From: an uncultured Clostridia bacterium
Lineage (GTDB): Bacteria > Aerophobota > Aerophobia > Aerophobales > B3-G15
Assembly: GCA_964482715.1 (NCBI GenBank)
Contig: CAYZYX010000002.1
Location: forward strand, 10,816 to 74,815
Reading direction: 5' to 3'
Length of the DNA stretch: 64,000 nucleotides
The notes beneath the pieces are model-generated. The model saw only the letters and a list, made by a program, of their open reading frames with translations, was not told where the DNA came from and did not search any database. This document shows positions 1 through 64,000 of this stretch, piece by piece (position 1 is the stretch's first letter; the number at the start of each line of letters is the position of its first letter). Position numbers and translations under genes: made by a program.

Positions 1-383
1 TTTTTTGGTTGAATCCCGATAATAAAGATTTCACCTATCTGGTTTTTTTTAAAATACTCGAGAAGAAGTGAAAGAGAAAGAGTATGAGTGGAAAACCCTG
101 GCGGAGGATTAGCCTCCCTGAGTAGCTTTATCTCCCCAGGATTTCCACCAAAATCAACAGCATCTACAAGAAAAACTTTTGAGGGTTTTACTTTTACTAT
201 GGGCTCAAGATAATTTTCTGGAAGCTGTTCCCCATTAAAAAGATAGATACCTCTCTTCCGGTCAAATTTTTTCTTTTTGAGTTCCCTGATGAATCTGCAT
301 CCTACTCCATCATCTCCTCTTAGAGGATTACCAATCCCCAGAAAAACTATTTTTTCATTTTCTGATAGGAGGCTTTTTATCAT
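1..383 (-). CDS. hycI: [NiFe]-hydrogenase maturation endopeptidase (HycI/HyaD family), C-terminal part lost at the window edge
   Basis: Manual reverse-complement translation from the ATG at 383..381: MIKSLLSENEKIVFLGIGNPLRGDDGVGCRFIREL...GNPGEIKLLREANPPPGFSTH. This carries the GxGNxxxGDDGxG and S-T-H signatures of hydrogenase C-terminal processing proteases. It is not in the ORF track because it runs off the window. Confidence 0.7.
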   Translation of the reverse strand, partial: MIKSLLSENEKIVFLGIGNPLRGDDGVGCRFIRELKKKKFDRKRGIYLFNGEQLPENYLEPIVKVKPSKVFLVDAVDFGGNPGEIKLLREANPPPGFSTHTLSLSLLLEYFKKNQIGEIFIIGIQPK

Positions 384-428
384 TTGAAGAGAGGATTTAC
401 AGGTAAAATTGTTATAGATAGAAATGTA

Positions 429-1040
429 TTAACCCCATTCTTCCTTCAGAGTAAGCTGTTTTCTACATCGAGGACAGAGGATTCTCAAATTATCAGCTCT
501 TTCCAGAGGAAAAGTTTTATCCCTGGGTCTTTTTTCCCTGATAAGTTCCATCTGGGCAAGAGAGGAAATAAATAGATTGGGATTAGAAAACATGAAAGAC
601 CCTAATCTCTCTCTAACCCAGGCCAGGTGTTTACGTGTGGTAATTGGCTCACCGCAATATTCACAGAAGATAAGTTCATCTTCAATCTGGGTTTGAGCCT
701 GACTTCGGGAAAGAACAGCTAAATCGTATTTAGTGGTAAGTTTTATCCCCTTTTCTGTAAGACAATTTGCCTGACATTGACCGCAAAAGATACAGCGATC
801 ATAGTGCAATATTAACCTTCTTTTTCCACCAGGAGGAGGCTCTTCAATTTTTTCAATTGCCCCCGGGGGACAAACATTGGCACATGCTCCACAGACAACA
901 CACTCCTTTTCGTCAAATTCTGCCTTTCCCCTGTATGTCGGAGGAGCTGGCGAAGGAACTTTGGGAAATTTAGTTGTATAAGGCGGATTTATCAGTGAAG
1001 TTATTGCTTCTTTTAATTCTCTGAGCTTTGGATATTTCAT
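429..1040 (-). CDS. 2x[4Fe-4S] ferredoxin subunit of the membrane-bound hydrogenase (NuoI/HycF/MbhN-like) with an extra C-terminal Cys4 extension
   Basis: Two CxxCxxCxxxC(P) motifs (CVVCGACANVCP and CIFCGQCQANC), plus a C-terminal CEYCGEP...CPRC pair. It is the last gene of the hydrogenase/Mrp operon. Confidence 0.7.
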   Translation of the reverse strand: MKYPKLRELKEAITSLINPPYTTKFPKVPSPAPPTYRGKAEFDEKECVVCGACANVCPPGAIEKIEEPPPGGKRRLILHYDRCIFCGQCQANCLTEKGIKLTTKYDLAVLSRSQAQTQIEDELIFCEYCGEPITTRKHLAWVRERLGSFMFSNPNLFISSLAQMELIREKRPRDKTFPLERADNLRILCPRCRKQLTLKEEWG

Positions 1041-1051
1041 GGTATTTCTCC

Positions 1052-1426
1052 TTAAACCTTTCCCTTTTCCTCTTCATACCTATCTATCACACTTTTTTCC
1101 CAGAGTTTAATCCTGCTCTTGTGAGCGGCATGGGCAATCGCATGAGCAGCTGTGGGAGAACTGAGAATAATAAATAAGATTACCAGCAAACTCTTTACCA
1201 AAAATCCCGCAGCCAGGAAAGTTCCTAAAAGTATAAAGCAAGTTCCCAGAGTTACACATTTTGTAGCTGCCTGAAGTCTATTGTAGACATCAGGTAATCT
1301 CACAAGCCCGATACATCCCAGAAGATCAAATATAACCCCTATAAATATCAGCACCTTCCCGGCAATTACAACTGCTTCATTCATCGAATCTTTTTCCCTC
1401 CAGATATTTGGCAAGGGTAAGGGCAC
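1052..1426 (-). CDS. mrpG: Mrp/Mnh antiporter subunit G-like membrane protein
   Basis: 124 aa with 3 transmembrane helices and the RLPDVYNRLQAATK motif typical of MnhG/PhaG. Overlaps the upstream mrpF. Confidence 0.7.
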   Translation of the reverse strand: MPLPLPNIWREKDSMNEAVVIAGKVLIFIGVIFDLLGCIGLVRLPDVYNRLQAATKCVTLGTCFILLGTFLAAGFLVKSLLVILFIILSSPTAAHAIAHAAHKSRIKLWEKSVIDRYEEEKGKV

Positions 1427-1646
1427 CTAAGAACCCAAGAAGAGCCCAGGCTATTGCAATATCCATAAAATAAGTTCTCGGTGTATAAATGACAAAAAGG
1501 GCACAAAATCCTACTATCAGGATTCCCAGAATATCCACAGCTACAATTCTATCTGCCGCAGTTGGCCCTCTTAACACTCTATAAAGACATAAAAAACAAC
1601 TTGCGATTAAAGGTGCAGCAAATATGGCCGGAATTCCCAGGATCAT
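1377..1646 (-). CDS. mrpF: Mrp/Mnh antiporter subunit F-like membrane protein
   Basis: 89 aa, hydrophobic, with the RGPTAADRIVAVDILG motif characteristic of MrpF. Confidence 0.65.
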   Translation of the reverse strand: MILGIPAIFAAPLIASCFLCLYRVLRGPTAADRIVAVDILGILIVGFCALFVIYTPRTYFMDIAIAWALLGFLGALTLAKYLEGKRFDE

Positions 1647-2131
1647 CCAAAGACCTCCTTAAGAATGGGTTCAAATCTTCTTACAATTTTTTTAGTTGCC
1701 TCTTCCACATCTATTGCTTTAACATTTATCCAGTGCACGTACAGGTATCCATCGTCAGTAAGTTCCACTGTAAGAGTGCCAGGGGTAAGAGTAATGGAAT
1801 TGGCCAGAGCCACCCTGCCCGTAGGAGTGGACAGAGTAGTTTTTACCTTAACAATTCCTGGTTCTATAGGAAGTTTGGGATGAAGCACTCTATAGGCGAC
1901 ATCCAGATTTGCCAGAATACAATAATATAGAAACATGGGTATATAAAGGAGAAGATAAAGCACTCTCTTTATCTGGAAAAAATTCTCTGGATGCTGGACA
2001 AAAAGATCAGCAAACCAGAAAGCAATCCAGATTGAAAGCACAAGTCCTATCAAAACTGAAGGGAAGTATAAAGTCCAGGTTAAAATTAACCAGATGGCAA
2101 AACAAACGATAAAAAGGACAATTTTCTTCAT
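1643..2131 (-). CDS. mrpE: Mrp/Mnh antiporter subunit E-like protein
   Basis: 162 aa with N-terminal transmembrane helices followed by a soluble domain. Sits in the E position of an Mrp-like gene series. Confidence 0.55.
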   Translation of the reverse strand: MKKIVLFIVCFAIWLILTWTLYFPSVLIGLVLSIWIAFWFADLFVQHPENFFQIKRVLYLLLYIPMFLYYCILANLDVAYRVLHPKLPIEPGIVKVKTTLSTPTGRVALANSITLTPGTLTVELTDDGYLYVHWINVKAIDVEEATKKIVRRFEPILKEVFG

Positions 2132-2132
2132 T

Positions 2133-3614
2133 TTATCCTCCCAGAATCAAGGCACTGTATTTGGTCCCCTCTTGAAGAACAGTAACTGCAGGTTCAAAAA
2201 CAGCCTTCATGAGAGGATAAAAAAGAATTCCGGTTCCGATACAAATGATAGCCAATACAATCATGGATATGCACATGGGTGTTGGTACTTCTTTTATCTG
2301 CGCCCACTTTTCTTTAAGAGTGCCAAAAAAGGCATATCTTTGAACCCTGAGATAATAGGCAAGAGTTAAAACTGATACCAGAATAGTCAGCACAGTTAAA
2401 ACAAAGTGCCCGGCCTGAACCAATCCAATAATTATAAAAAGTTTACTCCAGAATCCATTAAAGGGAGGAATACCAGAGATAGACAGTGAGCCAATGGTGG
2501 ATGTGGTACCCGTAACGGGCATAACTTTACTCAGCCCCCCCATTTCCTTTAGTTTTCTTGTGCCTGTTGAGTATTCAACGGCTCCTGAGTTAAGAAATAA
2601 AAGTGCTTTAAAAGATGCATGGTTAAAAAGATGAAAAAGCGCCCCCAAAAGTCCCCAATAATTTCCACATCCCAGTCCAATCATTATGTATCCAATTTGA
2701 GAAATAGACGAGTAGGCAAGAAGCCTTTTAAAATCGGACTGACGAATAGCTAAAAGTCCGCCTCCAATCATGGAGATAACACCTAAAATCATTAAAGTCC
2801 AGGATAACTGAAGGGTCATTCCAAAGACATTAAAGAAAACACGAGTTATGGTATAAACGCCCAGGGCTTTAATCAAAACACCTGAAAGCATTGCTGAAAT
2901 AGGAGCCGGGGCGCTGGGATGTGCATCAGGTAGCCAGGCATGAAAAGGAATAATGGCCGCTTTAAGTCCAAACCCTGCCAGAAACAGGACAAGTGAAAAA
3001 GAGAGGAGTAAATTCTTTTTTCCCTGTATGATACTGCCAATATCAGCCATATTTAAGCTTCCCGTAAGTCCGTAGAGAAGTCCAACTGAGAAGAGAATGA
3101 GGATAGAAGCAACCGAGCCCATAACCATGTACTTGAAAGAGGCTTCCAGTTCTTCTGCTTCCACTCCAAAGGCAACCAAAGCATAAGAGGCAATAGAGGC
3201 AATCTCTAAAAATACGAATAGATTAAAAAAATCTCCAGTAAGAACTACACCATTCATACCGGCCAGCATCAACATGAAAAGGCTATAAAATCTGTGTTTG
3301 GCGGTAAATCTTTTCATGTAGCTTACCGAATACAGGGTGGCAAAGAAAGCTATGGTATTTACTACGATAAGCATTAAAATAGATAACCCATCAAGGACAA
3401 GATTTATTCCCTTTGGAGGTAACCACTTACCCATAATATAAACCAGAACCTGATTATCTTTAATCAAGGCCAGTAAAACAAGGGATAAAACTGTCAAACA
3501 GAATGTGGCTCCGTTAGCCACCAGGTCACAGGCAATCTCCTTTGCCTTACCCATTAAAGCAAGCACAAAAGCAACCCCCAAGGGAATGGCTATGAATAGA
3601 GGAATTATGTTCAT
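2133..3614 (-). CDS. mrpD: Antiporter-like subunit (MrpD/NuoN/HyfB family), proton/sodium-pumping membrane subunit
   Basis: 493 aa polytopic protein with FHAWLPDAHPSAPAPISAMLSG, the conserved complex-I antiporter motif. Confidence 0.8.
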   Translation of the reverse strand: MNIIPLFIAIPLGVAFVLALMGKAKEIACDLVANGATFCLTVLSLVLLALIKDNQVLVYIMGKWLPPKGINLVLDGLSILMLIVVNTIAFFATLYSVSYMKRFTAKHRFYSLFMLMLAGMNGVVLTGDFFNLFVFLEIASIASYALVAFGVEAEELEASFKYMVMGSVASILILFSVGLLYGLTGSLNMADIGSIIQGKKNLLLSFSLVLFLAGFGLKAAIIPFHAWLPDAHPSAPAPISAMLSGVLIKALGVYTITRVFFNVFGMTLQLSWTLMILGVISMIGGGLLAIRQSDFKRLLAYSSISQIGYIMIGLGCGNYWGLLGALFHLFNHASFKALLFLNSGAVEYSTGTRKLKEMGGLSKVMPVTGTTSTIGSLSISGIPPFNGFWSKLFIIIGLVQAGHFVLTVLTILVSVLTLAYYLRVQRYAFFGTLKEKWAQIKEVPTPMCISMIVLAIICIGTGILFYPLMKAVFEPAVTVLQEGTKYSALILGG

Positions 3615-3629
3615 CTTGTCCCCCTGTGA

Positions 3630-3965
3630 TTATCCCTTTAGTCTTCTTATTTCAGTAACATCAAAGGTATGGTACTTTTCATAGATTCGTATACACATGG
3701 CCACAATAAAAGCAAGTGTAGCAATGCTGATTACAATAGCTGTTAAAACCATAGCCTGGGGCAATGGATCAACAAAATTTGCCTTTCTGGCTCCTTCAAC
3801 CACTATAGGAGCAACCCCGGCTTTCCGGTACCCCAGAAGAACCAGGAAGAAGTTAACCGCATACTCCATAATAACGATACCCATTACTATTTTCAAGAGA
3901 TTTTTTTTGGTAATTACACAGTAAAGTCCGATTAGAAAAATAACAAAGGATAGGAAAAAGACCAT
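3630..3965 (-). CDS. mrpC: MrpC/NuoK-like small membrane subunit
   Basis: 111 aa with 3 transmembrane helices, placed between the MrpB-like and MrpD-like genes. Confidence 0.65.
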   Translation of the reverse strand: MVFFLSFVIFLIGLYCVITKKNLLKIVMGIVIMEYAVNFFLVLLGYRKAGVAPIVVEGARKANFVDPLPQAMVLTAIVISIATLAFIVAMCIRIYEKYHTFDVTEIRRLKG

Positions 3966-3967
3966 TT

Positions 3968-4432
3968 TTACCTTCCTCCTTTCCCTGTAGTGATTCTAAA
4001 CATAATAAGAGTCACAAATACTGCAAAGATTCCTCCGCTAACCTTCAGTCCTATGCCTATGTTAGCAAGAGGGATAAACCCTGCCGAAAGAATCCTCAAA
4101 GGTTCGCCCTTGGGGAGAAAATTAAAGAAAAACCATCCTCCCGCTGCTATTCCAATGAGAGCGAGGGAGAGAAAAATAAGAGCTCCAATACTTTCCAGAG
4201 TCGAAGCTGTGGAAAGTTTTAGCTTCTGAGAAGCCATTTCTCTACCGAAAGCCAGAATAAGAAGAATAAAAGCTGAAGCCACGATAACCCCACCTGGAAA
4301 TCCTCCTCCAGGAGTAAGATGCCCGTGCAAGACCATGTATATTCCAAATAAAACAATTGGGGGAGAAACAAACTTGGCTACAATTTTAACTATATTGGTC
4401 ATACCTTTTTCTTTTTGTTTTAAGGGACTCAT
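3968..4432 (-). CDS. mrpB: MrpB-like (MnhB domain) membrane subunit
   Basis: 154 aa, hydrophobic, glycine-rich, in the MrpB position. The boundary with the upstream gene is an ATGA overlap. Confidence 0.55.
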   Translation of the reverse strand: MSPLKQKEKGMTNIVKIVAKFVSPPIVLFGIYMVLHGHLTPGGGFPGGVIVASAFILLILAFGREMASQKLKLSTASTLESIGALIFLSLALIGIAAGGWFFFNFLPKGEPLRILSAGFIPLANIGIGLKVSGGIFAVFVTLIMFRITTGKGGR

Positions 4433-4953
4433 CTATGCTTCCTCCCGATTTCTCTCAGGACTACGATAGCTCCAAGAATAGAGGTAAAAAGAACTGTTGC
4501 CTCTCCTAAGGTGTCATAAGCCCTGAAATCAAGAAGAACAGAGGTCACCAGATTTGCTGACCCTGTTTGTTCCAGCCCTTTTTCAATATATTCTTTTGCA
4601 ACTTTCATTACCGGTGAACCAAACTCAGGGAGTAGACTTAAAGCTCTAAAAGCAAAAGCAGCAAAAACGACGATAAAAATAATCACCGAAACCAGTGCAA
4701 AAACCTCTCTTCTTCCTTTTATCTCAGAAAGGTCTTTTTCAATACCTGTGGCTCTAATTAGAATTACTAAAGCGATAACTTCCACCACAATCTGGGTAAT
4801 GGCGCAATCAGGAGCTTGAAGATAAAGAAATGCTACGCAGAGGGCAAGTCCCACAACAGCGAGAGATATAACTGCCGACAGGAGATATCTTGTTTGAACA
4901 GCTACTATGGAACCTACAATCATCAAAATTGCCAGAGCGTAAATTTCCCACAT
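4429..4953 (-). CDS. MnhB-domain membrane protein (MbhD/MbhE-like, MrpA C-terminal-domain-like)
   Basis: 174 aa polytopic protein directly downstream of the MrpA-like gene. Mbh complexes carry equivalent small subunits. Confidence 0.45.
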   Translation of the reverse strand: MWEIYALAILMIVGSIVAVQTRYLLSAVISLAVVGLALCVAFLYLQAPDCAITQIVVEVIALVILIRATGIEKDLSEIKGRREVFALVSVIIFIVVFAAFAFRALSLLPEFGSPVMKVAKEYIEKGLEQTGSANLVTSVLLDFRAYDTLGEATVLFTSILGAIVVLREIGRKHR

Positions 4954-4969
4954 TTTTTATCCTCCAGGT

Positions 4970-6892
4970 TTACACCAGAAAAACCAGAAGTAAGATAACA
5001 AGACCTAAAAGAGACCAGGCAAGATAGGTATGAAGAACACCACTGTGTGCAAGAGAAGCTCCTTTACCAGCAAGTAAGACCACCCAGGATAAACCTCTCC
5101 ACACATACTCCACTAATCTATCAAGACCCAGGAGAAAGTAAGCAACCCAACGAGCAAATTTAAGCACCCCTTGATAAATGTCAAGACTTCCTTTTTCAAT
5201 AGCTTGGTAAAAACCCCTTAAACCGTAAAAATTCTTAATCGTATCGTAAAAATCAGCTCCTGATACCTTCATCTCCAGAGTAAACTTTTCTCCACCTATG
5301 TAACTTTCTGATTCTCTTAAACGTTTAGTCCTTCCAGCAAGGTAGATTATTATCCCCACAATTATTCCGATAATTATAAGTAAAGTAGCAACTCCCGGCT
5401 GCCACCACCCTATCCAGGCCTGAGGAGAAGAAACTTCAGGCACAGCTGAAGCAATGAAAAGTTTTATAGGGAATTGGTAAGCAAAAATCCCAAAAGCCAC
5501 ACATAAACCTGCCAGGATTAGAACAGGAATAGTCATACCCATTCCAGGCTCTTTTATTTTCATTTCCAGTGATTTTTGCTGAACTTCTTCGCTTTCCACT
5601 CCAAGAAAAATTCCATGAATTAACTTCATAAAACTTGCCAAAGTTAAGGCAGACCCAAACATAGCCGCCACCAGCCATATAATCCAGCTTCCTCCACCGG
5701 TTATCTTTCCTACTTCCACAACACCCTGGTAAATCATCCATTTAGAGAAAAAGCCGTTAAAAGGTGGAACACCAGAAATTGAAAGGGAAGCTATCAAAAC
5801 TCCTATAAAGGTAAGAGGCATAAACTTTGCCAGTCCCCCTAACCGGTCAATATCAGTAGTTTTTAAGTTATGTTCCACAGATCCTCCTCCAAGGAACAGG
5901 CAGGATTTATATATGGCATTATTCACCATATGGAATATACCCCCAGCAATTCCTACAGGAATTGCTGTCCCTATTCCCAGGACCATATAACCAACCTGGG
6001 ATATTGCATGGTAGGAAAGTAGTTTTTTTAGATCATGCTGAACTAAAGCCATAAATACTGCTGCTACGATAGTAACAGAGCCAATAAACATAAGAAGGAG
6101 AGAAAGAGGACCATTTGGTATTAATTTAAAGAAATCAAGGCATATTCTGGCCAAAAGATAAATTCCTAATAATTTATCCAGCGAAGCCGGCAAGAAGGCC
6201 ATGATTGGGGTTGGAACCTTCTCAGCAGCATCGGGTATCCATCCATGAAACGGCATCGCTCCCGCTTTTGCAATGGCTCCCATCATAAGCAGGACAAAAG
6301 CTGCTACAGCCAGTCCTGAGTTTATGGGAAGAGGTTGAAATCCACTCATATTAAGCGTCCCACTTAATTTGTAAAGGAAGAAAATACCAAGAATCAACGC
6401 AAAATCAGCAGAGCCAATTATAAAGAGGCCCTTGGTAGCAACTTTTGATGAACCCAGAGACAACATGCAATACAGAAGGATACCCAGCATACCCCAGAAA
6501 AGCAAAAATATAAGGAAGTTCGCTGCCAGAACCGCCCCAATGGCACAGGATGTGGTTAAGAGAAGGTAAAAATAATACTCCCTGGTCCGTCTTAAGCTGG
6601 ACATAAATTTTACAGAGAAAAGAGAGATAAGTAAGGAAAAAAGAGAGATAAAGAGAAGGATAAAAGAGGAAAATCGGTAACTCTGGAGACTAAAGTTTAT
6701 TCCCGGAAAGCTCAGCCAGGAATGATTAAAAGAAAGTTCACCGCAGCCAAAGATGAGGATGGACAAGATAAGAACCACCAGGCTTACCCCTACACTGATG
6801 ACTTCTTTAATCCTTTTTGTCGGAATTAAAAGACAGATGATCCCACCTATTAAAGGCAGTATAATTGGATAGAGAATTAAAGAAGAATTCAT
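4970..6892 (-). CDS. mrpA: MrpA/NuoL-like antiporter subunit (long family member)
   Basis: 640 aa, more than 16 predicted transmembrane helices, with the motif FHGWIPDAAEKVPTPIMAFLPASLDK matching the NuoL/MrpA core. Confidence 0.8.
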   Translation of the reverse strand: MNSSLILYPIILPLIGGIICLLIPTKRIKEVISVGVSLVVLILSILIFGCGELSFNHSWLSFPGINFSLQSYRFSSFILLFISLFSLLISLFSVKFMSSLRRTREYYFYLLLTTSCAIGAVLAANFLIFLLFWGMLGILLYCMLSLGSSKVATKGLFIIGSADFALILGIFFLYKLSGTLNMSGFQPLPINSGLAVAAFVLLMMGAIAKAGAMPFHGWIPDAAEKVPTPIMAFLPASLDKLLGIYLLARICLDFFKLIPNGPLSLLLMFIGSVTIVAAVFMALVQHDLKKLLSYHAISQVGYMVLGIGTAIPVGIAGGIFHMVNNAIYKSCLFLGGGSVEHNLKTTDIDRLGGLAKFMPLTFIGVLIASLSISGVPPFNGFFSKWMIYQGVVEVGKITGGGSWIIWLVAAMFGSALTLASFMKLIHGIFLGVESEEVQQKSLEMKIKEPGMGMTIPVLILAGLCVAFGIFAYQFPIKLFIASAVPEVSSPQAWIGWWQPGVATLLIIIGIIVGIIIYLAGRTKRLRESESYIGGEKFTLEMKVSGADFYDTIKNFYGLRGFYQAIEKGSLDIYQGVLKFARWVAYFLLGLDRLVEYVWRGLSWVVLLAGKGASLAHSGVLHTYLAWSLLGLVILLLVFLV

Positions 6893-6904
6893 AGTTCCTC
6901 CTCT

Positions 6905-8320
6905 TTATTTAAACATTTGAGCTACAGCTTGTGCTGGAAGTCCTAAAACCTGGCCTATAAAAATACCAATAGCAAGAGATATTATTCCAAGGAAAACTAC
7001 ACACCCCACAAGCAGTCTCCCTGGCTTAGTCTGTGAAGTTTTTACTTCTTTCCCCATGAATATCCCATTGAAGAGACGAAAAAGATAAAGTAAGGTGAAA
7101 ACAGCTGCTACTATAGCTAAAGTGGCAACCCAGAAATGACCCTCTTGCACGGTTCCCATTACAACCATGAGTTTGGCATAAAAGCCGCCAAAAGGTGGAA
7201 GACCAGCTATGGAAAAAACAGAAAACAGAAAGCCAATACCAAAAACTGGCGATGTTTTCATCAAACCACCAAGCCTGGTTATATCTCTTGTTCCATATCT
7301 TCTTTCAACCACCCCAGCACCAAGGAAAAGTCCCGCCTTGGCAATGGCATGAACCATGAAATATAAAAGTCCAGCCAGTATTCCTATTTCCTTAAGTAAG
7401 GCAAATCCAAGTAAAATATATCCCACCTGGGAGACAGTAGAGTAAGCAATGATTTTCTTAATATCCTTTTCCAGAAGAGCGGCACCAGCTCCAATGAGAG
7501 AGGAAATAACAGCCAGAGAGAGAATCCAATTCCAGGAAATTCCACCCATCCAGGCAAATATTCTCAAAAACCCCAGAAGACCGACTTCAACCTCCACTCC
7601 CGATAAAATAGCACTCATAGGAGAAGGAGCTACTGGATGGGCATCAGAAAGCCATGTGTGTATAGGGAGAATTGCTGATTTGGCAATAATTCCCAGAAAA
7701 ATCAGGAAAAAGATCACATTTAGGTTATCAGTGGTAAAACCTCTAAGTTGCACAATATCAAGTGTCCCACTTTTTACATAGAGAAGAGTAAATCCCATGA
7801 GCATAAAAGATGAACCTAAAAAGGTCATCAGAAAGGTCTTATCAGCAATCCAGACAATTCTTTCTTCTCTATAAAATCCCACCAGTCTCCAGGTTGCAAG
7901 AGCAGCTATTTCCCAGAAGATATAAAAGAGGATAAGGTTCCTGGAAAAAGAAATTCCCAGAAGTGAGGCTATCATAAGGGAAGTCATAAAGTAATATTCT
8001 CTCTGATTTTCATAATCTTTCATATAAGAGAGAGAATAAACAAGAGCAACAAGTCCTATAAAGGAAAAAATCAAAGCAAATACAAGACTTATTCCATCGG
8101 CAAACAGAGAAAAAGCAAAGTAGTTACCCGGGGTAGAGAGAATATCTACTTGCAAAACTTTTCCATTAAGAATAGATCCGATTAAGAACAGAAGAAAAAG
8201 GAAAGAAGCAGCAATAATACCTACTGACCACCAATCACGAACTTTTTTAGGGAAAACAAGACAAAGAAAAGAACCTATAAGAGGCACGAATATAGCTGCC
8301 ATAAGGAAAAAAGTTAACAT
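6905..8320 (-). CDS. Antiporter-like subunit (MrpD/NuoM/HyfD/HyfF family)
   Basis: 471 aa with the IHTWLSDAHPVAPSPMSAILSG motif. This is the third antiporter-like subunit of the operon. Its boundary with the hydrogenase large subunit is an ATG/TGA overlap. Confidence 0.8.
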   Translation of the reverse strand: MLTFFLMAAIFVPLIGSFLCLVFPKKVRDWWSVGIIAASFLFLLFLIGSILNGKVLQVDILSTPGNYFAFSLFADGISLVFALIFSFIGLVALVYSLSYMKDYENQREYYFMTSLMIASLLGISFSRNLILFYIFWEIAALATWRLVGFYREERIVWIADKTFLMTFLGSSFMLMGFTLLYVKSGTLDIVQLRGFTTDNLNVIFFLIFLGIIAKSAILPIHTWLSDAHPVAPSPMSAILSGVEVEVGLLGFLRIFAWMGGISWNWILSLAVISSLIGAGAALLEKDIKKIIAYSTVSQVGYILLGFALLKEIGILAGLLYFMVHAIAKAGLFLGAGVVERRYGTRDITRLGGLMKTSPVFGIGFLFSVFSIAGLPPFGGFYAKLMVVMGTVQEGHFWVATLAIVAAVFTLLYLFRLFNGIFMGKEVKTSQTKPGRLLVGCVVFLGIISLAIGIFIGQVLGLPAQAVAQMFK

Positions 8321-9537
8321 TTGTATCTGTCCTCCCTTTCAAAATAAGAACCCAGAAGTTTTCTTGTTTTTTCCTGAGAAAGTCTTATAAGATCACTTCC
8401 ATCCATTAGGACTTTACCAGACTTTTTATCGACAACTCTCATCATCCTTTCAGTGCAACAGTAACAAGGATCAATAGAGGCTAAAATCAATGCAGCATCG
8501 GCAACACTTTCACCGGGCACCGTAGCTTTACAGGTTGGAAGATTCACGTAAGTTGGAGCTCTTACCTTAAGCCTTACTGGAGTGTTAGAGCCATCAGAAC
8601 GGACATAGTGGAAAGTTTCTCCTCGTGGAGCTTCATGGTGACCTTTTCCTTCTCCAGGTGGCATCTCCTTAATTTTAACCGCAATATCCCCCTTGACTTT
8701 CTTTAATTTTTCAAGACATTGTCTTATTATCTTCACTGATTCAAGACATTCAAGAAGTCTCACCACAGTTTTAGCAAAAACATCTCCCTCTTTCTGAGTA
8801 ATTACATTCCATTCTACGAGGTCATAGGCTGCGTAAGGATCGTCTTTCCTTACGTCAATGGCCACTCCTGAACCTCGAGCAGTAGGACCCACGGCACAGT
8901 ATTTTATGGCATCCTCTTTAGTAAGGATTCCCACACCTTTAAGACGTGCAGCAAGAACAGGGTCATCAAGGGCGGCTTTGGTGATCATATCTACTTTTCT
9001 CTCTACTTCATCCAGAACTTTTAAGAAGTAAGGTATGTCCTCTTCTTTTATGTCTCTTCTAACACCTCCTGGTTTTAACATGGCATAATGATTTCTATTC
9101 CCAGTAACAAGTTCAAAAAGTTCTAAAACTGGCTCTCGGTATTTCCAAATCCACATCCACAGAGTGTTATAACCAATAAAGTGTCCAGCAAGACCCGCCC
9201 ATAAAAGATGAGAATGAATCCTTTCAAGTTCTCCAACGATACTCCTTATGTATTTTGCTCGCTCAGGTATCTCCACTCCGGCAAGATCTTCCTGAGCGTT
9301 ACAGTTGGCAATTGGATGTGATGTAGAACATATTCCACAGATCCTCTCTACCAGGAAAATAACTTGGTCCCAGGTCATTCGTTCACCAATCTTTTCAATA
9401 GCCCGGTGGTTATATCCAATATGGATGTCAATATCTAAAACCTTTTCCCCTTCGACTTCAAGTTCAAAATACTCCGGTTCTTCCTGTAAAGGATGATAGG
9501 GACCTATTGGAATTATAGTCTTTCGATTTCGACTCAT
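8314..9537 (-). CDS. Group-4 (energy-converting) [NiFe]-hydrogenase large subunit (NuoD/HycE/EchE/MbhL-like)
   Basis: N-terminal Ni-binding motif RICGICSTSH (RxCGxCxxxH) and C-terminal DPCYCCTER (DPCxxCxxR, the HycE type). A roughly 40-aa tail follows that would be removed by a HycI-type protease. 407 aa. Confidence 0.9.
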   Translation of the reverse strand: MSRNRKTIIPIGPYHPLQEEPEYFELEVEGEKVLDIDIHIGYNHRAIEKIGERMTWDQVIFLVERICGICSTSHPIANCNAQEDLAGVEIPERAKYIRSIVGELERIHSHLLWAGLAGHFIGYNTLWMWIWKYREPVLELFELVTGNRNHYAMLKPGGVRRDIKEEDIPYFLKVLDEVERKVDMITKAALDDPVLAARLKGVGILTKEDAIKYCAVGPTARGSGVAIDVRKDDPYAAYDLVEWNVITQKEGDVFAKTVVRLLECLESVKIIRQCLEKLKKVKGDIAVKIKEMPPGEGKGHHEAPRGETFHYVRSDGSNTPVRLKVRAPTYVNLPTCKATVPGESVADAALILASIDPCYCCTERMMRVVDKKSGKVLMDGSDLIRLSQEKTRKLLGSYFEREDRYKC

Positions 9538-10020
9538 TTATTTCTCCTGCTTCGTATTATCGGTAAACTGGGTGTCTCTAAAGTCACATCTTAAAGGATA
9601 CCAATCTTTAGGCCAGCTCTCGGCAGCAAGAAGAGGTCTCGGATCAGGGTGATTTAGAAATCTAACTCCTAAGAGATCTTGAATTTCTCTTTCAATAAAA
9701 ACAGCTCCCGTGATATAAGGAGTAATAGATTCTATCTCACATTTATCCTTGGGGACAAGAGTCTTTACTGTGACTACTTTTCCTCCATGGTGGTCAAAGG
9801 AAAAGTGATAAAGAATCTCAATTCCCCGGGGAGTATCAATTCCGGAAGCGGTGATAAATCTTGCCTTGCCTTTTTCAAAAAGATACCTTGCTACCGCAAC
9901 AATATCACCTTTTTTTATTGTAAAATAATGTCTATTAGCAGTCCTTTCCTCCCAGGAGATTATCTTTTCTTTTAAAGATTCCTTTATCTGAATAATAATA
10001 TCTTTCTCCCTTTTAGTCAT
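9538..10020 (-). CDS. NuoC/HycE-N/MbhK-like hydrogenase subunit (30 kDa complex-I subunit family)
   Basis: 160 aa, positioned between the small and large subunits as in Ech/Mbh/Hyc operons. Confidence 0.75.
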   Translation of the reverse strand: MTKREKDIIIQIKESLKEKIISWEERTANRHYFTIKKGDIVAVARYLFEKGKARFITASGIDTPRGIEILYHFSFDHHGGKVVTVKTLVPKDKCEIESITPYITGAVFIEREIQDLLGVRFLNHPDPRPLLAAESWPKDWYPLRCDFRDTQFTDNTKQEK

Positions 10021-10031
10021 CTGTTTTTCCT

Positions 10032-10472
10032 CTATTTTGAGTTAGAAGGTAATTTACCGTTAAGACTCTGGATAAGTTTTACCACACCATCAATTATTGC
10101 CTCGGGCTTTGGAGGACATCCAGGAATATAGGCACTTACAGGAATAACTTTATCGAAAGGTCCAGCCATATTATACCCTGTTCGAAATATACCTCCACTA
10201 CAAGCACAGCCTCCGACTGCCACTACCAGTTTTGGCTCAGGCATCTGTTCATAAACTCTCTTCACACGAGGTAAACACTTTTTATTGACTATTCCTGTTG
10301 CCAGAATAACATCAGCATGGCGAGCACTTCCAACCAGGACTATCCCGAATCTTTCCACATCAAATCTGGGAGTGAGTAAATCCAGTATTTCAATATCACA
10401 ATTATTGCAGGAACCTGCTGAGAGATGGTAAACCCACAGAGATTTCTTAAGAGAAAACTTGGCTAAACCCAT
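10032..10472 (-). CDS. Group-4 [NiFe]-hydrogenase small subunit (NuoB/HycG/MbhJ-like)
   Basis: CNNCDIE, VGGCACSGG and IPGCPPKPE motifs provide the four cysteines of the proximal [4Fe-4S] cluster in NuoB-type subunits. 146 aa. Confidence 0.85.
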   Translation of the reverse strand: MGLAKFSLKKSLWVYHLSAGSCNNCDIEILDLLTPRFDVERFGIVLVGSARHADVILATGIVNKKCLPRVKRVYEQMPEPKLVVAVGGCACSGGIFRTGYNMAGPFDKVIPVSAYIPGCPPKPEAIIDGVVKLIQSLNGKLPSNSK

Positions 10473-10510
10473 TTTTTTCTCCCTTTAGTTATATAAAAAA
10501 TTTAATAAAA

Positions 10511-11449
10511 TCATATGCCGAGCAGAGCCAGTATAAATCCGATTATTGCCAGAGGAAACATTCTAAGCCAGAAAAACTTAAGGGCCTGGTCTATTCTCAG
10601 ACGAGGATTGGTATTTTTAACAATAATAATCAAAAGTAGAATGACAAAATATTTGATTATTGACCAGAGAGCTTGTATCCCATCAAAACGCATTCCTCCA
10701 GCAAATATTGTAATTAAAAATACCGGGTAAGTGAAAAGCATCATAGCTTTTGTCAGCTTGAATATGCCGAGGGGTGGCCCGGAATACTCAATCAAAGGTC
10801 CAGCCATAATTTCCTGCTCTGCTTCAGGAATATCAAAGGGAACATAGGCAAGTTTTGCCTGGATACACACAAAAGTTACTATTAAAGCAATAAAAGAGGA
10901 GAGGTGATGGGTAAACATCATTCCATTATTTATCTGGTACAGGACAATAGAACCTATTTTTATATCTTTAATAGCAACAATTGGAGTAAAGATAGCTATA
11001 ATGAAGGGAAGTTCGTCAGCAAGCATGAGTTTCATCTCTCTACTTGCACCCAGGGAAGCAAGTGGATTTCCCGAGGCCGATCCTCCCAGTATGATGGCCA
11101 GAGAAGGAAGAACAGAAAGATAGAGAATAACAATTACATCCCCCAAAAATGATGTACCAGGATTAAGATTCATTTGCCAGAGAATAAGTGAAACAAGGGT
11201 AATTCCAACAAGACCCATTATTGGAGCCAATAGAAAACTAATTTTTCTTGCTCCAGCAGGAAGAATGGTTTCTTTTCCCATAAGTTTAAAGAAGTCCACA
11301 AAATTCTGATACCAGGGAGGCCCAACTCTCCACTGGAGACGCGCGGTAAGTTTTCTATCGATCCAGGCAACCAGAAGTCCTCCCACTGCAGTAAAAATAA
11401 AACCCGGGAAAACAATAAAAGAAACCAGAGCAAACAAAATCTCGTTCAT
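10511..11449 (-). CDS. NuoH/HycD/MbhM-like membrane subunit of the energy-converting hydrogenase
   Basis: 312 aa with 8 predicted transmembrane helices, in the NuoH position directly upstream of the NuoB-like gene. Confidence 0.75.
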   Translation of the reverse strand: MNEILFALVSFIVFPGFIFTAVGGLLVAWIDRKLTARLQWRVGPPWYQNFVDFFKLMGKETILPAGARKISFLLAPIMGLVGITLVSLILWQMNLNPGTSFLGDVIVILYLSVLPSLAIILGGSASGNPLASLGASREMKLMLADELPFIIAIFTPIVAIKDIKIGSIVLYQINNGMMFTHHLSSFIALIVTFVCIQAKLAYVPFDIPEAEQEIMAGPLIEYSGPPLGIFKLTKAMMLFTYPVFLITIFAGGMRFDGIQALWSIIKYFVILLLIIIVKNTNPRLRIDQALKFFWLRMFPLAIIGFILALLGI

Positions 11450-11952
11450 CCCTGTTTTTTCTCCTCTTGAGGTAGTTCTCTCTTCCAGGGTGTTACCTTA
11501 ACAAAAACCTCCCCGATTTTAAAGATATTATTTTCTTTATCTTCTACAAATTCCCCATATTTTATTGCCCCATCACCAGTTTGCACACATAGAGGCTGCT
11601 CACCTTCTTTCAATCTTCCCTGACAGAGATCACAGGTAAAAGTTAGAAAAGGGATTATCTCCATGTGAATTGTTCCAAAAGGGCAGGCTACTGCACAGGA
11701 CTTACAAGAGACACACAGACAATTATTTCTCCTGATAATTCCAGTTTCTTCCACTCTTTCCAGAGCTTCGTATCTACAGGCATTTATACAGGGGTGCTCT
11801 TCACACTTTCTACACACTATTTGAAAAGCGAGCCATTCTCTTAGTTGTAAGATCCCGTTATTGTTAAAATGATAAGGATAGCTACACTTAATATTTAATT
11901 TTTTCCAGTTCTGATTTATAAAATCCAGATCGATAAAGAGAGACTTATTCAA
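11446..11952 (-). CDS. Poly-[4Fe-4S] ferredoxin-like electron-transfer protein (HycB/HydN-like)
   Basis: 168 aa with at least 14 cysteines arranged in CxxCxxxxCxxxC, CxCxxCxxCxxxCP and CxxC clusters. It lies between the AsrB/HydG-like gene and the NuoH-like gene. Confidence 0.6.
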   Translation of the reverse strand: MNKSLFIDLDFINQNWKKLNIKCSYPYHFNNNGILQLREWLAFQIVCRKCEEHPCINACRYEALERVEETGIIRRNNCLCVSCKSCAVACPFGTIHMEIIPFLTFTCDLCQGRLKEGEQPLCVQTGDGAIKYGEFVEDKENNIFKIGEVFVKVTPWKRELPQEEKKQG

Positions 11953-11961
11953 CTTTTCCTC

Positions 11962-12795
11962 CTAATCCCAAATTGCTGGAATATCTTTGATTTGTTCGTA
12001 GGTAAAAACTGGTCCATCTCGACAAACCAAAAATCTCCCCAGTTGACAATGTCCACATTTGCCCACTCCACAGGACATATTCTTTTCCATTGAGAGATAT
12101 ATATTGGCAGGTTGATATCCCACATCGAGAAGTTTCAAGGTGGTGAATTTCATCATTATGGGTGGACCACAAACAACAACCGGATTTTCTTGAACATTGC
12201 TTATTTCTTCTTCTATTCCATCAAGAGTGGTAGTTACAAGTCCCACCTTTCCTTTCCATGATTCATCCCCTTTATCAACTGTTATACGAAAACTTACCTT
12301 TCCTCTGTACTTTTCTTGCCACTCATCCAGTATGGCCTTCTTATAAACAATATCCTGAGGTGTTCTTGCACCATAGCATAACACCACCTTCCTGTAACTT
12401 TCGAGGTTATGAGTGAGGGACAAAAAGAGTGATCTTAAAGGGGCAAGACCCACTCCTCCACCCACAATCAAGATTTCTTTGTTTTTCCACTCCGCAATAG
12501 GATATTCATTACCGAATGGCCCCCGAAGTCCAACTACATCGTTTTCCTTTAAGTTATGAAGAGCTGAGGTAATTTTTCCCACTCTCATTATGGTTAGTTC
12601 TATTTTCTCTTTTTCATAGGGAGAAGAGCTGGGAGTAAAGGGACCTTCACCTACCCCGGGAACTGTAAGTTGAACAAATTGACCAGCTTTAAATTCCAAA
12701 TGATTTTCTGGTTTGAGAACAAAAGTCTTTATTTGAGGTGTTTCTTCAATTACCTCAAGGATATTTGCTTTTACTGGTTGATAAGGATTTTTCAT
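11962..12795 (-). CDS. FAD/NAD(P)-binding oxidoreductase with C-terminal [2Fe-2S] (sulfhydrogenase gamma/HydG, AsrB, PyrK family)
   Basis: 277 aa. Has a flavin reductase fold motif (RVGKITSAL ... ILIVGGGVGLAP) and a C-terminal CGVGKCGHCQLG cluster typical of HydG/AsrB. Confidence 0.7.
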   Translation of the reverse strand: MKNPYQPVKANILEVIEETPQIKTFVLKPENHLEFKAGQFVQLTVPGVGEGPFTPSSSPYEKEKIELTIMRVGKITSALHNLKENDVVGLRGPFGNEYPIAEWKNKEILIVGGGVGLAPLRSLFLSLTHNLESYRKVVLCYGARTPQDIVYKKAILDEWQEKYRGKVSFRITVDKGDESWKGKVGLVTTTLDGIEEEISNVQENPVVVCGPPIMMKFTTLKLLDVGYQPANIYLSMEKNMSCGVGKCGHCQLGRFLVCRDGPVFTYEQIKDIPAIWD

Positions 12796-13859
12796 TTTTC
12801 CTGCCCTATCGGGATCTTTTTTTCTATAGCAAGGTCTCTAAATACCTCACGCATGTCTATCTTCCCGATACAAACAGATATACATCTGCCACAACCTGTA
12901 CAGGCATCAAGATTTATATTTTCAGGAAAAAAGTAAAATTTACAGAAAAGTCTGTTAGCAAACCTCTGATGTAGCCAAGGACGAGGATTTGCTCCTCCCG
13001 CCACTCTGGCAAATCCAGTTAGAAGACAGGCATCCCAGAGATAGTACCTCTGGTATTTATCTCCAGTTTTCACATCTGAAAGCAAAAAACATCTGCAAGT
13101 TGGACATATCTGATTACAGCCTCCACAATCAACACACTTTTCGCTGTATTTTAACCATACAGGCGAGTCATAGGTATCTTTTATTAGCTCCCGATAGGGA
13201 GTGTTTACTTTCAAATCTTTGTTAATTCTGTTAACCAGCTTTATTACTTTTTCTCTGTTTCTCTGTTTCTTACTTATAGCTTTTTCTTCCACATCGGTAA
13301 AAAACCCGGGATTTTTCTGAACCACCTCCTCTCCCTTACTTGAACCAACCTCCACTACATATCCTTCTTCCAGAGAGGACAGGTTAAGATCAAATCCTTC
13401 TTGAGGGTAAGGATTTCCTCCCACCAGTGTGCAAAAACAACTATTATCAGGTTCTTTGCAGTCACTACTTATAATTAGTGTATTTTCTCGAGCCTGAATA
13501 TAAAACGGATCTTTGTATTCCCTGCCAAATTCTTCCCCCTGGTAAACGCTATCTGTAATCTTTAAAGCTTTAAGATCACAGGCCTTTACTCCCAGCAGGA
13601 TTCTTTTTTCACTTTTTTTACTTGACTCTGAAGAGGAGACAAAGTATTCGGCAACTTTTCGATAGGCCGGCGTAAAAAAAGACTTTAAAGGATGAACAGC
13701 TCTTTTTGTATCCAGTACTATATTCCTGATATTTTCAGAATTTATCTTCTCGTATAAGAGAAATTCTTCCTTTTTTAAAGGCGCATAGACTTGATATTCC
13801 TGACCGAGTAACTCAACCCACTTAAAGAAATTATCTTTTGAGAGGAAATATTGCTTCAT
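12792..13859 (-). CDS. Iron-sulfur subunit (sulfhydrogenase beta/HydB, AsrA family)
   Basis: 355 aa with CVDCGGCNQICPTCRC and CTGCGRCISVC [4Fe-4S] motifs. Overlaps and precedes the HydG-like gene, as in hydBG/asrAB pairs. Confidence 0.6.
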   Translation of the reverse strand: MKQYFLSKDNFFKWVELLGQEYQVYAPLKKEEFLLYEKINSENIRNIVLDTKRAVHPLKSFFTPAYRKVAEYFVSSSESSKKSEKRILLGVKACDLKALKITDSVYQGEEFGREYKDPFYIQARENTLIISSDCKEPDNSCFCTLVGGNPYPQEGFDLNLSSLEEGYVVEVGSSKGEEVVQKNPGFFTDVEEKAISKKQRNREKVIKLVNRINKDLKVNTPYRELIKDTYDSPVWLKYSEKCVDCGGCNQICPTCRCFLLSDVKTGDKYQRYYLWDACLLTGFARVAGGANPRPWLHQRFANRLFCKFYFFPENINLDACTGCGRCISVCIGKIDMREVFRDLAIEKKIPIGQEK

Positions 13860-13943
13860 TTTCTTCCCTTCTTGTGAAAAATATCACAATTAATTTTAAA
13901 CCACAGAAACATTTTTGTCAAGTTATCAACCAGAACGAATCAA

Positions 13944-13959
13944 TCTGTGATTATTTTCA
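13944..13959. promoter_or_regulatory. CRP/FNR-family type palindrome TGTGA-N6-TCACA in the hydrogenase-operon promoter
   Basis: The + strand reads cTGTGAttatttTCACAa, a perfect inverted repeat. It is centred on the predicted +1 of the minus-strand promoter at 13963..13989. Confidence 0.45.
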
Positions 13960-13962
13960 CAA

Positions 13963-13989
13963 AATTATACCACAAAAAAATTTTATGTC
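13963..13989 (-). promoter_or_regulatory. Sigma-70-type promoter for the hydBG-fd-hydrogenase-mrp operon
   Basis: Minus strand carries TTGACA (13989..13984), a 16-nt spacer, then TGGTATAAT (extended -10, 13968..13963). It lies in the 145-nt gap between the DRTGG gene and the hydB-like gene. Confidence 0.55.
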
Positions 13990-14004
13990 AAAAAGTTCTG
14001 CAAA

Positions 14005-15099
14005 TTATATGCTGCTTATGATTTCCTCTATGGCCAGGTGATCTTCCACCAGTTCCGCTGCCTCTTTTACCTTGTCCTGGTCTATAGCCCGTATCTTGAC
14101 ACGCCGCTCATGCACTTTTTTGGTGGTAGTGTAGGTGTCATCTTCGGACAGGAGGATGGTAAATCTGCCTTCTTTCATGAGCCTTAAGATGCCTTTGTGT
14201 GGCAGGAGACCCCCTGTCAAGATCATCCCGGCTATTTCGTAATCTTCACCCATAACTCTTTCGCCGGCAATAACTGCAAGAATTATGTCTTCTCTGTCTC
14301 CTGGGACTATTATCAAACTGTGAGGAGCAAAGTGAGCCAGAGCATGGTAAGGTTCCATTGCTCCCACCAGAATGTTCACCACTCTTTTTTGTAGAAATTC
14401 CTCTCCATAAAGAATCTTGGCGTCTGTTGCTTCCATAATCTGTTCCATAGTTGGATAGGTGAGACACTCCTGGAAAGGTATTACTCCCAGAAGTTTTATC
14501 CCTTTTCTTTTTAGACCAAGTCCTGTTATACGCTTTATCTTATCGTATTTTTCAGGTAAGACTTTGTTTATTACCACTCCTATGAGCTCTACCTTTTCCT
14601 GGTCAAATAGAGCCTTGTTGATCATGATTTCGTCAATTGGTTTTCCTATTCCTCCTGTGGAGATTAGAAGAACTTTACTTCCCAGAAGTTTTGCCACCGA
14701 GGCATTGGATAGGTCAAACACCGCTCCAACGCCAGCATGACCGGTTCCTTCTATAAGCATTAATTTTTTATTTTTTGAGATACGCTCATAAGAGTCCCTT
14801 ATTATCTTAACGTATTTCTCCAGATTCTCCTCTTGAATGTATTTCTCGGTAAACCCCCTTTCCACAGTGATTGGATTCATATCTTTTAGATTGTCTGTAA
14901 TTCCACAGACATCCCGCATCAAAACTACATCTTCATCAACTTTATATCCTTCCTCCTCCACATAGTGTTGGCCAACCGGTTTCATAAAACCAACTTCAGG
15001 ATATTTCTCTCTTAAGACCTGCAAAAGTCCAAGAGAGATTGTAGATTTACCGTCGTTTTGTCTTGTTGCCGCAACAAACAGTTTTTTTGGATAATTCAT
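14005..15099 (-). CDS. DRTGG-domain protein with N-terminal CobQ/MinD-type nucleotide-binding fold (phosphotransacetylase N-terminal-domain-like)
   Basis: 364 aa. The architecture resembles the Pta N-terminal half (AAA_26 plus DRTGG). It is encoded directly after acsE. Confidence 0.5.
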   Translation of the reverse strand: MNYPKKLFVAATRQNDGKSTISLGLLQVLREKYPEVGFMKPVGQHYVEEEGYKVDEDVVLMRDVCGITDNLKDMNPITVERGFTEKYIQEENLEKYVKIIRDSYERISKNKKLMLIEGTGHAGVGAVFDLSNASVAKLLGSKVLLISTGGIGKPIDEIMINKALFDQEKVELIGVVINKVLPEKYDKIKRITGLGLKRKGIKLLGVIPFQECLTYPTMEQIMEATDAKILYGEEFLQKRVVNILVGAMEPYHALAHFAPHSLIIVPGDREDIILAVIAGERVMGEDYEIAGMILTGGLLPHKGILRLMKEGRFTILLSEDDTYTTTKKVHERRVKIRAIDQDKVKEAAELVEDHLAIEEIISSI

Positions 15100-15890
15100 T
15101 TTTTCTTACTTTCTTTGTAAGCTTTTATAAAGGAATCTGAATATATGTGTTTGCTAAGTATAACTTCAGCAGCAATGGCCGAATTTACCAGTTCCTCATC
15201 AGTAATATCACATATAGCTGCATCAAGTCCTGCACAGATACACATAACCAGGAAAATGCGATTTAAAAGCTTTACTTCCTGAGTCTTTGAGGAAATATTA
15301 CTAAGTCCCACAATTATGTGAGGAGGAGGACTGGAAAGAAGTGTAAATTGCCTTATTGCCTCTATCACATTTGCAGCCTGTTCCTGGAGAAATTTAAGAG
15401 GCATGGTTACAGGGTCAAGAAAAATCCTGTCTTCGGAAAGCCCCTTTTCTATTGCTTCTCCAAATATTGTAGCCCCCAGCTCTACTCTGCGATTAACATC
15501 CTGAGGTGCCCCTTTTTTGTCCATACATACTCCCACCACCGAGGCACCATATTCCACAGCAAGAGGAAGGATCTGATCGAGCTTTTCCTTATCGGCTGTT
15601 GTTGAGTTAATAAGAGCGGGTTTTTTGCAAACTTTAAGTGCTTCTTTTATGAAAGCAGGTTTGTTACTATCAATTGATATAGGTGTAGAGACTACTTCTT
15701 GAACAGTCTCAATCATCCAGATGAAATCCTCCACTTTGTTGGAAGCGGCACCCATATTAACATCAAGGTAATCTGCTCCAGCATCGGTTTGAACTTTGGC
15801 CCAATGTTGAATAATTGATTTATCTTTTTCTCGAATAGCCCTTTGAATATCTTTAAAGCCTCCATTTATTCTTTCTCCAACCAAGATCAT
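15096..15890 (-). CDS. acsE: Methyltetrahydrofolate:corrinoid/iron-sulfur protein methyltransferase (pterin-binding, AcsE)
   Basis: 264 aa pterin-binding (DHPS-like) barrel starting MILVGERINGGFKD. It sits in the acs cluster after acsD. Confidence 0.8.
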   Translation of the reverse strand: MILVGERINGGFKDIQRAIREKDKSIIQHWAKVQTDAGADYLDVNMGAASNKVEDFIWMIETVQEVVSTPISIDSNKPAFIKEALKVCKKPALINSTTADKEKLDQILPLAVEYGASVVGVCMDKKGAPQDVNRRVELGATIFGEAIEKGLSEDRIFLDPVTMPLKFLQEQAANVIEAIRQFTLLSSPPPHIIVGLSNISSKTQEVKLLNRIFLVMCICAGLDAAICDITDEELVNSAIAAEVILSKHIYSDSFIKAYKESKKK

Positions 15891-15905
15891 AGTTTCCCTC
15901 CAAAA

Positions 15906-16901
15906 TTAGCTTTTTCCCATCAATTTATCGATGTATGCTTTGGCTTCTTTAACTGCCATGGGGTGGCGCATAATGAGAATGTCTGCACCAGCCTGAAGGT
16001 AAACTACAGCAGTGGTCAACTCCCAGAGAGGCCCTCTTTTACGATGATCTCCCCATTCTGGAACGTTCTGTTCAGGTGCGATAGCCTCTTTTACTTTCCA
16101 AACTTCTTTTCCTATGTCTCCAAGGATAGGCATTGCCCACATTTTATCTCCTCCTAATCCAGCAATACGTCCTCTTTCCATAATAGAATAAACATATTCG
16201 ATTCCATATCCAAGAGCACCAGTAGTAGGATAAATAACAATATCCTCAGGACTTAACCCAGCATCAGTTGCCAGAATGTTGACCTGTTTGGCTATGTTTA
16301 TATCAACCGGGGATTCAGCAATTACTTTGTGTTTATCAGCCTGACACAAAGCTACAAGAGTTTTATAGTTATCTTCAGTGATGGTTCCCAGCAGACATCT
16401 TTCACCAGCTGCTGCCTGAGAACAGGCAGGGAATATTTCATTGTCTTTATCTTTATTTCCACAGCCCCATATAATAAGGGGAACACCTACTGAATTTAAA
16501 ACTCTTTTCACTGCCTCCTGAGCGTGATTAGCATCTTTGTTTTCTCCATCCGGGTCACAACCCTGTAGCCTTAAACAGATAAGGTCTGCCCCAAATTCTT
16601 CCACACATTTTTTGGCCCATTTTCCGGGATCGTCCCAGACATCAGAGAAATTTTCAGCCAGTGTCTCAGGCCAGTCAGAAGGAGCAATATCCCAAACTTC
16701 CATAGCTATTACCGGGCGATGAGGAATGTCTCCTTCAAAGTAAAGATAGGGAAGAGTAGTGGCTCCTCCAATTGTGATTGTATGAGACCTTGTTCCTCCT
16801 TCTTCTCTGGTAGCTCCAATGGTTACCGTATTAATAGGATTTGGCCATTTTTGTTTAACATCGGGTATCTGCATTTTTTTCCCTCCTTTTAAACCCCTCA
16901 T
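15906..16901 (-). CDS. acsD: Corrinoid iron-sulfur protein small subunit (CODH/ACS delta, AcsD/CdhD)
   Basis: 331 aa TIM-barrel-type protein with no Fe-S cysteine cluster, in the conserved acsC...acsD-acsE order. Confidence 0.8.
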   Translation of the reverse strand: MRGLKGGKKMQIPDVKQKWPNPINTVTIGATREEGGTRSHTITIGGATTLPYLYFEGDIPHRPVIAMEVWDIAPSDWPETLAENFSDVWDDPGKWAKKCVEEFGADLICLRLQGCDPDGENKDANHAQEAVKRVLNSVGVPLIIWGCGNKDKDNEIFPACSQAAAGERCLLGTITEDNYKTLVALCQADKHKVIAESPVDINIAKQVNILATDAGLSPEDIVIYPTTGALGYGIEYVYSIMERGRIAGLGGDKMWAMPILGDIGKEVWKVKEAIAPEQNVPEWGDHRKRGPLWELTTAVVYLQAGADILIMRHPMAVKEAKAYIDKLMGKS

Positions 16902-16945
16902 TTGCAGGAGACCTTCAGAGATTTATGGTTTTTTAACTATTCAAA

Positions 16946-17698
16946 CTACATATAGCCGGCCTTTTTCAGTATCTCTCTTATAGAAGAAAAAGCAGGCGAA
17001 TTTTGTGATAAATCAGTCAAAGATCGCCCATTCCAGGTATACTCTTCTAATTCAGGGTCATATTCTATCTTACCCAGGTAATTTCCAGAACTTTTAGCCA
17101 GCTTTTCCTTTTCTCTTTTAAACCTGTAGTTTCCCACAAGATATATGTTTTTATAACTAATTCCAACTTCAGAGGCGATTTTTTTAAGTCGCTCCATATT
17201 TTTTAAAGCTTTTACCGTAGGATCAATTATGACAAATATATCATCAACCTCAGAAACTATTCTTCTGTTAAGATGCTCCAGTCCCCCAGGTGAGTCAATA
17301 ATAGTGTATCTGTAACTTTCTGCCAGTTTGGGAAGAATACTCCTTAGGATATTGTTGGGCATGCAGTAGCAACCCTGAGTCCATTTTACCCCTATAGAAA
17401 TAAGGTCAAAATCTTCTGATTCATAGAGACAGGAGAAGTTCAGTAAGTATTCTATTTTTTCCGGTAAGCTTAGAGAATTTAATTCTTTGGTATTCTTCTT
17501 TTTTTGAATATCAAAAAGGATCTCCGAGATAGTCTTAATTTTTTCTTTTTCAAGATTTATTCCCAGCATGTCAGCCAGATTTTGATCTGAATCGGCATCA
17601 ATCAATAACGGATGTGAATCAAGACACAAAGCTGCCAGAGCTACAAAAGTAGTTTTACCTGTTCCCCCTCTTCCGGTACAGACAATTTTTCTACTCAT
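16946..17698 (-). CDS. CooC-type P-loop ATPase (second copy, AcsF-like Ni-insertion accessory protein)
   Basis: 250 aa with a deviant Walker A, CTGRGGTGKTT, in the MinD/CooC fold. Confidence 0.75.
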   Translation of the reverse strand: MSRKIVCTGRGGTGKTTFVALAALCLDSHPLLIDADSDQNLADMLGINLEKEKIKTISEILFDIQKKKNTKELNSLSLPEKIEYLLNFSCLYESEDFDLISIGVKWTQGCYCMPNNILRSILPKLAESYRYTIIDSPGGLEHLNRRIVSEVDDIFVIIDPTVKALKNMERLKKIASEVGISYKNIYLVGNYRFKREKEKLAKSSGNYLGKIEYDPELEEYTWNGRSLTDLSQNSPAFSSIREILKKAGYM

Positions 17699-19605
17699 TA
17701 TTTTATTTTCGCTGCCAGTGAGGGAAACTTTGTTATATCTGTGTGGGGTAAAAATTTTGCCGACATAAACTCATCCATATACAAAGGATAGGTGATTAAA
17801 TCAAAGTAGGTTATTCTTCTTGTTATTTCATAAGCCATTTCCAGTGCTTCCCAGGAGAAAAGAGCCATTTTGGCTCCCATAATTGAAGTGTTTCCTACAA
17901 ATTGGATTTTATCTCTATCTATATCAGGAATAAGACCTAAAAGAATAGCGTTTTCCTTATCAAGATAATTGCCAAACCCTCCAGCAATGTAAAGTCTATC
18001 AATATCAGAAAAAGTAAGATTTAAGCTGTTTAAGAGAATGTTGATTCCGGCAAATATTGCCGCTTTAGCTCTTAGAAGATTTTCAAGATCAGGTTGAGTT
18101 ACCACAATATCTTCCCCACGGTCAGTTTGATAAGCAGGGACAAGAAGAAATTCCAGTTCCCCATTTCTTTCCCTTACTCTTCTATCAGTTCCAGGTTGAA
18201 GTCGACCAGATCTGTCAATATATCCGGCCTTAAATAGTTCTGCTACAATGTCTATCAATCCGGATCCACATATACCTCTTGGTTTGACATCACCAATGGT
18301 AGTATACTTTATCTTTCCCTCCTCAGTTATATGAAGTCTCTCTATTGCTCCTTCACCTGCTCGCATTCCGTTTTTAACCCCACTTCCCTCAAAGGCCGGT
18401 CCTGCCGAAGCGGAACAGCAAACCATCCAATCCTTGTTTCCGATAACGATTTCTCCATTTGTTCCTATGTCTATTAACATAACAAGTTCACCGGCCTGGT
18501 AAATTCCTGTGGCCAGAATTCCGGCGGTAATGTCGGCACCTACCCAGGCAGCTATACTGGGCAGGCTATAGAGAAGTCCACGAGGGTTTATTCTTATTCC
18601 AACTTCGGCTGCCCTTATGGGGGGAGGAGCAGTACACACAGGTATGTAAGGCTCTTTTCTGATCTGAGAAGGATCAAGACCCAATAAGAAATGGATCATA
18701 GCTGTGTTACCGGCACAAACCACAGCCATTACATCATGTAGCCGTATATTGTTGCGGGAAATTAAAGTATTGATTAAATTGTTAATGTCCTCCACAATAG
18801 CCTCTCGAAGTCTATCTGTCCCTTTATGTTCGGCATATATTATCCTTCTTGTAACTTCCTCTCCATATACCCTCTGGGAATTATAGGTGGCTTCAGCATC
18901 CATGGTTTCTGAAGTATTTAGATTAACAAGATGAGCGACAACTGTAGAAGTTCCGACATCTACTGCTATGGCAAAATTTTTATCTTTTGTATTCCCCTTT
19001 TCTACCTGAATTACCTCAACTGTTCCTCCTCTAATTCCCAGAGTGGCAGTGACTTTCCAGTTATATTCTCTTAAAATATAAGGGATGGACCTTATTATTT
19101 TGAGTCCGGTTTGCATAATGGGAATTTCCTTTTTTCTTCTTATACCCCGGTAAAGTCGGAGGTGATCGCATACATTATCCTGCAAAGTGGGTGGAGGAAG
19201 TTCAAGATAGAGCTTCTGGATGAGAGGCTCATAGGTAAAATAGACTTTTTCCTTTAAAGGGGCATATAGGGCTCTAAACCTCTGGGCATCCTTATCTATA
19301 AGTATTTTTCCTTCCGCAGTTGATTCAGGAGGAACTTCCACAACCACATCACCAATTACTTCCGTCTGACAGGCAAGGACATATCCTTTTTTTATATCAT
19401 CACGGGAAAGAAGAGTTGTTGGCCTTGTTTTAACTTCACCCTCTCTCACAATCAATCGGCACTTACCACAGATTCCATCACCTCCACAGATGGAGTTGAT
19501 GTACACACCGGCCTTTTCTGCAGCTTCAAGTAACGTTATACCCTTTTCCACTTCAACTGTTTCTTTTTGAGGAAGAAAGGTTACCTTAATTTTTTCTTTT
19601 TTCAT
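17698..19605 (-). CDS. Reductive activator of the corrinoid protein (RACo-type: N-terminal [2Fe-2S] ferredoxin plus ASKHA ATPase)
   Basis: 635 aa. N-terminus carries the plant-type [2Fe-2S] motif CGGDGICGKC. The large C-terminal domain is sugar-kinase/Hsp70-like, with the same architecture as Carboxydothermus RACo. Confidence 0.75.
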   Translation of the reverse strand: MKKEKIKVTFLPQKETVEVEKGITLLEAAEKAGVYINSICGGDGICGKCRLIVREGEVKTRPTTLLSRDDIKKGYVLACQTEVIGDVVVEVPPESTAEGKILIDKDAQRFRALYAPLKEKVYFTYEPLIQKLYLELPPPTLQDNVCDHLRLYRGIRRKKEIPIMQTGLKIIRSIPYILREYNWKVTATLGIRGGTVEVIQVEKGNTKDKNFAIAVDVGTSTVVAHLVNLNTSETMDAEATYNSQRVYGEEVTRRIIYAEHKGTDRLREAIVEDINNLINTLISRNNIRLHDVMAVVCAGNTAMIHFLLGLDPSQIRKEPYIPVCTAPPPIRAAEVGIRINPRGLLYSLPSIAAWVGADITAGILATGIYQAGELVMLIDIGTNGEIVIGNKDWMVCCSASAGPAFEGSGVKNGMRAGEGAIERLHITEEGKIKYTTIGDVKPRGICGSGLIDIVAELFKAGYIDRSGRLQPGTDRRVRERNGELEFLLVPAYQTDRGEDIVVTQPDLENLLRAKAAIFAGINILLNSLNLTFSDIDRLYIAGGFGNYLDKENAILLGLIPDIDRDKIQFVGNTSIMGAKMALFSWEALEMAYEITRRITYFDLITYPLYMDEFMSAKFLPHTDITKFPSLAAKIK

Positions 19606-19618
19606 CTACTTTAGGTTG

Positions 19619-20968
19619 TTATTTATTTTTTACCTTCCACTCATTCTTGAGAAAACTGGGAATTCTGGCTGCTTCCTCGGGACCGACCAGTACTTTCCAG
19701 TTAAATTCTTCCTCCAGTTCCGCTCTAAAAACAGCCACCAAACCGGGAATGATAATAGTATTGTGGTTTACCTTTTCCTTTACCCTTTGCTCTTCAAGTG
19801 TTTTGGCTATCTTCTCAGGCGACCATTTGTCACCAGCATAAGCATTTAAAACTCCCAGTCCCTCCGTCTCCACAACAGAGATATAAGTTGGGACCTTACT
19901 ATTTTCTACTTCCGACTCCACTGTAAAGTAGGTAAGAGAAAAGTTTGTGGTAACAATGACCGGAGAATCAGGTGTTACCGCTCCTATTTCGTAGAGTTTG
20001 GCCTCTACAGCATTGGGAACCTGAGGATCTGTGTAGATGTTCTGTCTAATTGTTAGAAGAGGTAAAAGTTGCCATTTTTCCTTTGCTCTTAAAACCACGA
20101 TATTCGCATATTTACAGACATAAGTTGCAGCCTGAGCAATTTCTTGAAAAGGATTATTTTCATCCGTGAAAGCTATGGTCGGGTAGCCTAAGGGACGAAA
20201 GACTTTCTCTACCGCAAGTCTTCTTAGCCTGGTTAGTTCGGTTAGAGTTTTTCCCACTTTTCTTGTACCTGGATCAAGAACAAGGTCATTTACACCCAGA
20301 TTTTTGATTTTCTGAGTCAGATCAGCAAGCTCTTCCAGACTTTCAGCATAAACTGCAAGAGGACAGTTATAATTCTTAGCCAAGGAGGCAAATTTCTCAA
20401 AATTATCTCTCTTGGCTGCGTAAATAAGTGGTTTTTTATTTCCTACTGTTTTAAGAGCAGCTTCCACAACAGAGGGGTCATCTGAAACAAGAATAAGAGC
20501 AAGTCCCGTTTTCTCGCTAACCAGACCCGCCAGTTTTGCATAATCTTCAGGACCCTTTGAAGTATGTTTTAAAGCTACAAGATTTACTCCTATTTCTTCT
20601 CCAACTCTGGTAAATTTCAAACAAGCAATAGCATTTAGCTCCTGATTCAATTTTTCTTCTTCAAAATTGTCTTCCATTAGAATAGCAATGCCAGCCGGAT
20701 GATGGAATTTTTCTTTATGTCTGAAAAGGACTGTTTCCTGACCTACCTGAATCTTACTGCCATCAGTCCCAATAGTGACAAGCCTCATGGGAGGTGCTGA
20801 GGCCTCTGCAAGTTGCTTTTTGGCCTCTTCACTTACATGAGGACACTGATCAAGAGATACCTTTTTTGCCGCAAGTTGCATTGCAAAAGCCATACAGGTA
20901 GGGAAATTACAATCTCCACAGTTTGTTTTAGGTAAAAGTTTATAAATTTGAAGTCCGGTTAAGCCCAT
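19619..20968 (-). CDS. acsC: Corrinoid iron-sulfur protein large subunit (CODH/ACS gamma, AcsC/CdhE)
   Basis: 449 aa. N-terminal [4Fe-4S] motif CGDCNFPTCMAFAMQLA...CPHV, then TIM-barrel and B12-binding-like domains. Confidence 0.85.
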   Translation of the reverse strand: MGLTGLQIYKLLPKTNCGDCNFPTCMAFAMQLAAKKVSLDQCPHVSEEAKKQLAEASAPPMRLVTIGTDGSKIQVGQETVLFRHKEKFHHPAGIAILMEDNFEEEKLNQELNAIACLKFTRVGEEIGVNLVALKHTSKGPEDYAKLAGLVSEKTGLALILVSDDPSVVEAALKTVGNKKPLIYAAKRDNFEKFASLAKNYNCPLAVYAESLEELADLTQKIKNLGVNDLVLDPGTRKVGKTLTELTRLRRLAVEKVFRPLGYPTIAFTDENNPFQEIAQAATYVCKYANIVVLRAKEKWQLLPLLTIRQNIYTDPQVPNAVEAKLYEIGAVTPDSPVIVTTNFSLTYFTVESEVENSKVPTYISVVETEGLGVLNAYAGDKWSPEKIAKTLEEQRVKEKVNHNTIIIPGLVAVFRAELEEEFNWKVLVGPEEAARIPSFLKNEWKVKNK

Positions 20969-21016
20969 CTACTCCCTCCTTAAAATTAAATCAAGTTTAA
21001 ACAGATCCCCCTCATA

Positions 21017-23233
21017 TTACATCAATGGTGGCATGGAGAGAACTGGATGATTTTTTTTCTGAAGGAATTCCAGAAGTTCCTCGGAGGTAGTTGCCTCTTT
21101 TTCAGTGGCAATTTTCTCTATAAGATCTGGTTCTCCTATTTCTTCACATCTTTTTTGCAGTTTTTCTTTTATTTCCTCTTTGAGTTCACTGGGCATCCAG
21201 ACAACCCTTTTTAAACCCCCGTCAGCTGATATGAATTTTCGGCTTGTAATGTACATTTTACCAATTCCTATAAATCCAGGTGTTTGTACTCCTCCTCCCA
21301 CCTGTCCTGCCATAGTACTGAAAGTCATCCCTATAGGAGTCATTCCGGTGAATTCACGATTCACAATCATAACTCCATTTGCCTCAGGTAAAACGGCTGC
21401 AATACACTCAAAGCACCCACAGGAAGTCATAGGGTCCTCAAGAATAGAATAGGCATTGAATCTTTCCAGATTACCATTAGATTTTACCTTAAGATATTCG
21501 TTAACTCCCTCCCATTGACCTTTAACAGGATCAAGGCATCTTCCCTTTTTTACAGGTTCGTTAGGTCCATGGGGATTAATCTGATAGGATGCTTTACAGT
21601 CAAGCCAGGTATAAGCTCCACATAAGCCCAGTCTTTCTGGAGTCACTATACATACATGATTGGGTGCATAGGATTGACAGAGAATACAGCTATAAAACTC
21701 ATCCACATCTTCATCTGTCATCCCGCCCAATCTTTCATCTCTTTGATGGTAGATCTTTTTTGCTTCTTCAAGAGGCTCCTTTATCTTTTCTTCGTCAGTT
21801 ATTATCTTAACCTGAACCTTGTCCACGATACCGGGAAATTCATCATGCATTTTAGCTACCAGTATTTCTCCAAAATGCTTTAACCTGAAACCTTTATGAT
21901 AGGCTTCTTTACTTATTCTTATCCAGACAATAGCTCTCTGACCCATATGAAATATTCCATTGGCACAGGATAAAAACTCATGGATTCTTCGCTCAAGAAC
22001 AGTCTCAAAATCTTCACTGAAGTTCCGACCGGCAACCTCAACTAAAATTCCTAAATTATAAGCGCCACCTTCTTCCATCTGATCAACATCAGGACCGATT
22101 ATCTCAATTTTGCCATCTTCTACCTCATTCATTGGTTTTCCCCGTAAAAGTTCAAAAGCTATACCGCGTTTTCCTCCAAATTCAACCTGCATCTGCTCTT
22201 TTCTTACTCTCTCACCTTCAAATCCAGCACCGTAAGGAACAGGTATGGGGATCTCTGTTACCTTTATTTCCAGACCTCTAACTTCGATAGCTTTGCCAAC
22301 TATTTTATCCAGAGCAATATTGGAAACAACATGCTCATAGGTACAAATACCAGTGGGTAAAATCTGAGGAATGGCAACGTCAGAAAGGATAGGGAAGCCA
22401 AAATTAATTGCCCCTGCGGCAGTGGCATATTTTTCATCGGTGATAAGTTGTTTATTGCCATTTACTTCTGGGTCAGCTCCCAGAGCAAGAACGAAGGCGT
22501 GGACTCTTTCTTTATTGTAGAGAAGAATTTTCCTTGCCTGCTCAAGATCCCCTGGTTTTATTCCACCAAAAGTCATAGCTGCACGAGCTGCAAAATTTAA
22601 AGCATGAATGGCAGCCGATGTATCTTTGCCATAAGGGACGAGAAAGGTATCCCAGTTCATTTCAATTCCTTCTTGAGCAAGTTGCTCAGCCATACTCCTT
22701 CCACCGGAAGAAGAAGCCATAAATACCAGAATGTTTTTCTCCTGCAGGGCTCTTGCAAGTTCAACTGCCTGTTCATTAGTGGGAAGTGCTCCCACGCAAG
22801 CAGCAAAACCCGGCATTCTTCCGTCTACAAGTTTTATTCCCTGATTTCTCAAAGTGGCATCGTCAGTGAAGCCCAACCATATCCCCTTAGGTTTATCGCC
22901 AGTAAGGTATTTTAAAGCTTCAATTATCTCCTCAGCAATTAAGGTTGCAATTCCTGCATCAAGGGTATCTCCCAGATAAGGAACCCAGAGGCTTTCCGAA
23001 GGAACAGGAGGAAGAAGTTTCTTAGCCCACTCCAGAGCTTTTTTTGCATCAGCTAATGTTTCAACCTTTATGCCGGTAAGAGCCAAAATTAAAGGCAGAT
23101 AATAGGCAGTATTTGGAAATCCTATGGCCTCTTTTTCACCTTTTTCTTCAATTAGTCTGTTTAACTTTTCCTCAGCTTCCTTTACGTACTTATAGGCTCC
23201 CCTTATAGCTGCAGAGGCAATTATTCTGGACAT
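21017..23233 (-). CDS. acsB: Acetyl-CoA synthase catalytic subunit (CODH/ACS alpha, AcsB/CdhC)
   Basis: 738 aa with the A-cluster Cys-Gly-Cys signature (SCGCFECIA) and a conserved N-terminal region. Confidence 0.9.
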   Translation of the reverse strand: MSRIIASAAIRGAYKYVKEAEEKLNRLIEEKGEKEAIGFPNTAYYLPLILALTGIKVETLADAKKALEWAKKLLPPVPSESLWVPYLGDTLDAGIATLIAEEIIEALKYLTGDKPKGIWLGFTDDATLRNQGIKLVDGRMPGFAACVGALPTNEQAVELARALQEKNILVFMASSSGGRSMAEQLAQEGIEMNWDTFLVPYGKDTSAAIHALNFAARAAMTFGGIKPGDLEQARKILLYNKERVHAFVLALGADPEVNGNKQLITDEKYATAAGAINFGFPILSDVAIPQILPTGICTYEHVVSNIALDKIVGKAIEVRGLEIKVTEIPIPVPYGAGFEGERVRKEQMQVEFGGKRGIAFELLRGKPMNEVEDGKIEIIGPDVDQMEEGGAYNLGILVEVAGRNFSEDFETVLERRIHEFLSCANGIFHMGQRAIVWIRISKEAYHKGFRLKHFGEILVAKMHDEFPGIVDKVQVKIITDEEKIKEPLEEAKKIYHQRDERLGGMTDEDVDEFYSCILCQSYAPNHVCIVTPERLGLCGAYTWLDCKASYQINPHGPNEPVKKGRCLDPVKGQWEGVNEYLKVKSNGNLERFNAYSILEDPMTSCGCFECIAAVLPEANGVMIVNREFTGMTPIGMTFSTMAGQVGGGVQTPGFIGIGKMYITSRKFISADGGLKRVVWMPSELKEEIKEKLQKRCEEIGEPDLIEKIATEKEATTSEELLEFLQKKNHPVLSMPPLM

Positions 23234-23244
23234 GCACGACCTCC

Positions 23245-24024
23245 TTAAGTTCTATGCAATGTAGTAGTTTCTTTAGTTACCCTAAGCTTATCCTTTAAAA
23301 TCTCTCTCCTGCAATCAGGACAGAGATTTAAAAATTCCTGTAGTTTTTCTATCTTTTCATTTCTGGCTTTCACATAATCAACCATTGCTTTAGTAAAAAA
23401 ATATCTCCCACATCTTTCACACCTGACTCTTTCCAGTTTGCGTGACCACATATCTATTTTTCTCTTATCTTCAATATCTTCAATCTTTATTGCTCCAGTG
23501 GGACATACTACAGCACAGGCTCCACATCCAATACAGGTATCTGGCTCAATCTCAAATGGTGTGGTAACTTTTCTCTCCAGTCCTCTACTGGCAAATCCAA
23601 TGGCATTTGCTCCTATAACCTCACTACAAACACGCACACAGAGACCACAGAGGATGCATTCTTTATCTTCCTGTGGAAATCTAACTTTATCAAGCCCCAT
23701 CTCTCTGGCTAATTCTTGAATAGCTTTGACATTTGGACAGCGTGCAAGGAGCATTTCAATAATTAACCTTCTTGCCTTTATGACTTTTTCTGAATTTGTT
23801 TTTACTTCAATTCCGTCTTGAACCGGATAAGTGCAGGCAGCGGTTAGTCGAGACCACCCTTTGCGGATAACCTCAACTGTGCAAACTCTACAGGCACCAT
23901 ACGCACTTACGGCCGGGTGATAACAAAGAGTTGGTATTTTAACCCCAATCCTTTTTGCTGCTTCAAGAACTGATAGTCCTTCTTCCACTTCAACCTCTTT
24001 TCCATCTATGACCAGTTTAACCAT
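23245..24024 (-). CDS. HoxU/NuoG-N-terminal-like iron-sulfur protein ([2Fe-2S] plus [4Fe-4S] clusters), with no catalytic domain
   Basis: 259 aa. [2Fe-2S] motif LCYHPAVSAYGACRVCTVEV, followed by the His-ligated cluster region and CIGCGACAVVCP. Confidence 0.75.
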   Translation of the reverse strand: MVKLVIDGKEVEVEEGLSVLEAAKRIGVKIPTLCYHPAVSAYGACRVCTVEVIRKGWSRLTAACTYPVQDGIEVKTNSEKVIKARRLIIEMLLARCPNVKAIQELAREMGLDKVRFPQEDKECILCGLCVRVCSEVIGANAIGFASRGLERKVTTPFEIEPDTCIGCGACAVVCPTGAIKIEDIEDKRKIDMWSRKLERVRCERCGRYFFTKAMVDYVKARNEKIEKLQEFLNLCPDCRREILKDKLRVTKETTTLHRT

Positions 24025-25944
24025 TTATTCCACCTTTATAGCATCAAATTTGCAGGTTTCGTAACATATCCCGCATTTTACACATTTTTCCTGCAATATG
24101 CGATGAGGTTTTCTCCTCTCTCCAACTATGGCTTCCTGAGGACATTCTCTGGCACAGCGGGTACATCCGGTACATTTTTCCTGATCTATTGTATAGGTTA
24201 TAAGGTCACGACAAACTCGAGCTGGACACTTTTTATCTTTAATATGAGCTTCATATTCATCTCTGAAGTAGCGAATAGTAGTTAAAACAGGGTTGGGAGC
24301 AGTTCCTCCTAAAGCACACAGGGAAGTGCTTTTAACAACTTCAGATAATTCTTCAAGCAGCTCTATATCTTCCTCTTTTCCCTCACCCTGGGTTATCCGG
24401 TTAAGAATTTCCAGCATTTGTTTTATACCTTCTCTACAGGAAGTACACTTTCCGCAGGATTCATCTTTAAGAAAAGTGAGAAAATATTTTGCCACATCCA
24501 CCATACAAGTATCCTCATCCATAACGATCATTCCACCTGATCCCATCATAGACCCTACTTTGGTAAGTGCATCAAAATCTACCGGGAGGTCAAGAAAATT
24601 CTCAGGTATGCATCCTCCAGAAGGACCACCTGTTTGAACAGCCTTAAATTTTTTTCCTCCAGGTATTCCACCTCCGATATCAAAGATAATTTCTCTCAAA
24701 GTTATGCCCATAGGGACCTCTGCGAGACCTGTATTGTTGATTTTTCCAACAAGAGAAAAGATCTTTGTTCCTTTACTTCCCTCTGTGCCTATTTTAGAGT
24801 ACCAATCAGCTCCCCGGGCAATGATTACCGGAACATTGGCCCAGGTTTCCACGTTGTTAAGGTTGGTAGGCTTTTCCCAGAGTCCACTTTCTACCGTATG
24901 GATGTGTTTTGCTCGTGGCTCTCCAACTCTTCCTTCCAGAGAGGCCATTAAGGCTGTTGACTCACCGCAAACAAATGCACCCCCCCCTCTATTAACTCTA
25001 ATGGAAAAACTAAACCCTGAACCTAAAATATCCTCACCTAAAAGCCCGTATTCCTCAGCTTGTTTAATAGCAATACTTATATGTTTTACAGCCAGTGGAT
25101 ATTCATTCCTAACGTATATATATCCTTCTCTGGCTCCAATTGCATAAGCTCCAATAATCATACCTTCCAGTATACTATGAGGATCACCTTCGAGAATACT
25201 TCTATCCATATAGGCACCAGGATCTCCTTCATCAGCGTTACAGATAACATATTTTACGTTACCTTTGGCCTGGCGACAGTACAACCATTTTTTACCAGTA
25301 GGAAAGCCTCCTCCACCCCTTCCTCTAAGACCTGATTTGATAATCTCCTCTATAACCTGGTCAGGTTCGTATTGAGAAAGAACTTTGAAGAGAGAGTAAT
25401 AACCTCCTCGTGCTACGTACTCAATCACATTAGTAGGATCAATGAAACCACAATTCCTGCTGGCGATTCTGAATTGTTTGCAGTAGAAAGGTATCTCTTG
25501 AAGAAGAGGGATATCATCTATCACACCTGATAACTCCCCCTGTATATCATATTTCTTTGTCTTACCAAAAATAAGAAGTTCATCTCTATCCAGCCTGGCA
25601 AGAATACTATCTTTCCATATACTTTCCCTGGTCAGGCTTTCTAAAAGTTTAATAACTTTTTCACCGTTCATCTTTTGATAAATAATACGAGGCCATCCAG
25701 GTTTAAATACGTCCACCAGAGGCTCTATTTGACAATAACCTAAACATCCAGTAGGAACTATTTTAATGTCTATTCTGTTTTCTCTAACTTTCGTATTTAG
25801 CGCCTCAAAAACTTCATTAGCTCCTGAAGCCAACCCACAGGTAGCCATCCCAATCATAATTCTTGGTTTATCGGGATAAAGAGATTTTAAACCCTCTTTC
25901 CTTAACTCTTCAAGTTCTTTTAAACTTTTGATTTTTTTACTCAT
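24025..25944 (-). CDS. NAD(P)H-binding flavoprotein (NuoF/HoxF/HndC-like) with N-terminal thioredoxin-like [2Fe-2S] domain and C-terminal 2x[4Fe-4S]
   Basis: 639 aa. GLRGRGGGGFPTGKKW is the FMN/NADH site. C-terminal CTGCTRCARECP and CVKCGICYETC. Confidence 0.85.
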   Translation of the reverse strand: MSKKIKSLKELEELRKEGLKSLYPDKPRIMIGMATCGLASGANEVFEALNTKVRENRIDIKIVPTGCLGYCQIEPLVDVFKPGWPRIIYQKMNGEKVIKLLESLTRESIWKDSILARLDRDELLIFGKTKKYDIQGELSGVIDDIPLLQEIPFYCKQFRIASRNCGFIDPTNVIEYVARGGYYSLFKVLSQYEPDQVIEEIIKSGLRGRGGGGFPTGKKWLYCRQAKGNVKYVICNADEGDPGAYMDRSILEGDPHSILEGMIIGAYAIGAREGYIYVRNEYPLAVKHISIAIKQAEEYGLLGEDILGSGFSFSIRVNRGGGAFVCGESTALMASLEGRVGEPRAKHIHTVESGLWEKPTNLNNVETWANVPVIIARGADWYSKIGTEGSKGTKIFSLVGKINNTGLAEVPMGITLREIIFDIGGGIPGGKKFKAVQTGGPSGGCIPENFLDLPVDFDALTKVGSMMGSGGMIVMDEDTCMVDVAKYFLTFLKDESCGKCTSCREGIKQMLEILNRITQGEGKEEDIELLEELSEVVKSTSLCALGGTAPNPVLTTIRYFRDEYEAHIKDKKCPARVCRDLITYTIDQEKCTGCTRCARECPQEAIVGERRKPHRILQEKCVKCGICYETCKFDAIKVE

Positions 25945-25957
25945 ACGGTTTCTCTTA

Positions 25958-26425
25958 CTATCGCTCTTTGTATTTGTTTAGGATTTTCTCAACCTGAACC
26001 GGGGTTACTCTTGCAAAGTAATTGCCATCAACTACCACAAGAGGTCCCAATGCGCAGGCTCCCAGACAGTTCACTGTTTCTAAAGTAAAATTAAGATCAG
26101 GTGTAGTTTCTCCCGGTTTGATATCTAACTTCCTTTGAATCTCTTCAAGAATTTTCGGTGATCCTCGTACATGGCATGCTGTTCCCATACACACATATAT
26201 GGTATGTTTACCTCGAGGTTTTAAACTGAAAGCTTTATAAAAAGTGGCTACTGCATAAATTTGAGGTAAAGGAACATTTAATTTGTCTTTTACTCTAAGT
26301 AATGCCTCCCGGGGCAAGTAATTATATTCTCGCTGTATATCCTGAAGAATGGGAATAAGCATACTTTTATCTTTATGGTATTTATCAATAACCCTATCGA
26401 CTGTTTCCAAAACTTGTGGACTCAT
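25958..26425 (-). CDS. NuoE/HoxE/HndA-like [2Fe-2S] thioredoxin-fold subunit
   Basis: 155 aa with CMGTACHVRG ... CLGACALGP. Confidence 0.8.
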   Translation of the reverse strand: MSPQVLETVDRVIDKYHKDKSMLIPILQDIQREYNYLPREALLRVKDKLNVPLPQIYAVATFYKAFSLKPRGKHTIYVCMGTACHVRGSPKILEEIQRKLDIKPGETTPDLNFTLETVNCLGACALGPLVVVDGNYFARVTPVQVEKILNKYKER

Positions 26426-26954
26426 TTTCTCTTATCCTTGCAGTTTTTTCTTCACTTTTTATCAAGCTTACCAGGAACCTCTCCTTCTTTTCTTTGGTGA
26501 CTTTTTCTACTTCCATAAATTGAAGTGCTCCGGTAGGACATGCTTCCACACAGGCAGGTTTTAATCCCTTCTCCGTTCTCTCTTTGCAGAGATCACACTT
26601 CACAATAGCTTTCCCATCTCTTCTTATTTTAATGACACCAAAAGGACAAACCAGAATACACCACTTACAACCTATACAGAGTTCGTCATTCAAGCTTACA
26701 GGACTATCAGGAGAAGATTTTTGAAGAGCATGTGTAGGACAAACCGAGACACAGGGAGCATCTTCACAGTGTCTACACTGAAGAGGGATAGTAAAATCTT
26801 CCAGAGTTTCCACCTCAACCCTGTGCTGGGGAAGGGGTGTTTCAGTTAGAGATTTGATTAAATCTTTAGACTGAGAGTGTTCAACGGCACAGGCAAGTTC
26901 ACAACTTCTACACCCAAGACATTTTTCGGCAAAAACAACCAGAATCTTTTTCAT
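26394..26954 (-). CDS. cooF: CooF-like poly-[4Fe-4S] ferredoxin (CODH electron-transfer subunit)
   Basis: 186 aa with four CxxCxxCxxxC(P)-type motifs. Lies directly downstream of cooS. Confidence 0.7.
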   Translation of the reverse strand: MKKILVVFAEKCLGCRSCELACAVEHSQSKDLIKSLTETPLPQHRVEVETLEDFTIPLQCRHCEDAPCVSVCPTHALQKSSPDSPVSLNDELCIGCKWCILVCPFGVIKIRRDGKAIVKCDLCKERTEKGLKPACVEACPTGALQFMEVEKVTKEKKERFLVSLIKSEEKTARIRENESTSFGNSR

Positions 26955-26974
26955 GTCTTACCTCTTTTGGTTTT

Positions 26975-28885
26975 TTACTGGTACATTAAAGGTTTTAACT
27001 TCAAGGCCTCTCTTTTTTTATCAATATGTTTTATCATAAGATGAGCTGCTTTAATGGGATCAGACTCAAAGGCAAATTTTCCACCCACCAGTTCTTCCAG
27101 CTCTTCACAGATAAATCTGGTTAGATTTTTACTTCCCAGAATTGGAAAGGGAAAACCAAGAACAGTGAAAACACCTGAAGCAACAAAGTAAAATCCTATG
27201 GATACGGCTTTTTCGCTCATCCATTCAGGAGCAGCTCCTGCCACTGGTAAGTCACTTATATCTTCTCCCAGGCCTCCCTCGTGAACAACATTTGTTAGAG
27301 CTATCAGAATTCTACTGTTATCCACACAGGAACCTACATGAAGTACCGGAGGAATTCCTACAGCTTCACATACTTCTTGAAGCCCTTTTCCTGCATATTT
27401 GAACACAGATTCTGGCTGTAAGAGCCCTGCCTTAGCATTGGCTATTGCGGAACAACCAGTTACTACAACTAAAACATCATTTTTGATAAGTTCCTTTACC
27501 ATCTCCGTATGTCCATAATCGTGAGTAATCTTGGGATTATTACATCCGACCACTCCAGCAAGTCCTCTAATTCTACCCTGGATGATAGCATCATTTAAAG
27601 GTCTGTAGGTGGCTCTATAGGTTCCTCCCAGAAATCTGTAAATATTCTCGGCACAAAACCCTGCAATAAGGTCTTCATTCTCTTCAGGAATATAGACCTC
27701 ATTATTATTCCGATTGGAAAAGTTTTCTATAGCCATTTTTAAAATATCTTTGGCAATCTGGTAAGCATTTTCCTCCTTGAACTCTACATGTTCTACTCCC
27801 GGAAATTTACATTTTGGAGAAGTAGTGATAAGTTTGGTGTGGAAACCATTGCTGTTAATTACACTACTTAGTGAAGGCATTATACATTGAACATCCACCA
27901 TCATTAAGTCAACAGCCCCTGTTAAAATGGCAAGTTCCTGTTGCAAGAAATTTCCGGCTACAGGGATTCCATGGCGCATCAAGATTTCGTTGGCAGTACA
28001 ACATATTCCTACAAGATTTACCCCTTTGGCTCCTTTTTTTCTGGCAAGTTCAACAATTTCTGGATCTTTAGCAGCGAAGGTAACCACATCTGAAAGAGTA
28101 GGCTCATGTCCATGAACTACTACATTAACCTCTTCTCTGGACAAAGTACCAAGATTCACTTTTCCTCTCAGGGGTTTAGGACTGCTAAATAAAACATCGG
28201 AAAGATCGGTGGCAATCATTGAACCTCCCCAGCCATCGGCAAGAGCACACCTTAAACCATGCATGATAATATTTTTGTAGTCATTATCCACTCCCACATG
28301 GGTACGATGCATCATTTCCACGATTTCTCGATCAACACCTCGAGGCACAATTCCAAGTTCTCTCCAGACTTTTACTCTTTTTTTTGGTGCCCTGAGAGGC
28401 ATTCTTAGCTCACCATGTTGATTTCCAAACTCAGCCAGTATTTTTTCTGCAAGCTCTTTAGCTATTTCATTTGTTGCTCTTCCATCGGTTTTGACCTGGT
28501 ATTCTTTAGCCAGGATTTTCATTTTTTCTTCGTCTTTTATCTTGTAGGCATCGGCCTTACCTTCACTTGCCAATAACAGAGCATGGGTGATGTCTCTTCC
28601 GTGGTCAGAATGTGCTGCTGCACCTCCTGCAATCATCCTTGCCAGATTTCTGGCAGCTATGGTATCAGCACTTGCTCCACATATTCCAACCCGCTCTTCT
28701 TCAGCAAAAGGATCTATTCTACAGGGACCCATATTGCATATACGGCAGCAAAGCCCTAATTTTCCAAAACCACACTGGGGTTGCATGGCTTCACAACGAT
28801 CCCAGACGAGGCTAACATTATTCTCCTCTGCCCTTTCTATTACACGTCTACTTGCTTTATCAACGGTTCTTTTATCTGCCTTCAT
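26975..28885 (-). CDS. cooS: Anaerobic carbon-monoxide dehydrogenase catalytic subunit (CooS/AcsA)
   Basis: 636 aa. N-terminal cysteine array CGFGKLGLCCRICNMGPCRI (the B/D-cluster region) and a conserved hydroxylamine-reductase-like fold. Confidence 0.9.
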   Translation of the reverse strand: MKADKRTVDKASRRVIERAEENNVSLVWDRCEAMQPQCGFGKLGLCCRICNMGPCRIDPFAEEERVGICGASADTIAARNLARMIAGGAAAHSDHGRDITHALLLASEGKADAYKIKDEEKMKILAKEYQVKTDGRATNEIAKELAEKILAEFGNQHGELRMPLRAPKKRVKVWRELGIVPRGVDREIVEMMHRTHVGVDNDYKNIIMHGLRCALADGWGGSMIATDLSDVLFSSPKPLRGKVNLGTLSREEVNVVVHGHEPTLSDVVTFAAKDPEIVELARKKGAKGVNLVGICCTANEILMRHGIPVAGNFLQQELAILTGAVDLMMVDVQCIMPSLSSVINSNGFHTKLITTSPKCKFPGVEHVEFKEENAYQIAKDILKMAIENFSNRNNNEVYIPEENEDLIAGFCAENIYRFLGGTYRATYRPLNDAIIQGRIRGLAGVVGCNNPKITHDYGHTEMVKELIKNDVLVVVTGCSAIANAKAGLLQPESVFKYAGKGLQEVCEAVGIPPVLHVGSCVDNSRILIALTNVVHEGGLGEDISDLPVAGAAPEWMSEKAVSIGFYFVASGVFTVLGFPFPILGSKNLTRFICEELEELVGGKFAFESDPIKAAHLMIKHIDKKREALKLKPLMYQ

Positions 28886-29651
28886 AATGTTTCTCCTTTA
28901 ATTTTTCAGCAATGGCCTCTATTTCCTTTCGGAAATTACTGCTTTTTCCCCAGAAAGAAACACCTTCTATATCTGCCTGAAGTATTGCGTCGTCAAAACT
29001 TAGAAATCCTAAAAAATCAAAATCGGAAAGACTTTTCAAAAGGTAGCTTTTATCTTTTTTGTCTCTTACCTTATTGCCCACAACACTAACATTTTGGATA
29101 TTTAACTGGAAAGAGAGGTTCCTGATTCGAAAGGCTGTTTCTACACTTTTTTTGCCTGGTTCAACAACAACTATCAATTCATCTACTCCCTGTGCTGTTC
29201 CTCTACCAAGATGCTCTATTCCTGCTTCCATGTCAATTATAACAATTTCCTCTCTTTCCAGAAAAAGATGGGTAAGAAGTGCTCTTAAAAAGGCATTTTC
29301 TGGACAGGTACAGCCCATTCCCCCACCTCTTACGGTTCCCATAACAGCAAGTTTTATCCCGTTGTGCTGCACGAAGTATTTGTCGGGAATATCATCCACT
29401 CTGGGATTTAATTTGAAAAAAGAAGATAAATTTCCAGGTTTTGCTCCGGTTCGATCCTCGATTAGTTTTTTCATTTCAATCAGGGGAGTTATACTGGAAG
29501 GCTCAGGAAAAGAAAGGGTGAAGGCAAGGTTTGCATCGGGGTCAGCATCAATAGCAAATACCCGCTTTCCTTTGTCGGCAAAATACTTACATAGACCAGC
29601 AGTAAGAGTAGTTTTGCCTACCCCTCCCTTACCTGTAACTGAAATTTTCAT
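28872..29651 (-). CDS. cooC: CooC, CODH nickel-insertion ATPase
   Basis: 259 aa. Walker A GKGGVGKTT, MinD/ParA fold, CxC motif (GCTC), first gene of the locus. Confidence 0.85.
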   Translation of the reverse strand: MKISVTGKGGVGKTTLTAGLCKYFADKGKRVFAIDADPDANLAFTLSFPEPSSITPLIEMKKLIEDRTGAKPGNLSSFFKLNPRVDDIPDKYFVQHNGIKLAVMGTVRGGGMGCTCPENAFLRALLTHLFLEREEIVIIDMEAGIEHLGRGTAQGVDELIVVVEPGKKSVETAFRIRNLSFQLNIQNVSVVGNKVRDKKDKSYLLKSLSDFDFLGFLSFDDAILQADIEGVSFWGKSSNFRKEIEAIAEKLKEKHYEGR

Positions 29652-29676
29652 TTATCTTGATTCCTACAAGGTGCCT

Positions 29677-29692
29677 TGTGATATATTTAACA
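29677..29692. promoter_or_regulatory. CRP/FNR-family-type near-palindrome TTGTGA-N6-TAACAA, 26 nt upstream of cooC
   Basis: The + strand reads cTTGTGAtatattTAACAAa. It has one mismatch to the hydrogenase-promoter site at 13944..13959 and overlaps the predicted +1 of the cooC promoter. Confidence 0.4.
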
Positions 29693-29701
29693 AATCATCG
29701 T

Positions 29702-29730
29702 AGTATAATAAAAGTAAATCTGACTGTCAA
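29702..29730 (-). promoter_or_regulatory. Sigma-70-type promoter of the cooC-cooS-acs operon
   Basis: Minus strand has TTGACA, a 17-nt spacer and TATACT, about 50 nt upstream of the cooC ATG. Confidence 0.5.
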
Positions 29731-29737
29731 GATAGAG

Positions 29738-29765
29738 TTGACAAAAATTATTATCATGTTATATT
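29738..29765 (+). promoter_or_regulatory. Divergent sigma-70-type promoter for the small-ORF/ferredoxin pair
   Basis: TTGACA, a 16-nt spacer and TATATT on the + strand, back-to-back with the cooC promoter. Confidence 0.45.
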
Positions 29766-29891
29766 ATAAAAAAAATTGTTAAATAGTGAAGAAAATAGAC
29801 TAAATGGCCTTACAGCTTCGATATATAATATTTCTTACTGTAATATTTAAGATTTTGTTTCCAGTAATAGCCTTTACAACTGAAACAGATA

Positions 29892-30068
29892 ATGATGGGA
29901 GGAATCAAATTGATTGAAAGGATAATTAAGCAGTTTAAAAAAGAAAGAGTCAAAAAAGTTGCACCATGTCACTGCTGCGGAGATCTAACTCGTAGTCCTT
30001 TTCAGGAAATCTCTAAAGAAAAATTTTATTCCCGCTGGAGTAGGTCAAATAATAACAATATCAAATGA
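29892..30068 (+). CDS. Small Cys-rich ORF (about 52-58 aa), translationally coupled to the downstream ferredoxin
   Basis: Not in the ORF track because it is under 60 aa. A GGGAGG Shine-Dalgarno lies 7 nt before an in-frame TTG at 29910. The product contains APCHCCGD. Its stop overlaps the ferredoxin ATG (ATGA). Confidence 0.3.
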   Translation: MMGGIKLIERIIKQFKKERVKKVAPCHCCGDLTRSPFQEISKEKFYSRWSRSNNNNIK

Positions 30069-30379
30069 TAAAGATGATACCAAGAGGTGAAATACCTGAG
30101 GTTGATCTCGGCCAATGTATAGGATGTGGAGTTTGTGCCCGAGTTTGCCCTGTAAAGGCAATAAGCATAATTGGAAGTAAGGCATACATTGACCAGCGTA
30201 AATGTATAAGATGTTTTGATTGCGAGAGAAATTGTCCAAGAGGAGCAATCAAGATAAAGACAAAAAAAGTTACCTCCATAAACGAGTTAAAAGATACCTT
30301 TAGAAAACTGGATGAAGAACTCATAAGGGTTTTTGAAAGACTTGACAAACTGAAATGCAAGGAAAAGACAAAGAAATAG
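30065..30379 (+). CDS. 2x[4Fe-4S] ferredoxin with a C-terminal charged helical tail
   Basis: CIGCGVCARVCP and CIRCFDCERNCP motifs. 104 aa. Confidence 0.6.
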   Translation: MIKMIPRGEIPEVDLGQCIGCGVCARVCPVKAISIIGSKAYIDQRKCIRCFDCERNCPRGAIKIKTKKVTSINELKDTFRKLDEELIRVFERLDKLKCKEKTKK

Positions 30380-30454
30380 GGTCTAACCTTAATCTCAAAT
30401 CTTATTTTTTGAGTTGATAAAACTAACGAAAAATTTCCACCGCTTTATTTCTAA

Positions 30455-31252
30455 TTAAACAGAAAGTATCGCATTTAAAATCATAAAAACTGCAGCTATA
30501 AGTGTAGAATAGGCAAAGATATGTTTTAATTTTTGTGGTTTAGTTTTGATAGAAAAATTACCCCCAATTATCCCTCCTAATATAGCTATGATTGCCAGCG
30601 GAATTGCTCTAATGGAGTTAAAATCACCCCTTATAGAGTGTCCTAAAAATCCCATTAGGGCAGTTACAGCCACCATAGCTGAAGAGGTTCCCACAGCAAT
30701 TCGCACAGGTACACCACAAATAAGAACCATCAAAGGAACCTTAAATGACCCTCCAGATATTCCTACCATACCTGCTACAAATCCAGTTGCAGCAGTTACT
30801 GGAATTGCTGACCAGAGGTTGACTTTATACTCATATTCACCGTATTTTCTTAACCAGCACCCAAAGCATTTTTTTTGTTTAATAATACTATTACCTCCAA
30901 CAGGTCGGAGCATTAAAAAACCTGAAAGAACTAATAACCCACCAAAGATAAATTTCAGTAGTGTAGTTCTAAAGAGATGAGCATAGTAGCCCCCTATGAA
31001 AGCCATAATGTCAGTGGGTGGGTCTATAACTAATGCGAGTTTCCAATCTACAGTCCTATGTTTCTGAAAAATTAACATAGATGATATTGAAGTAGCTACC
31101 AGAATAAGTTGGGCATCAGTAGCTGCCTGGTATATTGGAATTCCACTTGCTATTAGTAATGGAACATAGAAATTACCTCCACCTCGCCCTGTCATAGCCA
31201 TAACCACAGCAATAATGAATATACCTGCACCAATAGCGATAATATTAATCAT
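30455..31252 (-). CDS. TauE/SafE-family (DUF81) membrane transporter
   Basis: 265 aa with about 8 transmembrane helices and glycine-rich TM motifs. An atypical cytoplasmic-loop insertion, KQKKCFGCWLRKYGEYEYK, is present. Confidence 0.7.
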   Translation of the reverse strand: MINIIAIGAGIFIIAVVMAMTGRGGGNFYVPLLIASGIPIYQAATDAQLILVATSISSMLIFQKHRTVDWKLALVIDPPTDIMAFIGGYYAHLFRTTLLKFIFGGLLVLSGFLMLRPVGGNSIIKQKKCFGCWLRKYGEYEYKVNLWSAIPVTAATGFVAGMVGISGGSFKVPLMVLICGVPVRIAVGTSSAMVAVTALMGFLGHSIRGDFNSIRAIPLAIIAILGGIIGGNFSIKTKPQKLKHIFAYSTLIAAVFMILNAILSV

Positions 31253-31264
31253 CTTAACAGATTA

Positions 31265-32842
31265 CTAAAAGTACATTTTTTCAGCTACCAGATAAACAAA
31301 GTCCTTTTCTCTCTCGTTGGGCTTAATGTGTTCTACTTTCCTGGCTATAAGTTCGGCATCCTTTCTTTTATCCTTAGATAAAAGCATTTGCCTTGCTCCA
31401 GCTAAAGCTCCATTACCAATTTTGACTATTTTATCCTTTGCGTTTGGCAAAAGACCTATTGTTATAGCATTTTCTGAATTAATAAAATTTCCAAAAGCCC
31501 CAGAAAGATAGATCTTGCCAATATCTTCAAGACCAACTCCGTAATATTTCATAAGGAGATCTTGATCCACTCTTAGACCAGCTTTTGCGGTTATGAGTTG
31601 GTAGATATCCTGTTGAGATATACTTATATCTTTAGTAATAAAAAAATCTTCTTTTAACTTTGCCTTTTTACTCATTATACCATTCTTCAGTAATTCGCTC
31701 AGAAGGTCTATCAAACCAGAACCACATATGCCTATAGGGGGTTTACCGCCAATAGTCTCGTACTTAACCTCGCCATTTAAAATTTTTACATTTTTTATTG
31801 CTCCCTCCACCGCTCCGACACCGCATTTTACAGTAGCTCCTTCATAAGCTCCTCCAGCAGCACAGGAAGCACTCATAATCCTGTATTTATTACCAATAAC
31901 CACCTCTCCATTAGTTCCAATGTCTATGATCATTGATGGGACTTCATTTTTGTATATCCCGGTAGTAATAATATTGGCCAGAGCATCTGCTCCAGCATGA
32001 CCACCGATTAGAGGTGCACCATAAACATTTGCCCCTGGATTTATTATTAAACCCATCTCCTCGGCCCTTCTATTTACAGCCCCGGGTTCTAAAGGCTCAA
32101 AAGGAATTACTCCCAGTGAAGAAACATCAATTCCAAAAAAGATATTGCGCATTGTAGGATTCCCGACCACCACTACTTCATATATACACTGGAGAATATC
32201 TTCTTTCTGACCGGCAAAGTTTTTTAATTCTTGATTTATTCCATCAATTATCACTTTCTGTAATTGCCTCAGCCCATTTTTATTTCTCATTGTGTAATCA
32301 ATGCGTGAGATAACGTCGTCTCCAAACAAACTCTGAGGATTCTTGTCAGCCAGAGTAGCTATTATTTTTCCTGACTGAAGGTCAACGATCTGAGATACCA
32401 GGGTAGTGGTCCCCACATCTATAGCAAGTCCATAAATTTTTCCCCTAAATTTGTCAATTTGTTTATCTTGGTGAAATACTTTACCATTTTTTTCATAAAC
32501 CAGAGGATTTAAGCTTACTCTATCTTTTAGACTTCGAGAAAGAATACTATACTTACCCGGACTTTTAATAAAGACACGAATACTTCCCGATCCACTAATT
32601 TTTGCCTGGCAGGCAAGCCTTTCATCTTCGCTTAAATTAAATTTTTTTTCCGCAACAGTTTTTGGGGATAATAGATATCTCTCACCTTCTATTCTCACTA
32701 TACATCTGCCACAAAGACCCTGCCCTCCACATTCAGACGGTATCTGTACTCCCAGTTTTCTGGCAACCTCCAGAATAGTTCCCTGGTTGAATTCAATTCC
32801 TTCTCTTCCCTTTTTAAACTGCGGAAAAAAAATAATTGCCAT
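31265..32842 (-). CDS. Second RACo-like protein ([2Fe-2S] ferredoxin domain plus ASKHA/DUF4445 ATPase domain)
   Basis: 525 aa. N-terminal ECGGQGLCGRC [2Fe-2S] motif. Same architecture as the gene at 17698..19605, but the two sequences are diverged. Confidence 0.65.
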   Translation of the reverse strand: MAIIFFPQFKKGREGIEFNQGTILEVARKLGVQIPSECGGQGLCGRCIVRIEGERYLLSPKTVAEKKFNLSEDERLACQAKISGSGSIRVFIKSPGKYSILSRSLKDRVSLNPLVYEKNGKVFHQDKQIDKFRGKIYGLAIDVGTTTLVSQIVDLQSGKIIATLADKNPQSLFGDDVISRIDYTMRNKNGLRQLQKVIIDGINQELKNFAGQKEDILQCIYEVVVVGNPTMRNIFFGIDVSSLGVIPFEPLEPGAVNRRAEEMGLIINPGANVYGAPLIGGHAGADALANIITTGIYKNEVPSMIIDIGTNGEVVIGNKYRIMSASCAAGGAYEGATVKCGVGAVEGAIKNVKILNGEVKYETIGGKPPIGICGSGLIDLLSELLKNGIMSKKAKLKEDFFITKDISISQQDIYQLITAKAGLRVDQDLLMKYYGVGLEDIGKIYLSGAFGNFINSENAITIGLLPNAKDKIVKIGNGALAGARQMLLSKDKRKDAELIARKVEHIKPNEREKDFVYLVAEKMYF

Positions 32843-33011
32843 CTTTTTGTCCCTCCTTTGTTGTTAAACATTTCCATTTGATAAATTTTGTACCATTATA
32901 ATGTGCAAATTTTTTGTGTCAATTTTAATAAAAAATATTATTTCCTTTCTATATGCTGCTTAAGTTAATCTGCTAATAACCTAATGGGAGAAAATTTTAT
33001 TTTGCAAAATC

Positions 33012-33040
33012 TTGACATAGATAATTTGCACATATAATAT
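33012..33040 (+). promoter_or_regulatory. Sigma-70-type promoter upstream of ferredoxin copy 1
   Basis: TTGACA at 33012..33017 and TATAAT at 33033..33038, with a 15-nt spacer. An alternative -10, ATAATA, gives a 17-nt spacer. Confidence 0.4.
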
Positions 33041-33073
33041 TAATCTTTAAGAAGCAGATCTTGAGATGCAAAG

Positions 33074-33262
33074 ATTTAAAAAGGAGGTTGTAAATGGCCA
33101 TCACTGAAGTTTGGATCGATGAGGATGCTTGCACAGGCTGTGGACTTTGTGAGGATACCTGTCCCGAGGTCTTTGAGGTAAACGATGTGGCATCGGTTAA
33201 AGAGGATGCAGATTTCAACGAATTTGAAGATGAAATCAAAGAAGCTGCAGAGGAGTGTCCAA
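33074..33262. repeat. Repeat copy A (~189 bp) covering the ferredoxin RBS and its first 168 nt
   Basis: Identical to the reverse complement of 49665..49853, except one synonymous C/T difference that I could find. Confidence 0.8.
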
Positions 33263-33291
33263 ATGAGGCCATACACTTTGAGGAAGAGTGA
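33094..33291 (+). CDS. fdx: Small single-cluster ferredoxin (Pyrococcus/Thermotoga type, CxxCxxC...CP), copy 1
   Basis: 65 aa, acidic: MAITEVWIDEDACTGCGLCEDTCPEVF...EECPNEAI. Preceded by AAGGAGG. Near-identical to the copy at 49636..49833. Confidence 0.8.
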   Translation: MAITEVWIDEDACTGCGLCEDTCPEVFEVNDVASVKEDADFNEFEDEIKEAAEECPNEAIHFEEE

Positions 33292-33324
33292 TGATAAAGA
33301 TTAATAATTTTAAGGCAGGAAAAA

Positions 33325-33582
33325 ATGTCAACCAGGCATTACCCACGAGTTATTTTATTTTCCTCGTCTTCCTGTCCATGGTGTTCACGAGCTAAAAATT
33401 ACCTTCGTCAACACGGTATTAAGGTGAAGGAAATAAGGGTGGATAAAGACCCGGATGCTGCAAGAGATGTAGTAAAAATGACCGGACAGATGAGTGTACC
33501 TGTTCTTCTGATTGGAAGAGCAAAGATAGTTGGATTTGATAAGGATAAGATAGATCGTCTCTTAGGACTGAAAAGAAAATAA
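33325..33582 (+). CDS. Glutaredoxin-like/NrdH-like small thioredoxin-fold protein
   Basis: 85 aa with a CPWC active-site motif near the N-terminus. Confidence 0.65.
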   Translation: MSTRHYPRVILFSSSSCPWCSRAKNYLRQHGIKVKEIRVDKDPDAARDVVKMTGQMSVPVLLIGRAKIVGFDKDKIDRLLGLKRK

Positions 33583-33602
33583 ACTATTACGGAAGCTAAC
33601 GA

Positions 33603-34262
33603 ATGAGACCAAGCTGGGAGGTATTTGATAAACTCTGCCAAAGATACGATGAGTGGTTTGAACATTTCCCGGGTAAAAATATTTTTGAGTTGGAAGTAAA
33701 ATGTGTGAAAGAGTCTTTTAAAGGAGTATCAAAACCATGGCTTGAGGTAGGTATTGGAACAGGTAGGTTTGCCGAGAAAATTGGTATAGATGTTGGGATA
33801 GATCCATCTGAAAAAATGTTAGAAAAAGCTGCTAAAAGAAAGATAGAAGTAATAAAAGCAAGAGCTGAGAACCTTCCTTTTCCTTCGGATTTTTTTGGTG
33901 GAGTAGCTATAATCGTAACTTTATGTTTTTTAGATGATCCTCAAACAACATTAAAGGAATGCCTTCGGGTATTAAAAAATGACGGAAGAGTTATATTGGG
34001 AATAGTCCCCAGAAACAGTAGCTGGGGAAAATTTTACTTGGAAAAAAAGAAGGAGGGACACCCTTTTTATTCGGTGGCCCATTTTTACACTTCTCAAGAG
34101 ACTATACTTTTAGCAGAAAGAGCTGGATTTACACTGGAAAGTGTTTTTTCTACCTTGTTTGAAGAGCCAAAGGAATGTGAAAATATAAAAATTTATTCAC
34201 CTTCGTCCAATCTTATAGAAAATGCGGGATTTGTCTGTATAAGATTCAAAAAAAGTAAATAA
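33603..34262 (+). CDS. Class I SAM-dependent methyltransferase
   Basis: The motif I region LEVGIGTGRFA and the overall length (219 aa) fit Methyltransf_11/25-type enzymes. Confidence 0.65.
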   Translation: MRPSWEVFDKLCQRYDEWFEHFPGKNIFELEVKCVKESFKGVSKPWLEVGIGTGRFAEKIGIDVGIDPSEKMLEKAAKRKIEVIKARAENLPFPSDFFGGVAIIVTLCFLDDPQTTLKECLRVLKNDGRVILGIVPRNSSWGKFYLEKKKEGHPFYSVAHFYTSQETILLAERAGFTLESVFSTLFEEPKECENIKIYSPSSNLIENAGFVCIRFKKSK

Positions 34263-34302
34263 GGGAAAAAACCAGGGGAGAAATGGACTTTGAAAAAATT
34301 TC

Positions 34303-34779
34303 TTACTCAGGAAGACCCTTTATGACTTCCAGCGCATGGGGGATTGCCGGTAAAATTAATTCCAGACTTTCCTCCACTGCTTTTGGACTTCCTGGCAAAT
34401 TAATCACCAGGCTTTTTCCTCTAACACCAGCAATAGCACGAGAAAGTAAGGCATGAGGAGTTTTCTCAAATCCTTTTAATCTCATTATCTCACTAAAACC
34501 GGGTAAAATTTTTTCTATAACTTCCGCCGTAGCTTCGGGTGTAACATCTCTCGGGGAAAGACCTGTTCCCCCTGTAGTTAAAACCAAATCCACCTTTAAT
34601 TTATCTATCATATCCTTTATGTTTTGGGATATAACAGTTTTTTCGTCGGGCACAATCCTGTAGTCTATTACCTGTCCCAATTTTTTCACCATTTTATGAA
34701 TGAGTAGTCCGCTTAGGTCTTCTCTCTCTTTCTTAAATGACCTATCACTTACGGTAATTATGCCTATTTTTATCATCAA
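34303..34779 (-). CDS. mogA: Molybdenum cofactor biosynthesis protein MogA/MoaB family
   Basis: 158 aa with LVLTTGGTGLSPRDVTPEA, the MoCF-biosynthesis-domain signature. Confidence 0.8.
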   Translation of the reverse strand: MMIKIGIITVSDRSFKKEREDLSGLLIHKMVKKLGQVIDYRIVPDEKTVISQNIKDMIDKLKVDLVLTTGGTGLSPRDVTPEATAEVIEKILPGFSEIMRLKGFEKTPHALLSRAIAGVRGKSLVINLPGSPKAVEESLELILPAIPHALEVIKGLPE

Positions 34780-34783
34780 AATC

Positions 34784-35230
34784 TTACTCCTCTATCAACT
34801 CTATTTTGTCTCCTACCTGAATTTTTCCCTCTCTTACCACTTCGGCAAAAATTCCCCTTCGTGGCATGAGACAATCCCCGACCTGTTTATAAATGTTGCA
34901 GTCACTGTGACATTTTTTACCAATCTGAGTTATTCTGATCACAGCCTCCTTTCCTACCTTAAGGAGATCTCCAGGGTTTAAGGAAGAAAGATCTACATCA
35001 ACTGTAAGATTTTCCGCAAAATCTCCCGGTTGCAATTTTTGTAAAGATCGATTTCTCTGTAGAAATTCTTCCACACACCTCCAGCTCAAAAGGCTAACTT
35101 GACGATGCCAGAAACCGGCATGTGCATCTCCTAAGATACCATGGTTTTTTTTAAGGAACGCTTCTTTTACAGGCTTCTTGGACACACCTTTTTCCTTGCT
35201 GATATTTATGGATATTATTTTTCCTTTCAT
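34784..35230 (-). CDS. MOSC-domain protein (Moco sulfurase C-terminal-like)
   Basis: 148 aa, a beta-barrel-type sequence with a conserved Cys (KKCHSDC). Lies inside the Moco operon. Confidence 0.55.
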   Translation of the reverse strand: MKGKIISINISKEKGVSKKPVKEAFLKKNHGILGDAHAGFWHRQVSLLSWRCVEEFLQRNRSLQKLQPGDFAENLTVDVDLSSLNPGDLLKVGKEAVIRITQIGKKCHSDCNIYKQVGDCLMPRRGIFAEVVREGKIQVGDKIELIEE

Positions 35231-35272
35231 TTTGCCTGTCCTTAAATTGATCTTAGAGCTGTGCTATTTCAA

Positions 35273-35722
35273 TTATTGCTCTTCCCTCAAATAATCCCCA
35301 CTTTTTCCTCCTCTTTTTTTAATAAGCCGCACATCAGAAAGATACATCTCTTTATTGGTTGCCTTACACATATCATAAATGGTTAATGCAGCTACCATAA
35401 CTGCGGTTAAAGCTTCCATTTCAACTCCTGTTCTGTCGGTAGCCTTCACCTGGGCTTCAATTTCAATTTTGTTTTCCTTTAACTCAAAATTTACCTTGGC
35501 TCCTGTAATCTTTACGGGATGACAGAGAGGGATAATATACGGGGTTTTCTTTACGGCCAGAATTGCTGCTATTTGAGCGCAGCTTAACACATCGCCTTTG
35601 GGGAGTTTTCCCTCTTTTATAAGCTTCAAGGTTTCAGGGGATAAAATGACCTCACCTTTAGCTACCGCTTCCCTGAAGGTGGTGGGTTTTCCAGTGATCT
35701 CAATCATACTTATTTTATTCAA
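35273..35722 (-). CDS. moaC: Cyclic pyranopterin monophosphate synthase accessory protein MoaC
   Basis: 149 aa. The segments TDRTGVEMEALTAVMVAALTIYDMCKA are conserved MoaC blocks. Confidence 0.85.
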   Translation of the reverse strand: MNKISMIEITGKPTTFREAVAKGEVILSPETLKLIKEGKLPKGDVLSCAQIAAILAVKKTPYIIPLCHPVKITGAKVNFELKENKIEIEAQVKATDRTGVEMEALTAVMVAALTIYDMCKATNKEMYLSDVRLIKKRGGKSGDYLREEQ

Positions 35723-35723
35723 C

Positions 35724-36692
35724 TTAACCTCCTATTTGAAACATAAATTTACCTGTTTTATGAAATTTTTCCATTATGGATATATTTCCCGTCCTTTTTT
35801 CTTTCTTAAAACCAAGTGCCAGATCAAAAATTTTTTTGAGGTCAGCTTCATCGCAATTTTTATCACGAAGTACATTTTTAAGATCCAGTTCATAACTGGA
35901 AAGTAAACATGGTCTTAACTTTCCATCAAAAGTAAGGCGTAAACGGTTACATCTTTCACAAAATGAATGACTGATAAAGCTTATAAATCCGATAGGATTC
36001 CCCGATTCCTTAAGCTGGTAGTAAGTGGCTGGCCCATTACCGATAAAGGAAGTTGGTTCGAGTTTACCCCATTTTTTCTCTATCGTGCTCTTTACGTGAC
36101 TGTTGGGGATGTACCATCTTGTCCCACCTATACCATTTATAGGCATATGCTCTATAAAACGGATGACCAAAGAATTTTTTTGGGCAAACTCAACAAAATC
36201 AAGTATTTCATCATCATTTATTCCCTTGAGGATCACCACGTTTATCTTAATGGGGGTTAAGTTTGCTCTTCTGGCGGCTTCTATACCTCTTAAAACCTGT
36301 GGAAGACTATCACGTCCGGTTATCCGGGCAAATTTTCTTCTTTTTAGACTGCTCAGACTAACATTTACACGAGAGATACCTGACTCTTTAAGTTTCAAAG
36401 CCAGACTTTCCAGCTTCGTTCCATTGGTGGTAATACTTACCTCTCTTATACTTTTTATCCGAACAATCATCCTTGCTAATGTAGGTAGATCTTTTCTAAG
36501 CAAAGGTTCACCACCGGTCAATCTTACCTTTGTTATCCCCGAAAATCCTGCCAGGTTTACCAGCTTTTTTATTTCCTCAAAACTTAAAAGTTCGCTTTTA
36601 TCCCGAATTTTTACTCCCTTCCTGGGACGACAGTAAATACAGTTAAAATTACACATGTCAGTTAGCGAAATTCTGAGATAATCTACATTCAA
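35724..36692 (-). CDS. moaA: GTP 3',8-cyclase MoaA (radical SAM)
   Basis: CNFNCIYCRP radical-SAM CxxxCxxC motif at the N-terminus and the C-terminal second-cluster cysteines CERCNRLRLTFDGKLRPC. 322 aa. Confidence 0.9.
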   Translation of the reverse strand: MNVDYLRISLTDMCNFNCIYCRPRKGVKIRDKSELLSFEEIKKLVNLAGFSGITKVRLTGGEPLLRKDLPTLARMIVRIKSIREVSITTNGTKLESLALKLKESGISRVNVSLSSLKRRKFARITGRDSLPQVLRGIEAARRANLTPIKINVVILKGINDDEILDFVEFAQKNSLVIRFIEHMPINGIGGTRWYIPNSHVKSTIEKKWGKLEPTSFIGNGPATYYQLKESGNPIGFISFISHSFCERCNRLRLTFDGKLRPCLLSSYELDLKNVLRDKNCDEADLKKIFDLALGFKKEKRTGNISIMEKFHKTGKFMFQIGG

Positions 36693-37900
36693 CCTAAAAC
36701 CTCCACCACAACTTCATCTCCGGCCCTCAACTTTTTCACATTTTCAGCCATCACAACTATGCCATTAGCCCATAGCATGGATTTTAATACTCCAGATTTC
36801 TGTGAGGGTGCGGGAATAGCCCAGTATTTTCCATCCTCTTCAACCAGCCTCACCCTTATAAAATTTTTTCTCCCGGAACTGTTTTTAACTTCTTCTTTCA
36901 AAATGGCCTTTATTTTGAACTTTTTCTTATACTCCTTGTGCCCCAGCATCTTAAAAATAGCTGGCTTTACCAGATTTTCAAAGTTCATCATGGAAGAGAC
37001 CGGATATCCGGGAAGTCCAAACACAAGTTTATTTCCTTTAATTCCAAAGAGGGTGGGTTTACCAGGCTTTGTGGCCACTTTCCAGAAAAGTATTTTCACT
37101 CCTGCCTCTTCCAGGACCTGTTTAACCAGGTCATATTTTCCTTCAGATACACCCCCGGATAAGAGTAAAATATCGCATGAAGAAACTGCCTTCTGTACCA
37201 CAGATAAAAGTTCTTCCGGGTCATCCCTGACAATACCTATCCTTTGAGGTTCACCTCCACTTGCTCTCACCTGAGAAAAAAGAGCAAAACTATTGCTATC
37301 ATAAATTTTACCTATCTCCAGCTTTTCACCCGGTTCTAAAACTTCATCACCTGTGGAGATGATAGCCACTCTGGGTTTTTGGGTTACCCTAACCTCTCTT
37401 CTGCCCAGAGCAGCAAGCATTCCCACTTCCTGAGGTCTTATCAGAGTTCCCCGAGAAAGAACTTTTTCTCCTTTTTTCACATCCTCACCAGCAAAACTCA
37501 CATTTTCTCCTTCTCTTATACACTTGAATATTTTTACCTTCTCCCCTTCACTATCCGTATCTTCCATCATCACTACTGCATCAGCCCCCTCGGGCATAGG
37601 CGCTCCCGTCATGATTCTAATTGCTTGACCGGGACGAACTTTAGATTCGATTCCACCTCCTGCGGCAAGCTCACCTGCAACCTTTAAAATTACAGGTTTA
37701 GTTTTTGAGGCGGAAATTGTATCTCGTGCCATTATCGCATATCCATCCATAGCTGCCCGATGAAAAGCTGGAATATCAAATTCACCCCAAATGTCCTCCG
37801 CTAAAACTCTTCCCGGGGAGGAAAGTAAATCAACTTTCTCATCAGGTAAAGTTAAAGCTTGCCGAAGAACAATTTCCAGGGCCTCTTCTAAAGGGATCAT
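36689..37900 (-). CDS. moeA: Molybdopterin molybdenumtransferase MoeA
   Basis: 403 aa with MoeA N-terminal, MoCF-biosynthesis and C-terminal domains (DIPAFHRAAMDGYA ... GGVSEG). Confidence 0.85.
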   Translation of the reverse strand: MIPLEEALEIVLRQALTLPDEKVDLLSSPGRVLAEDIWGEFDIPAFHRAAMDGYAIMARDTISASKTKPVILKVAGELAAGGGIESKVRPGQAIRIMTGAPMPEGADAVVMMEDTDSEGEKVKIFKCIREGENVSFAGEDVKKGEKVLSRGTLIRPQEVGMLAALGRREVRVTQKPRVAIISTGDEVLEPGEKLEIGKIYDSNSFALFSQVRASGGEPQRIGIVRDDPEELLSVVQKAVSSCDILLLSGGVSEGKYDLVKQVLEEAGVKILFWKVATKPGKPTLFGIKGNKLVFGLPGYPVSSMMNFENLVKPAIFKMLGHKEYKKKFKIKAILKEEVKNSSGRKNFIRVRLVEEDGKYWAIPAPSQKSGVLKSMLWANGIVVMAENVKKLRAGDEVVVEVLG

Positions 37901-38059
37901 ATTTTCCTCCTGATAAGAGATGATGAGTTTTTGGATTCCTTTTTGACTGTTTCAGGTGATTTTTCATGAAGGGTAAGCAGGTTAAGACTAATAAATAAGA
38001 TTATAGATACACAAATTAAAGGCAGGTTCCAGAGATTTGTTTTTTTTATTTTTTTCATT

Positions 38060-38100
38060 CTAAAGAAAAAGGCCAATATCGTTTGGAGAAGATATTGGCC
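38060..38100 (-). terminator. Rho-independent terminator downstream of the MarR gene
   Basis: Perfect 10-bp stem GGCCAATATC / GATATTGGCC with a 10-nt loop, followed on the minus strand by TTTTTCTTT. Confidence 0.55.
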
Positions 38101-38264
38101 TTATCGCAAAAAAGATTTCTTCTTTCCAAACGCGGGAGGCACAACCATTTCTGGTTGTACCCTACCGGCTATCTTCCATAGGCAAAGCCCTTAGGAGAGA
38201 TAGCTCGAAGAAATCAATCCAGCCACGTCAACTAAAAGCAACTATTTCAAGTATACTAAAAAAT

Positions 38265-38762
38265 TTAATGAGGGCAAGTCTCAACGGAAAACCTACTCTG
38301 ATTTTGTTTGCCAAAGATAGCCTGGAAAAGTTTTTCCATTAACTTGATAAGGTTACTCCTTTCCTCAACAGTTAGATTCTTCAATGAATTTTCCAGTATT
38401 TGTGTTCTCTCCTTTTCCAGAGTTTTAACAACCTCTTTCCCTTTTTGGGTGAGGCAAACTCTAACTACTCGCCGATCTTGTAGATCTGGTTTTCTAAGAA
38501 TAAGACCCTTTTCCACAAGCCGATCTGTTATTCTGGTTAAGGTGCTAAGATCCAGAGAGAGAACCTGACCAATATCTGACATGCAGGGGTGAGGATTTTC
38601 ATAGTAAATGTAACCGATAACTGTAACCTCAGGATGAGTAAGTGAAACAGACATTATTTTCTTTTTGCTTTCCCCGATGCACAACCTGGCTATGGCTGCA
38701 ATAAAATACATAAGTTTTACACTGGAGTCGTTTAAATCTTTGTCTGATTTATCTTTTTCCAT
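38265..38762 (-). CDS. MarR-family transcriptional regulator
   Basis: 165 aa with a winged-helix region: LSLDLSTLTRITDRLVEKGLILRKPDLQDRRVVRVCLTQKG. Confidence 0.8.
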   Translation of the reverse strand: MEKDKSDKDLNDSSVKLMYFIAAIARLCIGESKKKIMSVSLTHPEVTVIGYIYYENPHPCMSDIGQVLSLDLSTLTRITDRLVEKGLILRKPDLQDRRVVRVCLTQKGKEVVKTLEKERTQILENSLKNLTVEERSNLIKLMEKLFQAIFGKQNQSRFSVETCPH

Positions 38763-38777
38763 TTTGCTTTAAAAAAT

Positions 38778-40028
38778 TCAAAAACTTTGCTTTATCTCCA
38801 GGTAGAGAAAATCTTTATCATCCATCATACCAAATTGAGTATTTGACTTTCCCTCAAATACCATACCCCCAAAATCAAGATTAAACCCACCTCCAAGCTC
38901 ATAACTGACCTGTGAAGACAAAAGGTACTCTTGCATGGTCAAATTGTAGCTGGAAAGAATTTCAAGTTTTAGTTTCTCATGCCAGATATTATGGGTAAGA
39001 TTCACCACAAGAGAATTTTGCCATTCTTTTTGTTCACCGTAAAAAACCGAAAATTCCCTGGCCAAACTCTCTAATCCAGGATATTCATTTGGTGACTTGA
39101 AGTGGAAAACCTTTTTACCCACAAGCTGAAAAATTACATTCAGATTTTCTATCACAGGATAGCCCACTTCCAGAATATATCTTAAGTTAGGATTTTTAAT
39201 GGATAACGAGTCCCCGTTTTCATCCCGGGTTTGAAAATAGGCAACTTCACCTCTCAGATCAAGTTCTTCAAAGGTTGTAGCAAAATCAGCTCCATATATT
39301 TGAAGCCGATGGTGAACAGGGATCAAATTGATGATAGGGATTTGAGACAGATCAAACTCATAATCAGGAAAACTGTCCCAGGTATAAAGGTAGCTTAAGG
39401 AAAAATCAATTCTGCTCCCCATTCTATCAATTTTAATTCCCCAACTGCTGTTTTTAATTTGAGAGGTAGGCAACCTCGGATTTTTCAAATTTATGAAAGA
39501 GGGAAAAGAAAAATCAGGTAATTTGCTGGGGGTAAATTCCGGAATCCAAATTCCCTGAAAAATAAGAGCAGAGTCTTTAAAATAATTAACCTTTAAAGCA
39601 TTAATACTTATTCTCTGTTCTTCAAAGTCCGGTTTTATTCGAGAGTAGTCAACGGGATTGATGTTGTTGGTGGGAGTTTCTGTTCCATCAGCTCTTCCCC
39701 AGAATATGTACTGCTTTCCCAGGCGAATGTCTGTGGTAAGAGTATATAGGTCAAGGTAAGCTTCGTCAATTGCAAGATCGCCCTTTGACTCACCACCCAG
39801 ATCATTTCCGTAAAACTTAAAAGAGAAAAACCCTTTACCCACACTGTAAAGCGGAAAGTCAGATTCTAAGTTCGTCTCCAGATCAAATCTTTCCTTATCG
39901 TTTTCCGGAGAGGCGGTAAAATAATAAAAAGGTATCTTCCAGTATCCTTTGACCATAGCTGTACAGGGAATAGTGAAAATAAGGAAAATCAAGCAAGTGC
40001 CTGTGGCAAGGTATTTTCTTAATTCCAA
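38778..40028 (-). CDS. Outer-membrane beta-barrel protein (DUF1302-like) of an RND/MMPL export system
   Basis: 416 aa, signal peptide, alternating amphipathic beta-strand pattern, C-terminal ...EIKQSF ending in an aromatic residue. Third gene after the MMPL transporter. Confidence 0.45.
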   Translation of the reverse strand: MELRKYLATGTCLIFLIFTIPCTAMVKGYWKIPFYYFTASPENDKERFDLETNLESDFPLYSVGKGFFSFKFYGNDLGGESKGDLAIDEAYLDLYTLTTDIRLGKQYIFWGRADGTETPTNNINPVDYSRIKPDFEEQRISINALKVNYFKDSALIFQGIWIPEFTPSKLPDFSFPSFINLKNPRLPTSQIKNSSWGIKIDRMGSRIDFSLSYLYTWDSFPDYEFDLSQIPIINLIPVHHRLQIYGADFATTFEELDLRGEVAYFQTRDENGDSLSIKNPNLRYILEVGYPVIENLNVIFQLVGKKVFHFKSPNEYPGLESLAREFSVFYGEQKEWQNSLVVNLTHNIWHEKLKLEILSSYNLTMQEYLLSSQVSYELGGGFNLDFGGMVFEGKSNTQFGMMDDKDFLYLEIKQSF

Positions 40029-40030
40029 CT

Positions 40031-40861
40031 CTATCCTCCTCTCATCAGATATCTTGGGGTAAAGTAAAGATCTGGAATTTCTACATCCACCTTCATTTTT
40101 CTAAATATGAGTTCAGTTGAGTGGCCCGTTTGCACATTTTTCATGGTCATTTTATGGGCAATCCAGTACTTTTCCGCCAGGAGCTTGTATTCTTCCAGAG
40201 TCAGGACTTTCAGTAAATTACCCGTCTCATCGTAAAATTCTACTTTTCTAACTATAAAGTTCTCAGAATCGATCCAGGAAATCTTTTTAGAATACCCTGT
40301 CTCTTGCAGAACCTCTTCATCAGCAGGTGTAGCCTCAACTACATAGCATTTCCTTTCTTCGTATTCTTCCTCCCTCAACAGCCTGTACTTCCACTCATCA
40401 ATGTTTATTGCTTCCATATCCTTGTAGGTAAAATCAGAGCCCATAAAACTTCCCTTTTTGCCTCTGGCGGCAATTCGGCGAACTTTGTGTAATACTGGAA
40501 GATAAAGATATTGAAGGTCTGAACCCTTTTCCTGTTCCAGAGTGAGAAAACTGGTTCCGGCAACATCAGCAGGTTCAAGAAACTTCACATATCGTTTTTC
40601 CAGTCCGTTTTCGGTTTTGGAGTAAGATTGGAGTATTCTTTCTCTTACTCCACCTGTTTTGGAGATGAGTCTCATAATGAGCTTTCCCTCACTACCTTTT
40701 GGTACGGGTTGAGAGTCCATCCTTTCCATGATTTCCCTGCCAGTAAGGGCAAAACTTGTTCCGGAAAAAAGGCTTATAAGGATACCCGCCATGGCTAAGA
40801 TTAGCAGAACCTGCGTGACTTTTTTAAATTTAAATTTTTTCATCTTTTGCCTCCTGCTCAA
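40031..40861 (-). CDS. Outer-membrane lipoprotein-sorting (LolA-like, DUF1329-type) periplasmic protein
   Basis: 276 aa, with an N-terminal signal/anchor, encoded between the MMPL transporter and the OM barrel. This is a common RND-exporter accessory arrangement. Confidence 0.5.
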   Translation of the reverse strand: MSRRQKMKKFKFKKVTQVLLILAMAGILISLFSGTSFALTGREIMERMDSQPVPKGSEGKLIMRLISKTGGVRERILQSYSKTENGLEKRYVKFLEPADVAGTSFLTLEQEKGSDLQYLYLPVLHKVRRIAARGKKGSFMGSDFTYKDMEAINIDEWKYRLLREEEYEERKCYVVEATPADEEVLQETGYSKKISWIDSENFIVRKVEFYDETGNLLKVLTLEEYKLLAEKYWIAHKMTMKNVQTGHSTELIFRKMKVDVEIPDLYFTPRYLMRGG

Positions 40862-43161
40862 ATATCTTTAAATATTCTTGATCGGGTTAAGATAATGAGT
40901 CCGGGTAATACTGTCAAGGCTCCCGTTGCACTTATGAGCATAACCAGGCTCATGAGTTCTCCCATAAAATGATACCACTTTATACTTGAAAAAAGGAGAA
41001 CCAAAAAACCGGCTGCTACGGCGACAGCATTATAGAAGATAGCCTTTCCGGTAGTCCTTGTTGTGGCTATTAGTGCAGAAACACCTGGATTTTCAAGGCT
41101 TTCCGTTCTCAGTCGGGATATGAAATGAACTGCATAGTCTATACCTATTCCAACTGCAATAGCCGAAATAGCTACTGTTCCAATATTTAAAGGAATTTTA
41201 AACCACCCCATGACTCCAAAGTTAATTAAGATAGCAATACATATGGGAACAAGAGAAAAGAGGCCTGCTTTTATGGATCTGAAGATGCTGGCCGCTATGA
41301 TAAAAACAAGTACCAACGATAAGATAATACTTCTTATGAAAGTATTTACCAGCAGTTGATTTATTACGATAAAAAGAGAACCTGCTCCTGTCACATTTAC
41401 TTCTACCCCCGGGGGGAAATTTTTCTCCACGTAGGAATTAACAGCTCGAACCACTTTTTTTATCTCAGCGCTATGTCCACTTTTTAAAAAAACCATCATA
41501 TTAGCAGTCTGGAACTGGTTATCTACATAACTTTCAAAGTCCGTAGGATCACCGGAAAAGGAGTAAAGGAGGAGATACTGAGCTACCTCTTCACGAGTAT
41601 CAGGGATTCTGTAAAATTCCTCTCTATCTTCATGTAAAGCTTTATTTATTGACTTAATGAAATCATTTATGGAGCTTGTCCCTCCTACCTGGGGTAAATT
41701 TTTCAAGTGTTCTTCCAAGCCTTCCATAGCTTTCAGGATTAAAGGTTCCTTAATCTCTTCGGGATTGGGAGTTTTAACAATTACCTGAAGAGGAGTAGTC
41801 CCCACAAAATAGTGATTTAAAACATCCTCAGCAATCCGGTAAGGATTATTAGAAGGGAAAAACAAAAGTGGATTTGATTCTGTACTCGTGAGGGGGATTC
41901 CAGCTATAAAAAAGGCACAGATTATTCCAGCCACAATAAGAACAGTGATTTTTTTTCTGTAAACAAATTGGCCAAGCCTGGCAAGAATCAGGGAAAGGTA
42001 TTCCATTTTACCAGGGTTGCTTTTTTTTGAATACCTGGGGCCAGATTCAGGCAAAAGAAGAAGACAGGCAGGGATAAATATTAGGGAAAAACATAGAGCG
42101 GAAGCAATACCAAATCCAGTAAGAAGACCAAAAGTTCGAAGCCCCTCCATTTGTGATACAGCAAGAGAGATAAATCCAGCTATTGTTGTTAGACCAGCGA
42201 TTAAAACGGCATTTCCGACCCTGGTTAATGTTGCCTCTATACGGGAGTTTCTATCCTTCAAGTAGGAAACTTCATAGTATCGAGTTAATAAGTGAATTCC
42301 GTAAGCAGTTCCAACAGCCATAAGCAAAATGGGAAGAATAAAGGTTACTATAGAAAGAGGAATTTTTAACAGGCTCATTATTCCAATTGCCCACACAGTA
42401 CTTATTACGACAGTGCTAAGGGGAAGAATGACCCCCACTCCAGTTCTGAAGCTAAAGTATAAAATGATTACTATAACTCCGAGAATGATAGGAATCAAGT
42501 AGGAGAGGTCTTTTATCATCAAACCGCCCATGGCAGAATCAACAATTATTTTTCCTCCCACGTAGATTTTTTCGGGCCCCTCGTAACTTTTTGAAATTTC
42601 CTCCAGTTTTCTTGCCAGCATGGATTTGTCAGCCCCTTTTTTCACGGAGACCATTATGGCAGCAGCTTGATTATCACGGGAGACCACTCCCTCATACATT
42701 TTATTATCTTTAATTTTTCTCTTGAACTTTTCCATTTCTGTGTCAGTTTGGGGAATTTCGTCTCCCAGGATAGGAGAAATCTCAATCCCCCATTCTGTTC
42801 CCTTAATGTAGTCCACTTCTGTAGGAGAGATAACTTCATCAACTCCAGGGAGTTTTTCTATCTCTTTCGAGATAAGTCGAATTTTTCTTAGAGTTCCCGG
42901 ATTAAATATTTCTTGATTCTCTGGGACAACCACACCTATAAAAGCATATTCTCCTCTGGTCCCAAAAATTTCTTCAACCCTGTCAAGGTACTTTTTTGCG
43001 GGTATCTGAGGAATTTGTTTGGTAATATCTGTTTCCATTTCCAGATACCTGAACTGGAGTGCAAAAAATATAGTCAGGATGGTAATGATAATCACAATTG
43101 AGCGAGGATGTTTGATGATAAAACGAGATAACTTTTGCATAGCTTTATTTCTTTTTATCAA
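40858..43161 (-). CDS. RND-superfamily MMPL-type exporter (HpnN/putative lipid exporter family)
   Basis: 767 aa with two 6-TM bundles, each followed by a periplasmic domain. A sterol-sensing-domain-like TM block is present. Confidence 0.75.
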   Translation of the reverse strand: MIKRNKAMQKLSRFIIKHPRSIVIIITILTIFFALQFRYLEMETDITKQIPQIPAKKYLDRVEEIFGTRGEYAFIGVVVPENQEIFNPGTLRKIRLISKEIEKLPGVDEVISPTEVDYIKGTEWGIEISPILGDEIPQTDTEMEKFKRKIKDNKMYEGVVSRDNQAAAIMVSVKKGADKSMLARKLEEISKSYEGPEKIYVGGKIIVDSAMGGLMIKDLSYLIPIILGVIVIILYFSFRTGVGVILPLSTVVISTVWAIGIMSLLKIPLSIVTFILPILLMAVGTAYGIHLLTRYYEVSYLKDRNSRIEATLTRVGNAVLIAGLTTIAGFISLAVSQMEGLRTFGLLTGFGIASALCFSLIFIPACLLLLPESGPRYSKKSNPGKMEYLSLILARLGQFVYRKKITVLIVAGIICAFFIAGIPLTSTESNPLLFFPSNNPYRIAEDVLNHYFVGTTPLQVIVKTPNPEEIKEPLILKAMEGLEEHLKNLPQVGGTSSINDFIKSINKALHEDREEFYRIPDTREEVAQYLLLYSFSGDPTDFESYVDNQFQTANMMVFLKSGHSAEIKKVVRAVNSYVEKNFPPGVEVNVTGAGSLFIVINQLLVNTFIRSIILSLVLVFIIAASIFRSIKAGLFSLVPICIAILINFGVMGWFKIPLNIGTVAISAIAVGIGIDYAVHFISRLRTESLENPGVSALIATTRTTGKAIFYNAVAVAAGFLVLLFSSIKWYHFMGELMSLVMLISATGALTVLPGLIILTRSRIFKDI

Positions 43162-43253
43162 ATTTTGTATTTTACAAATAGTTTAGAAAAAAAATTACAT
43201 CTGACAATCTCACCTCTTCTATCTTTTCTAAAATCCACACAGGACAGGCGAAA

Positions 43254-44420
43254 TTACAGAGTATTTTCTTCCATCTGAGAGCGTAAAGCATCAAGAAGCT
43301 GTAGGTATCCCTGTAAGTCTTTTTCCTCAGCCGAAGCTCTTAACTTTTCCAGAGCCCTTTCCTGAATCTGTCTAATTCGTTCCCTGCTTACACCATACTT
43401 TTTCCCGATTTCTCTCAAAGAATAAGTCCTTTTATCTTCAAGGCCAAATCTCAATTTCAAAATATCAAGTTCACGTTCATCTTTAATTACCTTTACCAGA
43501 AGCTCCCTTACCTCCTTTTTTAACATCTCGAGTGTCAACTCATAAACAGGAGAAGGAATAGCAGTATCGGCAACGAAGTCAATAACTGATGTATCACCCT
43601 CTTCTCCCACCGGGCTGTCAAAAGAAACCGAATCCTGACTCAACCTCAAAATCTGTTTTGTTCTTTCTATTGAAACATCAAGACTTCCCGCAATTTCTTC
43701 AGGGGTAGGTTCTCTTTGATATTCTTGTTCTAATTTGCGAGAAGCGTAGGTTAATTTTTTTAATAGATGTGCAATGTGAACCGGAAGACGTATGGTTCTT
43801 GCCTGATCGGTTATAGCGCGAGCTAATGCCTGTTTGATCCACCAGCTGGCGTACGTGCTAAAACGGTTACCTATATCGGGATCAAACTTATCAACAGCGT
43901 GTGAGAGTCCTATATTGCCTTCCTGAATCAAGTCCGGGAGAGAGACTCCTCTATTAGCATATTTCTTGGCAAAGTTTACCACCAATCTGAGGTTTGCTTT
44001 CATCATTTCCCTTTTGTACTGTTCGTATATGTCTTTCACTCTAAACACTCGATTAATGAGATTCTCCATATCCTGTTCCATATCCTTCTCTATAGATCTA
44101 CAAATTTCGAGAATAGCTTCTTTGTTTTTAGAGAGAAAATCTATGAGTTCTCTGATTCGGTCCATATTATCTTTGAGAGTGGATATATCTTCTTTCCGGT
44201 AGCCTTTATCTGTAAAGAAATTCAAAAGTTCGTCTTTTTTGCTTACCTTTTTCAGTATATCCTCCAAAAGTTGAAATAGCTGCTCTCTTCTTTTCTTTAT
44301 TTTTCGAGTAAGTTCTACTTCCTGTTCTTTGGAAAGTAAAGGAGTCTTACCTATTTCTTGAAAATAACTGTCCAGGAGAAAATTGTTATGATCCCTGTCT
44401 TTTGTTCCTATTTCGTTCAC
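43254..44420 (-). CDS. RNA polymerase sigma-70 family factor (group 1/2, RpoD/RpoS-like)
   Basis: Region 1.2 ([18 protein letters not shown]), region 2 ([13 protein letters not shown] ... [10 protein letters not shown]) and region 4.2 ([20 protein letters not shown]). 388 aa. Apparent GTG start. Confidence 0.85.
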
Positions 44421-44739
44421 TTTATTACCCCACTTTTTGTATTTTTAATCCTTCCATCCAAAAGATTTTTGTAATAAAATCTCTGGAAGGAAGGGATCAG
44501 GCGGGAAATCTTCGTAAAATATATTATAGTCAAATTTTCCCCTTCGTCAACCCCCCGCACCAAGTTGTCAATTAAATTTTAAAGTTTAAATCACTATAAA
44601 ATAAGTGAAATTTTAAAATCTAATTGACACTCAATATGTCTAAACTTGACACCAATTTTTTCTCGTTATAGGTTAATAGAAGATCTGAGGTTCAAAAATA
44701 ATAAGTAGTGTTTTTGATCAATTAGAAAGAGGTTGGAAG

Positions 44740-45480
44740 ATGCGTTTCAAGAACAAGGTGGTTCTGATAACCGGGGCGGCTCAAGGAATAGGGAAAGCTA
44801 CCGCTCTTGCTTTTGCTAAAGAAGGAGCAAATCTGGTTCTGGTAGACGTGAGAGAGCTTTCGGGCGTCAAGCAAACCGTTGAAAGAGAAAAAAGAAAGGT
44901 TCTTGCCTTGCAGGTTGATGTTTCTACTTCAGGCATGGTGGAAGAAATGGTTAAAGCCACGGTAGATGAGTTTGGCAGACTTGACATTCTGGTTAATAAT
45001 GCCGGAGTTGTCTCTCGAGGTATAATTGAAAAGATAACCGATGAGGAACTGGATAGAGTTTTGGACATTAATTTCAAAGGAGTTTTTTATTGTTGTAGGG
45101 CAGTTATCCCAATTATGAAAAAACAACACTATGGCAAGATAGTAAATGTGTCCTCAATTACTGCAAAGAGAGGTGACAATACAACGGCTCCCTGTTACGG
45201 AGCATCCAAAGGGGCAATTTTAACGCTAACCAGATCACTGGCCAGACAACTTGGACCGTTTGGTATTAATGTTAATGCAGTCGCTCCACACGCTATTGAC
45301 ACTCCTATGATGGAATACTGGGATGAAACAAAAAGAAAAGCTGTTATTGAGTCTTTACCCGTTCGTAGAATGGGAAAGCCAGAGGATGTGGCCTTTGCAA
45401 TACTTTTTTTGTGTTCAGATGAAGCCAGCTTTATTACTGGTGAGACTCTTAATATTAATGGGGGATACTTGATGGATTAA
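44740..45480 (+). CDS. Short-chain dehydrogenase/reductase (FabG-like)
   Basis: TGAAQGIGKA Rossmann motif and catalytic YGASKGA (YxxxK). 246 aa. Confidence 0.85.
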   Translation: MRFKNKVVLITGAAQGIGKATALAFAKEGANLVLVDVRELSGVKQTVEREKRKVLALQVDVSTSGMVEEMVKATVDEFGRLDILVNNAGVVSRGIIEKITDEELDRVLDINFKGVFYCCRAVIPIMKKQHYGKIVNVSSITAKRGDNTTAPCYGASKGAILTLTRSLARQLGPFGINVNAVAPHAIDTPMMEYWDETKRKAVIESLPVRRMGKPEDVAFAILFLCSDEASFITGETLNINGGYLMD

Positions 45481-45496
45481 TGGGAAAAATGTTCAA

Positions 45497-46237
45497 TTAA
45501 CCTTTCCAGAAAAATAGTCTCAGGTTTGTGTTAGTTTGAACAGAGCTCGAACCTTCCTCTTTTTCCTCTTTTTCCTTTTCCTCTGGAGCAAGGGGTCTTT
45601 TTTTAACCTTTAATCCTCCTTTACTCAGGAGTTCATCTGCAAGTCCGAATTCTATTGCTTCCTGAGCGGTAAACCATACTTCTGATTGGAGCATCTTTCT
45701 TATTTCTTCCTTTGTTTTCCCCGTATTTTCGGCCAGTAAGGAGTACATTTTATCTTCTATTTTGGACAGAGCCCCACTTAACTGACGAAAATCTTCAAAA
45801 CTCGAACTCCAGTTATCCAGGATTATAGTTGGTTGGTGGAGCATGACCATGGTGTAGTCTCCGATGAACCTCTCATCTCCACTGCTTAATATAAGAGCAG
45901 CTCCTGAGATAGCTTCCCCCAGGGCAACAGTTACTACCGAACGGCGCATGTTTTTTATCACGTCACATATGGCCATCACTGACATAAGTGATCCCCCGGG
46001 AGAAGAGATTCTTATTCCCACAGGAGACGTTTCAGGTTCCGAGTCAAGGTTCATTAAAGCAGTTATAGTTTCATCGGCCTTAGCTTCGTCTATTTCACCT
46101 GAAATACTGATCCAGTTATCTCTGTCAATTTCAGGCATATCTGCCCAACCTGAAGTTCGGATAAAAAGTAAAAAAATGAAAAAAACAACAATCCCAATTT
46201 TATTCATTTTTGGTCTTTGCTCCTTTTTATTAATCAA
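45497..46237 (-). CDS. Secreted ClpP-family serine protease-like protein
   Basis: Signal peptide, ClpP-fold blocks (GGSLMSVMAICD ... GEAISGAA ... MLHQP) and a Lys/Glu-rich C-terminal tail. 246 aa. Confidence 0.6.
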   Translation of the reverse strand: MINKKEQRPKMNKIGIVVFFIFLLFIRTSGWADMPEIDRDNWISISGEIDEAKADETITALMNLDSEPETSPVGIRISSPGGSLMSVMAICDVIKNMRRSVVTVALGEAISGAALILSSGDERFIGDYTMVMLHQPTIILDNWSSSFEDFRQLSGALSKIEDKMYSLLAENTGKTKEEIRKMLQSEVWFTAQEAIEFGLADELLSKGGLKVKKRPLAPEEKEKEEKEEGSSSVQTNTNLRLFFWKG

Positions 46238-46260
46238 CTTTTTAAACCAATTCCGTAATA

Positions 46261-46689
46261 TCAGAAGGTTAACATATCTTCGATTATCTCTTCTATATTA
46301 TAAACCATACATTTACTGGGCATCCAGAGGGAGATTCCTCTTAAGGGGGCAAGCACGTCTCTTTCCACATGGACAGAAAATTTTCCTTTGAGTATTTTAG
46401 CGTACTTTTCTCCGGCAAGAGCTTGAGCATAAGCCATGATTTTTCTTCTTCTTGCTGGAGTGACCTTATCTTTTCCCGGCAAAATGACCACAACCACCTC
46501 CTCTAATCGGTAGTCTTGGGGCTCAATTCTCTGGATACGAGCTATACCCACGTATCTTGTCTTCTCTGTACTTGTTCTGCATAGTTTCCCATAGGGAACA
46601 GGGTTGTTTTCGATTTTATCTTCCGACTCGAAACTCACACTGAAAAACTCTTCAATATACCTCATTTTTACTACCCTTTTTGCCTGCAT
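46261..46689 (-). CDS. Hypothetical protein
   Basis: 142-aa ORF with a good coding look. No motif I can assign. Confidence 0.35.
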   Translation of the reverse strand: MQAKRVVKMRYIEEFFSVSFESEDKIENNPVPYGKLCRTSTEKTRYVGIARIQRIEPQDYRLEEVVVVILPGKDKVTPARRRKIMAYAQALAGEKYAKILKGKFSVHVERDVLAPLRGISLWMPSKCMVYNIEEIIEDMLTF

Positions 46690-46829
46690 CTCTTTATTAA
46701 GATTATGTTCAATTTATCTCAACTGTCAAATGAAATTTTCTCTCCCAGATGAAAGTTTTTTGCCTATATTTTGACATAACAGCTATTATCTCTATAATTA
46801 ATTAACAAAAAATTGAAAAGGAGTAAAAG

Positions 46830-47708
46830 GTGAGATTACCTTCCTGGCTTACCAAAAAGATGCCACCTTCTTACATTTTAGAAGAGATGGAAAGTCTCAT
46901 TAAGAGTTTTTCCCTTCATACTGTTTGCGAGGAAGCTCATTGCCCCAATATAGGGGATTGTTTTTCAAAAAAAACTGCTGCTTTTATGATACTGGGTAAC
47001 TTTTGTACCCGGAATTGCCGCTTTTGCGCCGTCAAAAAGGGTAAACCTCTTCCTCCTGACCCTCACGAACCAGAAAATGTAGCAAGAGTCGTTAAAAGAC
47101 TGGAATTAGATTATGTTGTTATAACTTCTCCTACCCGTGATGACCTTCCTGATGGTGGTGCAGAACACTTTGCTAAGGTAATTGAGGCTATCAAGAGGTC
47201 ATGTGAACAAAGGACATTGATAGAGGTTTTAATACCTGATTTTGGTGGTTCATTTGGTGCCTTAAAAAAAGTTTTGGCGGTAAGACCCTTTGTAGTAAAC
47301 CATAACCTGGAAACCGTGCCTCGACTTTATCGCGAGGTGAGACCCCTTGCCCAATATGAAAGGTCGTTGAAAGTTTTAGAGGCTGTCAAAAAATATAGTA
47401 CAGGAATATACACCAAGTCGGGAATAATGGTAGGACTGGGAGAAAGTCAGGAAGAAGTAATTCAGGTTATGGAAGACCTCAGAAATATTAACTGTGATAT
47501 TTTAACCATTGGTCAGTACTTGAGACCTTCTCCCAGTCATCTGGAAGTTAAAGAGTTTATTAAGCCATCAATTTTTAGCCACTATCGCCAGGTAGCCTAT
47601 TCACTGGGTTTTATTTATGTTGCTGCTGGTCCCTTTGTTCGAAGCTCTTACATGGCCAGAGATTGGCTAAAGGCATTGAATAGAAGCAGTTTTAGCCACT
47701 TTCAATAA
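46830..47708 (+). CDS. lipA: Lipoyl synthase LipA (radical SAM)
   Basis: Auxiliary-cluster motif CEEAHCPNIGDC and radical-SAM motif CTRNCRFC. 292 aa. Confidence 0.9.
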   Translation: MRLPSWLTKKMPPSYILEEMESLIKSFSLHTVCEEAHCPNIGDCFSKKTAAFMILGNFCTRNCRFCAVKKGKPLPPDPHEPENVARVVKRLELDYVVITSPTRDDLPDGGAEHFAKVIEAIKRSCEQRTLIEVLIPDFGGSFGALKKVLAVRPFVVNHNLETVPRLYREVRPLAQYERSLKVLEAVKKYSTGIYTKSGIMVGLGESQEEVIQVMEDLRNINCDILTIGQYLRPSPSHLEVKEFIKPSIFSHYRQVAYSLGFIYVAAGPFVRSSYMARDWLKALNRSSFSHFQ

Positions 47709-49620
47709 GCTCTATCACCGTATTGACCAGAGTATCCACATCCAGACCTTCCATTTTGAAAAGATCTTCAGGAACACCAGAACCGGCGTATCTTCTTATT
47801 CCTAATTTGCGAAAATGTGGAGAGAGGCGATTTTCCATGAAGAAGTTAGCCACTATACTTCCAAGTCCCGTCTTAACATTGTGGTCTTCATAGGTTACCA
47901 CGATTCCTGTTTGTGCAGCTTTTTTCAAAGCATCCTCATCCAGATCACTCCAGCAGGATAGATTTAACAGCCTAACCCTGTAGCCTTTTTGTTTTAAAAT
48001 TTCCCAGGCCTGAATAGCCCTGTGGAGCAGGGTCCCAGCGGAAATAATGGTTGCTTGCTCTCCATCTCTTATCAGATCAGCCTTGCCATATACGAATCGG
48101 TAATCTTCTCCAAAAAGAGGTTTGCCATCCTCAGAGAGTATTACAGGTAAATTTGATCTTCCTACTCCTACGAGAAAGTTCCCGGGCTGACACGTGATAT
48201 AGCGTATTACCCTGTCGGTTTGATTGGCATCAGCAGGAATTATGATTTTAAATCCATAAAGATTGTTTATAACTCCTGCATAATCGATACACTGGTGAGT
48301 CTTTCCGTCCTGTCCCACATCTATACCATTATGAGTGCAGACCAATTTTAAGTTGGTTTTATTGAGATCATTCAGTCGATGTTGATTGTAAGTTTCATCT
48401 ACTCCAAAGACACCAAAATCAGAAAAGAAAACCACGACTCCCTGAGTAGAAAGAGCACCAGCTATAGTGGCAGTGGTGTGTTCCTGAATTCCGGCTTCAA
48501 AGAACCATTCGGGGCAATCTTTGGCGAATCCGTCAGTTTTAACCGAACCCAAAAGGTCACAATCGAAAACGGCAATGGGGGTTGAGCCTTCATTTTGTCG
48601 GTTAGCTTTTCCGAGATCCTGTAATGCTTTCCCAAAAGCATTTCTGTTAGCTACCTTCTTGTCACTTTGATAGGTTATAAAGTTACCAGGGACAAGTTTA
48701 ATATCCGGTGAGGGTAGAGGTAGAGGTGGAGGTGGAGACAAAGTTTTCCTTAAAGATAGGTACCTATCAAGATCATCTTCCAAACCGAGTTCTTTAAGTG
48801 CCTCCCTACATTCTTCCACAGAAAGAGCTTTACCGTGGTACTCGTATTTGTTTTCCATAAAGCTTACACCCTTTCCCATAACTGTGTGAGCCAGAATCAC
48901 AACAGGACAGTCTCTGGTTTTAACAGCCTCTCTTAAAGCCTGATAAATTTCCTGGTGATCGTGCCCATTAATTTCCAGAACTTTCCAGCCATCGGCAAGG
49001 TAGTTTTCTTTTATGTTCTGTGGCATAATCTCGTTTAATGGACCTGACAGCTGAAGAAGATTATAATCAATGATCACAGTTAAATCTGTGAGGTTATATT
49101 TTTTTGCAAAACGTCTGGCTTCTCCTACCTGACCCTTGGACTGTTCTCCATCACTCATAACCACAAAAGTGTGAAAGTCTTTCCCCAGTAATCTGGCAGC
49201 AAGCGCAAAGCCACATCCTGCTGACAATCCCTGACCAAGATTTCCGGTACTCCACTCAACTCCAGGAACCTCTCTTTCTATATGACCTTCAAACATACTT
49301 CCTGCCTTACGGAAATTAGCGATAGCCTCGTCCAAATTGAAAAAACCGAGACGTCCCAGAGTGGCATAAACCCCGGGAGAGGTGTGACCATGGCTTACTA
49401 CAATTCTGTCTCGGTCCGGATTATGAGGATCATCTGGCCATACCTTTACGCAACTCCAGAGGGTAAGATAAATATCTATGGAAGACATGGATCCCCCGGG
49501 GTGACCGGAGCCGGCAACTGTGGTCATTTTCAGAATGTCACCCCGTGCTAAATTTGATAACTCTTTTAAACGAACAAGTTTGTCCTCGCCTAACTTTTCT
49601 GTTTCAAATCCCCATCGCAT
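47692..49620 (-). CDS. tkt: Transketolase (full length, fused N- and C-terminal halves)
   Basis: 642 aa. TPP-binding GSGHPGGS, HNPDRDRIVVSHGH and a C-terminal pyrimidine-binding domain. Its 3' end overlaps lipA convergently by 17 nt. Confidence 0.8.
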   Translation of the reverse strand: MRWGFETEKLGEDKLVRLKELSNLARGDILKMTTVAGSGHPGGSMSSIDIYLTLWSCVKVWPDDPHNPDRDRIVVSHGHTSPGVYATLGRLGFFNLDEAIANFRKAGSMFEGHIEREVPGVEWSTGNLGQGLSAGCGFALAARLLGKDFHTFVVMSDGEQSKGQVGEARRFAKKYNLTDLTVIIDYNLLQLSGPLNEIMPQNIKENYLADGWKVLEINGHDHQEIYQALREAVKTRDCPVVILAHTVMGKGVSFMENKYEYHGKALSVEECREALKELGLEDDLDRYLSLRKTLSPPPPLPLPSPDIKLVPGNFITYQSDKKVANRNAFGKALQDLGKANRQNEGSTPIAVFDCDLLGSVKTDGFAKDCPEWFFEAGIQEHTTATIAGALSTQGVVVFFSDFGVFGVDETYNQHRLNDLNKTNLKLVCTHNGIDVGQDGKTHQCIDYAGVINNLYGFKIIIPADANQTDRVIRYITCQPGNFLVGVGRSNLPVILSEDGKPLFGEDYRFVYGKADLIRDGEQATIISAGTLLHRAIQAWEILKQKGYRVRLLNLSCWSDLDEDALKKAAQTGIVVTYEDHNVKTGLGSIVANFFMENRLSPHFRKLGIRRYAGSGVPEDLFKMEGLDVDTLVNTVIELIESG

Positions 49621-49635
49621 TGTACTTATCCCCCT

Positions 49636-49833
49636 CTACTCTTCTTCATACTGGATTGCCTCAGTTGGACACTCCTCTGCAGCTTCTTTAATTTCATCTT
49701 CAAATTCGTTGAAATCTGCATCCTCTTTAACCGATGCCACATCGTTTACCTCAAAGACCTCGGGACAGGTATCCTCACAAAGTCCACAGCCTGTGCAAGC
49801 ATCCTCATCGATCCAAACTTCAGTGATGGCCAT
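49636..49833 (-). CDS. fdx: Small single-cluster ferredoxin, copy 2
   Basis: 65 aa. Identical to copy 1 over the first 56 residues and differing only in the last 9 (…EECPTEAIQYEEE). Confidence 0.8.
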   Translation of the reverse strand: MAITEVWIDEDACTGCGLCEDTCPEVFEVNDVASVKEDADFNEFEDEIKEAAEECPTEAIQYEEE

Positions 49834-49853
49834 TTACAACCTCCTTTTTAAAT
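49665..49853. repeat. Repeat copy B (inverted orientation relative to copy A)
   Basis: Same sequence as 33074..33262 on the opposite strand. The antisense Ser-rich shadow ORFs in the track (32997..33272 and 49520..49891) share a 62-aa identical stretch because of it. Confidence 0.8.
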
Positions 49854-49914
49854 TTTTAAAAAACTTTTTGGCTCATAAAGTAGCAAATTAATTTAAAATG
49901 TCAATTGTGTCAAA

Positions 49915-49942
49915 TTTGACAGAATCTTTTAATCTAATATAA
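49915..49942 (+). promoter_or_regulatory. Sigma-70-type promoter for the B12-radical SAM gene, with its -35 inside a 14-bp perfect palindrome
   Basis: TTGACA (49915..49920), a 16-nt spacer and TATAAT (49937..49942). The palindrome TGTCAAATTTGACA spans 49907..49920. Confidence 0.5.
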
Positions 49943-49989
49943 TTTGCTCTATGCTGTTTTATGAATAAATTATAATCCGGGAGATTAAA

Positions 49990-51381
49990 ATGAGAATAGA
50001 GCTAATTGCTCCGACCTGGAGTGGTAAGGTAGAAGAAAAGAGGGCCAAGAGAGAAAAGGTCTTTAAGATTCCTCCTCTTGGACTGCTGAATGTGGCTGCT
50101 GTGACTCCGTCAGGAGTGGAGGTTACCTTAACTGATGAAAATATTGAACCTGTTAATTTTGATAAAAAAGTTGATCTTGTAGGAATAACCACCATGACTG
50201 CATCAGCACCAAGAGCTTATGAGATTGCTGATAAGTTCAGAAAGAGAGGGATTTCTGTGGTGCTTGGAGGTCCTCACGTTTCTTTTATGTCCGAGGAGGG
50301 ATTGCAACATGCCGATGCAGTTGTAGTAGGAGAGGCAGAGGGAGCCTGGGAAAAATTAGTTGAGGATTTTCTGAGAGGGGGTAAAGCAGCTCTAAAAAAA
50401 ATTTACAAAAATGATGTCCTTCCCGACCTTTCGAAAATCCCCTTCCCCCGCTGGGATATATTAAAAAAGGGAAAATACATAGTTACTAAAGTCCTCCATC
50501 TTACCAGAGGTTGTCCCTATAACTGTTCTTTTTGCTCGGTAACCGAGCTTTTTGGCAGAAAGATTCGTTTTCGTCCTATTGATAAGGTTGTGGAATTTAT
50601 CAAAGCCAATACAGGAAAAAGCCTGAAAGAAAGGTTATTTGTTTTCTTAGATGATAACATTATGGGGAATGTTAAGTATGCTAAAGAACTTTTTAAGGCA
50701 CTTATTCCCTTAAGGGTAATATGGATGAGTCAATCTTCTGTAAATGCCGCTTATGATGAGGAATTACTGGAGCTTGCCTCAAAAAGTGGATGTAAGGCAC
50801 TATTTATTGGACTGGAGACGGTATCTGAGGAAGCTTTAAAAGAAGTAGGGAAATCACAGAACAAAGCAAAATTTTATCGAGAGGCAATAAAAAGATTCCA
50901 CAGGTTTGGAATATTCGTTCATGGAGCCTTTATCTTTGGAATGGATAGTCACGACAAAAGCATCTTTAAAAGAACTGTTGATTTTGTATTAAAAGCCAGA
51001 CTTGATGGTGTGCAGTATTCCATTCTTACTCCTCTTCCCGGTACAAGGCTCCATAAGGAGATGGAAGAGCAGGGAAGGATTATTGATAGAGATTGGTCCA
51101 ATTATGATTGTGGACATGTAGTATTCAAGCCCAAGAAAATGACTCCAGCAGAGCTTGATTCAGGAATGGCCTGGGCCTACTTCAAATCTCTTACCCTGTC
51201 TTCAATTTTCCGTCGTCTTCTGGGAATATTCTCAGGCGGGCGATGGAAGTTTACCTTACCTCTTCTTATTTTTAATCTTTATTATAGAAAAACCTGTTCT
51301 CGAATGAAACAGAGAATATCCAATCCTGATGTTCCAGCTGAAGATAACGTTCCACAGGGGAGTTTTGTTTTCGAGCGATAA
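49990..51381 (+). CDS. B12-binding-domain radical SAM protein (class B)
   Basis: N-terminal cobalamin-binding domain, radical-SAM motif CPYNCSFC, C-terminal hydrophobic tail. 463 aa. Confidence 0.75.
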   Translation: MRIELIAPTWSGKVEEKRAKREKVFKIPPLGLLNVAAVTPSGVEVTLTDENIEPVNFDKKVDLVGITTMTASAPRAYEIADKFRKRGISVVLGGPHVSFMSEEGLQHADAVVVGEAEGAWEKLVEDFLRGGKAALKKIYKNDVLPDLSKIPFPRWDILKKGKYIVTKVLHLTRGCPYNCSFCSVTELFGRKIRFRPIDKVVEFIKANTGKSLKERLFVFLDDNIMGNVKYAKELFKALIPLRVIWMSQSSVNAAYDEELLELASKSGCKALFIGLETVSEEALKEVGKSQNKAKFYREAIKRFHRFGIFVHGAFIFGMDSHDKSIFKRTVDFVLKARLDGVQYSILTPLPGTRLHKEMEEQGRIIDRDWSNYDCGHVVFKPKKMTPAELDSGMAWAYFKSLTLSSIFRRLLGIFSGGRWKFTLPLLIFNLYYRKTCSRMKQRISNPDVPAEDNVPQGSFVFER

Positions 51382-51401
51382 AACAGATGAAATTCTTAGT
51401 G

Positions 51402-52526
51402 TTATTTTCCCGGTAAAGAGATAAGGGGTTTATATCCGTACCATTCGGCAGCGGTAATTATGTTTCTATTATTAGTTTGAGCATATTGATAGATGTCTTT
51501 TACTCTCTCCTGGTAAAGGCTGTCTCTTAAAAGATGATGATCGTAAATAAAAAAGGAGGGTGATATATTTTTTAAAATGAATAAGGCATTTTCAACGGCT
51601 CGCTGAAGGTTTATCTTATTTACCATGTACCCCAGAAGGTATGTAGCCGGACCATCTAAAATGAGTATCTGTGGATTTTCCTTGGCTATCCAGACCGCAT
51701 AATCTTCAATACTTGGCCCCTGAAGATCTGATGTGTAAATCAATTTTACCCCATCTCTCTCCAGGACAATTGCCGTGACCCATCCAACTCTGTCATATTC
51801 AACTCCGTGGAATAACGCAGATGTAAATCTCACTCTGGTGGAACCTGCCTGGAAAATCTTATCTTCAGCAAATTGGATACCTTCTTGCTCTAATTTTTTC
51901 TCATTTACCCAGGGTCCGCTTTCCCATATTTTAAAAAGTCCCTTGAGCCATGCTCTACCTTTTTGTAGAAGTTCTCTTTTCCTGTCATTATAGGGACCAT
52001 AATCTTTCCGGGAAGCAAAGGCGAATTTTTCCCAGGGGTCTTCAAATTTTAACCCTGGAGCAGGTACATAAAACCTGGATATCTTGTTTCCCAGAAGCTG
52101 TTCCAGAAAGAGGCGAGCTCTTTTCCATTGAGAATGATTGATCCAGATATTGGGATTTTTTATCCATAACTTTTTTCCTTTATATATATTCCTGGCTTCC
52201 TGGGGAAGGACATGATGGTCATAGTGATAATGGGAAATAAAAACAGCATTTGCCCGTTTAGATGCTTCTTTAATACAGGAAAGAGCAATACTTCTCAAAC
52301 GAGACTTTGTCTCAGAGGGGAGAGGATAACTCGGCTGCATTGCAGCAGCTCCGGGATCAACAAGGATTTTTATTTCCGGAGTTTCTATCAAGAGAGAGCT
52401 TGATTTAGCTCCCAGAGAATCAAACCAGATGAGATATATCTTGAGAGAACCCATGCTAATGGGGCTATACTTCCAATAATCAGCTGGGAGATGTAGAATC
52501 TTTTTTAAAAGGCTTACTCTGTTCAT
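51402..52526 (-). CDS. MBL-fold metallo-hydrolase-like protein
   Basis: HYHYDH (HxHxDH) motif in a 374-aa protein. Confidence 0.45.
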   Translation of the reverse strand: MNRVSLLKKILHLPADYWKYSPISMGSLKIYLIWFDSLGAKSSSLLIETPEIKILVDPGAAAMQPSYPLPSETKSRLRSIALSCIKEASKRANAVFISHYHYDHHVLPQEARNIYKGKKLWIKNPNIWINHSQWKRARLFLEQLLGNKISRFYVPAPGLKFEDPWEKFAFASRKDYGPYNDRKRELLQKGRAWLKGLFKIWESGPWVNEKKLEQEGIQFAEDKIFQAGSTRVRFTSALFHGVEYDRVGWVTAIVLERDGVKLIYTSDLQGPSIEDYAVWIAKENPQILILDGPATYLLGYMVNKINLQRAVENALFILKNISPSFFIYDHHLLRDSLYQERVKDIYQYAQTNNRNIITAAEWYGYKPLISLPGK

Positions 52527-52730
52527 TTTTGTTAATCTCCGGTTCTGAAAAGTGTGACAGACTCAGAGCTAAAATTGAGACAGTTTTGTTCATATTTCAA
52601 GCCCAGAGTATTTGACTTACTGGAAATTAAAAGTATTATAATAGTCTGCTGTTTTCAATACTGTTTCTAAAAAAGAAAAGCATTTGACAATAAAATTAAA
52701 TGGTTTTATTTTATGTAAGGAAGGAGAAGA

Positions 52731-54488
52731 GTGCAAGTGAGCGAAAAACTAATTTGTAAGGTAGATTTACACGTTCATTCTCAATATTCCGAAATTGAAG
52801 GAGGAATTTTAAAAAAGATAACCCATTCCGAATCTTATACTCCACCTCAGGAAGTGTACAAAATAGCCAAAAAAAGAGGAATGAATTTTGTTACCATCAC
52901 CGACCATAACTCCATTCGGGGGGCTTTAGAAATTGCCCATCACGATGATGTCTTCATCAGTGAAGAGGTAACAGTAACATTTCCCGAAGATAAGTGTGAA
53001 ATTCATGTTGTTACTCTTAATATCAATGAGTATCACCATCAGAATATAAGTAAGTTAAGGCATAATATTTACGATTTAGTGGATTATCTCAATTCAAACC
53101 AGATTGCTCATTTTGTGGCTCATCCTTTCTCTTCAGTCAATGGAAAACTGAGAAAAGAGCACTGGGAAAAAATGCTTCTTCTTTTTGATGTATTTGAAGT
53201 CAGAAACGGGGTTCAGCGAGAAAAAGACAATTTACTTCTGGAAAAAATTCTAAAAGGTCTTACAGCTGAAAAAATTCACCAGTTAATCGATAAGTATAAA
53301 ATCTATCCCTTATCTCAAACTCCATGGAAAAAGTCAATGGTAGGGGGTTCGGATGACCATGGAGGATTATACATAGGAAAAACCTATACTGTGGGAAGGG
53401 GACCAGGCCTTGCGGATTTTCTTGAGTCTATTAGAAGAGGTGAAACTAAAGCTGAAGGAAAGAGTGGGACTTTTCATACCGTGGGACACAGTATTTATGC
53501 CACAGGATACAAATTTTACAAATACAGATTAAAAAAGCGAAAGCTCTTTAAATTTATTGATAAATTCGTGACTGACGAAATAAAAGGAAAAATTCTGGAA
53601 AAGGCATTTTTTAAAAATGGTAGTAAACTATCCTCTATCATGCCAAAAGGATTTTTAATTTCGTTTTTCATAAAAAAGTTTTCCAAAAAAATGCCCTTCC
53701 TTTACACCCTGAGAACCATGGGCAAGATAAACAAAAATCTCCCTCTTTATGCAGCTCTTTCTCCTTATCTTTTCGGGCTTGCTTATCAAAACAAGGATAG
53801 AAACTTAACCTGGGAGGTAAAAAAGTACTATCTGGATCAACCGGACCCTTTAAAAATAGCCATATTTACCGATATTTTGGAAAGAAAAGATAGCCTTCCT
53901 CACCACTTTGAATTTGACCAGACTTTATTTGAAAGAGAGAAAATAAAAATTATCTCCTGTAATAGAAAAATAAAATCGTCAAACGTCGGAATAAAAATTT
54001 TCCGGTCTGTGGCAGATTTTCCGTTTCCTATTTTCCCGGATATTCATCTTTATATACCTCCGTTACTTGAGATTCTATCTTACTGCGAAAAAGAAGATTT
54101 TGCCCTGATTCATGTTCTAACTCCTGGTCCCATGGGACTTGCTGGTATAATGGTATCTAAACTTCTAAAGATACCCCTTATAGGTACCTACTATATTGAT
54201 TTTTCTAAACACATACAGAAATTAATCACCAGTGAAAATTTTAAAAATCTGGTATGGAAGTATCTTGGATGGTACTACAGCCAGATGCACAAAATAATAG
54301 TTACCTCAGAGAAATACCTGCAAGAATTGAAAGAAAAAAACATATCACCAACCAAATTAAAATTTCTTCCCTGTGAGGGAATAGACCAATATATATGCGA
54401 GTCTTCCTCCTACCAGTTTCTAAAAGATTTACTCCATCAGGAAAACTTCTTTAAGTTAAGAGAGATATATAAAGAGATATATGTATGA
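52731..54488 (+). CDS. PHP-domain phosphoesterase fused to a GT-B (GT4-like) N-terminal-domain-like region
   Basis: N-terminus has VDLHVHSQYS ... TITDHN ... GGSDDHG PHP metal-binding blocks. The C-terminal 250 aa resemble a glycosyltransferase-4 N-domain without the catalytic C-domain. 585 aa. Confidence 0.5.
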   Translation: MQVSEKLICKVDLHVHSQYSEIEGGILKKITHSESYTPPQEVYKIAKKRGMNFVTITDHNSIRGALEIAHHDDVFISEEVTVTFPEDKCEIHVVTLNINEYHHQNISKLRHNIYDLVDYLNSNQIAHFVAHPFSSVNGKLRKEHWEKMLLLFDVFEVRNGVQREKDNLLLEKILKGLTAEKIHQLIDKYKIYPLSQTPWKKSMVGGSDDHGGLYIGKTYTVGRGPGLADFLESIRRGETKAEGKSGTFHTVGHSIYATGYKFYKYRLKKRKLFKFIDKFVTDEIKGKILEKAFFKNGSKLSSIMPKGFLISFFIKKFSKKMPFLYTLRTMGKINKNLPLYAALSPYLFGLAYQNKDRNLTWEVKKYYLDQPDPLKIAIFTDILERKDSLPHHFEFDQTLFEREKIKIISCNRKIKSSNVGIKIFRSVADFPFPIFPDIHLYIPPLLEILSYCEKEDFALIHVLTPGPMGLAGIMVSKLLKIPLIGTYYIDFSKHIQKLITSENFKNLVWKYLGWYYSQMHKIIVTSEKYLQELKEKNISPTKLKFLPCEGIDQYICESSSYQFLKDLLHQENFFKLREIYKEIYV

Positions 54489-54505
54489 TTTTTTAATTAT
54501 TGAAA

Positions 54506-55381
54506 TTAGATAAGCTCTGCCTTTTCCAGGATCTGAGGTACGTATTTATCCCATCCCAGTGGCATGATATGTACACCCTGACACATGTTTTTCAGTTCTT
54601 TTATTAGAGAAACCGCTATTTCAACACTTTTCCTGGGACGCTCCTCCTTAGAGGCTTTTGCCATGATGTTTATAAGTTCATCTGGAACAAACACTCCCGC
54701 AACATTAGCATTCATAAAACGGGCCATACCTGCCGATTTAAGGAGAACTATCCCTGCCAGGATAGGGACCTTAAGATGCTCTGTAGCACGGATAAATTGC
54801 TCAAATTTCTTCACATCATACACAGCTTGAGTTTGAAAAAATTCAGCTCCAGCTTCTACTTTATTTTCCATTTTTATTATTTGAGGTTCCAGAGGATCAG
54901 CACCCGGATTGACTACTGCTCCGAGACAGAAATCAGGTGTTCCATCCAGTTTGTTTCCAGCCATATCTTTTCCTTCCATTAAATCCCTGGCCGCTTTTAA
55001 AAGATTTACAGAGTCAAGGTCAAATACAGGTTTTGAGTCAGGGTGATCACCTAATACATTGTGGTCACCAGTGAGGCAGAGAATATTCTCTATCCCGAGA
55101 ACATAAGCGGAAAGAAGGTCAGACTGAAGGGCCAGTCTATTTCTATCTCTACAGGTTATCTGGAATACAGGCTCAAGATCCCTTTCTTTTAATAGACGAC
55201 AGACCGCAAGGGAGCCCAAACGCATCACTGAACTTTGAAGATCGGTAACATTTATGGCGTCCACTTTACCTTTTAGCATTTCTGCTTCTTCTAAAACGGG
55301 CTGTATATTTACCCCTTTAGGGGGACCAATTTCAGAAGTGACAACAAATTTACCTTTAGCAAAAAGCTCGGTAAGTTTCAT
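54506..55381 (-). CDS. metF: Methylenetetrahydrofolate reductase MetF (acetogen type)
   Basis: 291 aa MTHFR TIM barrel (TSEIGPPKG, CLTGDH), with a 4-nt overlap to metV. Confidence 0.85.
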   Translation of the reverse strand: MKLTELFAKGKFVVTSEIGPPKGVNIQPVLEEAEMLKGKVDAINVTDLQSSVMRLGSLAVCRLLKERDLEPVFQITCRDRNRLALQSDLLSAYVLGIENILCLTGDHNVLGDHPDSKPVFDLDSVNLLKAARDLMEGKDMAGNKLDGTPDFCLGAVVNPGADPLEPQIIKMENKVEAGAEFFQTQAVYDVKKFEQFIRATEHLKVPILAGIVLLKSAGMARFMNANVAGVFVPDELINIMAKASKEERPRKSVEIAVSLIKELKNMCQGVHIMPLGWDKYVPQILEKAELI

Positions 55382-56085
55382 TTTTCACCCCCTACCAGCT
55401 CTTCTTGTTCTTCCTCTGTTTCCAGTGCCCAGAAGATGGTTTTTTTCCTTTTTGCAGGAGGCTGCATTAGGTTAAAATTACGAGGAGCATTAATTTTTCG
55501 CAAATTATCAACTTTTCCAATTTCTTTAAGTCTGTTGTATATTAAAACCCAGACACAGTCCTTTTCCGGGTCAACCTCACATTTTCCTTTATCCGACCCC
55601 CCGCAACCACCATTTATTAGATTTTTTGGACAGTTGGCGTAGGGACATATCCCTCCAGTAAGGTATAGTTTGCAATCGCCACATTGAAGACACCTCTCTT
55701 CACCAGTCCAGACTCCGGAGAAGCCTCCCATATAAATCGTGTTATCCGCAGGATAAACTGGCAGGTCAATCATACTTGCCACTGCCTGGACTCCGATTCC
55801 ACAAGAACTTACCAGAATTGCTTCCGATTTTTCCAGAGATAAAAGGTATCTTTTTAATTTTAAACCTATGAGGACTTTGTTGCAGGCAAAATCTACCACA
55901 AAAGATCCAGTTATTTCTTTTCCTGTCTCTTTTAATTTATTCTCCATCTCCTGGAGTCCATTAGTACCCCCGGTCTTACAGGCTTCTGAACAGCCACCAC
56001 AGGCAATAAGAAAGATTTTCTGGTGAGATTTCAGGTAACTTAGTATTTCGTCCCATGGTTTTCTCTCGGAAACTAACATTTTCAT
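55378..56085 (-). CDS. metV: MetV, the Fe-S/zinc-ribbon partner subunit of MetF (MTHFR C-terminal-domain-like protein)
   Basis: 235 aa, Cys-rich (ACGGCSEACKTGG, CLQCGDCKLYLTGGICPYANCPKNLINGGCGG), directly upstream of metF as in Moorella metVF. Confidence 0.75.
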   Translation of the reverse strand: MKMLVSERKPWDEILSYLKSHQKIFLIACGGCSEACKTGGTNGLQEMENKLKETGKEITGSFVVDFACNKVLIGLKLKRYLLSLEKSEAILVSSCGIGVQAVASMIDLPVYPADNTIYMGGFSGVWTGEERCLQCGDCKLYLTGGICPYANCPKNLINGGCGGSDKGKCEVDPEKDCVWVLIYNRLKEIGKVDNLRKINAPRNFNLMQPPAKRKKTIFWALETEEEQEELVGGEK

Positions 56086-56098
56086 CCTCCATCAAAAA

Positions 56099-57658
56099 TT
56101 AACTCACCCTGAACCTGGCCAATTCCTTCTTTTTAGGAGTTATGAGATGAACGGCACAGGCAAGACAGGGGTCAAATGAACGCACACACCTTACTACTTC
56201 AAATGGGTTAGAAGAATCCTTAACTTTTAGTCCCATGAGAGCTTTCTCCAGAGGTCCCGGCTGGTCAGAGTCGTCCCGTGGAGAAATATTCCAGGTTGAA
56301 GGAACTACCAGCTGGTAGCTATCTATCACTTTGTCATTTATTTTTATCCAGTGTCCAAGAGCTCCTCGAGGGGCCTCGGTAATTCCCATTCCTTCTGCCT
56401 GATCAGGTAGAGAATATGGAGTATAAACTGGCTCGTCTACCTTAAGCTGGAGGACCCATTCAGCCATATGGTCTGCCACTATCTTAGCATCAAGCGCCCT
56501 TGCTATGTGCCGTCCAAGAATTGAAAAGAGGAGGTCAATTTTGCCTCCTATCTGAGAAAGAACACTCTCCACTGACCTGGTTACTTTCTCATTTTTTCCG
56601 TAAAAACTAACCACTATCCTAGCCAGGGGGCCTACTTCACTGGGCATGCCCTTGTAGCGTGGAGCTTTTATCCAGGAATACCCGTTTTTCTTTTTTTCAT
56701 CGATTTCTGTTTTTTCTAAAGCGGGATGAAGGCCGGAATATTCCTGAGAGTACCAGCTATACTTAAGCTGTTCATTAATCTGGCTAATATCAAGAGGCTC
56801 ATAAGAAGAGTCTGCCGAAACGAATCCCTGTAAAAATAGCCTTTTTCTCTTTGTCTGATCTATCTCAGCCGAGTCAAGATTAAAAGCTCCATAAGAGAGA
56901 AAATTGTTGTGAGAAGCACCCATGTGCAGGTGATCCTGGTAAAATCTTGCCAAAGCTATTGTGTCAGGAAGATAACAGTTATCTATGAAATCTCTTATCT
57001 CATTTAATCTCCATAAAAAAGAAACTATCTTATCAGAGGTTGGTCTGCTGGTAACTCCTCCTGCAACCATTCCCACGTTGTGGGGCATTTTTCCTCCAAA
57101 GATGGCCGAAATCTCGTGAGCTTTCTTCCTTATTTCCAGGGCCTTCATGTAGTGGGCTGCCAATTTTTCATTTGTCTCTTTGTCCAGTCGGTAGTCTCCT
57201 TCGTAGCGAGGGAGAAAAGGGTAAAGTTCTCCTCTACTTAAAAATTTTTTAAGAGAGAGAAGATCAGGGTTTTCGCCTTCATAATTAGACAAACAAGAAA
57301 AATCAACAAAATCAAGCAAGGAGAGATGGTAAAAATGAAGAATATGAGACTGTAGAAAATTTGCACCTAGAATGAGGTTACGGATAATCCTGGCGTTGTC
57401 AGGTATGGATTTATCCACACCAAAGGCATTATCAAGAGCAAAAACAGAAGCAGTAGCATGTGCAATGGGGCACACTCCACAGACACGCTGGGTTATCTGA
57501 CTTGCATCCCGGGGATCCCTTCCTTTTAATATAATTTCCCAACCTCGAAAAAGAGTCCCGGCAACTCGAGCATCTTTAACCTCTCCTTTTTCAACCATAA
57601 CTTCAACCTTAAGATGGCCTTCTATCCTGGTGACGGGGTCTATGATGATTCTTTCCAT
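56099..57658 (-). CDS. [NiFe]-hydrogenase large subunit (cytoplasmic, uptake type)
   Basis: L1 motif RVCGVCPIAH and L2 motif DPCLACAVH, followed by a 15-aa C-terminal extension (LITPKKKELARFRVS). The extension implies endoproteolytic maturation. 519 aa. Confidence 0.9.
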   Translation of the reverse strand: MERIIIDPVTRIEGHLKVEVMVEKGEVKDARVAGTLFRGWEIILKGRDPRDASQITQRVCGVCPIAHATASVFALDNAFGVDKSIPDNARIIRNLILGANFLQSHILHFYHLSLLDFVDFSCLSNYEGENPDLLSLKKFLSRGELYPFLPRYEGDYRLDKETNEKLAAHYMKALEIRKKAHEISAIFGGKMPHNVGMVAGGVTSRPTSDKIVSFLWRLNEIRDFIDNCYLPDTIALARFYQDHLHMGASHNNFLSYGAFNLDSAEIDQTKRKRLFLQGFVSADSSYEPLDISQINEQLKYSWYSQEYSGLHPALEKTEIDEKKKNGYSWIKAPRYKGMPSEVGPLARIVVSFYGKNEKVTRSVESVLSQIGGKIDLLFSILGRHIARALDAKIVADHMAEWVLQLKVDEPVYTPYSLPDQAEGMGITEAPRGALGHWIKINDKVIDSYQLVVPSTWNISPRDDSDQPGPLEKALMGLKVKDSSNPFEVVRCVRSFDPCLACAVHLITPKKKELARFRVS

Positions 57659-57659
57659 C

Positions 57660-58532
57660 CTAATTCTCCTTTCTGGTTTTAACTTTTAGCTTTTGCCATT
57701 CGGATATCTTACGATAAAATGGCCCGGATATATCTGGAAAAAGTGGTTCTGTGCAGCCAAGACAAGGTGATCCTGCTCCGATAACCCAGTTTACTCCATC
57801 GTTCCAGTGACGAATGGGACAGTCAGAGTAAGTGAAAGGACCTTTACACCCAAGCTCATAAAGACAGCCTTCTTCCCCAAAATTTCGAGCGAATTTTCCC
57901 TCATCAAAGTATGGTCTTCGAGGACAGTTTTCGTGAATTAGCTGCCCATAGATGAACTTGGGCCGATGTAGCTCATCCAGTTTTTCAGGTGAAGGTAGCC
58001 CATGGAGTATTATATCACTGACAGTTGCCACAAACCAGTCAGGGTGTGGAGGACATCCAGGAACATTGATGTAGGGAGTGGATAAATTTTCTTCTTCAAT
58101 TATTTCTCCGGCAGATTTTGCTCCTGTAGGATTTGGCCTTGCTGCAGGAATCCCTCCAAAAGCTGCGCAGTTACCAATAGCGATAACTGCTGTAGCATTT
58201 TTAGCCAGATCTTTAAATTGTGAGTAAACTGTGATGGGTTTTTCGTTTTCCTCTCCAACGGTAGCAAATATGCCTCCCCTGGCGGTAGGAATTGCCCCTT
58301 CTATCACCAGCAGATAACCGGACTCTCTTTTTTTATCCAGCATTACTTCTATGGCTAAATCGCCACTTGCTGCCATTAAGGTGGGATGAAAAAGAAGGCT
58401 GATGTGTTGACCGGGTACTATTTCATCCAGTAGGAGATTTCTAATCGTAGGACTTGCACAGTTCATAAGAGAAACCGAACAACCGGTGCACCCTGCTCCT
58501 TGAATCCAGATAACAGGTTGTTCTTTTATCAT
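57660..58532 (-). CDS. [NiFe]-hydrogenase small subunit without Tat signal peptide (three-cluster type)
   Basis: Starts MIKEQPVIWIQGAGCTGCS (the proximal cluster) with no twin-arginine leader. Also has GNCAAFGG, PGCPP, and medial/distal cluster ligands (HENCP ... CLYELGC ... CP ... CLGCTEP). 290 aa. Confidence 0.85.
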   Translation of the reverse strand: MIKEQPVIWIQGAGCTGCSVSLMNCASPTIRNLLLDEIVPGQHISLLFHPTLMAASGDLAIEVMLDKKRESGYLLVIEGAIPTARGGIFATVGEENEKPITVYSQFKDLAKNATAVIAIGNCAAFGGIPAARPNPTGAKSAGEIIEEENLSTPYINVPGCPPHPDWFVATVSDIILHGLPSPEKLDELHRPKFIYGQLIHENCPRRPYFDEGKFARNFGEEGCLYELGCKGPFTYSDCPIRHWNDGVNWVIGAGSPCLGCTEPLFPDISGPFYRKISEWQKLKVKTRKEN

Positions 58533-58572
58533 TAATCACCTCCATATCCTGATGCAAAGTATTTAGACAAAA

Positions 58573-58602
58573 AATATACCAAAACCTTTGATGTATGTCA
58601 AA
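58573..58602 (-). promoter_or_regulatory. Sigma-70-type promoter of the hydS-hydL-metV-metF operon
   Basis: Minus strand carries TTGACA, an 18-nt spacer and TATATT, about 45 nt upstream of the hydS start. Confidence 0.4.
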
Positions 58603-58837
58603 TTTACTCAGGTACAGGTAAAAAGTGTTCCAATGTCAGTACTTCTTTCTTGAACAAAATGATATTTACAAGAAAAGGAGAATTTGAGAGAACTTTTAAG
58701 AATAGGAGGTAAAAAGGCAGGTTCCCTTCCCTGGTGACATCGAGAAAAAAGTTTCTATGTATGAGTCTGTGGATATATAAAGTACCTGAAAAAAATTACG
58801 TTAAAGATTGATAAATTAAATTTTTCTTTTTATCCCA

Positions 58838-59572
58838 TCATCGTAAGGATAAAGGCACCTCCAAGCCGTGTGATTCCATAAGTGATTTATTACTTAGAAC
58901 CCCTCTTGGGTCCCCATTGGTTACTATTTTACCCTCATCCAGAAGAATCACTCTTGAGCAAATTTCAACAATTAATTCCAGATCATGACCGGCAATTATC
59001 TTGGTTATACTCAGATTTTTGAGAAACTCGATTAATTCTCTTCTTCCTCTGGGGTCCAGGCTGATGGTGGGTTCATCCAGAATTAAAATTTCCGGTTCCA
59101 TTGACAAAACAGTAGCTATGGAAATTTTTTTCTTTTCCCCAAGGCTCAAATGATGAGAGCATCTATCTTCATAACCTTCCATTCCAACCTGCTCTAATGC
59201 TTTTTTTACCTTTTCTTTTACCTTTTCTTTGGGATAACCAAAGTTGCTTGGACCAAAACCTACATCATCAAACACGGTAGGCATAAATAACTGGTCATCT
59301 GGCTCCTGAAAAACTATGGCTACTTTCTGTCTTATTTTTACCAGGTTTTCATCCTTGACTTCCATTCCCAGAACTTCAACTGACCCCTTTGTACCCCTGA
59401 GGATCCCGTTTAAGTGAAGAAGAAGAGTGGACTTACCGGCACCATTAGGCCCTATCAAGCCAACACACTCATCCCTATGGATATCCAGGTTTATCCCTTT
59501 AAGGGCTTTTGTCCCGTCAGGATAAATGTATTCAAGCTCTCTAATTTTTATAGCCTTTTTCATTTTATCCAC
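58838..59572 (-). CDS. nikO: ECF/ABC transporter ATP-binding protein (CbiO/NikO)
   Basis: Walker A GPNGAGKST, ABC signature LSLGEKKK, Walker B ILILDEPT. 244 aa. Confidence 0.85.
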   Translation of the reverse strand: MDKMKKAIKIRELEYIYPDGTKALKGINLDIHRDECVGLIGPNGAGKSTLLLHLNGILRGTKGSVEVLGMEVKDENLVKIRQKVAIVFQEPDDQLFMPTVFDDVGFGPSNFGYPKEKVKEKVKKALEQVGMEGYEDRCSHHLSLGEKKKISIATVLSMEPEILILDEPTISLDPRGRRELIEFLKNLSITKIIAGHDLELIVEICSRVILLDEGKIVTNGDPRGVLSNKSLMESHGLEVPLSLR

Positions 59573-60321
59573 CAGGGAAAATTCAACATCAGAGCAAAAG
59601 CTATGACCAAAGATGTCTTAATAAGATCCCTCAGATTAAGGGTAAATTCATCCAGGACGTTTAATCTGCCATTATATCCTCGAGAAAACATAGCGTCTCT
59701 TATGCGCTCTGTTCTTTCAAAACTACGAACTAATAACATCCCCGCTATACTCCCGATAGTCTTGAGAGTAGAAAAATCTGTCCTTTTTACCCATCCCCGA
59801 GAATTAGCGGCTATACTTATTCTTTTTTCCTCGTCCATAAAGAGAAAAATATACCGGTAGGTGAACATAAGAAGTTGAACAAGCTTATCTGGAACCTTTA
59901 TTTTTTCAAGAGCCTTTAGACTCAAATTAAATTTAGTTGTTCCCATCATAGGAAATACAAGTAAGGCCGCACTTACCGCTCTCAAACTTATCAAAAGACC
60001 AAGGTTAACCCCTTCCCGGGATACGCTTAAAAACGCGAGTCGCAATAAAAGGTCACCAGGAACGGTCAGAAAGAGCGTAACAGAAAGGACCAGAGTAAAT
60101 AGTAAAACCCATCTTAGATGAAGGAAAACAAAAGAAAAGGGAATTCTGCAAAGAAAAATCAGAGCAATTGCCAGACAAAGTCCAAGGAGAGCTCTTTGGA
60201 AATCACGGACAAGAGCAACCGAGAAAATCAAGATAGAAATGGAGATTATTTTTACCCTTGGATCCCAGGAATGTATAGGTGATTTAAGATGGGCAAATTT
60301 ATCAATCTCGGGTAGATGCAT
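59560..60321 (-). CDS. nikQ: ECF transporter transmembrane (T) component (CbiQ/NikQ)
   Basis: 253 aa with 5-6 transmembrane helices, overlapping the ATPase gene. Confidence 0.7.
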   Translation of the reverse strand: MHLPEIDKFAHLKSPIHSWDPRVKIISISILIFSVALVRDFQRALLGLCLAIALIFLCRIPFSFVFLHLRWVLLFTLVLSVTLFLTVPGDLLLRLAFLSVSREGVNLGLLISLRAVSAALLVFPMMGTTKFNLSLKALEKIKVPDKLVQLLMFTYRYIFLFMDEEKRISIAANSRGWVKRTDFSTLKTIGSIAGMLLVRSFERTERIRDAMFSRGYNGRLNVLDEFTLNLRDLIKTSLVIAFALMLNFPWWIK

Positions 60322-60324
60322 TAT

Positions 60325-60945
60325 TTAACCTCTCTTTTTGTTTGCAAAATATAGAATGATTCCTGTGATGCCAAAAATGTAGCCAATCCCACCTATAATT
60401 TCTGTAAAGGATATCCGCTTTTGCTGCATCTTAGCAAGTTCTCGCATGATAGGTTTTAATTTTTCGTCAAGAGAGTTATCAATGAGTGTCTTGATTTGAT
60501 CTAAATCAACCTGTGTTGCTTGTGCAGTTTTAAATTCCTCATATCCTGACCTGTTTGAATTGACTGTTAACGGGACATCTGATAACTCGTCTTTTGAAAG
60601 AGTGTATGAAGCTTTATGGCCCATTGTTGCAATAAGGACTATTCTTAAATCATCTTTCTTGGGAAGCTTAAAGTTAAACTGGCCATCTTTATCGGTTTTA
60701 CCCTCCAGTAGTTTATTGTTCTGACTATCGTATACTTCAACAATTCCACCTTTTACCTTTTTTCCATCAGGAAAATAGCTTTCAGTATATACCGTATCAC
60801 CCTCTACATAAGCAAAGATATTTACCTTGTGGGCAAAAACGGGCAGAAATGTTACGGTTAAAAGTAGACTTAAAATAACCAATCCTGTTACCGGCTTACA
60901 TAGGTCAGGAACTTTCCTTTTTAAAGTAAAATTATTTCTTTTCAT
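60325..60945 (-). CDS. NikL-like bitopic component of a Ni/Co ECF transporter (periplasmic beta-sandwich domain plus C-terminal TM helix)
   Basis: 206 aa with an N-terminal TM or signal, a Lys-rich beta-rich middle region and a C-terminal TM helix. Encoded between the nikK-like and nikQ genes. Confidence 0.4.
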   Translation of the reverse strand: MKRNNFTLKRKVPDLCKPVTGLVILSLLLTVTFLPVFAHKVNIFAYVEGDTVYTESYFPDGKKVKGGIVEVYDSQNNKLLEGKTDKDGQFNFKLPKKDDLRIVLIATMGHKASYTLSKDELSDVPLTVNSNRSGYEEFKTAQATQVDLDQIKTLIDNSLDEKLKPIMRELAKMQQKRISFTEIIGGIGYIFGITGIILYFANKKRG

Positions 60946-61024
60946 TGTTTTCTCCCTGAACTAATATCCGGCATATTTTTTCTTTGCTGGCAGGCAGGTT
61001 TAAACCCGCCTGTTCTCTCATTGA

Positions 61025-61819
61025 TTATTCTATATCTCTTGTCCGCACCCAGAAAACAGCACCGATCTCCACAGGCTTTTCTTTTCCATCAGATCCCTTT
61101 ATTGTCCATGAAGCCTGGTTTAAAGCGGCAAATCCCCACCAGCCAGCCTTAGGCATAGCATAAGAAAATACCCCGTTTTTATCAGCTTTGATTACCTGGG
61201 TAATATATGGAGCGGACGGAGGTCTTATCCTGCCATCTTTATTGTAATACTCCACCTCAATTTCGGCATAGGGTACAGGTTTTCCTTTGACCTTTACAAT
61301 CCCCGTGAATAAATTACCTGTCCACAACCCATATGGTCTTGTCAGAGGTACAATCTCGGTCTCCAGACCTATTTCCTCATCCCACTCCTGTTCCAGACCC
61401 AGTGCATTTACACATACTTTAGTGTAATGAATTATAAAGCAATCCTCTGCCGGTTCCCAGTAAGGCCTGGGCTCAACGTAAAAGATGTAGTCACCGGGTC
61501 TTTTTATTTTATATGTAGCCTGCCAATAAGTAAAGTCTTTTTTTTGACCGGGTCCTCTTCCTTTTTTTGCCTTAAGGAGGTTAAGCAAATCTACATTCTT
61601 CCCGCCAAATCTTACCCCAAATTTCACTGGTTTTTCCATTTCCATGTAATGACCTTCCATGGGGTGACAGAACTTTACATCTAAGGTTACGGTTTTACTC
61701 TCCTCCTGAGTGATTATATCATCAGAAGGTATTATCATACCAAAGTGCGCGCAAACTTTTGCCCCTGACCACCAAAAAAAACAAACCATAACTGTTACTA
61801 CTATACTGATTTTTCTCAT
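61025..61819 (-). CDS. NikK-like periplasmic component (DUF4198-type) of a Ni/Co ECF transporter
   Basis: 264 aa with a signal peptide, His-rich N-terminal segment ([10 protein letters not shown] ... [12 protein letters not shown]) and an aromatic-rich beta domain. Directly downstream of nikM. Confidence 0.45.
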
Positions 61820-61866
61820 CTCACCCTCCTATTGAAGTACTCTGGTATGTAATTTCAACCTTGCAG

Positions 61867-62478
61867 TCACCTGCCTCCTTCTTGCCGCAGGACCTCTGGT
61901 TTCACCTTCATCAAAAACGAAACAATAAAACCAGTTACAATTCCCTCAACAATCATTATCGGTATATGGGTTATGACTGCATATTTTGCTACACCTATGA
62001 ATTCACTTCCAGTGGTTATAAGAACTGATGCCAGAATGGCTGATCCAAGTAGAACACCAGAAATACCGGCCAGAATCCCAAAGGTAAAATGATTAGCTTT
62101 AAAGTTAAATTTATCTCTCAGGTTAAACAATCTGTAGGCTAAAAGAGCTGGAACTCCCATTACAATGGCGTTAACCCCGATAGTCGTTATTCCACCGTGC
62201 TGAAATAAAATAGCCTGCAGGACCAAGCCTACAAAAATAGAAACGAAAGCTGCAGGTCCAAGGATAACTCCCACCAGACCATTCAGAATGAGATGTACAC
62301 TGGTGGGGCCAAGAGGAACATGAATTAGAGAGGCAACAAAAAAAGCAGAGGTTATGACTGCCACTCTGGGCATATTATCTGCTTTTATCTTCCTGATGGT
62401 TGCTGCTATAATTGCAAGGGCAGCAGCATAACCTCCAGCACAAACAGGAGCTGACAGAACACCATCCGAAATATGCAT
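61867..62478 (-). CDS. nikM: Ni/Co ECF transporter substrate-specific component (NikM/CbiM)
   Basis: Starts MHISDGVLS, the conserved metal-binding N-terminus of CbiM/NikM, with 6 transmembrane helices. 203 aa. Confidence 0.8.
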   Translation of the reverse strand: MHISDGVLSAPVCAGGYAAALAIIAATIRKIKADNMPRVAVITSAFFVASLIHVPLGPTSVHLILNGLVGVILGPAAFVSIFVGLVLQAILFQHGGITTIGVNAIVMGVPALLAYRLFNLRDKFNFKANHFTFGILAGISGVLLGSAILASVLITTGSEFIGVAKYAVITHIPIMIVEGIVTGFIVSFLMKVKPEVLRQEGGR

Positions 62479-62808
62479 AAAATCTTCTCTCTTGATATTA
62501 TGTTACTTTTTTTTAAAAGGTAACACAAAATCCAAAAATGTCAAGTTTAAAAATTCAATTTTCTCGAGAGTAAAGATTTACCTTATTCAGCCAGAATCGA
62601 TGGATCCAGCCTATGTGAAAAGACGCTATGGAGATAAATTATCTCTGTGGGGAAAGGTAAGCAGTTAAAAAATACGGTAAGTATCCAGTAAAGGCATTTT
62701 AAGAATTTGAGTAAAAATCATAATTTCAGGATCTTTTATTTAATCAGGTTTTTTCTTTTTTAGCTTGGATTTTTTGTTGTTAGTGCTTACCCTTAAATTT
62801 TTGGAAGA

Positions 62809-63240
62809 TTAATTAAATTTGGTTATCTGCACAGTTAAGTTTCTGCTTTTACCTCCATCAAGTTCAATATAAAGAATGGCCTGCCAGGTGCCCAAAAGAA
62901 GTCTTCCATTGCGAATAGGAATGGTTACCGACTGTCCGATAAAGGTATTTAGAATATGAGCATGAGCATTCTCCTCAGATTTTATCCCTTTATATTTTGC
63001 GTTATGTCTGTAGTCTCGCTCCAAAGGAACTAATCTTTTGTAAGTTTCCAATAGATCATCCCAAAGGTCATAGTCAGGCTCATTAACAGTTATAGCTGAT
63101 GTGACGTGTGGATTATAAATTAAAATACTACCCTCGTTTACCTTATTTTTATCCACAATGTATTGAACCTTATCGGTAATATCAACTATTTTAAGATACT
63201 CCTCCGTGCGTATCGGGATCTCATCCCACAAAACTTCCAT
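62809..63240 (-). CDS. YjbQ/UPF0047-family protein (secondary thiamine-phosphate synthase-like)
   Basis: 143 aa with conserved HVTSAITVNE ... HAHILNTFIGQS ... GTWQAI blocks. Confidence 0.65.
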   Translation of the reverse strand: MEVLWDEIPIRTEEYLKIVDITDKVQYIVDKNKVNEGSILIYNPHVTSAITVNEPDYDLWDDLLETYKRLVPLERDYRHNAKYKGIKSEENAHAHILNTFIGQSVTIPIRNGRLLLGTWQAILYIELDGGKSRNLTVQITKFN

Positions 63241-63406
63241 TTTTTCCTCCTCCTCATTTGGATTTTAGAAAATACTAACTCTATATCAATCAATACAACT
63301 TGTTTCTTATTCCTTCTTTAATCTCCCGGTAAATTTGCACTATCCCGCTTCGACAAAATTTCTCTTATCATAATAACTTACAATATTTGTTCGTCAACTT
63401 GAAAAC

Positions 63407-63435
63407 TTGCACATTCTTTAAATTGGTGGTATAAT
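63407..63435 (+). promoter_or_regulatory. Strong sigma-70 promoter with extended -10
   Basis: TTGCAC (63407..63412), a 17-nt spacer and TGGTATAAT (-10 TATAAT at 63430..63435). It points at the tRNA-like segment. Confidence 0.6.
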
Positions 63436-63453
63436 AACGCAGAAGGAGATCTT

Positions 63454-63497
63454 GCCGGAGTGGCGGAACTGATAGACGCGCTGGACTTAAAATCCAA
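63454..63497 (+). pseudogene. 5' fragment of a tRNA-Leu(UAA) gene: acceptor 5' strand, D-arm and anticodon arm only; no variable arm, T-arm or 3' acceptor
   Basis: GCCGGAGTGGCGGAACTGATAGACGCGCTGGACTTAAAATCC matches the canonical bacterial tRNA-Leu 5' half (GCCGxxGTGGCGGAA-TGGTAGACGC ... GGACTTAAAATCC, anticodon TAA). The D-loop lacks the conserved GG and the anticodon stem has a mispair. No GGTTCGA-type T-arm lies in the 500 nt downstream. Confidence 0.4.
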
Positions 63498-63746
63498 ATT
63501 AGCCCTTCTTAAGAAACTACTCCAGGAGCTCAAAAGCAAGATTCAGTAAGCCTTTTCAAGACTTTCATTCCTCACCAATTTGTATCAATTTGCCTCCTTT
63601 TGTACCTCCCATGGACACTATTTGGACACCTGAATTTGTGGATGACAGGGATCCGGATTATGCACCAATGTAGTGGCAGGCTTATTCCAAAGTGTGACAG
63701 GTTTGAAGGATCATTCACCAGGGAAAGGGAACAAGAGCAATTTGAT

Positions 63747-64000
63747 CTACTTCTTCAGCGCAAACAACAGGGAAGGGTGAACATTGGCATCCGGGTTGAA
63801 AATATCTCTCCCAAATAAAAGCTTCATGTCTATTTCCTTCTTTTTAATATTTTCAAGGAATTTTCTGTCATCCCTGTCCAACACCAGAACCTTTTTGTAA
63901 AATTCAATGACATCTTGTTTCACCCGGGAAGCGTCTATGTCCTGGGGAGATGAGACAAAAGGACTTATCTGCTGGATGAAATGTCTCCTGCTGTATCTTG
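63747..64000 (-). CDS. 3' end of an unidentified ORF entering from beyond the window
   Basis: Manual translation gives an open frame (...KKVLVLDRDDRKFLENIKKKEIDMKLLFGRDIFNPDANVHPSLLFALKK*) ending at 63747. It is not in the ORF track because no start codon lies inside the window. Confidence 0.3.
   Translation of the reverse strand, partial: RYSRRHFIQQISPFVSSPQDIDASRVKQDVIEFYKKVLVLDRDDRKFLENIKKKEIDMKLLFGRDIFNPDANVHPSLLFALKK

Follow-up and report, generated by a model that had tools for sequence, protein, structure and literature searches.

Concerted evolution of an inverted pair of ferredoxin genes bracketing a 16.4-kb segment in an uncultured bacterial lineage, probably Aerophobetes

The inverted repeat and its gene neighborhood

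The 64-kb window, i.e., the whole stretch of DNA that was analyzed here, carries two ferredoxin genes in opposite orientations, fdxA and fdxB, at the two ends of a 16.4-kb segment (Table 1). With both loci aligned in register, window positions 33074-33262 (+) match the reverse complement of 49665-49853 at 188 of 189 nucleotides, a tract that begins 20 nt before the ATG and stops after codon 56. The sole difference, a C at 33237 where fdxB has a T, is synonymous, codon 48 being read as Ile either way (ATC/ATT). Beyond about -20/-24, the upstream flanks of the two genes are unrelated. At the other edge, the final 29 nt, stop codon included, hold 8 differences, of which 6 fall within the last 26 to 27 coding nucleotides and amount to three synonymous and three nonsynonymous changes in the last nine codons. 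Hence, 1/189 differences are set against 8/29 (Fisher p=3.2e-7; 1.2e-5 on coding positions only). The original prediction had reported the inverted recurrence at 49665..49853 of the ribosome binding site (RBS) plus the first 168 nt of fdxA, with a single synonymous difference, 3' ends reading NEAIHFEEE versus TEAIQYEEE, and a different upstream region for each copy, and all of this was borne out. Since no second repeat of at least 40 nt was found anywhere in the 64-kb window, chance is excluded as the origin of the ferredoxin repeat. Moreover, an imperfect direct repeat stands at the edges of the fdxA cassette and may be a candidate junction microhomology.

Table 1. Features of the two ferredoxin loci and of the segment between them, in window coordinates.
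Feature	Position	Strand	Remarks
fdxA upstream region, shared with divergent RACo gene	32843..33073	+	promoter-like site 33012-33040 (TTGACA-17-TAATAT)
Imperfect direct repeat around fdxA cassette	left 33065-33079, right 33290-33304	+	left GATGCAAAGATTTAA, right GATGATAAAGATTAA; read from sequence
Repeat arm A	33074..33262	+	RBS and codons 1-56 of fdxA; GGAGG at 33083-33087
fdxA	33094..33291	+	predicted 65-aa mono-[4Fe-4S] ferredoxin; putative lineage-specific duplicate in grx leader
Segment between arms	33263..49664	.	16.4 kb; would invert upon crossover
fdxA diverged 3' end	33263..33291	+	NEAIHFEEE and stop; outside homogenized tract; 8/29 differences from fdxB
grx (33325-33582) and class-I methyltransferase gene (33603-34262)	33325..34262	+	downstream of fdxA; Pfam, NCBIfam
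Transketolase gene (tkt)	47692..49620	-	15 nt 3' of fdxB; NCBIfam NF004556, 1004 bits versus cutoff 575
fdxB diverged 3' end	49636..49664	-	TEAIQYEEE and stop; 27/27 identical to fdxB orthologue of strain L014
fdxB	49636..49833	-	65-aa ferredoxin; heads fdxB-tkt; ancestral copy as judged by synteny and C-terminus
Repeat arm B	49665..49853	-	RBS and codons 1-56 of fdxB
fdxB upstream region, shared with divergent B12-radical-SAM gene	49854..49989	-	unrelated to fdxA upstream region

Both open reading frames score above the Pfam cutoffs for Fer4_13 (47.8 and 48.6 bits, cutoff 24.5) and Fer4_15 (45.5 and 43.8 bits, cutoff 22.4). The ligand cysteines, as read from the sequence, are C13, C16, C19, and C55 (C-x2-C-x2-C ... 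C-P), all within the identical tract. Full-length relatives in the PDB (E=4.5e-10 to 2e-4) are the mono-cluster ferredoxins of Thermotoga maritima (1vjw/1rof), Pyrococcus furiosus (2z8q/1siz), and Desulfovibrio africanus (Fd I, 1fxr), which share with fdxA and fdxB a length of 60 to 66 aa, an acidic character, and the C-x2-C-x2-C...CP motif, but the cluster type of the two proteins described here is predicted from sequence. The two proteins differ only at residues 57, 61, and 62, all past the last ligand (N57/H61/F62 versus T57/Q61/Y62). For both the ferredoxin and the glutaredoxin, the nearest named homologues belong to Candidatus Aerophobetes; a scan of a genome collection did not return the window's own species, and its best matches were ferredoxins with 83 to 86% identity.

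The ferredoxin genes stand between an ACS/CODH Wood-Ljungdahl cluster in the left flank and MTHFR and NiFe-hydrogenase genes in the right flank. Their divergent neighbors are themselves preceded by 12/12 matches to the sigma-70 consensus promoter with 16-nt spacers, at 32922-32895 (-) for RACo and at 49916-49943 (+) for the B12 radical-SAM gene. Two paralogues of the RACo-type corrinoid activase are encoded in the window, one of 635 aa with a linker domain within the ACS/CODH cluster (17698-19605, -) and one of 525 aa that adjoins fdxA (31265-32842, -).

Besides grx, the methyltransferase gene, and tkt, the segment holds mog, a MOSC gene, moaC, moaA, moeA, marR, a DUF1302 gene, a LolA-like gene, an MMPL gene, an rpoD-like sigma factor gene, an SDR gene, a ClpP-like gene, a hypothetical gene, and lipA. 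Its content had been correctly named beforehand as glutaredoxin, Moco genes, MarR, an RND triad, sigma-70, lipA, and tkt, to which we add the SDR, ClpP-like, and hypothetical genes and a riboswitch. The latter, of the Moco/tungsten-cofactor family (RF01055; window 38103-38222, -; 82.8 bits versus a gathering score of 36), precedes the moeA-moaA-moaC-MOSC-mog operon.

Ancestry of the two copies and concerted evolution

Two lines of evidence bear on which copy is older. In L120 (GCA_964422215.1, CAYRAK010000001.1), a related species with 70 to 84% amino acid identity in the neighboring genes, the order is fdx-tkt-lipA-hyp-clpP-SDR, and in the more distant L019 (MAG CBFDTW01), it is B12rSAM|fdx-lipA-hyp-clpP. 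The C-terminus TEAIQYEEE is also kept across genera (L019, L120, P0002, P0003, and P0009). Thus, from synteny and from this conserved C-terminus, fdxB, heading fdxB-tkt, is taken to be the ancestral copy.

The surroundings of fdxB have themselves been rearranged. In L019 (8512-12348), lipA-hyp-clpP directly follow fdxB with no transketolase gene, so that tkt was gained or lost just downstream of fdxB. In L120 (1-16483, compared with window 49990-58532), B12rSAM-GT4-MTHFR-DUF5981-HoxH-HoxY is inverted relative to fdxB-tkt, such that HoxY rather than B12rSAM abuts fdxB, which marks the upstream boundary of fdxB as the breakpoint of an evolutionary rearrangement. The other end of the inverted L120 segment has no second ferredoxin copy. 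The MBL-fold gene is absent from L120, and LysE takes the place of the sigma-70 gene after the SDR gene.

At the grx locus, the closest relative found, L132 (80 to 83% nucleotide identity to the window), has the RACo(-)|grx(+) arrangement of the window, with promoter-like TTGACA/TATAAT boxes that align with those of the window and stand directly before grx. Its RACo-grx intergenic region contains no fdx and is about 223 nt shorter than that of the window. Nor was any fdx found upstream of grx in three further lineages (L129-131, L133-136), two of which have grx adjoining RACo, and the search for an fdxA orthologue elsewhere found none. The simplest reading of these sequences is that fdxA is a derived, lineage-specific RBS-plus-CDS cassette that entered the space separating the RACo-side promoter from grx. 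Less parsimoniously, L132 may once have had fdxA and lost it through a deletion running from one flanking direct repeat to the other. The fdxA 3' end matches every other paralogue type at 19 to 22 of 27 positions, none of them being closer, so fdxA may also derive from another, unsampled ferredoxin whose 5' part was later converted. The RACo-grx adjacency itself was seen again in three other lineages.

A third ferredoxin paralogue type, ending in SEAIHYEEE or SEAIHCEEE, was observed in samples that also contain the window organism (L125, 9608-12433; L018, 1042-2502), where the gene order is hyp-fdx-(B12 radical SAM)-uracil-DNA-glycosylase. The L018 gene (SEAIHCEEE) was considered as an fdxA orthologue and rejected, as it belongs to this third type (P0004).

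Comparison with L014, a strain about 8% diverged from the window, reveals that the two parts of the genes have different histories. Over the 5' 168 nt, window fdxA and fdxB agree at 167 positions, whereas window fdxB and its L014 orthologue agree at 159, the differences being synonymous. Over the 3' 27 nt, the pattern is reversed, with 21/27 matches between the window paralogues and 27/27 between window fdxB and L014. Such a reversal, with paralogues the closer pair over the 5' part and orthologues the closer pair at the 3' end, is the signature of concerted evolution. Synonymous sites of the tract vary freely across lineages, 9/168 having changed in L014 and 30/168 in L120.

Further evidence came from contigs of hydrothermal and marine sediment metagenomes, in which the copies were retrieved by exact-protein look-up. 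Near-identical strains vary at gene positions 84 (G/A) and 144 (C/T), in the grx-linked and tkt-linked copies alike, on short-read metagenome contigs that may mix strains, and all four 84/144 haplotypes are present in the grx-linked copy. Because a single 141-mer reaches from each of the two sites to copy-specific sequence, their linkage is supported by reads and was not made by the assembler. Polymorphisms common to both copies require several independent exchanges in the recent history of the species. The fdxA-type 3' end is always grx-linked in the population contigs.

Altogether, concerted evolution, mosaic identity, a lineage-specific insertion, and shared polymorphism are observed at this locus, and they argue for a duplication followed by recurrent gene conversion between fdxA and fdxB, a reading that we hold with a probability of about 0.8. 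The identity had been attributed beforehand to gene conversion or a recent duplication, and both appear to have acted in sequence: fdxA would be a lineage-specific duplicate whose first 189 nt were then kept identical by recurrent conversion.

We propose the following model. fdxB would have been copied as an ~220-nt RBS-plus-CDS cassette into the leader of the glutaredoxin operon beside the RACo gene, giving rise to fdxA, in the orientation opposite to fdxB, 16.4 kb away, and under an unrelated promoter. Homologous recombination would then repeatedly overwrite one copy with the other by nonreciprocal gene conversion, presumably RecA-dependent, and this would hold the RBS and codons 1 to 56 (189 nt, with all cluster-binding cysteines) essentially identical. 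Because the homology stops at about -20/-24, conversion cannot spread further upstream. The last nine codons would have moved out of its reach as mismatches piled up at the edge of the homology, an erosion that may have been aided by selection on the fdxA C-terminus. In this scheme, we infer the RecA dependence, the B-to-A direction of the original copying, and the edge erosion of the 3' end; recA and the mismatch-repair genes lie outside the window. The three amino acid changes of the fdxA C-terminus fall where fdxB orthologues of different genera are invariant, which suggests either relaxed constraint or specialization of fdxA.

The age of the duplication is loosely bounded by the 3' end, where the divergence between the copies (22 to 28%) is near that between the window and L132 (17 to 20%), against 99.5% identity in the 5' 189 nt; with a diverged 3' end of only 27 to 29 nt, this dating is imprecise.

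Orientation of the intervening segment in metagenome assemblies

The same 189-nt homology also lends itself to reciprocal crossover. Such an event would turn the 16.4-kb segment around and place the RACo-side promoter before fdx-tkt and the B12-rSAM-side promoter before fdx-grx-methyltransferase. The original prediction had proposed such a RecA-dependent inversion swapping the promoters of the two copies; its geometry is right, the promoters being exchanged by a crossover, but its occurrence found no support on long assemblies, where the window orientation alone was seen. These are a 35.3-kb contig (ERZ27248139) and two scaffolds of 76.5 kb (3300033150) and 19.9 kb (3300033156), with no long contig in the opposite orientation.

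Hybrid junctions were found on only three contigs, of 560 to 756 nt. In L015 (ERZ27248172, 756 nt), RACo-side upstream sequence (140/140 nt) is joined to an fdxB-type 3' end and then to 200 nt of tkt, and in L016 (ERZ27227320, 560 nt), the same upstream sequence (140/140 nt) is joined to an fdxB-type 3' end and then to the fdxB-tkt spacer. L008 (ERZ27248120) has the B-type base at -21 before an fdxA 3' end and grx. Searching the JGI metagenome contigs for a 43-nt core pattern gave one contig, already known, and no additional junctions.

These hybrids are what would be expected if the segment were a segregating inversion polymorphism, which would act alongside gene conversion and not in its place, and in the tuf genes of Salmonella, close to half of the conversions recovered by selection at one site were accompanied by inversion of the interval (PMC5485169). 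Nevertheless, we regard such a polymorphism as unlikely. All assemblies of 20 to 76 kb (the one contig and the two scaffolds) have the orientation of the window, and the three hybrids, all below 800 nt, may be assembly chimeras: the 191 nt that separate their copy-specific flanks exceed both k=141 and a 150-nt read, so that a low-coverage de Bruijn path through the repeat can create them. In addition, the reciprocal junction of L008 comes down to a single base, and 14 of the 19 genes of the block would, once inverted, run against the prevailing gene orientation of the window. The GC3 skew of block versus flank genes gave no usable orientation signal.

The sample that yielded L016 also contains a contig (L006, ERZ27227320 k141_986772) that is either chimeric or a real rearrangement, which further weakens the case for inversion. 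In its positions 1-160, the middle of a guaA-like frame (...DPEKKRKVIGKTFVEVF) meets the fdx leader at GTTTTTT, followed by fdxA-grx, and the first ~60 nt of its fdx carry variants otherwise found only in the diverged strain L014. It was rejected as the reciprocal junction because its distal upstream sequence is a guaA-like open reading frame fragment.

A bolder idea, which we consider doubtful, is that the fdx copies form a natural promoter-swap switch independent of any recombinase, with both orientations segregating in hydrothermal-sediment populations and with L015, L016, and L008 as its footprints. If so, each flip would change the promoter of fdx-tkt and that of fdx-grx-methyltransferase, and the genes carried along would include that for the rpoD-like sigma factor, the Moco operon together with the riboswitch, the MMPL transporter gene, and tkt.

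Other explanations, significance, and known systems

A very recent duplication alone, with no gene conversion and with rapid later divergence of the 3' ends, would fit the lineage-specific occurrence of fdxA. We judge it very unlikely, since 8 changes in 29 nt and 1 in 189 nt are incompatible with a single age (p=3e-7), three of the six coding differences are synonymous, the paralogues are closer to each other than fdxB orthologues are between strains, and polymorphisms are common to both copies.

Still less credence is due to an assembly or binning artifact, whether a collapsed or duplicated repeat or a chimeric contig. The repeat does disturb assemblies: many contigs terminate within it, and JGI scaffolds are damaged inside the fdx copies by a 99-nt deletion (L098, 2869-2967), an N-run (L106, about 2730-2740), and an 81-nt deletion (L108, 2722-2844), damage that accounts for truncated "ferredoxins" of 32 and 40 aa in protein databases. 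In sample ERZ27248458, the locus is split into three contigs ending inside the ferredoxin genes, of which k141_34087 (16,736 nt) is the repeat-bounded segment with ferredoxin genes at both ends. Against such an artifact, more than 10 independent metagenome assemblies yielded both copies intact, each in its own context and bordered on either side by flanks unique to it, so that the repeat is not a product of the window's own assembly, and the concern raised beforehand about a collapsed repeat did not hold. Moreover, the 35.3-kb contig, assembled with MEGAHIT, contains both copies, which differ there at positions 84 and 144 and thus have no common exact stretch longer than k.

Hardly credible, finally, are a programmed site-specific switch of the inverton or shufflon type, despite inverted repeats that bracket a segment with promoters outside it, and an identity maintained by selection acting directly on an RNA element: the repeat consists of 189 coding nucleotides rather than a short recombinase site, no recombinase, invertase, or integrase gene was found among the annotated genes in the block or beside it, Rfam and tRNA scans found no RNA family and no tRNA at either copy, and synonymous sites of the tract are free to vary between lineages. 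Terminal inverted repeats of an IS or MITE were likewise rejected, as the window holds two copies only, each an intact ferredoxin gene, with no transposase gene accompanying the repeat.

Duplication followed by recurrent gene conversion is a process well known already, and the locus reveals no new mechanism. The fdx pair represents a small, clean case in which a second operon would have gained a copied gene cassette at its head, thereafter kept identical by conversion, and in which the process is visible directly in environmental populations of an uncultured lineage, probably Aerophobetes. In practical terms, the 189-nt repeat breaks or corrupts short-read assemblies, and hence, for any MAG of the species, the direction in which the 16-kb block lies is to be taken as unverified unless reads span the repeat. 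As to physiology, we can offer a hypothesis: the same ferredoxin core would be expressed from two promoters beside Wood-Ljungdahl and hydrogenase genes, the copies differing in C-terminal residues alone. Their proximity to these genes makes fdxA and fdxB putative electron carriers for the nearby CODH/ACS and hydrogenase, as suggested in the original prediction.

Among known systems, invertons (fimS, hin, and the Bacteroides invertons) resemble the fdx locus in having inverted repeats around a segment whose flip alters the pairing of promoters and genes. They differ in that their repeats are about 10 to 40 bp, recombined by a dedicated recombinase around a small invertible promoter segment, whereas the fdx repeats are 189-nt gene copies around a 16.4-kb segment, with promoters outside and no recombinase gene nearby. 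The long coding repeats and this lack of a recombinase gene set the fdx repeat apart from invertons.

The closest known case is that of tufA and tufB of Salmonella enterica and Escherichia coli, inverted paralogues that coevolve by RecA-dependent conversion (Abdulkarim & Hughes 1996, Hughes 2000, summarized in PMC5485169). As in the tuf system, the fdx genes are inverse paralogues on one chromosome, at the heads of or inside different operons, that would be kept near-identical by conversion through a homology that can also invert the interval. The two systems differ in scale, with about 1.2 kb of homology and an interval of hundreds of kilobases for tuf versus 189 nt and 16 kb for fdx, and in completeness, the fdx genes being homogenized in part only, with a 3' end that escaped. 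Unlike the tuf pair, moreover, the fdx duplicate appears young and species specific, and its case is built from sequence data. Nevertheless, the fdx pair displays the three sequence hallmarks of tuf-type coevolution, namely, paralogues that exceed orthologues in similarity, a sharp-edged tract, and, on short-read contigs, polymorphism shared between the copies.

Follow-up and report, generated by a model that had tools for sequence, protein, structure and literature searches.

The 64,000-nucleotide stretch of DNA analyzed here (hereafter, the window) carries a [NiFe] hydrogenase directly upstream of a MetVF-type methylene-tetrahydrofolate (methylene-THF) reductase, in one tight operon, and the same four-gene unit was found in uncultured bacteria of at least 10 phyla. 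Judging from this gene linkage, HydS, HydL, MetV, and MetF are rather likely to form one soluble, cytoplasmic H2:methylene-THF oxidoreductase complex, and on the best reading HydSL would effectively add a fifth input module to those of the MetVF reductases. Hydrogen gas would then probably drive the methylene-THF step of the Wood-Ljungdahl pathway directly. The arrangement occurs in other genomes as well and is not wholly new; one sentence of a 2024 paper mentioned hydrogenase-MetVF adjacency in Bipolaricaulia and independently suggested the same idea (PMC11287216). Our literature search retrieved no report of export-signal loss, cross-phylum conservation, or biochemistry of HydSL-MetVF.

Operon layout and subunit features

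The four ORFs were located on the minus strand in the order hydS-hydL-metV-metF, where the first-pass annotation had placed them, together with one promoter-like site:

57660..58532, minus strand: hydS, [NiFe]-hydrogenase small subunit, 290 aa (PF01058 and PF14720; TIGR00391 above its cutoff)
56099..57658, minus strand: hydL, [NiFe]-hydrogenase large subunit, 519 aa (PF00374; NCBIfam NF033181, 707.7 bits, cutoff 600)
55378..56085, minus strand: metV, Fe-S/Zn subunit of a MetVF-type methylene-THF reductase, longest ORF 235 aa (PF12225, E 9.6e-33)
54506..55381, minus strand: metF, flavin-binding catalytic subunit of methylene-THF reductase, 291 aa (PF02219, E 4.8e-38)
58573..58601, minus strand: promoter-like site of the operon, TTGACA-17 nt-TATATT with an extended -10 TG, ~40 nt 5' of the hydS ATG

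The gap between hydS and hydL was 1 nt, and metV and metF overlapped by 4 nt (ATGA), suggesting that the two are translationally coupled. The 13-nt gap previously given between hydL and metV holds for the longest metV ORF; the true start is more likely at 56079 (233 aa; gap of 19 nt), because GGAGG lies 6 nt 5' of this second ATG and a database protein 100% identical to MetV (P0121) also has 233 aa. The sigma-70-like site, a putative promoter recognized by consensus match only (11/12 positions), was the sole minus-strand match within 54000-59200, and the intergenic spaces of the four genes contained no other. The few terminator-like matches in the operon region all fell inside ORFs and did not exceed the shuffled expectation; at the hydL-metV junction, which the first-pass annotation had singled out as critical, neither a terminator nor a promoter-like site was found. 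These results confirmed the earlier proposal that the four genes make up a tightly packed operon with just one strong promoter-like site in front, and the term "fused" applies to operon adjacency, not to a translational fusion.

The four genes were neither interrupted nor flanked by a cytochrome b, Hdr, MvhD, or Rnf gene, in agreement with the earlier reading. RnfC2, HdrA/B/C, and MvhD were likewise absent from the operon and the window, and neither hdrABC/mvhD nor a second metF was present in the window and about 10 kb to its left.

HydS, whose ORF is already the longest possible, starts with MIKEQPVIWIQGAGCTGC and has 14 residues before the first proximal-cluster Cys; this longest ORF contained neither an RR motif nor a twin-arginine (Tat) signal peptide, and no C-terminal membrane anchor was found. 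The Fe-S ligands were assigned to a proximal (C15/C18/C122/C160), a distal (H200/C203/C223/C229), and a medial site (C238/C257/C260), and all 11 were invariant among 53 sequences. The earlier description of a Tat-less, three-cluster subunit therefore stands, with the refinement that the medial site has only three Cys ligands; since Val250 occupies the fourth position, the medial cluster is probably [3Fe-4S]. The fourth Cys is kept in approximately half of the HydS clade, and the other half, including the window, has the three-Cys site. A Tat motif was found in 0/88 HydS orthologues, even when reading upstream to the previous stop, whereas in the nearest relatives outside the clade the N-terminus is extended by 35-50 aa, and the sole outgroup N-terminus read (P0242) showed a TRRQIL Tat motif, along with a C-terminal hydrophobic tail. 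The clade is compact and as a whole lacks the twin-arginine signal; since a Tat signal, a cytochrome c3 or b partner, and a membrane anchor are all missing, the enzyme is predicted to be cytoplasmic and to have lost its export signal.

HydL showed the L1 motif RVCGVCPIAH, the L2 motif DPCLACAVH (Cys, not Sec), and a 15-aa C-terminal extension (LITPKKKELARFRVS), all as first reported. The extension, which implies endopeptidase processing, is conserved in most orthologues; the large subunits of one sub-clade end exactly at His, without the tail. Given the Ni-Fe motifs, the tail, and the invariant Fe-S ligands, HydSL is predicted to be catalytic rather than degenerate. MetV contained 12 invariant Cys (positions 27, 30, 66, 93, 130, 133, 136, 145, 150, 159, 167, and 175), and structure-database comparison yielded no solved homologue.

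Conservation of the module and comparison with known systems

In the species-representative genomes retrieved with HydS, metV followed hydL (or hydL-hycI) in 56/56 assessable loci and metF followed metV in 45/45. Such adjacency across independent genomes is far beyond chance, and the hydrogenase-metVF linkage is a family trait rather than a local accident. These genomes belonged to Aerophobetes, Latescibacterota, Chloroflexota, Actinomycetota, Desulfobacterota, Planctomycetota, and Poribacteria. The same module appeared in four contexts for which MetV was the only seed, and these added Omnitrophota, Elusimicrobia, and a Firmicutes MAG. Apart from the four genes themselves, no neighbour was universally conserved in about 80 species-level genomes of many phyla, and families of Hdr, MvhD, RnfC2, or cytochrome b were not conserved beside the module in about 80 related loci. 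In about 29 loci, the operon also contained a HycI protease gene, sometimes between and sometimes after the module genes, with the unit still intact; contigs sharing the window's genes carry HycI and HypFCDE genes immediately to the left of the window. In other lineages, the module was flanked by fchA-folD, fhs, acsE, acsB/C, cooC, and NuoEF-like genes and often lay within Wood-Ljungdahl clusters (methyl-branch or CODH/ACS); a CODH/ACS cluster is also present in the window. Pairwise distances of HydS and HydL correlated with those of MetV (r = 0.82-0.84). Together with the linkage, the MetV-seeded contexts, and the pathway clusters, this correlation lends strong support to the H2:methylene-THF oxidoreductase put forward in the first-pass annotation. 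Two observations count against the proposed complex, namely the weaker co-evolution of MetF with the hydrogenase (r = 0.57-0.60) and the absence of natural HydS-MetV or HydL-MetV fusion proteins among the relatives examined.

In sequence, the hydrogenase comes closest to the periplasmic group 1a ([NiFeSe]-like) enzymes. The best solved matches of both subunits were group 1a [NiFe]/[NiFeSe] enzymes (Desulfomicrobium baculatum 1CC1; Desulfovibrio vulgaris Hildenborough 2WPN/5JSU), with E values of 2.6e-79 for HydS (1CC1_S) and about 1e-136 for HydL, whereas Mvh/Frh/Hox-type large subunits matched HydL over the N-terminal ~118 residues only. The heterodimer architecture, L1/L2 motifs, three Fe-S clusters, and C-terminal processing tail are shared with group 1a. 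Unlike the periplasmic enzymes, the clade lacks a Tat signal, a cytochrome c3 or cytochrome b partner, and a membrane anchor; the L2 Cys replaces the Sec of [NiFeSe] enzymes, Val replaces the fourth medial Cys in the window's HydS, and the partner genes are metV-metF. The MetVF-adjacent hydrogenase of Bipolaricaulia was published with the HydDB call "group 1a" (PMC11287216), and metagenome surveys labelling such hydrogenases "group 1a respiratory uptake" probably misread them.

Modular inputs to MetVF have precedents in types II-IV (PMC8760232). Type II enzymes (Clostridium ljungdahlii, C. formicoaceticum, T. kivui, and E. callanderi), omitted from the first-pass list of MetFV systems, contain the same MetF (flavin) and MetV (Fe-S and Zn), likewise encoded by overlapping or adjacent ORFs, but lack an input subunit of their own and can take electrons from reduced ferredoxin in vitro (PMC8760232), whereas here a complete hydrogenase lies directly upstream in the same operon. 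Types III (RnfC2-MetVF, Acetobacterium woodii) and IV (HdrCBA-MvhD-MetVF, Moorella thermoacetica and Sporomusa ovata) follow the same logic of an input module beside metVF feeding the MetV Fe-S clusters. Their input is NADH via RnfC2 or HdrA; here it would be H2 via a [NiFe] hydrogenase, and the RnfC2, HdrA/B/C, and MvhD genes are missing from the operon, the window, and the conserved neighbourhood of about 80 loci. Membranes of S. ovata also perform H2-dependent methylene-THF reduction (Kremp, Roth, Muller 2022, PMC9430772), with a periplasmic, Tat-exported, cytochrome b-anchored hydrogenase connected via quinone and HdrCBA-MvhD to MetVF and energy conserved chemiosmotically; in contrast, the complex proposed here would be entirely soluble and cytoplasmic and would involve neither a membrane nor a quinone. 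In MvhADG-HdrABC (group 3c plus heterodisulfide reductase), a cytoplasmic [NiFe] hydrogenase likewise feeds a partner reductase directly, but HydSL belongs to another hydrogenase group, and the MvhD adaptor and bifurcating HdrA are absent.

Proposed electron path and alternative readings

In the proposed complex, the Ni-Fe site of HydL would split H2, and the proximal, medial, and distal clusters of HydS would carry the electrons, the distal cluster passing them to the MetV Fe-S clusters. MetV would then reduce the MetF flavin, and methylene-THF would be converted to methyl-THF in the Wood-Ljungdahl methyl branch. The hydrogenase would serve as an exchangeable module through which electrons enter the MetV adaptor, in a role similar to that of RnfC2 (NADH input) in type III and HdrCBA-MvhD in type IV reductases. 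With E0' values of -414 mV for H2 and -200 mV for methylene-THF (PMC9430772), deltaG0' is about -41 kJ/mol, and the reaction would be exergonic and, itself, probably not energy-conserving. Such use of -41 kJ/mol looks wasteful for energy-limited anaerobes and counts against the proposal, an objection that very low in-situ H2 or H2 cycling would ease. The module may re-capture H2 from the Mbh/Mrp-type group 4 hydrogenase (ion-pumping and ferredoxin-dependent) encoded in the same window, in which case energy conservation would sit in Mbh, not in the reductase.

The same complex might run in the reverse direction, oxidizing methyl-THF (reverse Wood-Ljungdahl or methyl-group/acetate oxidation) and delivering H2 to a syntrophic partner, a reading to which we assign a small but appreciable likelihood. 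The closest solved relatives, [NiFeSe]-like group 1a enzymes, are good H2 producers, and in Dehalococcoidales the module adjoins genes for EtfAB and a membrane-bound CCG Fe-S oxidoreductase of the kind that syntrophic oxidizers typically carry. Many hosts (Dehalococcoidia, Aerophobetes, and Desulfobacterota MAGs) are from low-H2 sediments, and such hosts are usually called organoheterotrophs that may run the pathway either way (PMC6472368). However, by the Nernst equation (E0' -200 mV, substrate and product equally concentrated), reversal requires H2 pressures around 1e-7 bar or lower, and the three-Cys medial site in half of the clade, the window included, is typical of standard uptake-type enzymes. 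Co-location with fhs, folD, acsE, CODH/ACS, and the nickel importer also speaks against it, yet is compatible with either direction.

Slightly less probable is that HydSL and a type II MetVF are two separate, co-regulated enzymes, the former reducing a diffusible carrier (ferredoxin, flavodoxin, or rubredoxin) from which the latter takes its electrons. Purified type II MetVF works with reduced ferredoxin in vitro and needs no partner protein (PMC8760232), so that a diffusible carrier is conceivable and counts against the complex; the lack of fusion proteins and a small ferredoxin gene in the window (49636-49833) point the same way. Nevertheless, co-regulation alone seldom yields immediate adjacency in 56 of 56 loci over ten phyla, in units left intact despite HycI. 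No electron-carrier gene was conserved beside the module, MetV distances track those of the hydrogenase, and at the H2 levels of natural environments the reduction of ferredoxin by H2 is energetically uphill; Oppinger et al. also argue on energetic grounds against ferredoxin as the physiological donor (PMC8760232).

We regard electron bifurcation as improbable; here H2 oxidation would be coupled to downhill methylene-THF reduction and uphill ferredoxin reduction, in a four-subunit functional analogue of MvhADG-HdrABC or the proposed HdrABC-MvhD-MetVF. It has long been hypothesized for the methylene-THF reductase step (PMC8760232), but was observed neither with purified C. ljungdahlii MetVF (PMC8760232) nor in S. 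ovata membranes, where H2 and methylene-THF gave no co-reduction of ferredoxin or NAD(P)+ (PMC9430772). The -41 kJ/mol gap is big enough to drive ferredoxin reduction, CODH/ACS, encoded nearby, needs ferredoxin, and some loci carry a second MetV paralogue; however, the conserved unit encodes no HdrA-, NfnB-, EtfAB-, or HydB-type bifurcating flavoprotein, and its sole flavin would be the substrate-reducing one of MetF.

Finally, a HupUV-type regulatory H2 sensor controlling metVF expression rather than donating electrons is barely credible: such sensors also lack Tat signals, one large-subunit sub-clade has no tail, and a cNMP-binding histidine kinase lies between metV and metF at two loci (L029 and L032), but the processing tail in the window and HycI inside many relatives' operons, which settle the sensor caveat raised in the first-pass annotation, the similarity to group 1a enzymes, the absence of any conserved kinase or response regulator family beside the module, and the lack of a reason for translational coupling upstream of a target enzyme in ten phyla all argue against it.

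Nickel importer upstream of the operon

The importer described earlier as Nik-type does lie upstream of hydS, but it is an ECF-type nickel/cobalt system rather than NikABCDE:

58838..62478, minus strand: ECF-type nickel/cobalt importer operon (cbiM, DUF4198, nikL, cbiQ, cbiO), 5' of hydS
61867-62478, minus strand: cbiM (NF004905 above cutoff)
61025-61819, minus strand: DUF4198 protein gene
60325-60945, minus strand: nikL-family gene (NF058648, 181 bits vs cutoff 100)
59560-60321, minus strand: cbiQ (TIGR02454 above cutoff)
58838-59572, minus strand: cbiO, importer operon member

A 305-nt spacer with its own putative promoter separates the importer operon from hydS, and no cobalamin riboswitch was found upstream of the importer operon. 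The importer is associated context, not part of the enzyme. In a Chloroflexota genome, cbiM, ABC ATPase, Fur, and Ni_insertion (PF01969) genes also lie upstream of the module.

Gene layout and the MetVF reductase

The hydrogenase and reductase genes formed four packed ORFs (minus strand, 58532 to 54506), as the first-pass annotation had described, and ORF positions, family matches, and junction sequences all agreed with this layout:

58532..57660, minus: hydS, 290 aa; PF01058 and PF14720, with TIGR00391 above cutoff
57658..56099, minus: hydL, 519 aa; PF00374 (E 7e-154) and NF033181 (707.7 bits, cutoff 600)
56085..55378, minus: metV, 235 aa as the longest ORF; PF12225
55381..54506, minus: metF, 291 aa; PF02219

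At the junctions, the hydS stop and the hydL ATG were separated by 1 nt, with AAGGAG upstream of hydL, and the metV and metF ORFs overlapped in ATGA. The 13-nt gap noted earlier between hydL and metV holds for the first metV ATG (56085), which GGAGG directly abuts; at the second ATG (56079), 19 nt from the hydL stop, the same GGAGG lies 6 nt upstream. The latter is probably the true start, giving a protein of 233 aa, and it fits P0121, a 233-aa gene-caller product in the databases that is identical to the window MetV. One strong sigma-70-like element (TTGACA-17-TATATT, extended TG) was located approximately 40 nt upstream of hydS. A sequence scan between the four genes, the hydL–metV junction included, detected no minus-strand promoter-like site and no convincing terminator-like site, in keeping with the single upstream promoter claimed before, and an Rfam scan was negative for RNA elements both in the leader of the operon and ahead of cbiM, a gene of the upstream metal importer. 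A convergent gene ends 17 nt after metF (52731-54488, plus strand); it encodes a 585-aa protein with an N-terminal PHP phosphoesterase domain and a C-terminal GT4 glycosyltransferase domain, and other Aerophobetes contigs carry in the same position a GT4 protein of 572-573 aa with only GT4 domains on record.

Since the junctions, families, and promoter were as stated, the earlier description was accurate apart from small corrections. In addition to the metV start, what had been called a fusion is the operon adjacency of separate genes with no translational fusion, and the nickel importer does lie directly upstream of hydS (CbiM/DUF4198/NikL/CbiQ/CbiO) but is of the ECF type, not the NikABCDE type.

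The overlapping pair of MetF (PF02219) and MetV (PF12225) has the gene make-up of a MetVF-type methylene-THF reductase (MTHFR), and MetV has 12 invariant Cys residues, in agreement with the two [4Fe-4S] clusters and Zn predicted in the literature; the window MetVF is predicted to act as a flavin/Fe-S methylene-THF reductase. According to Oppinger et al. (PMC8760232), MetF carries the flavin that reduces methylene-THF, and MetV, with its two predicted [4Fe-4S] clusters and Zn, stimulates MetF strongly.

Linkage of hydSL to metVF across genomes

Relatives of HydS were confirmed in at least 586 species-level genomes (586 among the first 600 pattern matches) by a scan of one genome per species covering 185,579 species. 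The best 80 of them were all MAGs, belonging to Aerophobetes, Latescibacterota, Dehalococcoidia, Anaerolineae, and Actinomycetota, as well as Desulfobacteraceae, Thermodesulfobacteriota, Pirellulales, Phycisphaerae, and Poribacteria. Using tblastn, metV was found after hydL in all 56 loci in which the DNA reached far enough downstream; metF was likewise found within 1.5 kb after metV in all 45 assessable loci; four short contigs showed a different gene order with adjacency kept. Five long contigs from different lineages with unrelated flanks all carried hydS-hydL-(hycI)-metV-metF, where hycI encodes a hydrogenase endopeptidase. When all ORFs of 82 loci were clustered, the four module genes were the only families present in every locus, and no family of Hdr, MvhD, RnfC2, or cytochrome b was conserved beside the module. 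A search begun from MetV led to the same module in its nearest non-Aerophobetes relatives, as fchA-folD-hydSL-hycI-metVF in Omnitrophota, fhs-hydSL-hycI-metVF in Elusimicrobia, and hydL-metV-metF-hycI in a Firmicutes MAG, and also on one metagenome contig. Overall, the hydSL–metVF linkage is a family trait. Pairwise distances of HydS and HydL correlated with those of MetV (r = 0.82-0.84), and less with those of MetF (r = 0.57-0.60). Natural fusions of HydS or HydL with MetV were observed neither in the approximately 90 loci nor among the best 150 of 1.84 billion cluster representatives; the long matches inspected as possible fusions were surface-repeat fusions or frameshifted calls.

The remaining recurrent neighbours were lineage-specific, including products of Wood-Ljungdahl genes such as CooC, AcsC, AcsB, AcsE, NuoEF-like proteins, and a 218-aa protein without an assigned family; the module is preceded by a full rnfCDGEA set in Latescibacterota. 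In Dehalococcoidales, the module is accompanied by EtfAB and a membrane CCG protein. The genes directly upstream of hydS in approximately 19 loci (L001, L004, L006, L092, and about 15 others) encode EtfB, an EtfA that includes a ferredoxin domain, and a membrane protein of 655 aa in which two CCG domains occur. We take this set to resemble the EtfAB/membrane Fe-S oxidoreductase sets of syntrophic fatty-acid oxidisers. It was rejected as a part of the system because it is lineage-specific (~19 of 82 loci) and absent in the window. In some Dehalococcoidia, represented by four loci (L033, L047, L061, and L063), the space between metV and metF holds another MetV paralogue, ~225-248 aa long, which is divergent and shares the Cys pattern; the copy in L035 is disrupted. 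In two others (L029 and L032), a cNMP-binding histidine kinase occupies that position instead.

Class and predicted location of the hydrogenase

HydL carries both Ni-Fe ligand motifs reported before, the N-terminal RVCGVCPIAH (RxCGxCxxxH) and the C-terminal DPCLACAVH (DPCxxCxxH), with Cys and not Sec, followed by a tail now measured at 15 residues. The best solved matches were 1CC1/4KL8 for HydS (E ~1e-79) and 5JSU/2WPN for HydL (E ~1e-136), which places both subunits closest to the periplasmic group 1a [NiFeSe] enzymes and distant from the Mvh, Frh, Hox, and Huc types. The VhuA/MvhA models and structures aligned with residues 1-118 of HydL only, and MvhD is absent; the marks of group 3c were therefore lacking. 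A hydrogenase next to MetVF in Bipolaricaulia has likewise been classed as group 1a by others (PMC11287216). The 11 canonical proximal, medial, and distal Fe-S ligands of HydS are invariant in 53 of 53 members of the metVF-linked clade. At the fourth medial position, 1CC1 and 24 of the 53 relatives have Cys and the window HydS has Val; with Val at this position, the medial cluster of the window HydS is likely [3Fe-4S], as in standard enzymes.

The 15-residue tail of HydL is a candidate for removal by an endopeptidase, and about 29 related loci have a HycI-family gene within the operon; a contig matching the window carries one immediately beyond its left end. In a sub-clade of the MetVF-linked large subunits (L022, L045, L055, L060, L061, L067, L068, L086, and L088), hydL ends exactly at the His of DPCxxCxxH, so that the tail is absent, and the operon contains no hycI; the module thus exists in protease-dependent and apparently protease-independent forms.

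The claim that the small subunit lacks a Tat signal was borne out. The hydS ORF is already maximal, with 14 residues before the first cluster Cys and no signal peptide, and nearly every one of the 120 best HydS homologues has a length of 285-300 aa. No twin-arginine motif was found in any of 88 HydS orthologues from the loci, even when the frame was read upstream to the previous stop. In an outgroup search of 1.84 billion cluster representatives, the clade collapsed to one representative, P0241, whose alignment starts from its residue 7, and in most matches after it the alignment begins at residues 35-55; one of these later matches, P0242, combines a Tat motif, TRRQIL, with a hydrophobic tail at the C-terminus. 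Next to the Tat-exported group 1 enzymes, the Tat-less clade thus forms a compact cytoplasmic offshoot. An xPGxH insertion in HydS was considered as a clade-specific docking element for MetV and rejected as specific evidence, because P0242, the nearest relative with a Tat motif, has a similar insertion.

The C-terminus of the window HydS is short and hydrophilic, with no membrane anchor, and a respiratory partner (cytochrome b, cytochrome c3, or HybA-type) was found neither within the operon nor in the conserved neighbourhood. HydSL is therefore like the group 1a hydrogenases in its Ni-Fe motifs, sequence affinity, three Fe-S clusters, and processing tail, whereas Tat export and a respiratory partner, both characteristic of that group, are missing. 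Because these two features failed, we file HydSL as a cytoplasmic variant and not as a regular member.

Proposed electron input and genomic setting

The MTHFR typology in PMC8760232 comprises only types I to IV; types III and IV have an input module (RnfC2 or HdrCBA-MvhD, respectively) attached to MetVF, and for the module-less type II the physiological donor is still a question. No rnfC2 adjoins metVF in the window or among the conserved neighbours. Neither hdrA/B/C nor mvhD was found in the window, in ~10 kb of contigs matching its left end, or in the conserved neighbourhood, and no second metF was found in the window or its ~10-kb left extension. These results agree with the earlier statement that no cytochrome b, HdrABC, MvhD, or Rnf-like gene intervenes. 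HydSL would resemble the modules of types III and IV in being a dedicated input module, and we infer that it represents a fifth kind. Strong comparative evidence supports the proposal that the Tat-less hydrogenase is coupled to MetVF as a putative H2:methylene-THF oxidoreductase. Electrons leaving the Ni-Fe site would cross the three clusters of HydS, enter those of MetV, and then pass via the MetF flavin to methylene-THF, with the whole path in the cytoplasm. The same overall reaction is performed by the membrane chain of S. ovata (PMC9430772); unlike the proposed HydSL-MetVF enzyme, that chain consists of a Tat-exported, cytochrome-b-anchored hydrogenase, quinone, and HdrCBA-MvhD.

The potentials in the same source (E0' = -414 mV for H2 and -200 mV for methylene-THF) correspond to a deltaG0' of ~ -41 kJ/mol, and a Nernst calculation for 1 Pa H2 gave roughly -13 kJ/mol. 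As the driving force shrinks at environmental H2, a direct coupling that conserves no energy is plausible where sediments are poor in energy. We consider the reverse direction, in which H2 is evolved from methyl-THF, unlikely. Slightly less likely again are two separate enzymes sharing a diffusible carrier, a reading that suits the lack of natural fusions and sits poorly with the adjacency kept in every assessable locus. Bifurcation to ferredoxin, for which the conserved unit contains no HdrA-type flavoprotein, is very improbable. A sensor role can practically be dismissed, as HydL has its tail, no kinase is conserved, and the best matches are to group 1 and not to the group 2b sensory type (HupUV/HoxBC).

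The window also encodes a second hydrogenase:

429-13859, minus: Mbh/Mrp-type group 4 [NiFe] hydrogenase operon, with NuoB/C/D/H-like, several antiporter-like, and Mnh/Mrp subunits

This ion-pumping enzyme is a candidate H2 producer: reduced ferredoxin would yield H2 via Mbh, and this H2 would reduce methylene-THF via HydSL-MetVF. The presence of a ferredoxin-dependent, antiporter-linked group 4 hydrogenase in the same window makes such an intracellular H2 cycle attractive, and its proposal is purely inferential. It is improbable, in our estimate, that HydSL-MetVF is the solution to the MetVF donor in much of the uncultured anaerobic biosphere, working in an obligatory H2 cycle with an ion-exporting Mbh/Mrp or Ech such that the methylene-THF step is indirectly energy-conserving, or, in a further version, that the four-subunit complex itself bifurcates H2 electrons to methylene-THF and ferredoxin without an Hdr-type flavoprotein.

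The donor of MetVF and energy conservation at this exergonic step have been a problem of acetogen bioenergetics since the 1970s (PMC9430772, PMC8760232). In the full-text, mostly non-subscription literature, no characterisation of the module was found beyond one sentence on Bipolaricaulia in a 2024 study of Great Salt Lake sediments (PMC11287216). In the accessible text of papers on Chloroflexi, Actinobacteria, Acetothermia, NPL-UPA2, and Elusimicrobia, MetVF is linked to Hdr/MvhD or RnfC only, or to none. This literature yielded nothing on the lack of a signal peptide, on how widely the module is conserved, on the insertion of HycI, on the large subunits that have no tail, or on any biochemistry, and from 2021 onward no paper was found on a hydrogenase-linked MTHFR type. 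What appears to be new, and is supported here, is a cytoplasmic group-1a-like hydrogenase as the putative input module of a MetVF reductase. If true, this would add a fifth, H2-driven MTHFR input type, give a four-gene handle on the MetVF donor question, and place a cytoplasmic branch within a hydrogenase group that both its definition and routine annotation treat as periplasmic and respiratory, with relatives in at least 586 species-level genomes that include dominant sediment Dehalococcoidia.

MAG surveys based on HydDB labels read group 1a as respiratory or dehalorespiratory uptake, and Dong et al. (2019) assigned a dehalorespiratory role to group 1a/1b enzymes (PMC6472368). The Tat-less MetVF-linked clade would receive the same group 1a label, so for many Chloroflexota of sediments the respiratory reading may be mistaken, and "respiratory" group 1a hydrogenases may be systematically mis-annotated in sediment metagenomes. 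Many cases reported from metagenomes as "respiratory H2 uptake" or as "hydrogenotrophic dehalorespiration" via group 1a enzymes may then reflect H2-driven or H2-recycling CO2 reduction, a re-reading that would alter models of H2 and carbon flow in subsurface sediments. One locus, L029 (SOJQ01000086.1, Dehalococcoidia E44_bin26), belongs to a MAG named according to the scheme of Dong et al. (2019).

The window, assigned to Candidatus Aerophobetes through named relatives at 72-83% identity, is a Wood-Ljungdahl island, containing cooC-cooS, a CooF-like ferredoxin, NuoE/F-like genes, a 2Fe-2S/4Fe-4S protein, and acsB, acsC, a corrinoid activator, cooC, acsD, and acsE, as well as an AsrAB-like oxidoreductase followed by the Mbh/Mrp-type hydrogenase of 13 or more genes. 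The Mbh/Mrp operon is preceded by the AsrA/AsrB-like Fe-S/FAD pair and a 4Fe-4S protein, which matches the "Mbh-Mrp-oxidoreductase" type mentioned for Elusimicrobia. Contigs sharing the left-end genes of the window continue with hycI, hypF, hypC, hypD, hypE, rex, rnfD, and rnfG, and the adjoining hycI and hyp genes put the maturation machinery for a processed large subunit at hand. Further features were as follows:

23245-26954, minus: CooF-like polyferredoxin, NuoE-like 2Fe-2S protein, 639-aa NuoF-like FMN/NAD(P)H subunit, and NuoG-N-terminal-like protein, between cooS and acsB
17698-19605 and 31265-32842, minus: two corrinoid reductive-activase (RACo/AcsV-like) genes
62501-62526, minus: palindrome GTGTTAC-N13-GTAACA, overlapping the cbiM promoter region
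38103-38222, minus: Moco (molybdenum/tungsten cofactor) riboswitch RF01055, 82.8 bits

The genes at 23245-26954, of which the NuoG-N-terminal-like protein has 2Fe-2S and 2x[4Fe-4S] sites, may form a pyridine-nucleotide/ferredoxin-linked module attached to CODH/ACS; NuoE/F-like genes adjoin the hydSL-metVF module in about 10-12 Dehalococcoidia loci. The palindrome occurs only once in the window, where chance would give 0.01 copies, and presumably resembles the NikR operator consensus, reportedly described by Rodionov and co-workers in 2006. Together with the Rfam scan, which detected no cobalamin riboswitch before cbiM, it favours nickel over cobalt as the predicted metal of the importer. One RACo/AcsV-like gene lies inside the acs cluster, and the shorter second one, below the NCBIfam cutoff, adjoins a sulfite-exporter-like membrane protein. 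The Moco riboswitch lies upstream of a molybdopterin operon, moeA-moaA-moaC-mogA-like, at 34303-37900.

Follow-up and report, generated by a model that had tools for sequence, protein, structure and literature searches.

A 5' half of a tRNA-Leu(UAA) gene with its promoter at a probable reverse-polarity junction of an accessory gene island

At positions 63,407 to 63,746 of the window, the 64,000-nucleotide stretch of DNA analyzed here, a promoter is followed by a tRNA-Leu(UAA) gene that stops short, which raises the question of how this gene was interrupted and what now lies in place of its 3' part. A sequence-only reading had described a promoter-equipped 5' half-gene, and this description proved correct. 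A sigma-70-type promoter of the former tRNA-Leu gene (63407..63435, + strand) can be read from the sequence as a -35 hexamer TTGCAC (63407-63412), a 17-nt spacer, and a -10 hexamer (63430-63435) within TGgTATAAT; a promoter scan rated it as near consensus, with 10/12 matches and a TG extension. An 18-nt leader, also read from the sequence, separates the -10 hexamer from the displaced 5' half of tRNA-Leu(UAA) (63454..63495, + strand; GCCGGAGTGGCGGAACTGATAGACGCGCTGGACTTAAAATCC). This half comprises the acceptor 5' strand, the D arm, and the anticodon stem-loop, and breaks off after the first 3-4 nt of the anticodon stem's 3' strand. The promoter was homologous, by alignment, to those of intact tRNA-Leu genes (L015, L030) and of other tRNA-Leu halves. 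The half itself matched the intact tRNA-Leu(CAA) gene of L030 at 40/42 positions of the 5' half; this gene differed only at D-loop residue G19 and in the anticodon. Because promoter, leader, and 5' half all aligned column for column with their counterparts in intact tRNA-Leu genes of relatives, the chance resemblance that had been raised as an alternative was excluded.

The half does not form the complete cloverleaf of a tRNA gene. ARAGORN found 0 tRNA genes in the whole window, and the recommended search with RF00005 yielded 19 bits, below the gathering score of 29, with forced, mismatched pseudo-acceptor pairs and without a T arm. As stated in the sequence-only reading, no variable arm, T arm, or 3' acceptor was present: neither these arms nor a CTCCGGCA 3' strand in a tRNA context was found in the window, in L001, or over the 3.1-kb extension, so that the search for the 3' half of tRNA-Leu(UAA) on an extended contig came back empty over the 3.1 kb past the half. 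A 17-nt match at 9273-9293, evaluated as a candidate 3' half, was attributed to chance since it lies inside a 407-aa ORF. The exact tRNA half had no match among GTDB representative genomes. Its D-loop reads CTGATAG, with GG mutated to GA, in agreement with the reported loss of GG, whereas the locus of a strain variant (L012, L009) retains the canonical TTGGTAG. Loss of G18G19 in both the window half and that of L014 shows that the half is decaying.

Interruption of tRNA-Leu(UAA) is reminiscent of the group I intron known from the same tRNA species. However, that intron sits in the anticodon loop and is followed by a 3' exon, whereas the break in the window occurs after the stem and no 3' exon follows. 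The loop (CTTAAAA) is uninterrupted, and Intron_gpI gave no match at gathering score in the window and none at E<=10 in 63300-64000. A simple group I intron, already considered unlikely from the intact loop, was therefore rejected.

The sequence-only reading had further assigned ~250 nt of non-coding DNA to the region downstream of the half. This DNA is non-coding but not anonymous, as its first 140 nt represent a conserved unit (63496..63634, + strand), identified by an nhmmer profile and by alignment and read here as the island arm of an attL-type junction. The profile matched 63497-63634 (E=3e-31), the only copy in the window, and 11 units found at other loci could be aligned with it. The unit opens with a purine-rich part (63496-63567), followed by phased AATTTGT-type repeats (63573-63606) and a terminal motif (63601..63629, + strand; TGTACCTCCCATGGACACTATTTGGACAC), in which GGACAC occurs twice in direct orientation, 11 nt apart; the two copies are putative protein-binding, arm-type sites. 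The terminal-motif pattern matched once in the window, against 0.01 matches expected by chance, and retrieved 7 genuine units from genome contigs. No match to the unit was found in known phages, plasmids, or IMG/VR.

A role of the unit as RNA, as implied by the earlier suggestion of a small RNA, was not supported. The RNAalifold consensus amounted to -0.17 kcal/mol with 7 trivial pairs, neither conserved secondary structure nor covariation was detected in the unit, and no Rfam family matched it. The unit is thus not a structured non-coding RNA, and a guide scaffold or omega-RNA was likewise rejected for lack of a consensus fold. In a second subfamily both GGACAC repeats changed together, to AGTCAC...GGTCAC. 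The copy number of the 11-nt repeats varied among units, and a tandem repeat finder reported nothing for them at its score threshold. The combination of an absent RNA fold, variable repeat number, and concerted change of the GGACAC repeats points to a function at the DNA level, presumably through protein binding.

Related units were drawn from metagenome and MAG contigs of several uncultured bacterial groups. They follow 5' halves of tRNA-Leu(UAA) in the window and in L012, L014, L016, L017, and L020, but also 5' halves of tRNA-Leu(UAG) (L024), tRNA-Met(CAU) (L022), tRNA-Arg(CCG) (L025), and tRNA-Lys(UUU) (L018), as well as degenerate Phe-like arms (L015, L026). In 11 units, covering five clear tRNA identities and the Phe-like arms, the break occurred at a constant position, which leaves 3-4 nt of the 3' strand in the anticodon stem. 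The window half accordingly has the form of an att junction, a tRNA fragment that ends at the stem-loop crossover. Several units lack a promoter, or have in front of them no more of the tRNA than a degenerate remnant or 16-20 nt; truncated "short units" fused to such 16-20-nt 5' fragments recurred independently in L016 and L037. Identity between units was ~70-85% across elements with different tRNA targets and from different phyla, a level of conservation above that usual for attP arms.

Units were multi-copy within genomes and also occurred in direct arrays. In L037, three units in direct orientation lie within 18 kb, two of them downstream of a tRNA-Leu promoter and 5' fragment of their own, which fits tandem accretion at a single site. 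In the window locus, differences between strains were patchy, with 8 mismatches in 63469-63541 and 0 in both the preceding 468 nt and the following 178 nt, and several contigs of the same species break within the half or the unit. The organism is present in samples ERZ27248139, ERZ27248458, SRR7051295, and SRR32452089 and in JGI 3300021469 and 3300033150. Such contig breaks and patchy differences are as expected of a multi-copy repeat that undergoes gene conversion.

Two sets of observations favored the proposal that the locus is a disrupted tRNA gene or integration scar at the edge of an element extending beyond the window: the existence of this family, in which tRNA halves border variable islands in many genomes, and the accessory DNA to the right of the window half. 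Left flanks contained housekeeping genes (yjbQ and cbiMNQO in the window, dnaG-rpoD in L036, glyA in L025), while right flanks were variable and accessory (AbiE, SIR2_2, a Zot-like ATPase, GIY-YIG). L016 shares its left flank, including a 96% identical thioesterase, with L020 and L037, but carries different DNA past the unit. In the window, the first cargo gene is abiEii, whose 3' end (63747..64000, - strand) is convergent with the tRNA promoter. It is followed, beyond the window end, by abiEi and a gene for a PD-(D/E)XK nuclease in L001, which extends the locus by 2.5 kb. AbiEii was identified by PF08843 (E=7e-29) and by PADLOC (E=1e-73), AbiEi by PADLOC (E=4e-59) and Pfam AbiEi_1, and the nuclease by PDDEXK_1 (E=2e-29). 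AbiEii adjoins AbiEi, and their genes overlap in L001, which identifies the pair as an AbiE type IV toxin-antitoxin/abortive infection system. GC content and base composition did not separate the island from the chromosome, and an all-against-all blastp of flanking ORFs revealed no conserved protein gene beside the units.

A direct-repeat relationship emerged in the homologous locus L016. An intact tRNA-Leu(UAA) gene lies 2.3 kb downstream of its half, on the same strand, and a 45-nt block (-2 to +43) of this gene is 100% identical to the half. Judged by its sequence, this block is an att-like direct repeat.

These results are best explained if the window locus is an attL-type junction of an island that recombined into the anticodon stem-loop of tRNA-Leu(UAA) with a rare, "reverse" polarity, an explanation that we consider probable. 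The chromosomal promoter and tRNA positions 1 to ~42 would have been left behind, reading into the ~140-bp arm of the island. The displaced piece is therefore the 5' fragment with its promoter, an unusual orientation that refines the sequence-only reading. With these parts displaced, the island must supply a new 5' part, and its far end would thereby restore a working tRNA. For the island in the window, this end is expected to be an intact, + strand tRNA-Leu(UAA) gene with the block GCCGGAGTGGCGGAAYTGRTAGACGCGCTGGACTTAAAATCCA. Recombination would presumably be performed by a tyrosine recombinase; such integrases favor the dyad symmetry of the anticodon and T-arm stem-loops of tRNA genes (PMC7192596). 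Documented cases of integration into the 5'-distal part of tRNA genes exist but are uncommon (PMC6563490, citing Zhao and Williams, 2002, and others). Within the unit, which would act as a DNA-level element, the phased A/T repeats and the two GGACAC repeats spaced by 11 nt may represent sites for the recombinase or accessory proteins, and the right-hand cargo would consist of defense or accessory genes, here AbiEii/AbiEi and the PD-(D/E)XK nuclease. It is probable that the orphan promoter is still active and that a non-functional half-tRNA transcript reads through antisense into abiEii.

The proposed junction shares several characteristics with tRNA-targeting elements of tyrosine integrases (Islander/TIGER; PMC4383910, PMC7192596): a crossover at a symmetric stem-loop (here that of the anticodon), an intact tRNA gene at the other end that shares a direct-repeat block (L016), accessory and defense cargo, and tandem arrays at a single site. 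It differs from the usual elements of this type in that the 5' half and native promoter, rather than the 3' part, are displaced, in that no integrase was seen close to either end of the loci, and in that a long, conserved arm is common to at least five, and possibly six, tRNA identities. Reverse polarity is represented by archaeal cases (Krupovic and Bamford, 2008; Gaudin, 2014; Cossu, 2017; as cited in PMC6563490), in which the tRNA 5' part is likewise recombined and the element must provide a replacement 5' part together with transcription signals. An SSV-type integrase split across the att site was rejected, as reading frames stop within ~18 codons or contain stops on both strands. An IS200/IS605 element or MITE was also rejected, as terminal inverted repeats are lacking and the unit is not succeeded by the 3' half of the tRNA.

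The terminal motif, with its TGTAC and repeated GTGAC/GGACAC-like sites, resembles the TnsB-binding repeats of Tn7-like/CAST ends. As in those systems, the units are associated with tRNA genes and lie at a fixed distance (70-78 nt) from intact tRNA genes in three loci. The units differ from them in that the tRNA gene is broken off instead of being spared, and in that the side with the tRNA borders housekeeping genes. Flanks of 2-20 kb contained no tnsABC, tniQ, or cas genes, the ORFs beside units, whether called or predicted, included no transposition gene, and an inverted copy of the motif was absent from every locus, so that a Tn7-like/CAST end was rejected.

Several observations count against the preferred explanation. 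The island in the window could be followed for 3.1 kb past the half, as contigs end at or before the PD-(D/E)XK gene (the contig of L022 ends 4.7 kb into its island), and neither an intact tRNA gene nor the integrase expected downstream was found over this distance. In ~10 other loci, with flanks of 2-20 kb around the unit (20 kb in the case of L027), no recombinase was found. The only one found among the loci examined is located 11 kb inside the L037 array (L037:1431-2162) and is a fragment of a tyrosine recombinase (PF00589, E=2e-13) that an IS3 element has truncated. The arm is more conserved than is customary for attP arms, and no empty site was found in relatives. Housekeeping genes (dapF) directly follow the unit in L018, and the junction in L027 is messy and includes a reverse-complemented tRNA-Arg 3' part. 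A simple model of reverse integration also does not predict that units in L015, L016, and L024 lie 70-78 nt upstream of an intact tRNA gene whose identity differs from that of the left-hand fragment.

Some of these observations would be accommodated if the unit were a non-autonomous repeat or "landing pad" for a recombination system other than a resident tyrosine integrase, such as a trans-acting recombinase or an enzyme that recognizes a DNA hairpin of the anticodon arm, with islands growing beside it by insertion after GGACACC/AAAA. Absence of an integrase adjoining ~10 units, the multi-copy units and their direct arrays, independent recurrence of short units with 16-20-nt fragments (L016, L037), the three units upstream of unrelated intact tRNA genes, and the unusually high conservation across phyla are all consistent with such a repeat. 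Nevertheless, we regard it as unlikely: no candidate enzyme and no nearby tns or tnpA genes were found, terminal inverted repeats and a target duplication with the tRNA 3' half after the unit are missing, and the direct repeat and junction position in L016 are exactly as expected of a tyrosine integrase core in the anticodon arm. It appears rather improbable that the unit marks an undescribed recombination system directed at anticodon-arm hairpins and lacking a linked integrase, or that the transcript of half-tRNA and unit is functional. If it existed, such a system would act on many tRNA genes and build tandem arrays of defense islands in uncultured sediment and vent bacteria (Aerophobetes and others).

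Readings in which the locus itself encodes a product have less in their favor. AbiEii/DUF1814-family toxins (MenT) modify tRNA 3' ends, and promoter, half-tRNA, and unit might together constitute a functional RNA gene, whose product would be a decoy or regulator directed against anticodon nucleases or the neighboring AbiEii nucleotidyltransferase, or an antisense RNA of abiEii. Its promoter is conserved as well as strong, the anticodon stem-loop is always kept complete, and no terminator occurs between the half and the convergent abiEii. However, the half lacks the 3' CCA end that is the substrate of MenT-type enzymes, its D-loop is decaying, several units have no promoter or only a rudimentary tRNA fragment, and the unit shows none of the structure, covariation, or Rfam membership discussed above. 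Cargo moreover differs between loci, which makes the link to AbiE incidental, and an RNA gene is therefore judged very unlikely. The 29-codon, GTG-initiated frame that had been noted to overlap the half does exist (63460..63549, + strand; MAELIDALDLKSKLALLKKLLQELKSKIQ) and extends into the start of the unit. That it encodes a small amphipathic protein, with tRNA-derived sequence co-opted as N-terminal coding region, is highly improbable, even though AAGGAG precedes the GTG start by 11 nt, the frame is open over 28-29 codons in 7/7 Leu-type units, and comparison of the window with L012 showed 4 synonymous and 3 conservative codon changes with 0 at codon position 2. The proposed peptide lost support because an early stop occurs in the Met-type unit, a common end of the frame is missing from Arg or Phe-type units, and past the tRNA-derived part the peptide sequences of the subfamilies show no relationship (LALLKKLLQELKSKIQ versus NGKSRKRPKERKTES). 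The ratio of synonymous to non-synonymous changes in the second subfamily is weak (~3:5), the GGAG-ATCTT leader also precedes intact tRNA-Leu genes, and open frames are expected by chance as the sequence is T-poor; the ORF is probably fortuitous. A bacterial split tRNA gene, in which the 5' half is combined in trans with a 3' half from a separate gene, as in Nanoarchaeum, would account for a half with its own promoter and a clean break and for recurrence of the phenomenon with several tRNAs. It is nonetheless extremely improbable, since L016 contains an intact gene with an identical 5' half 2.3 kb away, halves lose conserved D-loop residues, the break follows position 42 instead of 37/38, every tRNA identity is continued past the break by one common sequence and not by a half-specific pairing sequence, and no 3' half occurs in the 64 kb.

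Island finders that search for displaced 3' fragments beside an integrase would miss junctions of the type described here. The signature TGTAYCT...GGACAC-N5-GGACAC retrieves boundaries of defense islands at several tRNA genes in poorly studied phyla, and thus provides a practical handle for mining defense cargo in MAGs, in which islands are usually found at the ends of contigs. If the polarity is indeed reversed, this family illustrates how an element can replace the promoter and 5' half of a tRNA gene, leaving a live orphan promoter that fires into the element's own cargo. Absence of a nearby integrase and the unusual conservation of the arm leave room for a new mechanism. The context of a P0215 homologue contained no unit, and homologues of the PD-(D/E)XK nuclease occurred in chromosomal or BREX contexts, with a unit in one of them, L027.

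The sequence-only reading had described a promoter, an 18-nt leader and the 5' half of a tRNA-Leu(UAA) near the end of the window, and all three elements were present. A -35 hexamer TTGCAC (63407-63412, + strand) was separated by a 17-nt spacer from TGgTATAAT, whose -10 hexamer (63430-63435, +) scored 10/12 with a TG extension in a promoter scan. Beyond the leader, GCCGGAGTGGCGGAACTGATAGACGCGCTGGACTTAAAATCC (63454-63495, +) comprised an acceptor 5' strand, a D arm and an anticodon stem-loop with anticodon UAA. This half is not a complete tRNA. ARAGORN found no tRNA in the 64-kb window, and the Rfam tRNA model gave the half 19 bits, below its threshold of 29, a score that depended on a spurious, mismatched acceptor stem. 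Nor did a T arm or 3' acceptor strand follow it in the window or in the 2.5-kb extension supplied by the same organism's metagenome contig L001 (ENA). Position by position, promoter, leader and half aligned with relatives' intact tRNA-Leu genes, which indicates that the resemblance reflects homology rather than chance; the tRNA-Leu(CAA) of L030, a locus of a related organism, differed from the half only in one D-loop G and the anticodon. A 17-nt exact match to leader and acceptor (AGATCTTGCCGGAGTGG) at window 9273-9293 (-) lies inside a 407-aa ORF and was dismissed as a chance match.

The suggestion that this locus is an integration scar, or the edge of an integrated element, was supported by a family of related loci, by their flanks and by two loci with informative layouts, L016 and L037. 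In L016, a contig of another organism, the half is followed 2.3 kb downstream by a same-strand, intact tRNA-Leu(UAA), and the two share a 100% identical 45-nt block extending from -2 to position 43. This block corresponds to the direct repeat predicted at both ends of an integrated element with its crossover in the anticodon loop, although here, unlike in the usual tRNA-targeting elements, it is the 5' portion of the gene that is repeated. L037, an extended version of the L020 contig, holds three copies of the non-coding unit that defines this family (~140 bp when complete), directly oriented in 18 kb of sequence. A tRNA-Leu promoter, leader and 5' fragment, in distinct and diverged versions, stand before the first and the second. 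Such a layout would be expected of a tandem array to which every newly arriving element adds a promoter and 5' part of its own. A tyrosine recombinase fragment (PF00589, E=2e-13) lies about 11 kb into the array; it retains the catalytic region only, its N-terminus having been cut off by an IS3-family insertion. Elements that target tRNA genes carry a tRNA fragment in attP and leave a displaced fragment behind (PMC7192596, PMC4383910), their tyrosine integrases are thought to favour the dyad symmetry of the anticodon and T stem-loops (PMC7192596), and they form tandem arrays (PMC6563490); this work supports the general integration model. In the proposed mechanism, an island would have recombined site-specifically into the tRNA anticodon arm, in reverse polarity, and displaced the 5' half with its live promoter; this half now abuts the conserved ~140-bp arm. 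With moderate confidence, we infer that a tyrosine recombinase acts in the anticodon arm.

Related loci were retrieved in two ways. A metagenome scan with the leader, acceptor and D arm of the half matched the window locus itself (L011, L012), two ordinary tRNA-Leu genes, and L014, L016 and L017, three contigs of other organisms with different upstream genes. In each of the latter, a promoter-driven tRNA-Leu(UAA) 5' half ends at ...GGACTTAAAATCCA, past which the sequence becomes clearly similar to window 63568-63634. GTDB representative genomes were scanned with the most conserved 29 nt of the unit, TGTAYCTNNNANNGNCANNANTTGGNCAC, a pattern found once in the window, where chance would give 0.01 matches. 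Nine loci were obtained, two of which were chance matches within coding sequence, while seven hold the unit. The 5' half to its left belongs to Lys(UUU) in an uncultured bacterium (L018), to Leu(UAA) in a MAG binned as Aenigmatarchaeota whose genes and promoter are of bacterial type (L020), to Met(CAU), directly after dnaG-rpoD, in a Clostridia-labelled MAG (L022), and to Leu(UAG) and Arg(CCG) in the Aerophobetes loci L024 and L025. A third Aerophobetes locus, L026, has a degenerate Phe(GAA)-like anticodon arm, as does L015, and L021, from a Clostridia-labelled MAG, retains the terminal part of the unit without a recognisable tRNA fragment. Wherever recognisable, the tRNA fragments extend no further than the first 3-4 nt of the anticodon stem's 3' strand and are directly followed by AAAAA(A)GG(G)CAAATYC.... 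No match to the unit was found in PLSDB plasmids, INPHARED phages or IMG/VR. The ~140-bp arm is found at islands on five or more different tRNAs across several uncultured lineages, and this form of junction, in which it adjoins a displaced 5' half with a live promoter, is uncommon. To our knowledge the family is undescribed, no match having been found in the literature or sequence libraries searched.

An alignment of 11-12 units, that of the window occupying 63496-63634, showed a purine-rich first half, a middle with CACCAATTTGT followed by one to four AATTTGTA-like repeats of ~11 nt whose copy number varies by locus, and a nearly invariant end, TTTGTAYCTCACATGGACACTATTTGGACACC, holding GGACAC twice, as direct repeats 11 nt apart. 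A second subfamily (L014, L016, L017, L020, L027) has both copies changed together to AGTCAC...GGTCAC. RNAalifold found no conserved structure in the units (consensus energy -0.17 kcal/mol), Rfam gave no match, and no reading frame was conserved on either strand; all of this favours a role for the unit as DNA rather than as RNA or protein. The variable, phased A/T repeats and co-varying direct repeats resemble an array of protein-binding sites, and we infer a likeness to attP arm-type sites, one example of such arrays. 'Short units', in which a promoter and the initial 16-20 nt of its tRNA (Met or Leu) run straight into the unit's last ~75 nt, were seen in L016 (~3480-3565, in tRNA-half orientation, the reverse complement of the stored locus) and L037 (17350-17450, -), two independent loci with similar deletion end points. 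Another short repeat (~45 nt, core CAAATCTCAGCACTYGYCAAT) lies 60-130 nt from units in L016 (2388-2408, -), L021 (662-682, -) and L027 (457-477, +), with several dispersed, further diverged copies in L014 and L017 and none in the window; it may represent an element of the REP or MITE type, or else belong to the island ends.

Signs of decay suggest that the half is a relic. As had been noted, its D-loop has lost the GG (CTGATAG, G19 gone); that of L014 reads TCAGTAG, and the same-locus variants L012 and L009 keep TTGGTAG. L012 matches the window exactly over 63001-63468 and 63542-63719 and has eight differences within 63469-63541; L006 differs from the window at five positions within 63585-63597. 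This patchiness suggests that other copies have acted as donors in gene conversion. Five contigs of the window species end inside the half or unit, a sign of a repeat in the genome, since assemblers break at repeats.

Left of the units, housekeeping genes were found (dnaG-rpoD, glyA, gspEF, M48 peptidase, yjbQ-cbi), in the window yjbQ, cbiMNQO, NiFe hydrogenase and MTHFR, all core metabolic genes. Right flanks vary by locus and appear accessory, with SIR2_2 proteins in L020 and L022, a Zot-like ATPase with an HTH domain in L025 and GIY-YIG in L036. At the window locus, abiEii (-, ending at 63747; PADLOC AbiEii E=1e-73) is convergent with the tRNA promoter, from which no terminator-like site separated it in a scan, and is followed on the same strand by abiEi (PADLOC AbiEi E=4e-59) and, after a ~400-nt gap, by a PD-(D/E)XK nuclease gene (PDDEXK_1 E=2e-29); all three genes are clearly assigned to their families. 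L016 and L020/L037 share a left flank, with a 96% identical thioesterase; after the unit, L016 has 2 kb with a TPR gene and L037 at least 13 kb. All-against-all blastp of flanking ORFs revealed no protein family consistently adjoining the units.

Several observations fit integration less readily. Within the 2-20 kb available, no recombinase was found near units at most loci, and neither a far end nor an integrase of the window's own island was found within the window and the L001 extension. It is unusual for a 140-bp arm to be conserved between elements with different tRNA targets and in different phyla. In three loci an intact tRNA is found 70-78 nt downstream of the unit and differs in identity from the fragment to the unit's left: L015 (3390-3610, tRNA-half orientation, reverse complement of the stored locus) has a Phe-like arm, unit, promoter and tRNA-Leu(CAA); L016 (3480-3640, likewise reverse-complemented) a 16-nt Met fragment, short unit and tRNA-Leu(UAA); and L024 (~6360-6680, stored coordinates, -) a Leu(UAG) half, unit and tRNA-Arg(CCG). 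The constant spacing may mean that attP carries the unit on both arms, in which case L025 and L024 would be attL and attR of Arg-targeting elements in two Aerophobetes; the two units of L016, however, belong to different motif subfamilies. In L018, dapF immediately follows the unit, and in L027 (600-790) the unit is preceded by a reverse-complemented 3' part of tRNA-Arg(CCU) in a confused junction.

The main alternative to island integration, a trans-mobilised repeat or a landing pad served by another kind of recombinase, is possible but considered unlikely. A functional chimeric RNA transcribed from half and unit is improbable: the units lack conserved structure, some lack a promoter, and the cargo changes between loci, making the link with AbiEii incidental. 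MenT-type enzymes act on the 3' CCA end of tRNA, which the window half does not have. It is slightly more doubtful still that the 29-codon ORF is a real gene. Although it is open in 7/7 Leu-type units and differs between window and L012 by four synonymous and three conservative codon changes, the Met, Arg and Phe-type units do not preserve its frame, the two subfamilies encode unrelated peptides past the tRNA-derived part, and open frames come cheaply in this T-poor region. Least probable is a bacterial split tRNA, which is contradicted by the intact copy in L016 and by a post-break sequence that is identical whichever tRNA was interrupted. Tests for a group I intron, a Tn7-like end and an IS200/IS605-type insertion were all negative.

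Some further features were recorded at these loci. Next to the L027 unit is a defence island spanning 20 kb or more (HU, HTH_17, PD-(D/E)XK, HEPN_AbiV, BREX), whose PD-(D/E)XK protein is 77% identical to that of the window island. In L030 (11516-11602; also L031 and L032), from a related organism in the same samples, a chromosomal homologue of the PD-(D/E)XK protein (82% identical) is encoded ~800 nt upstream of the intact tRNA-Leu(CAA), whose 5' half equals the window half bar two bases; the unit is absent at this site. The L026 unit is followed downstream by a consensus promoter (TTGACA, 17 nt, TATGAT; ~1470-1600 in stored coordinates, -, or 5000-5130 in unit orientation) ahead of a GC-rich untranslated stretch, and a c-di-GMP-I riboswitch was called at 1400-1475 (-, 38.9 bits). 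In the window, the sole Rfam family above gathering score was a Moco (molybdenum/tungsten cofactor) riboswitch aptamer at 38103-38222 (-, 82.8 bits).
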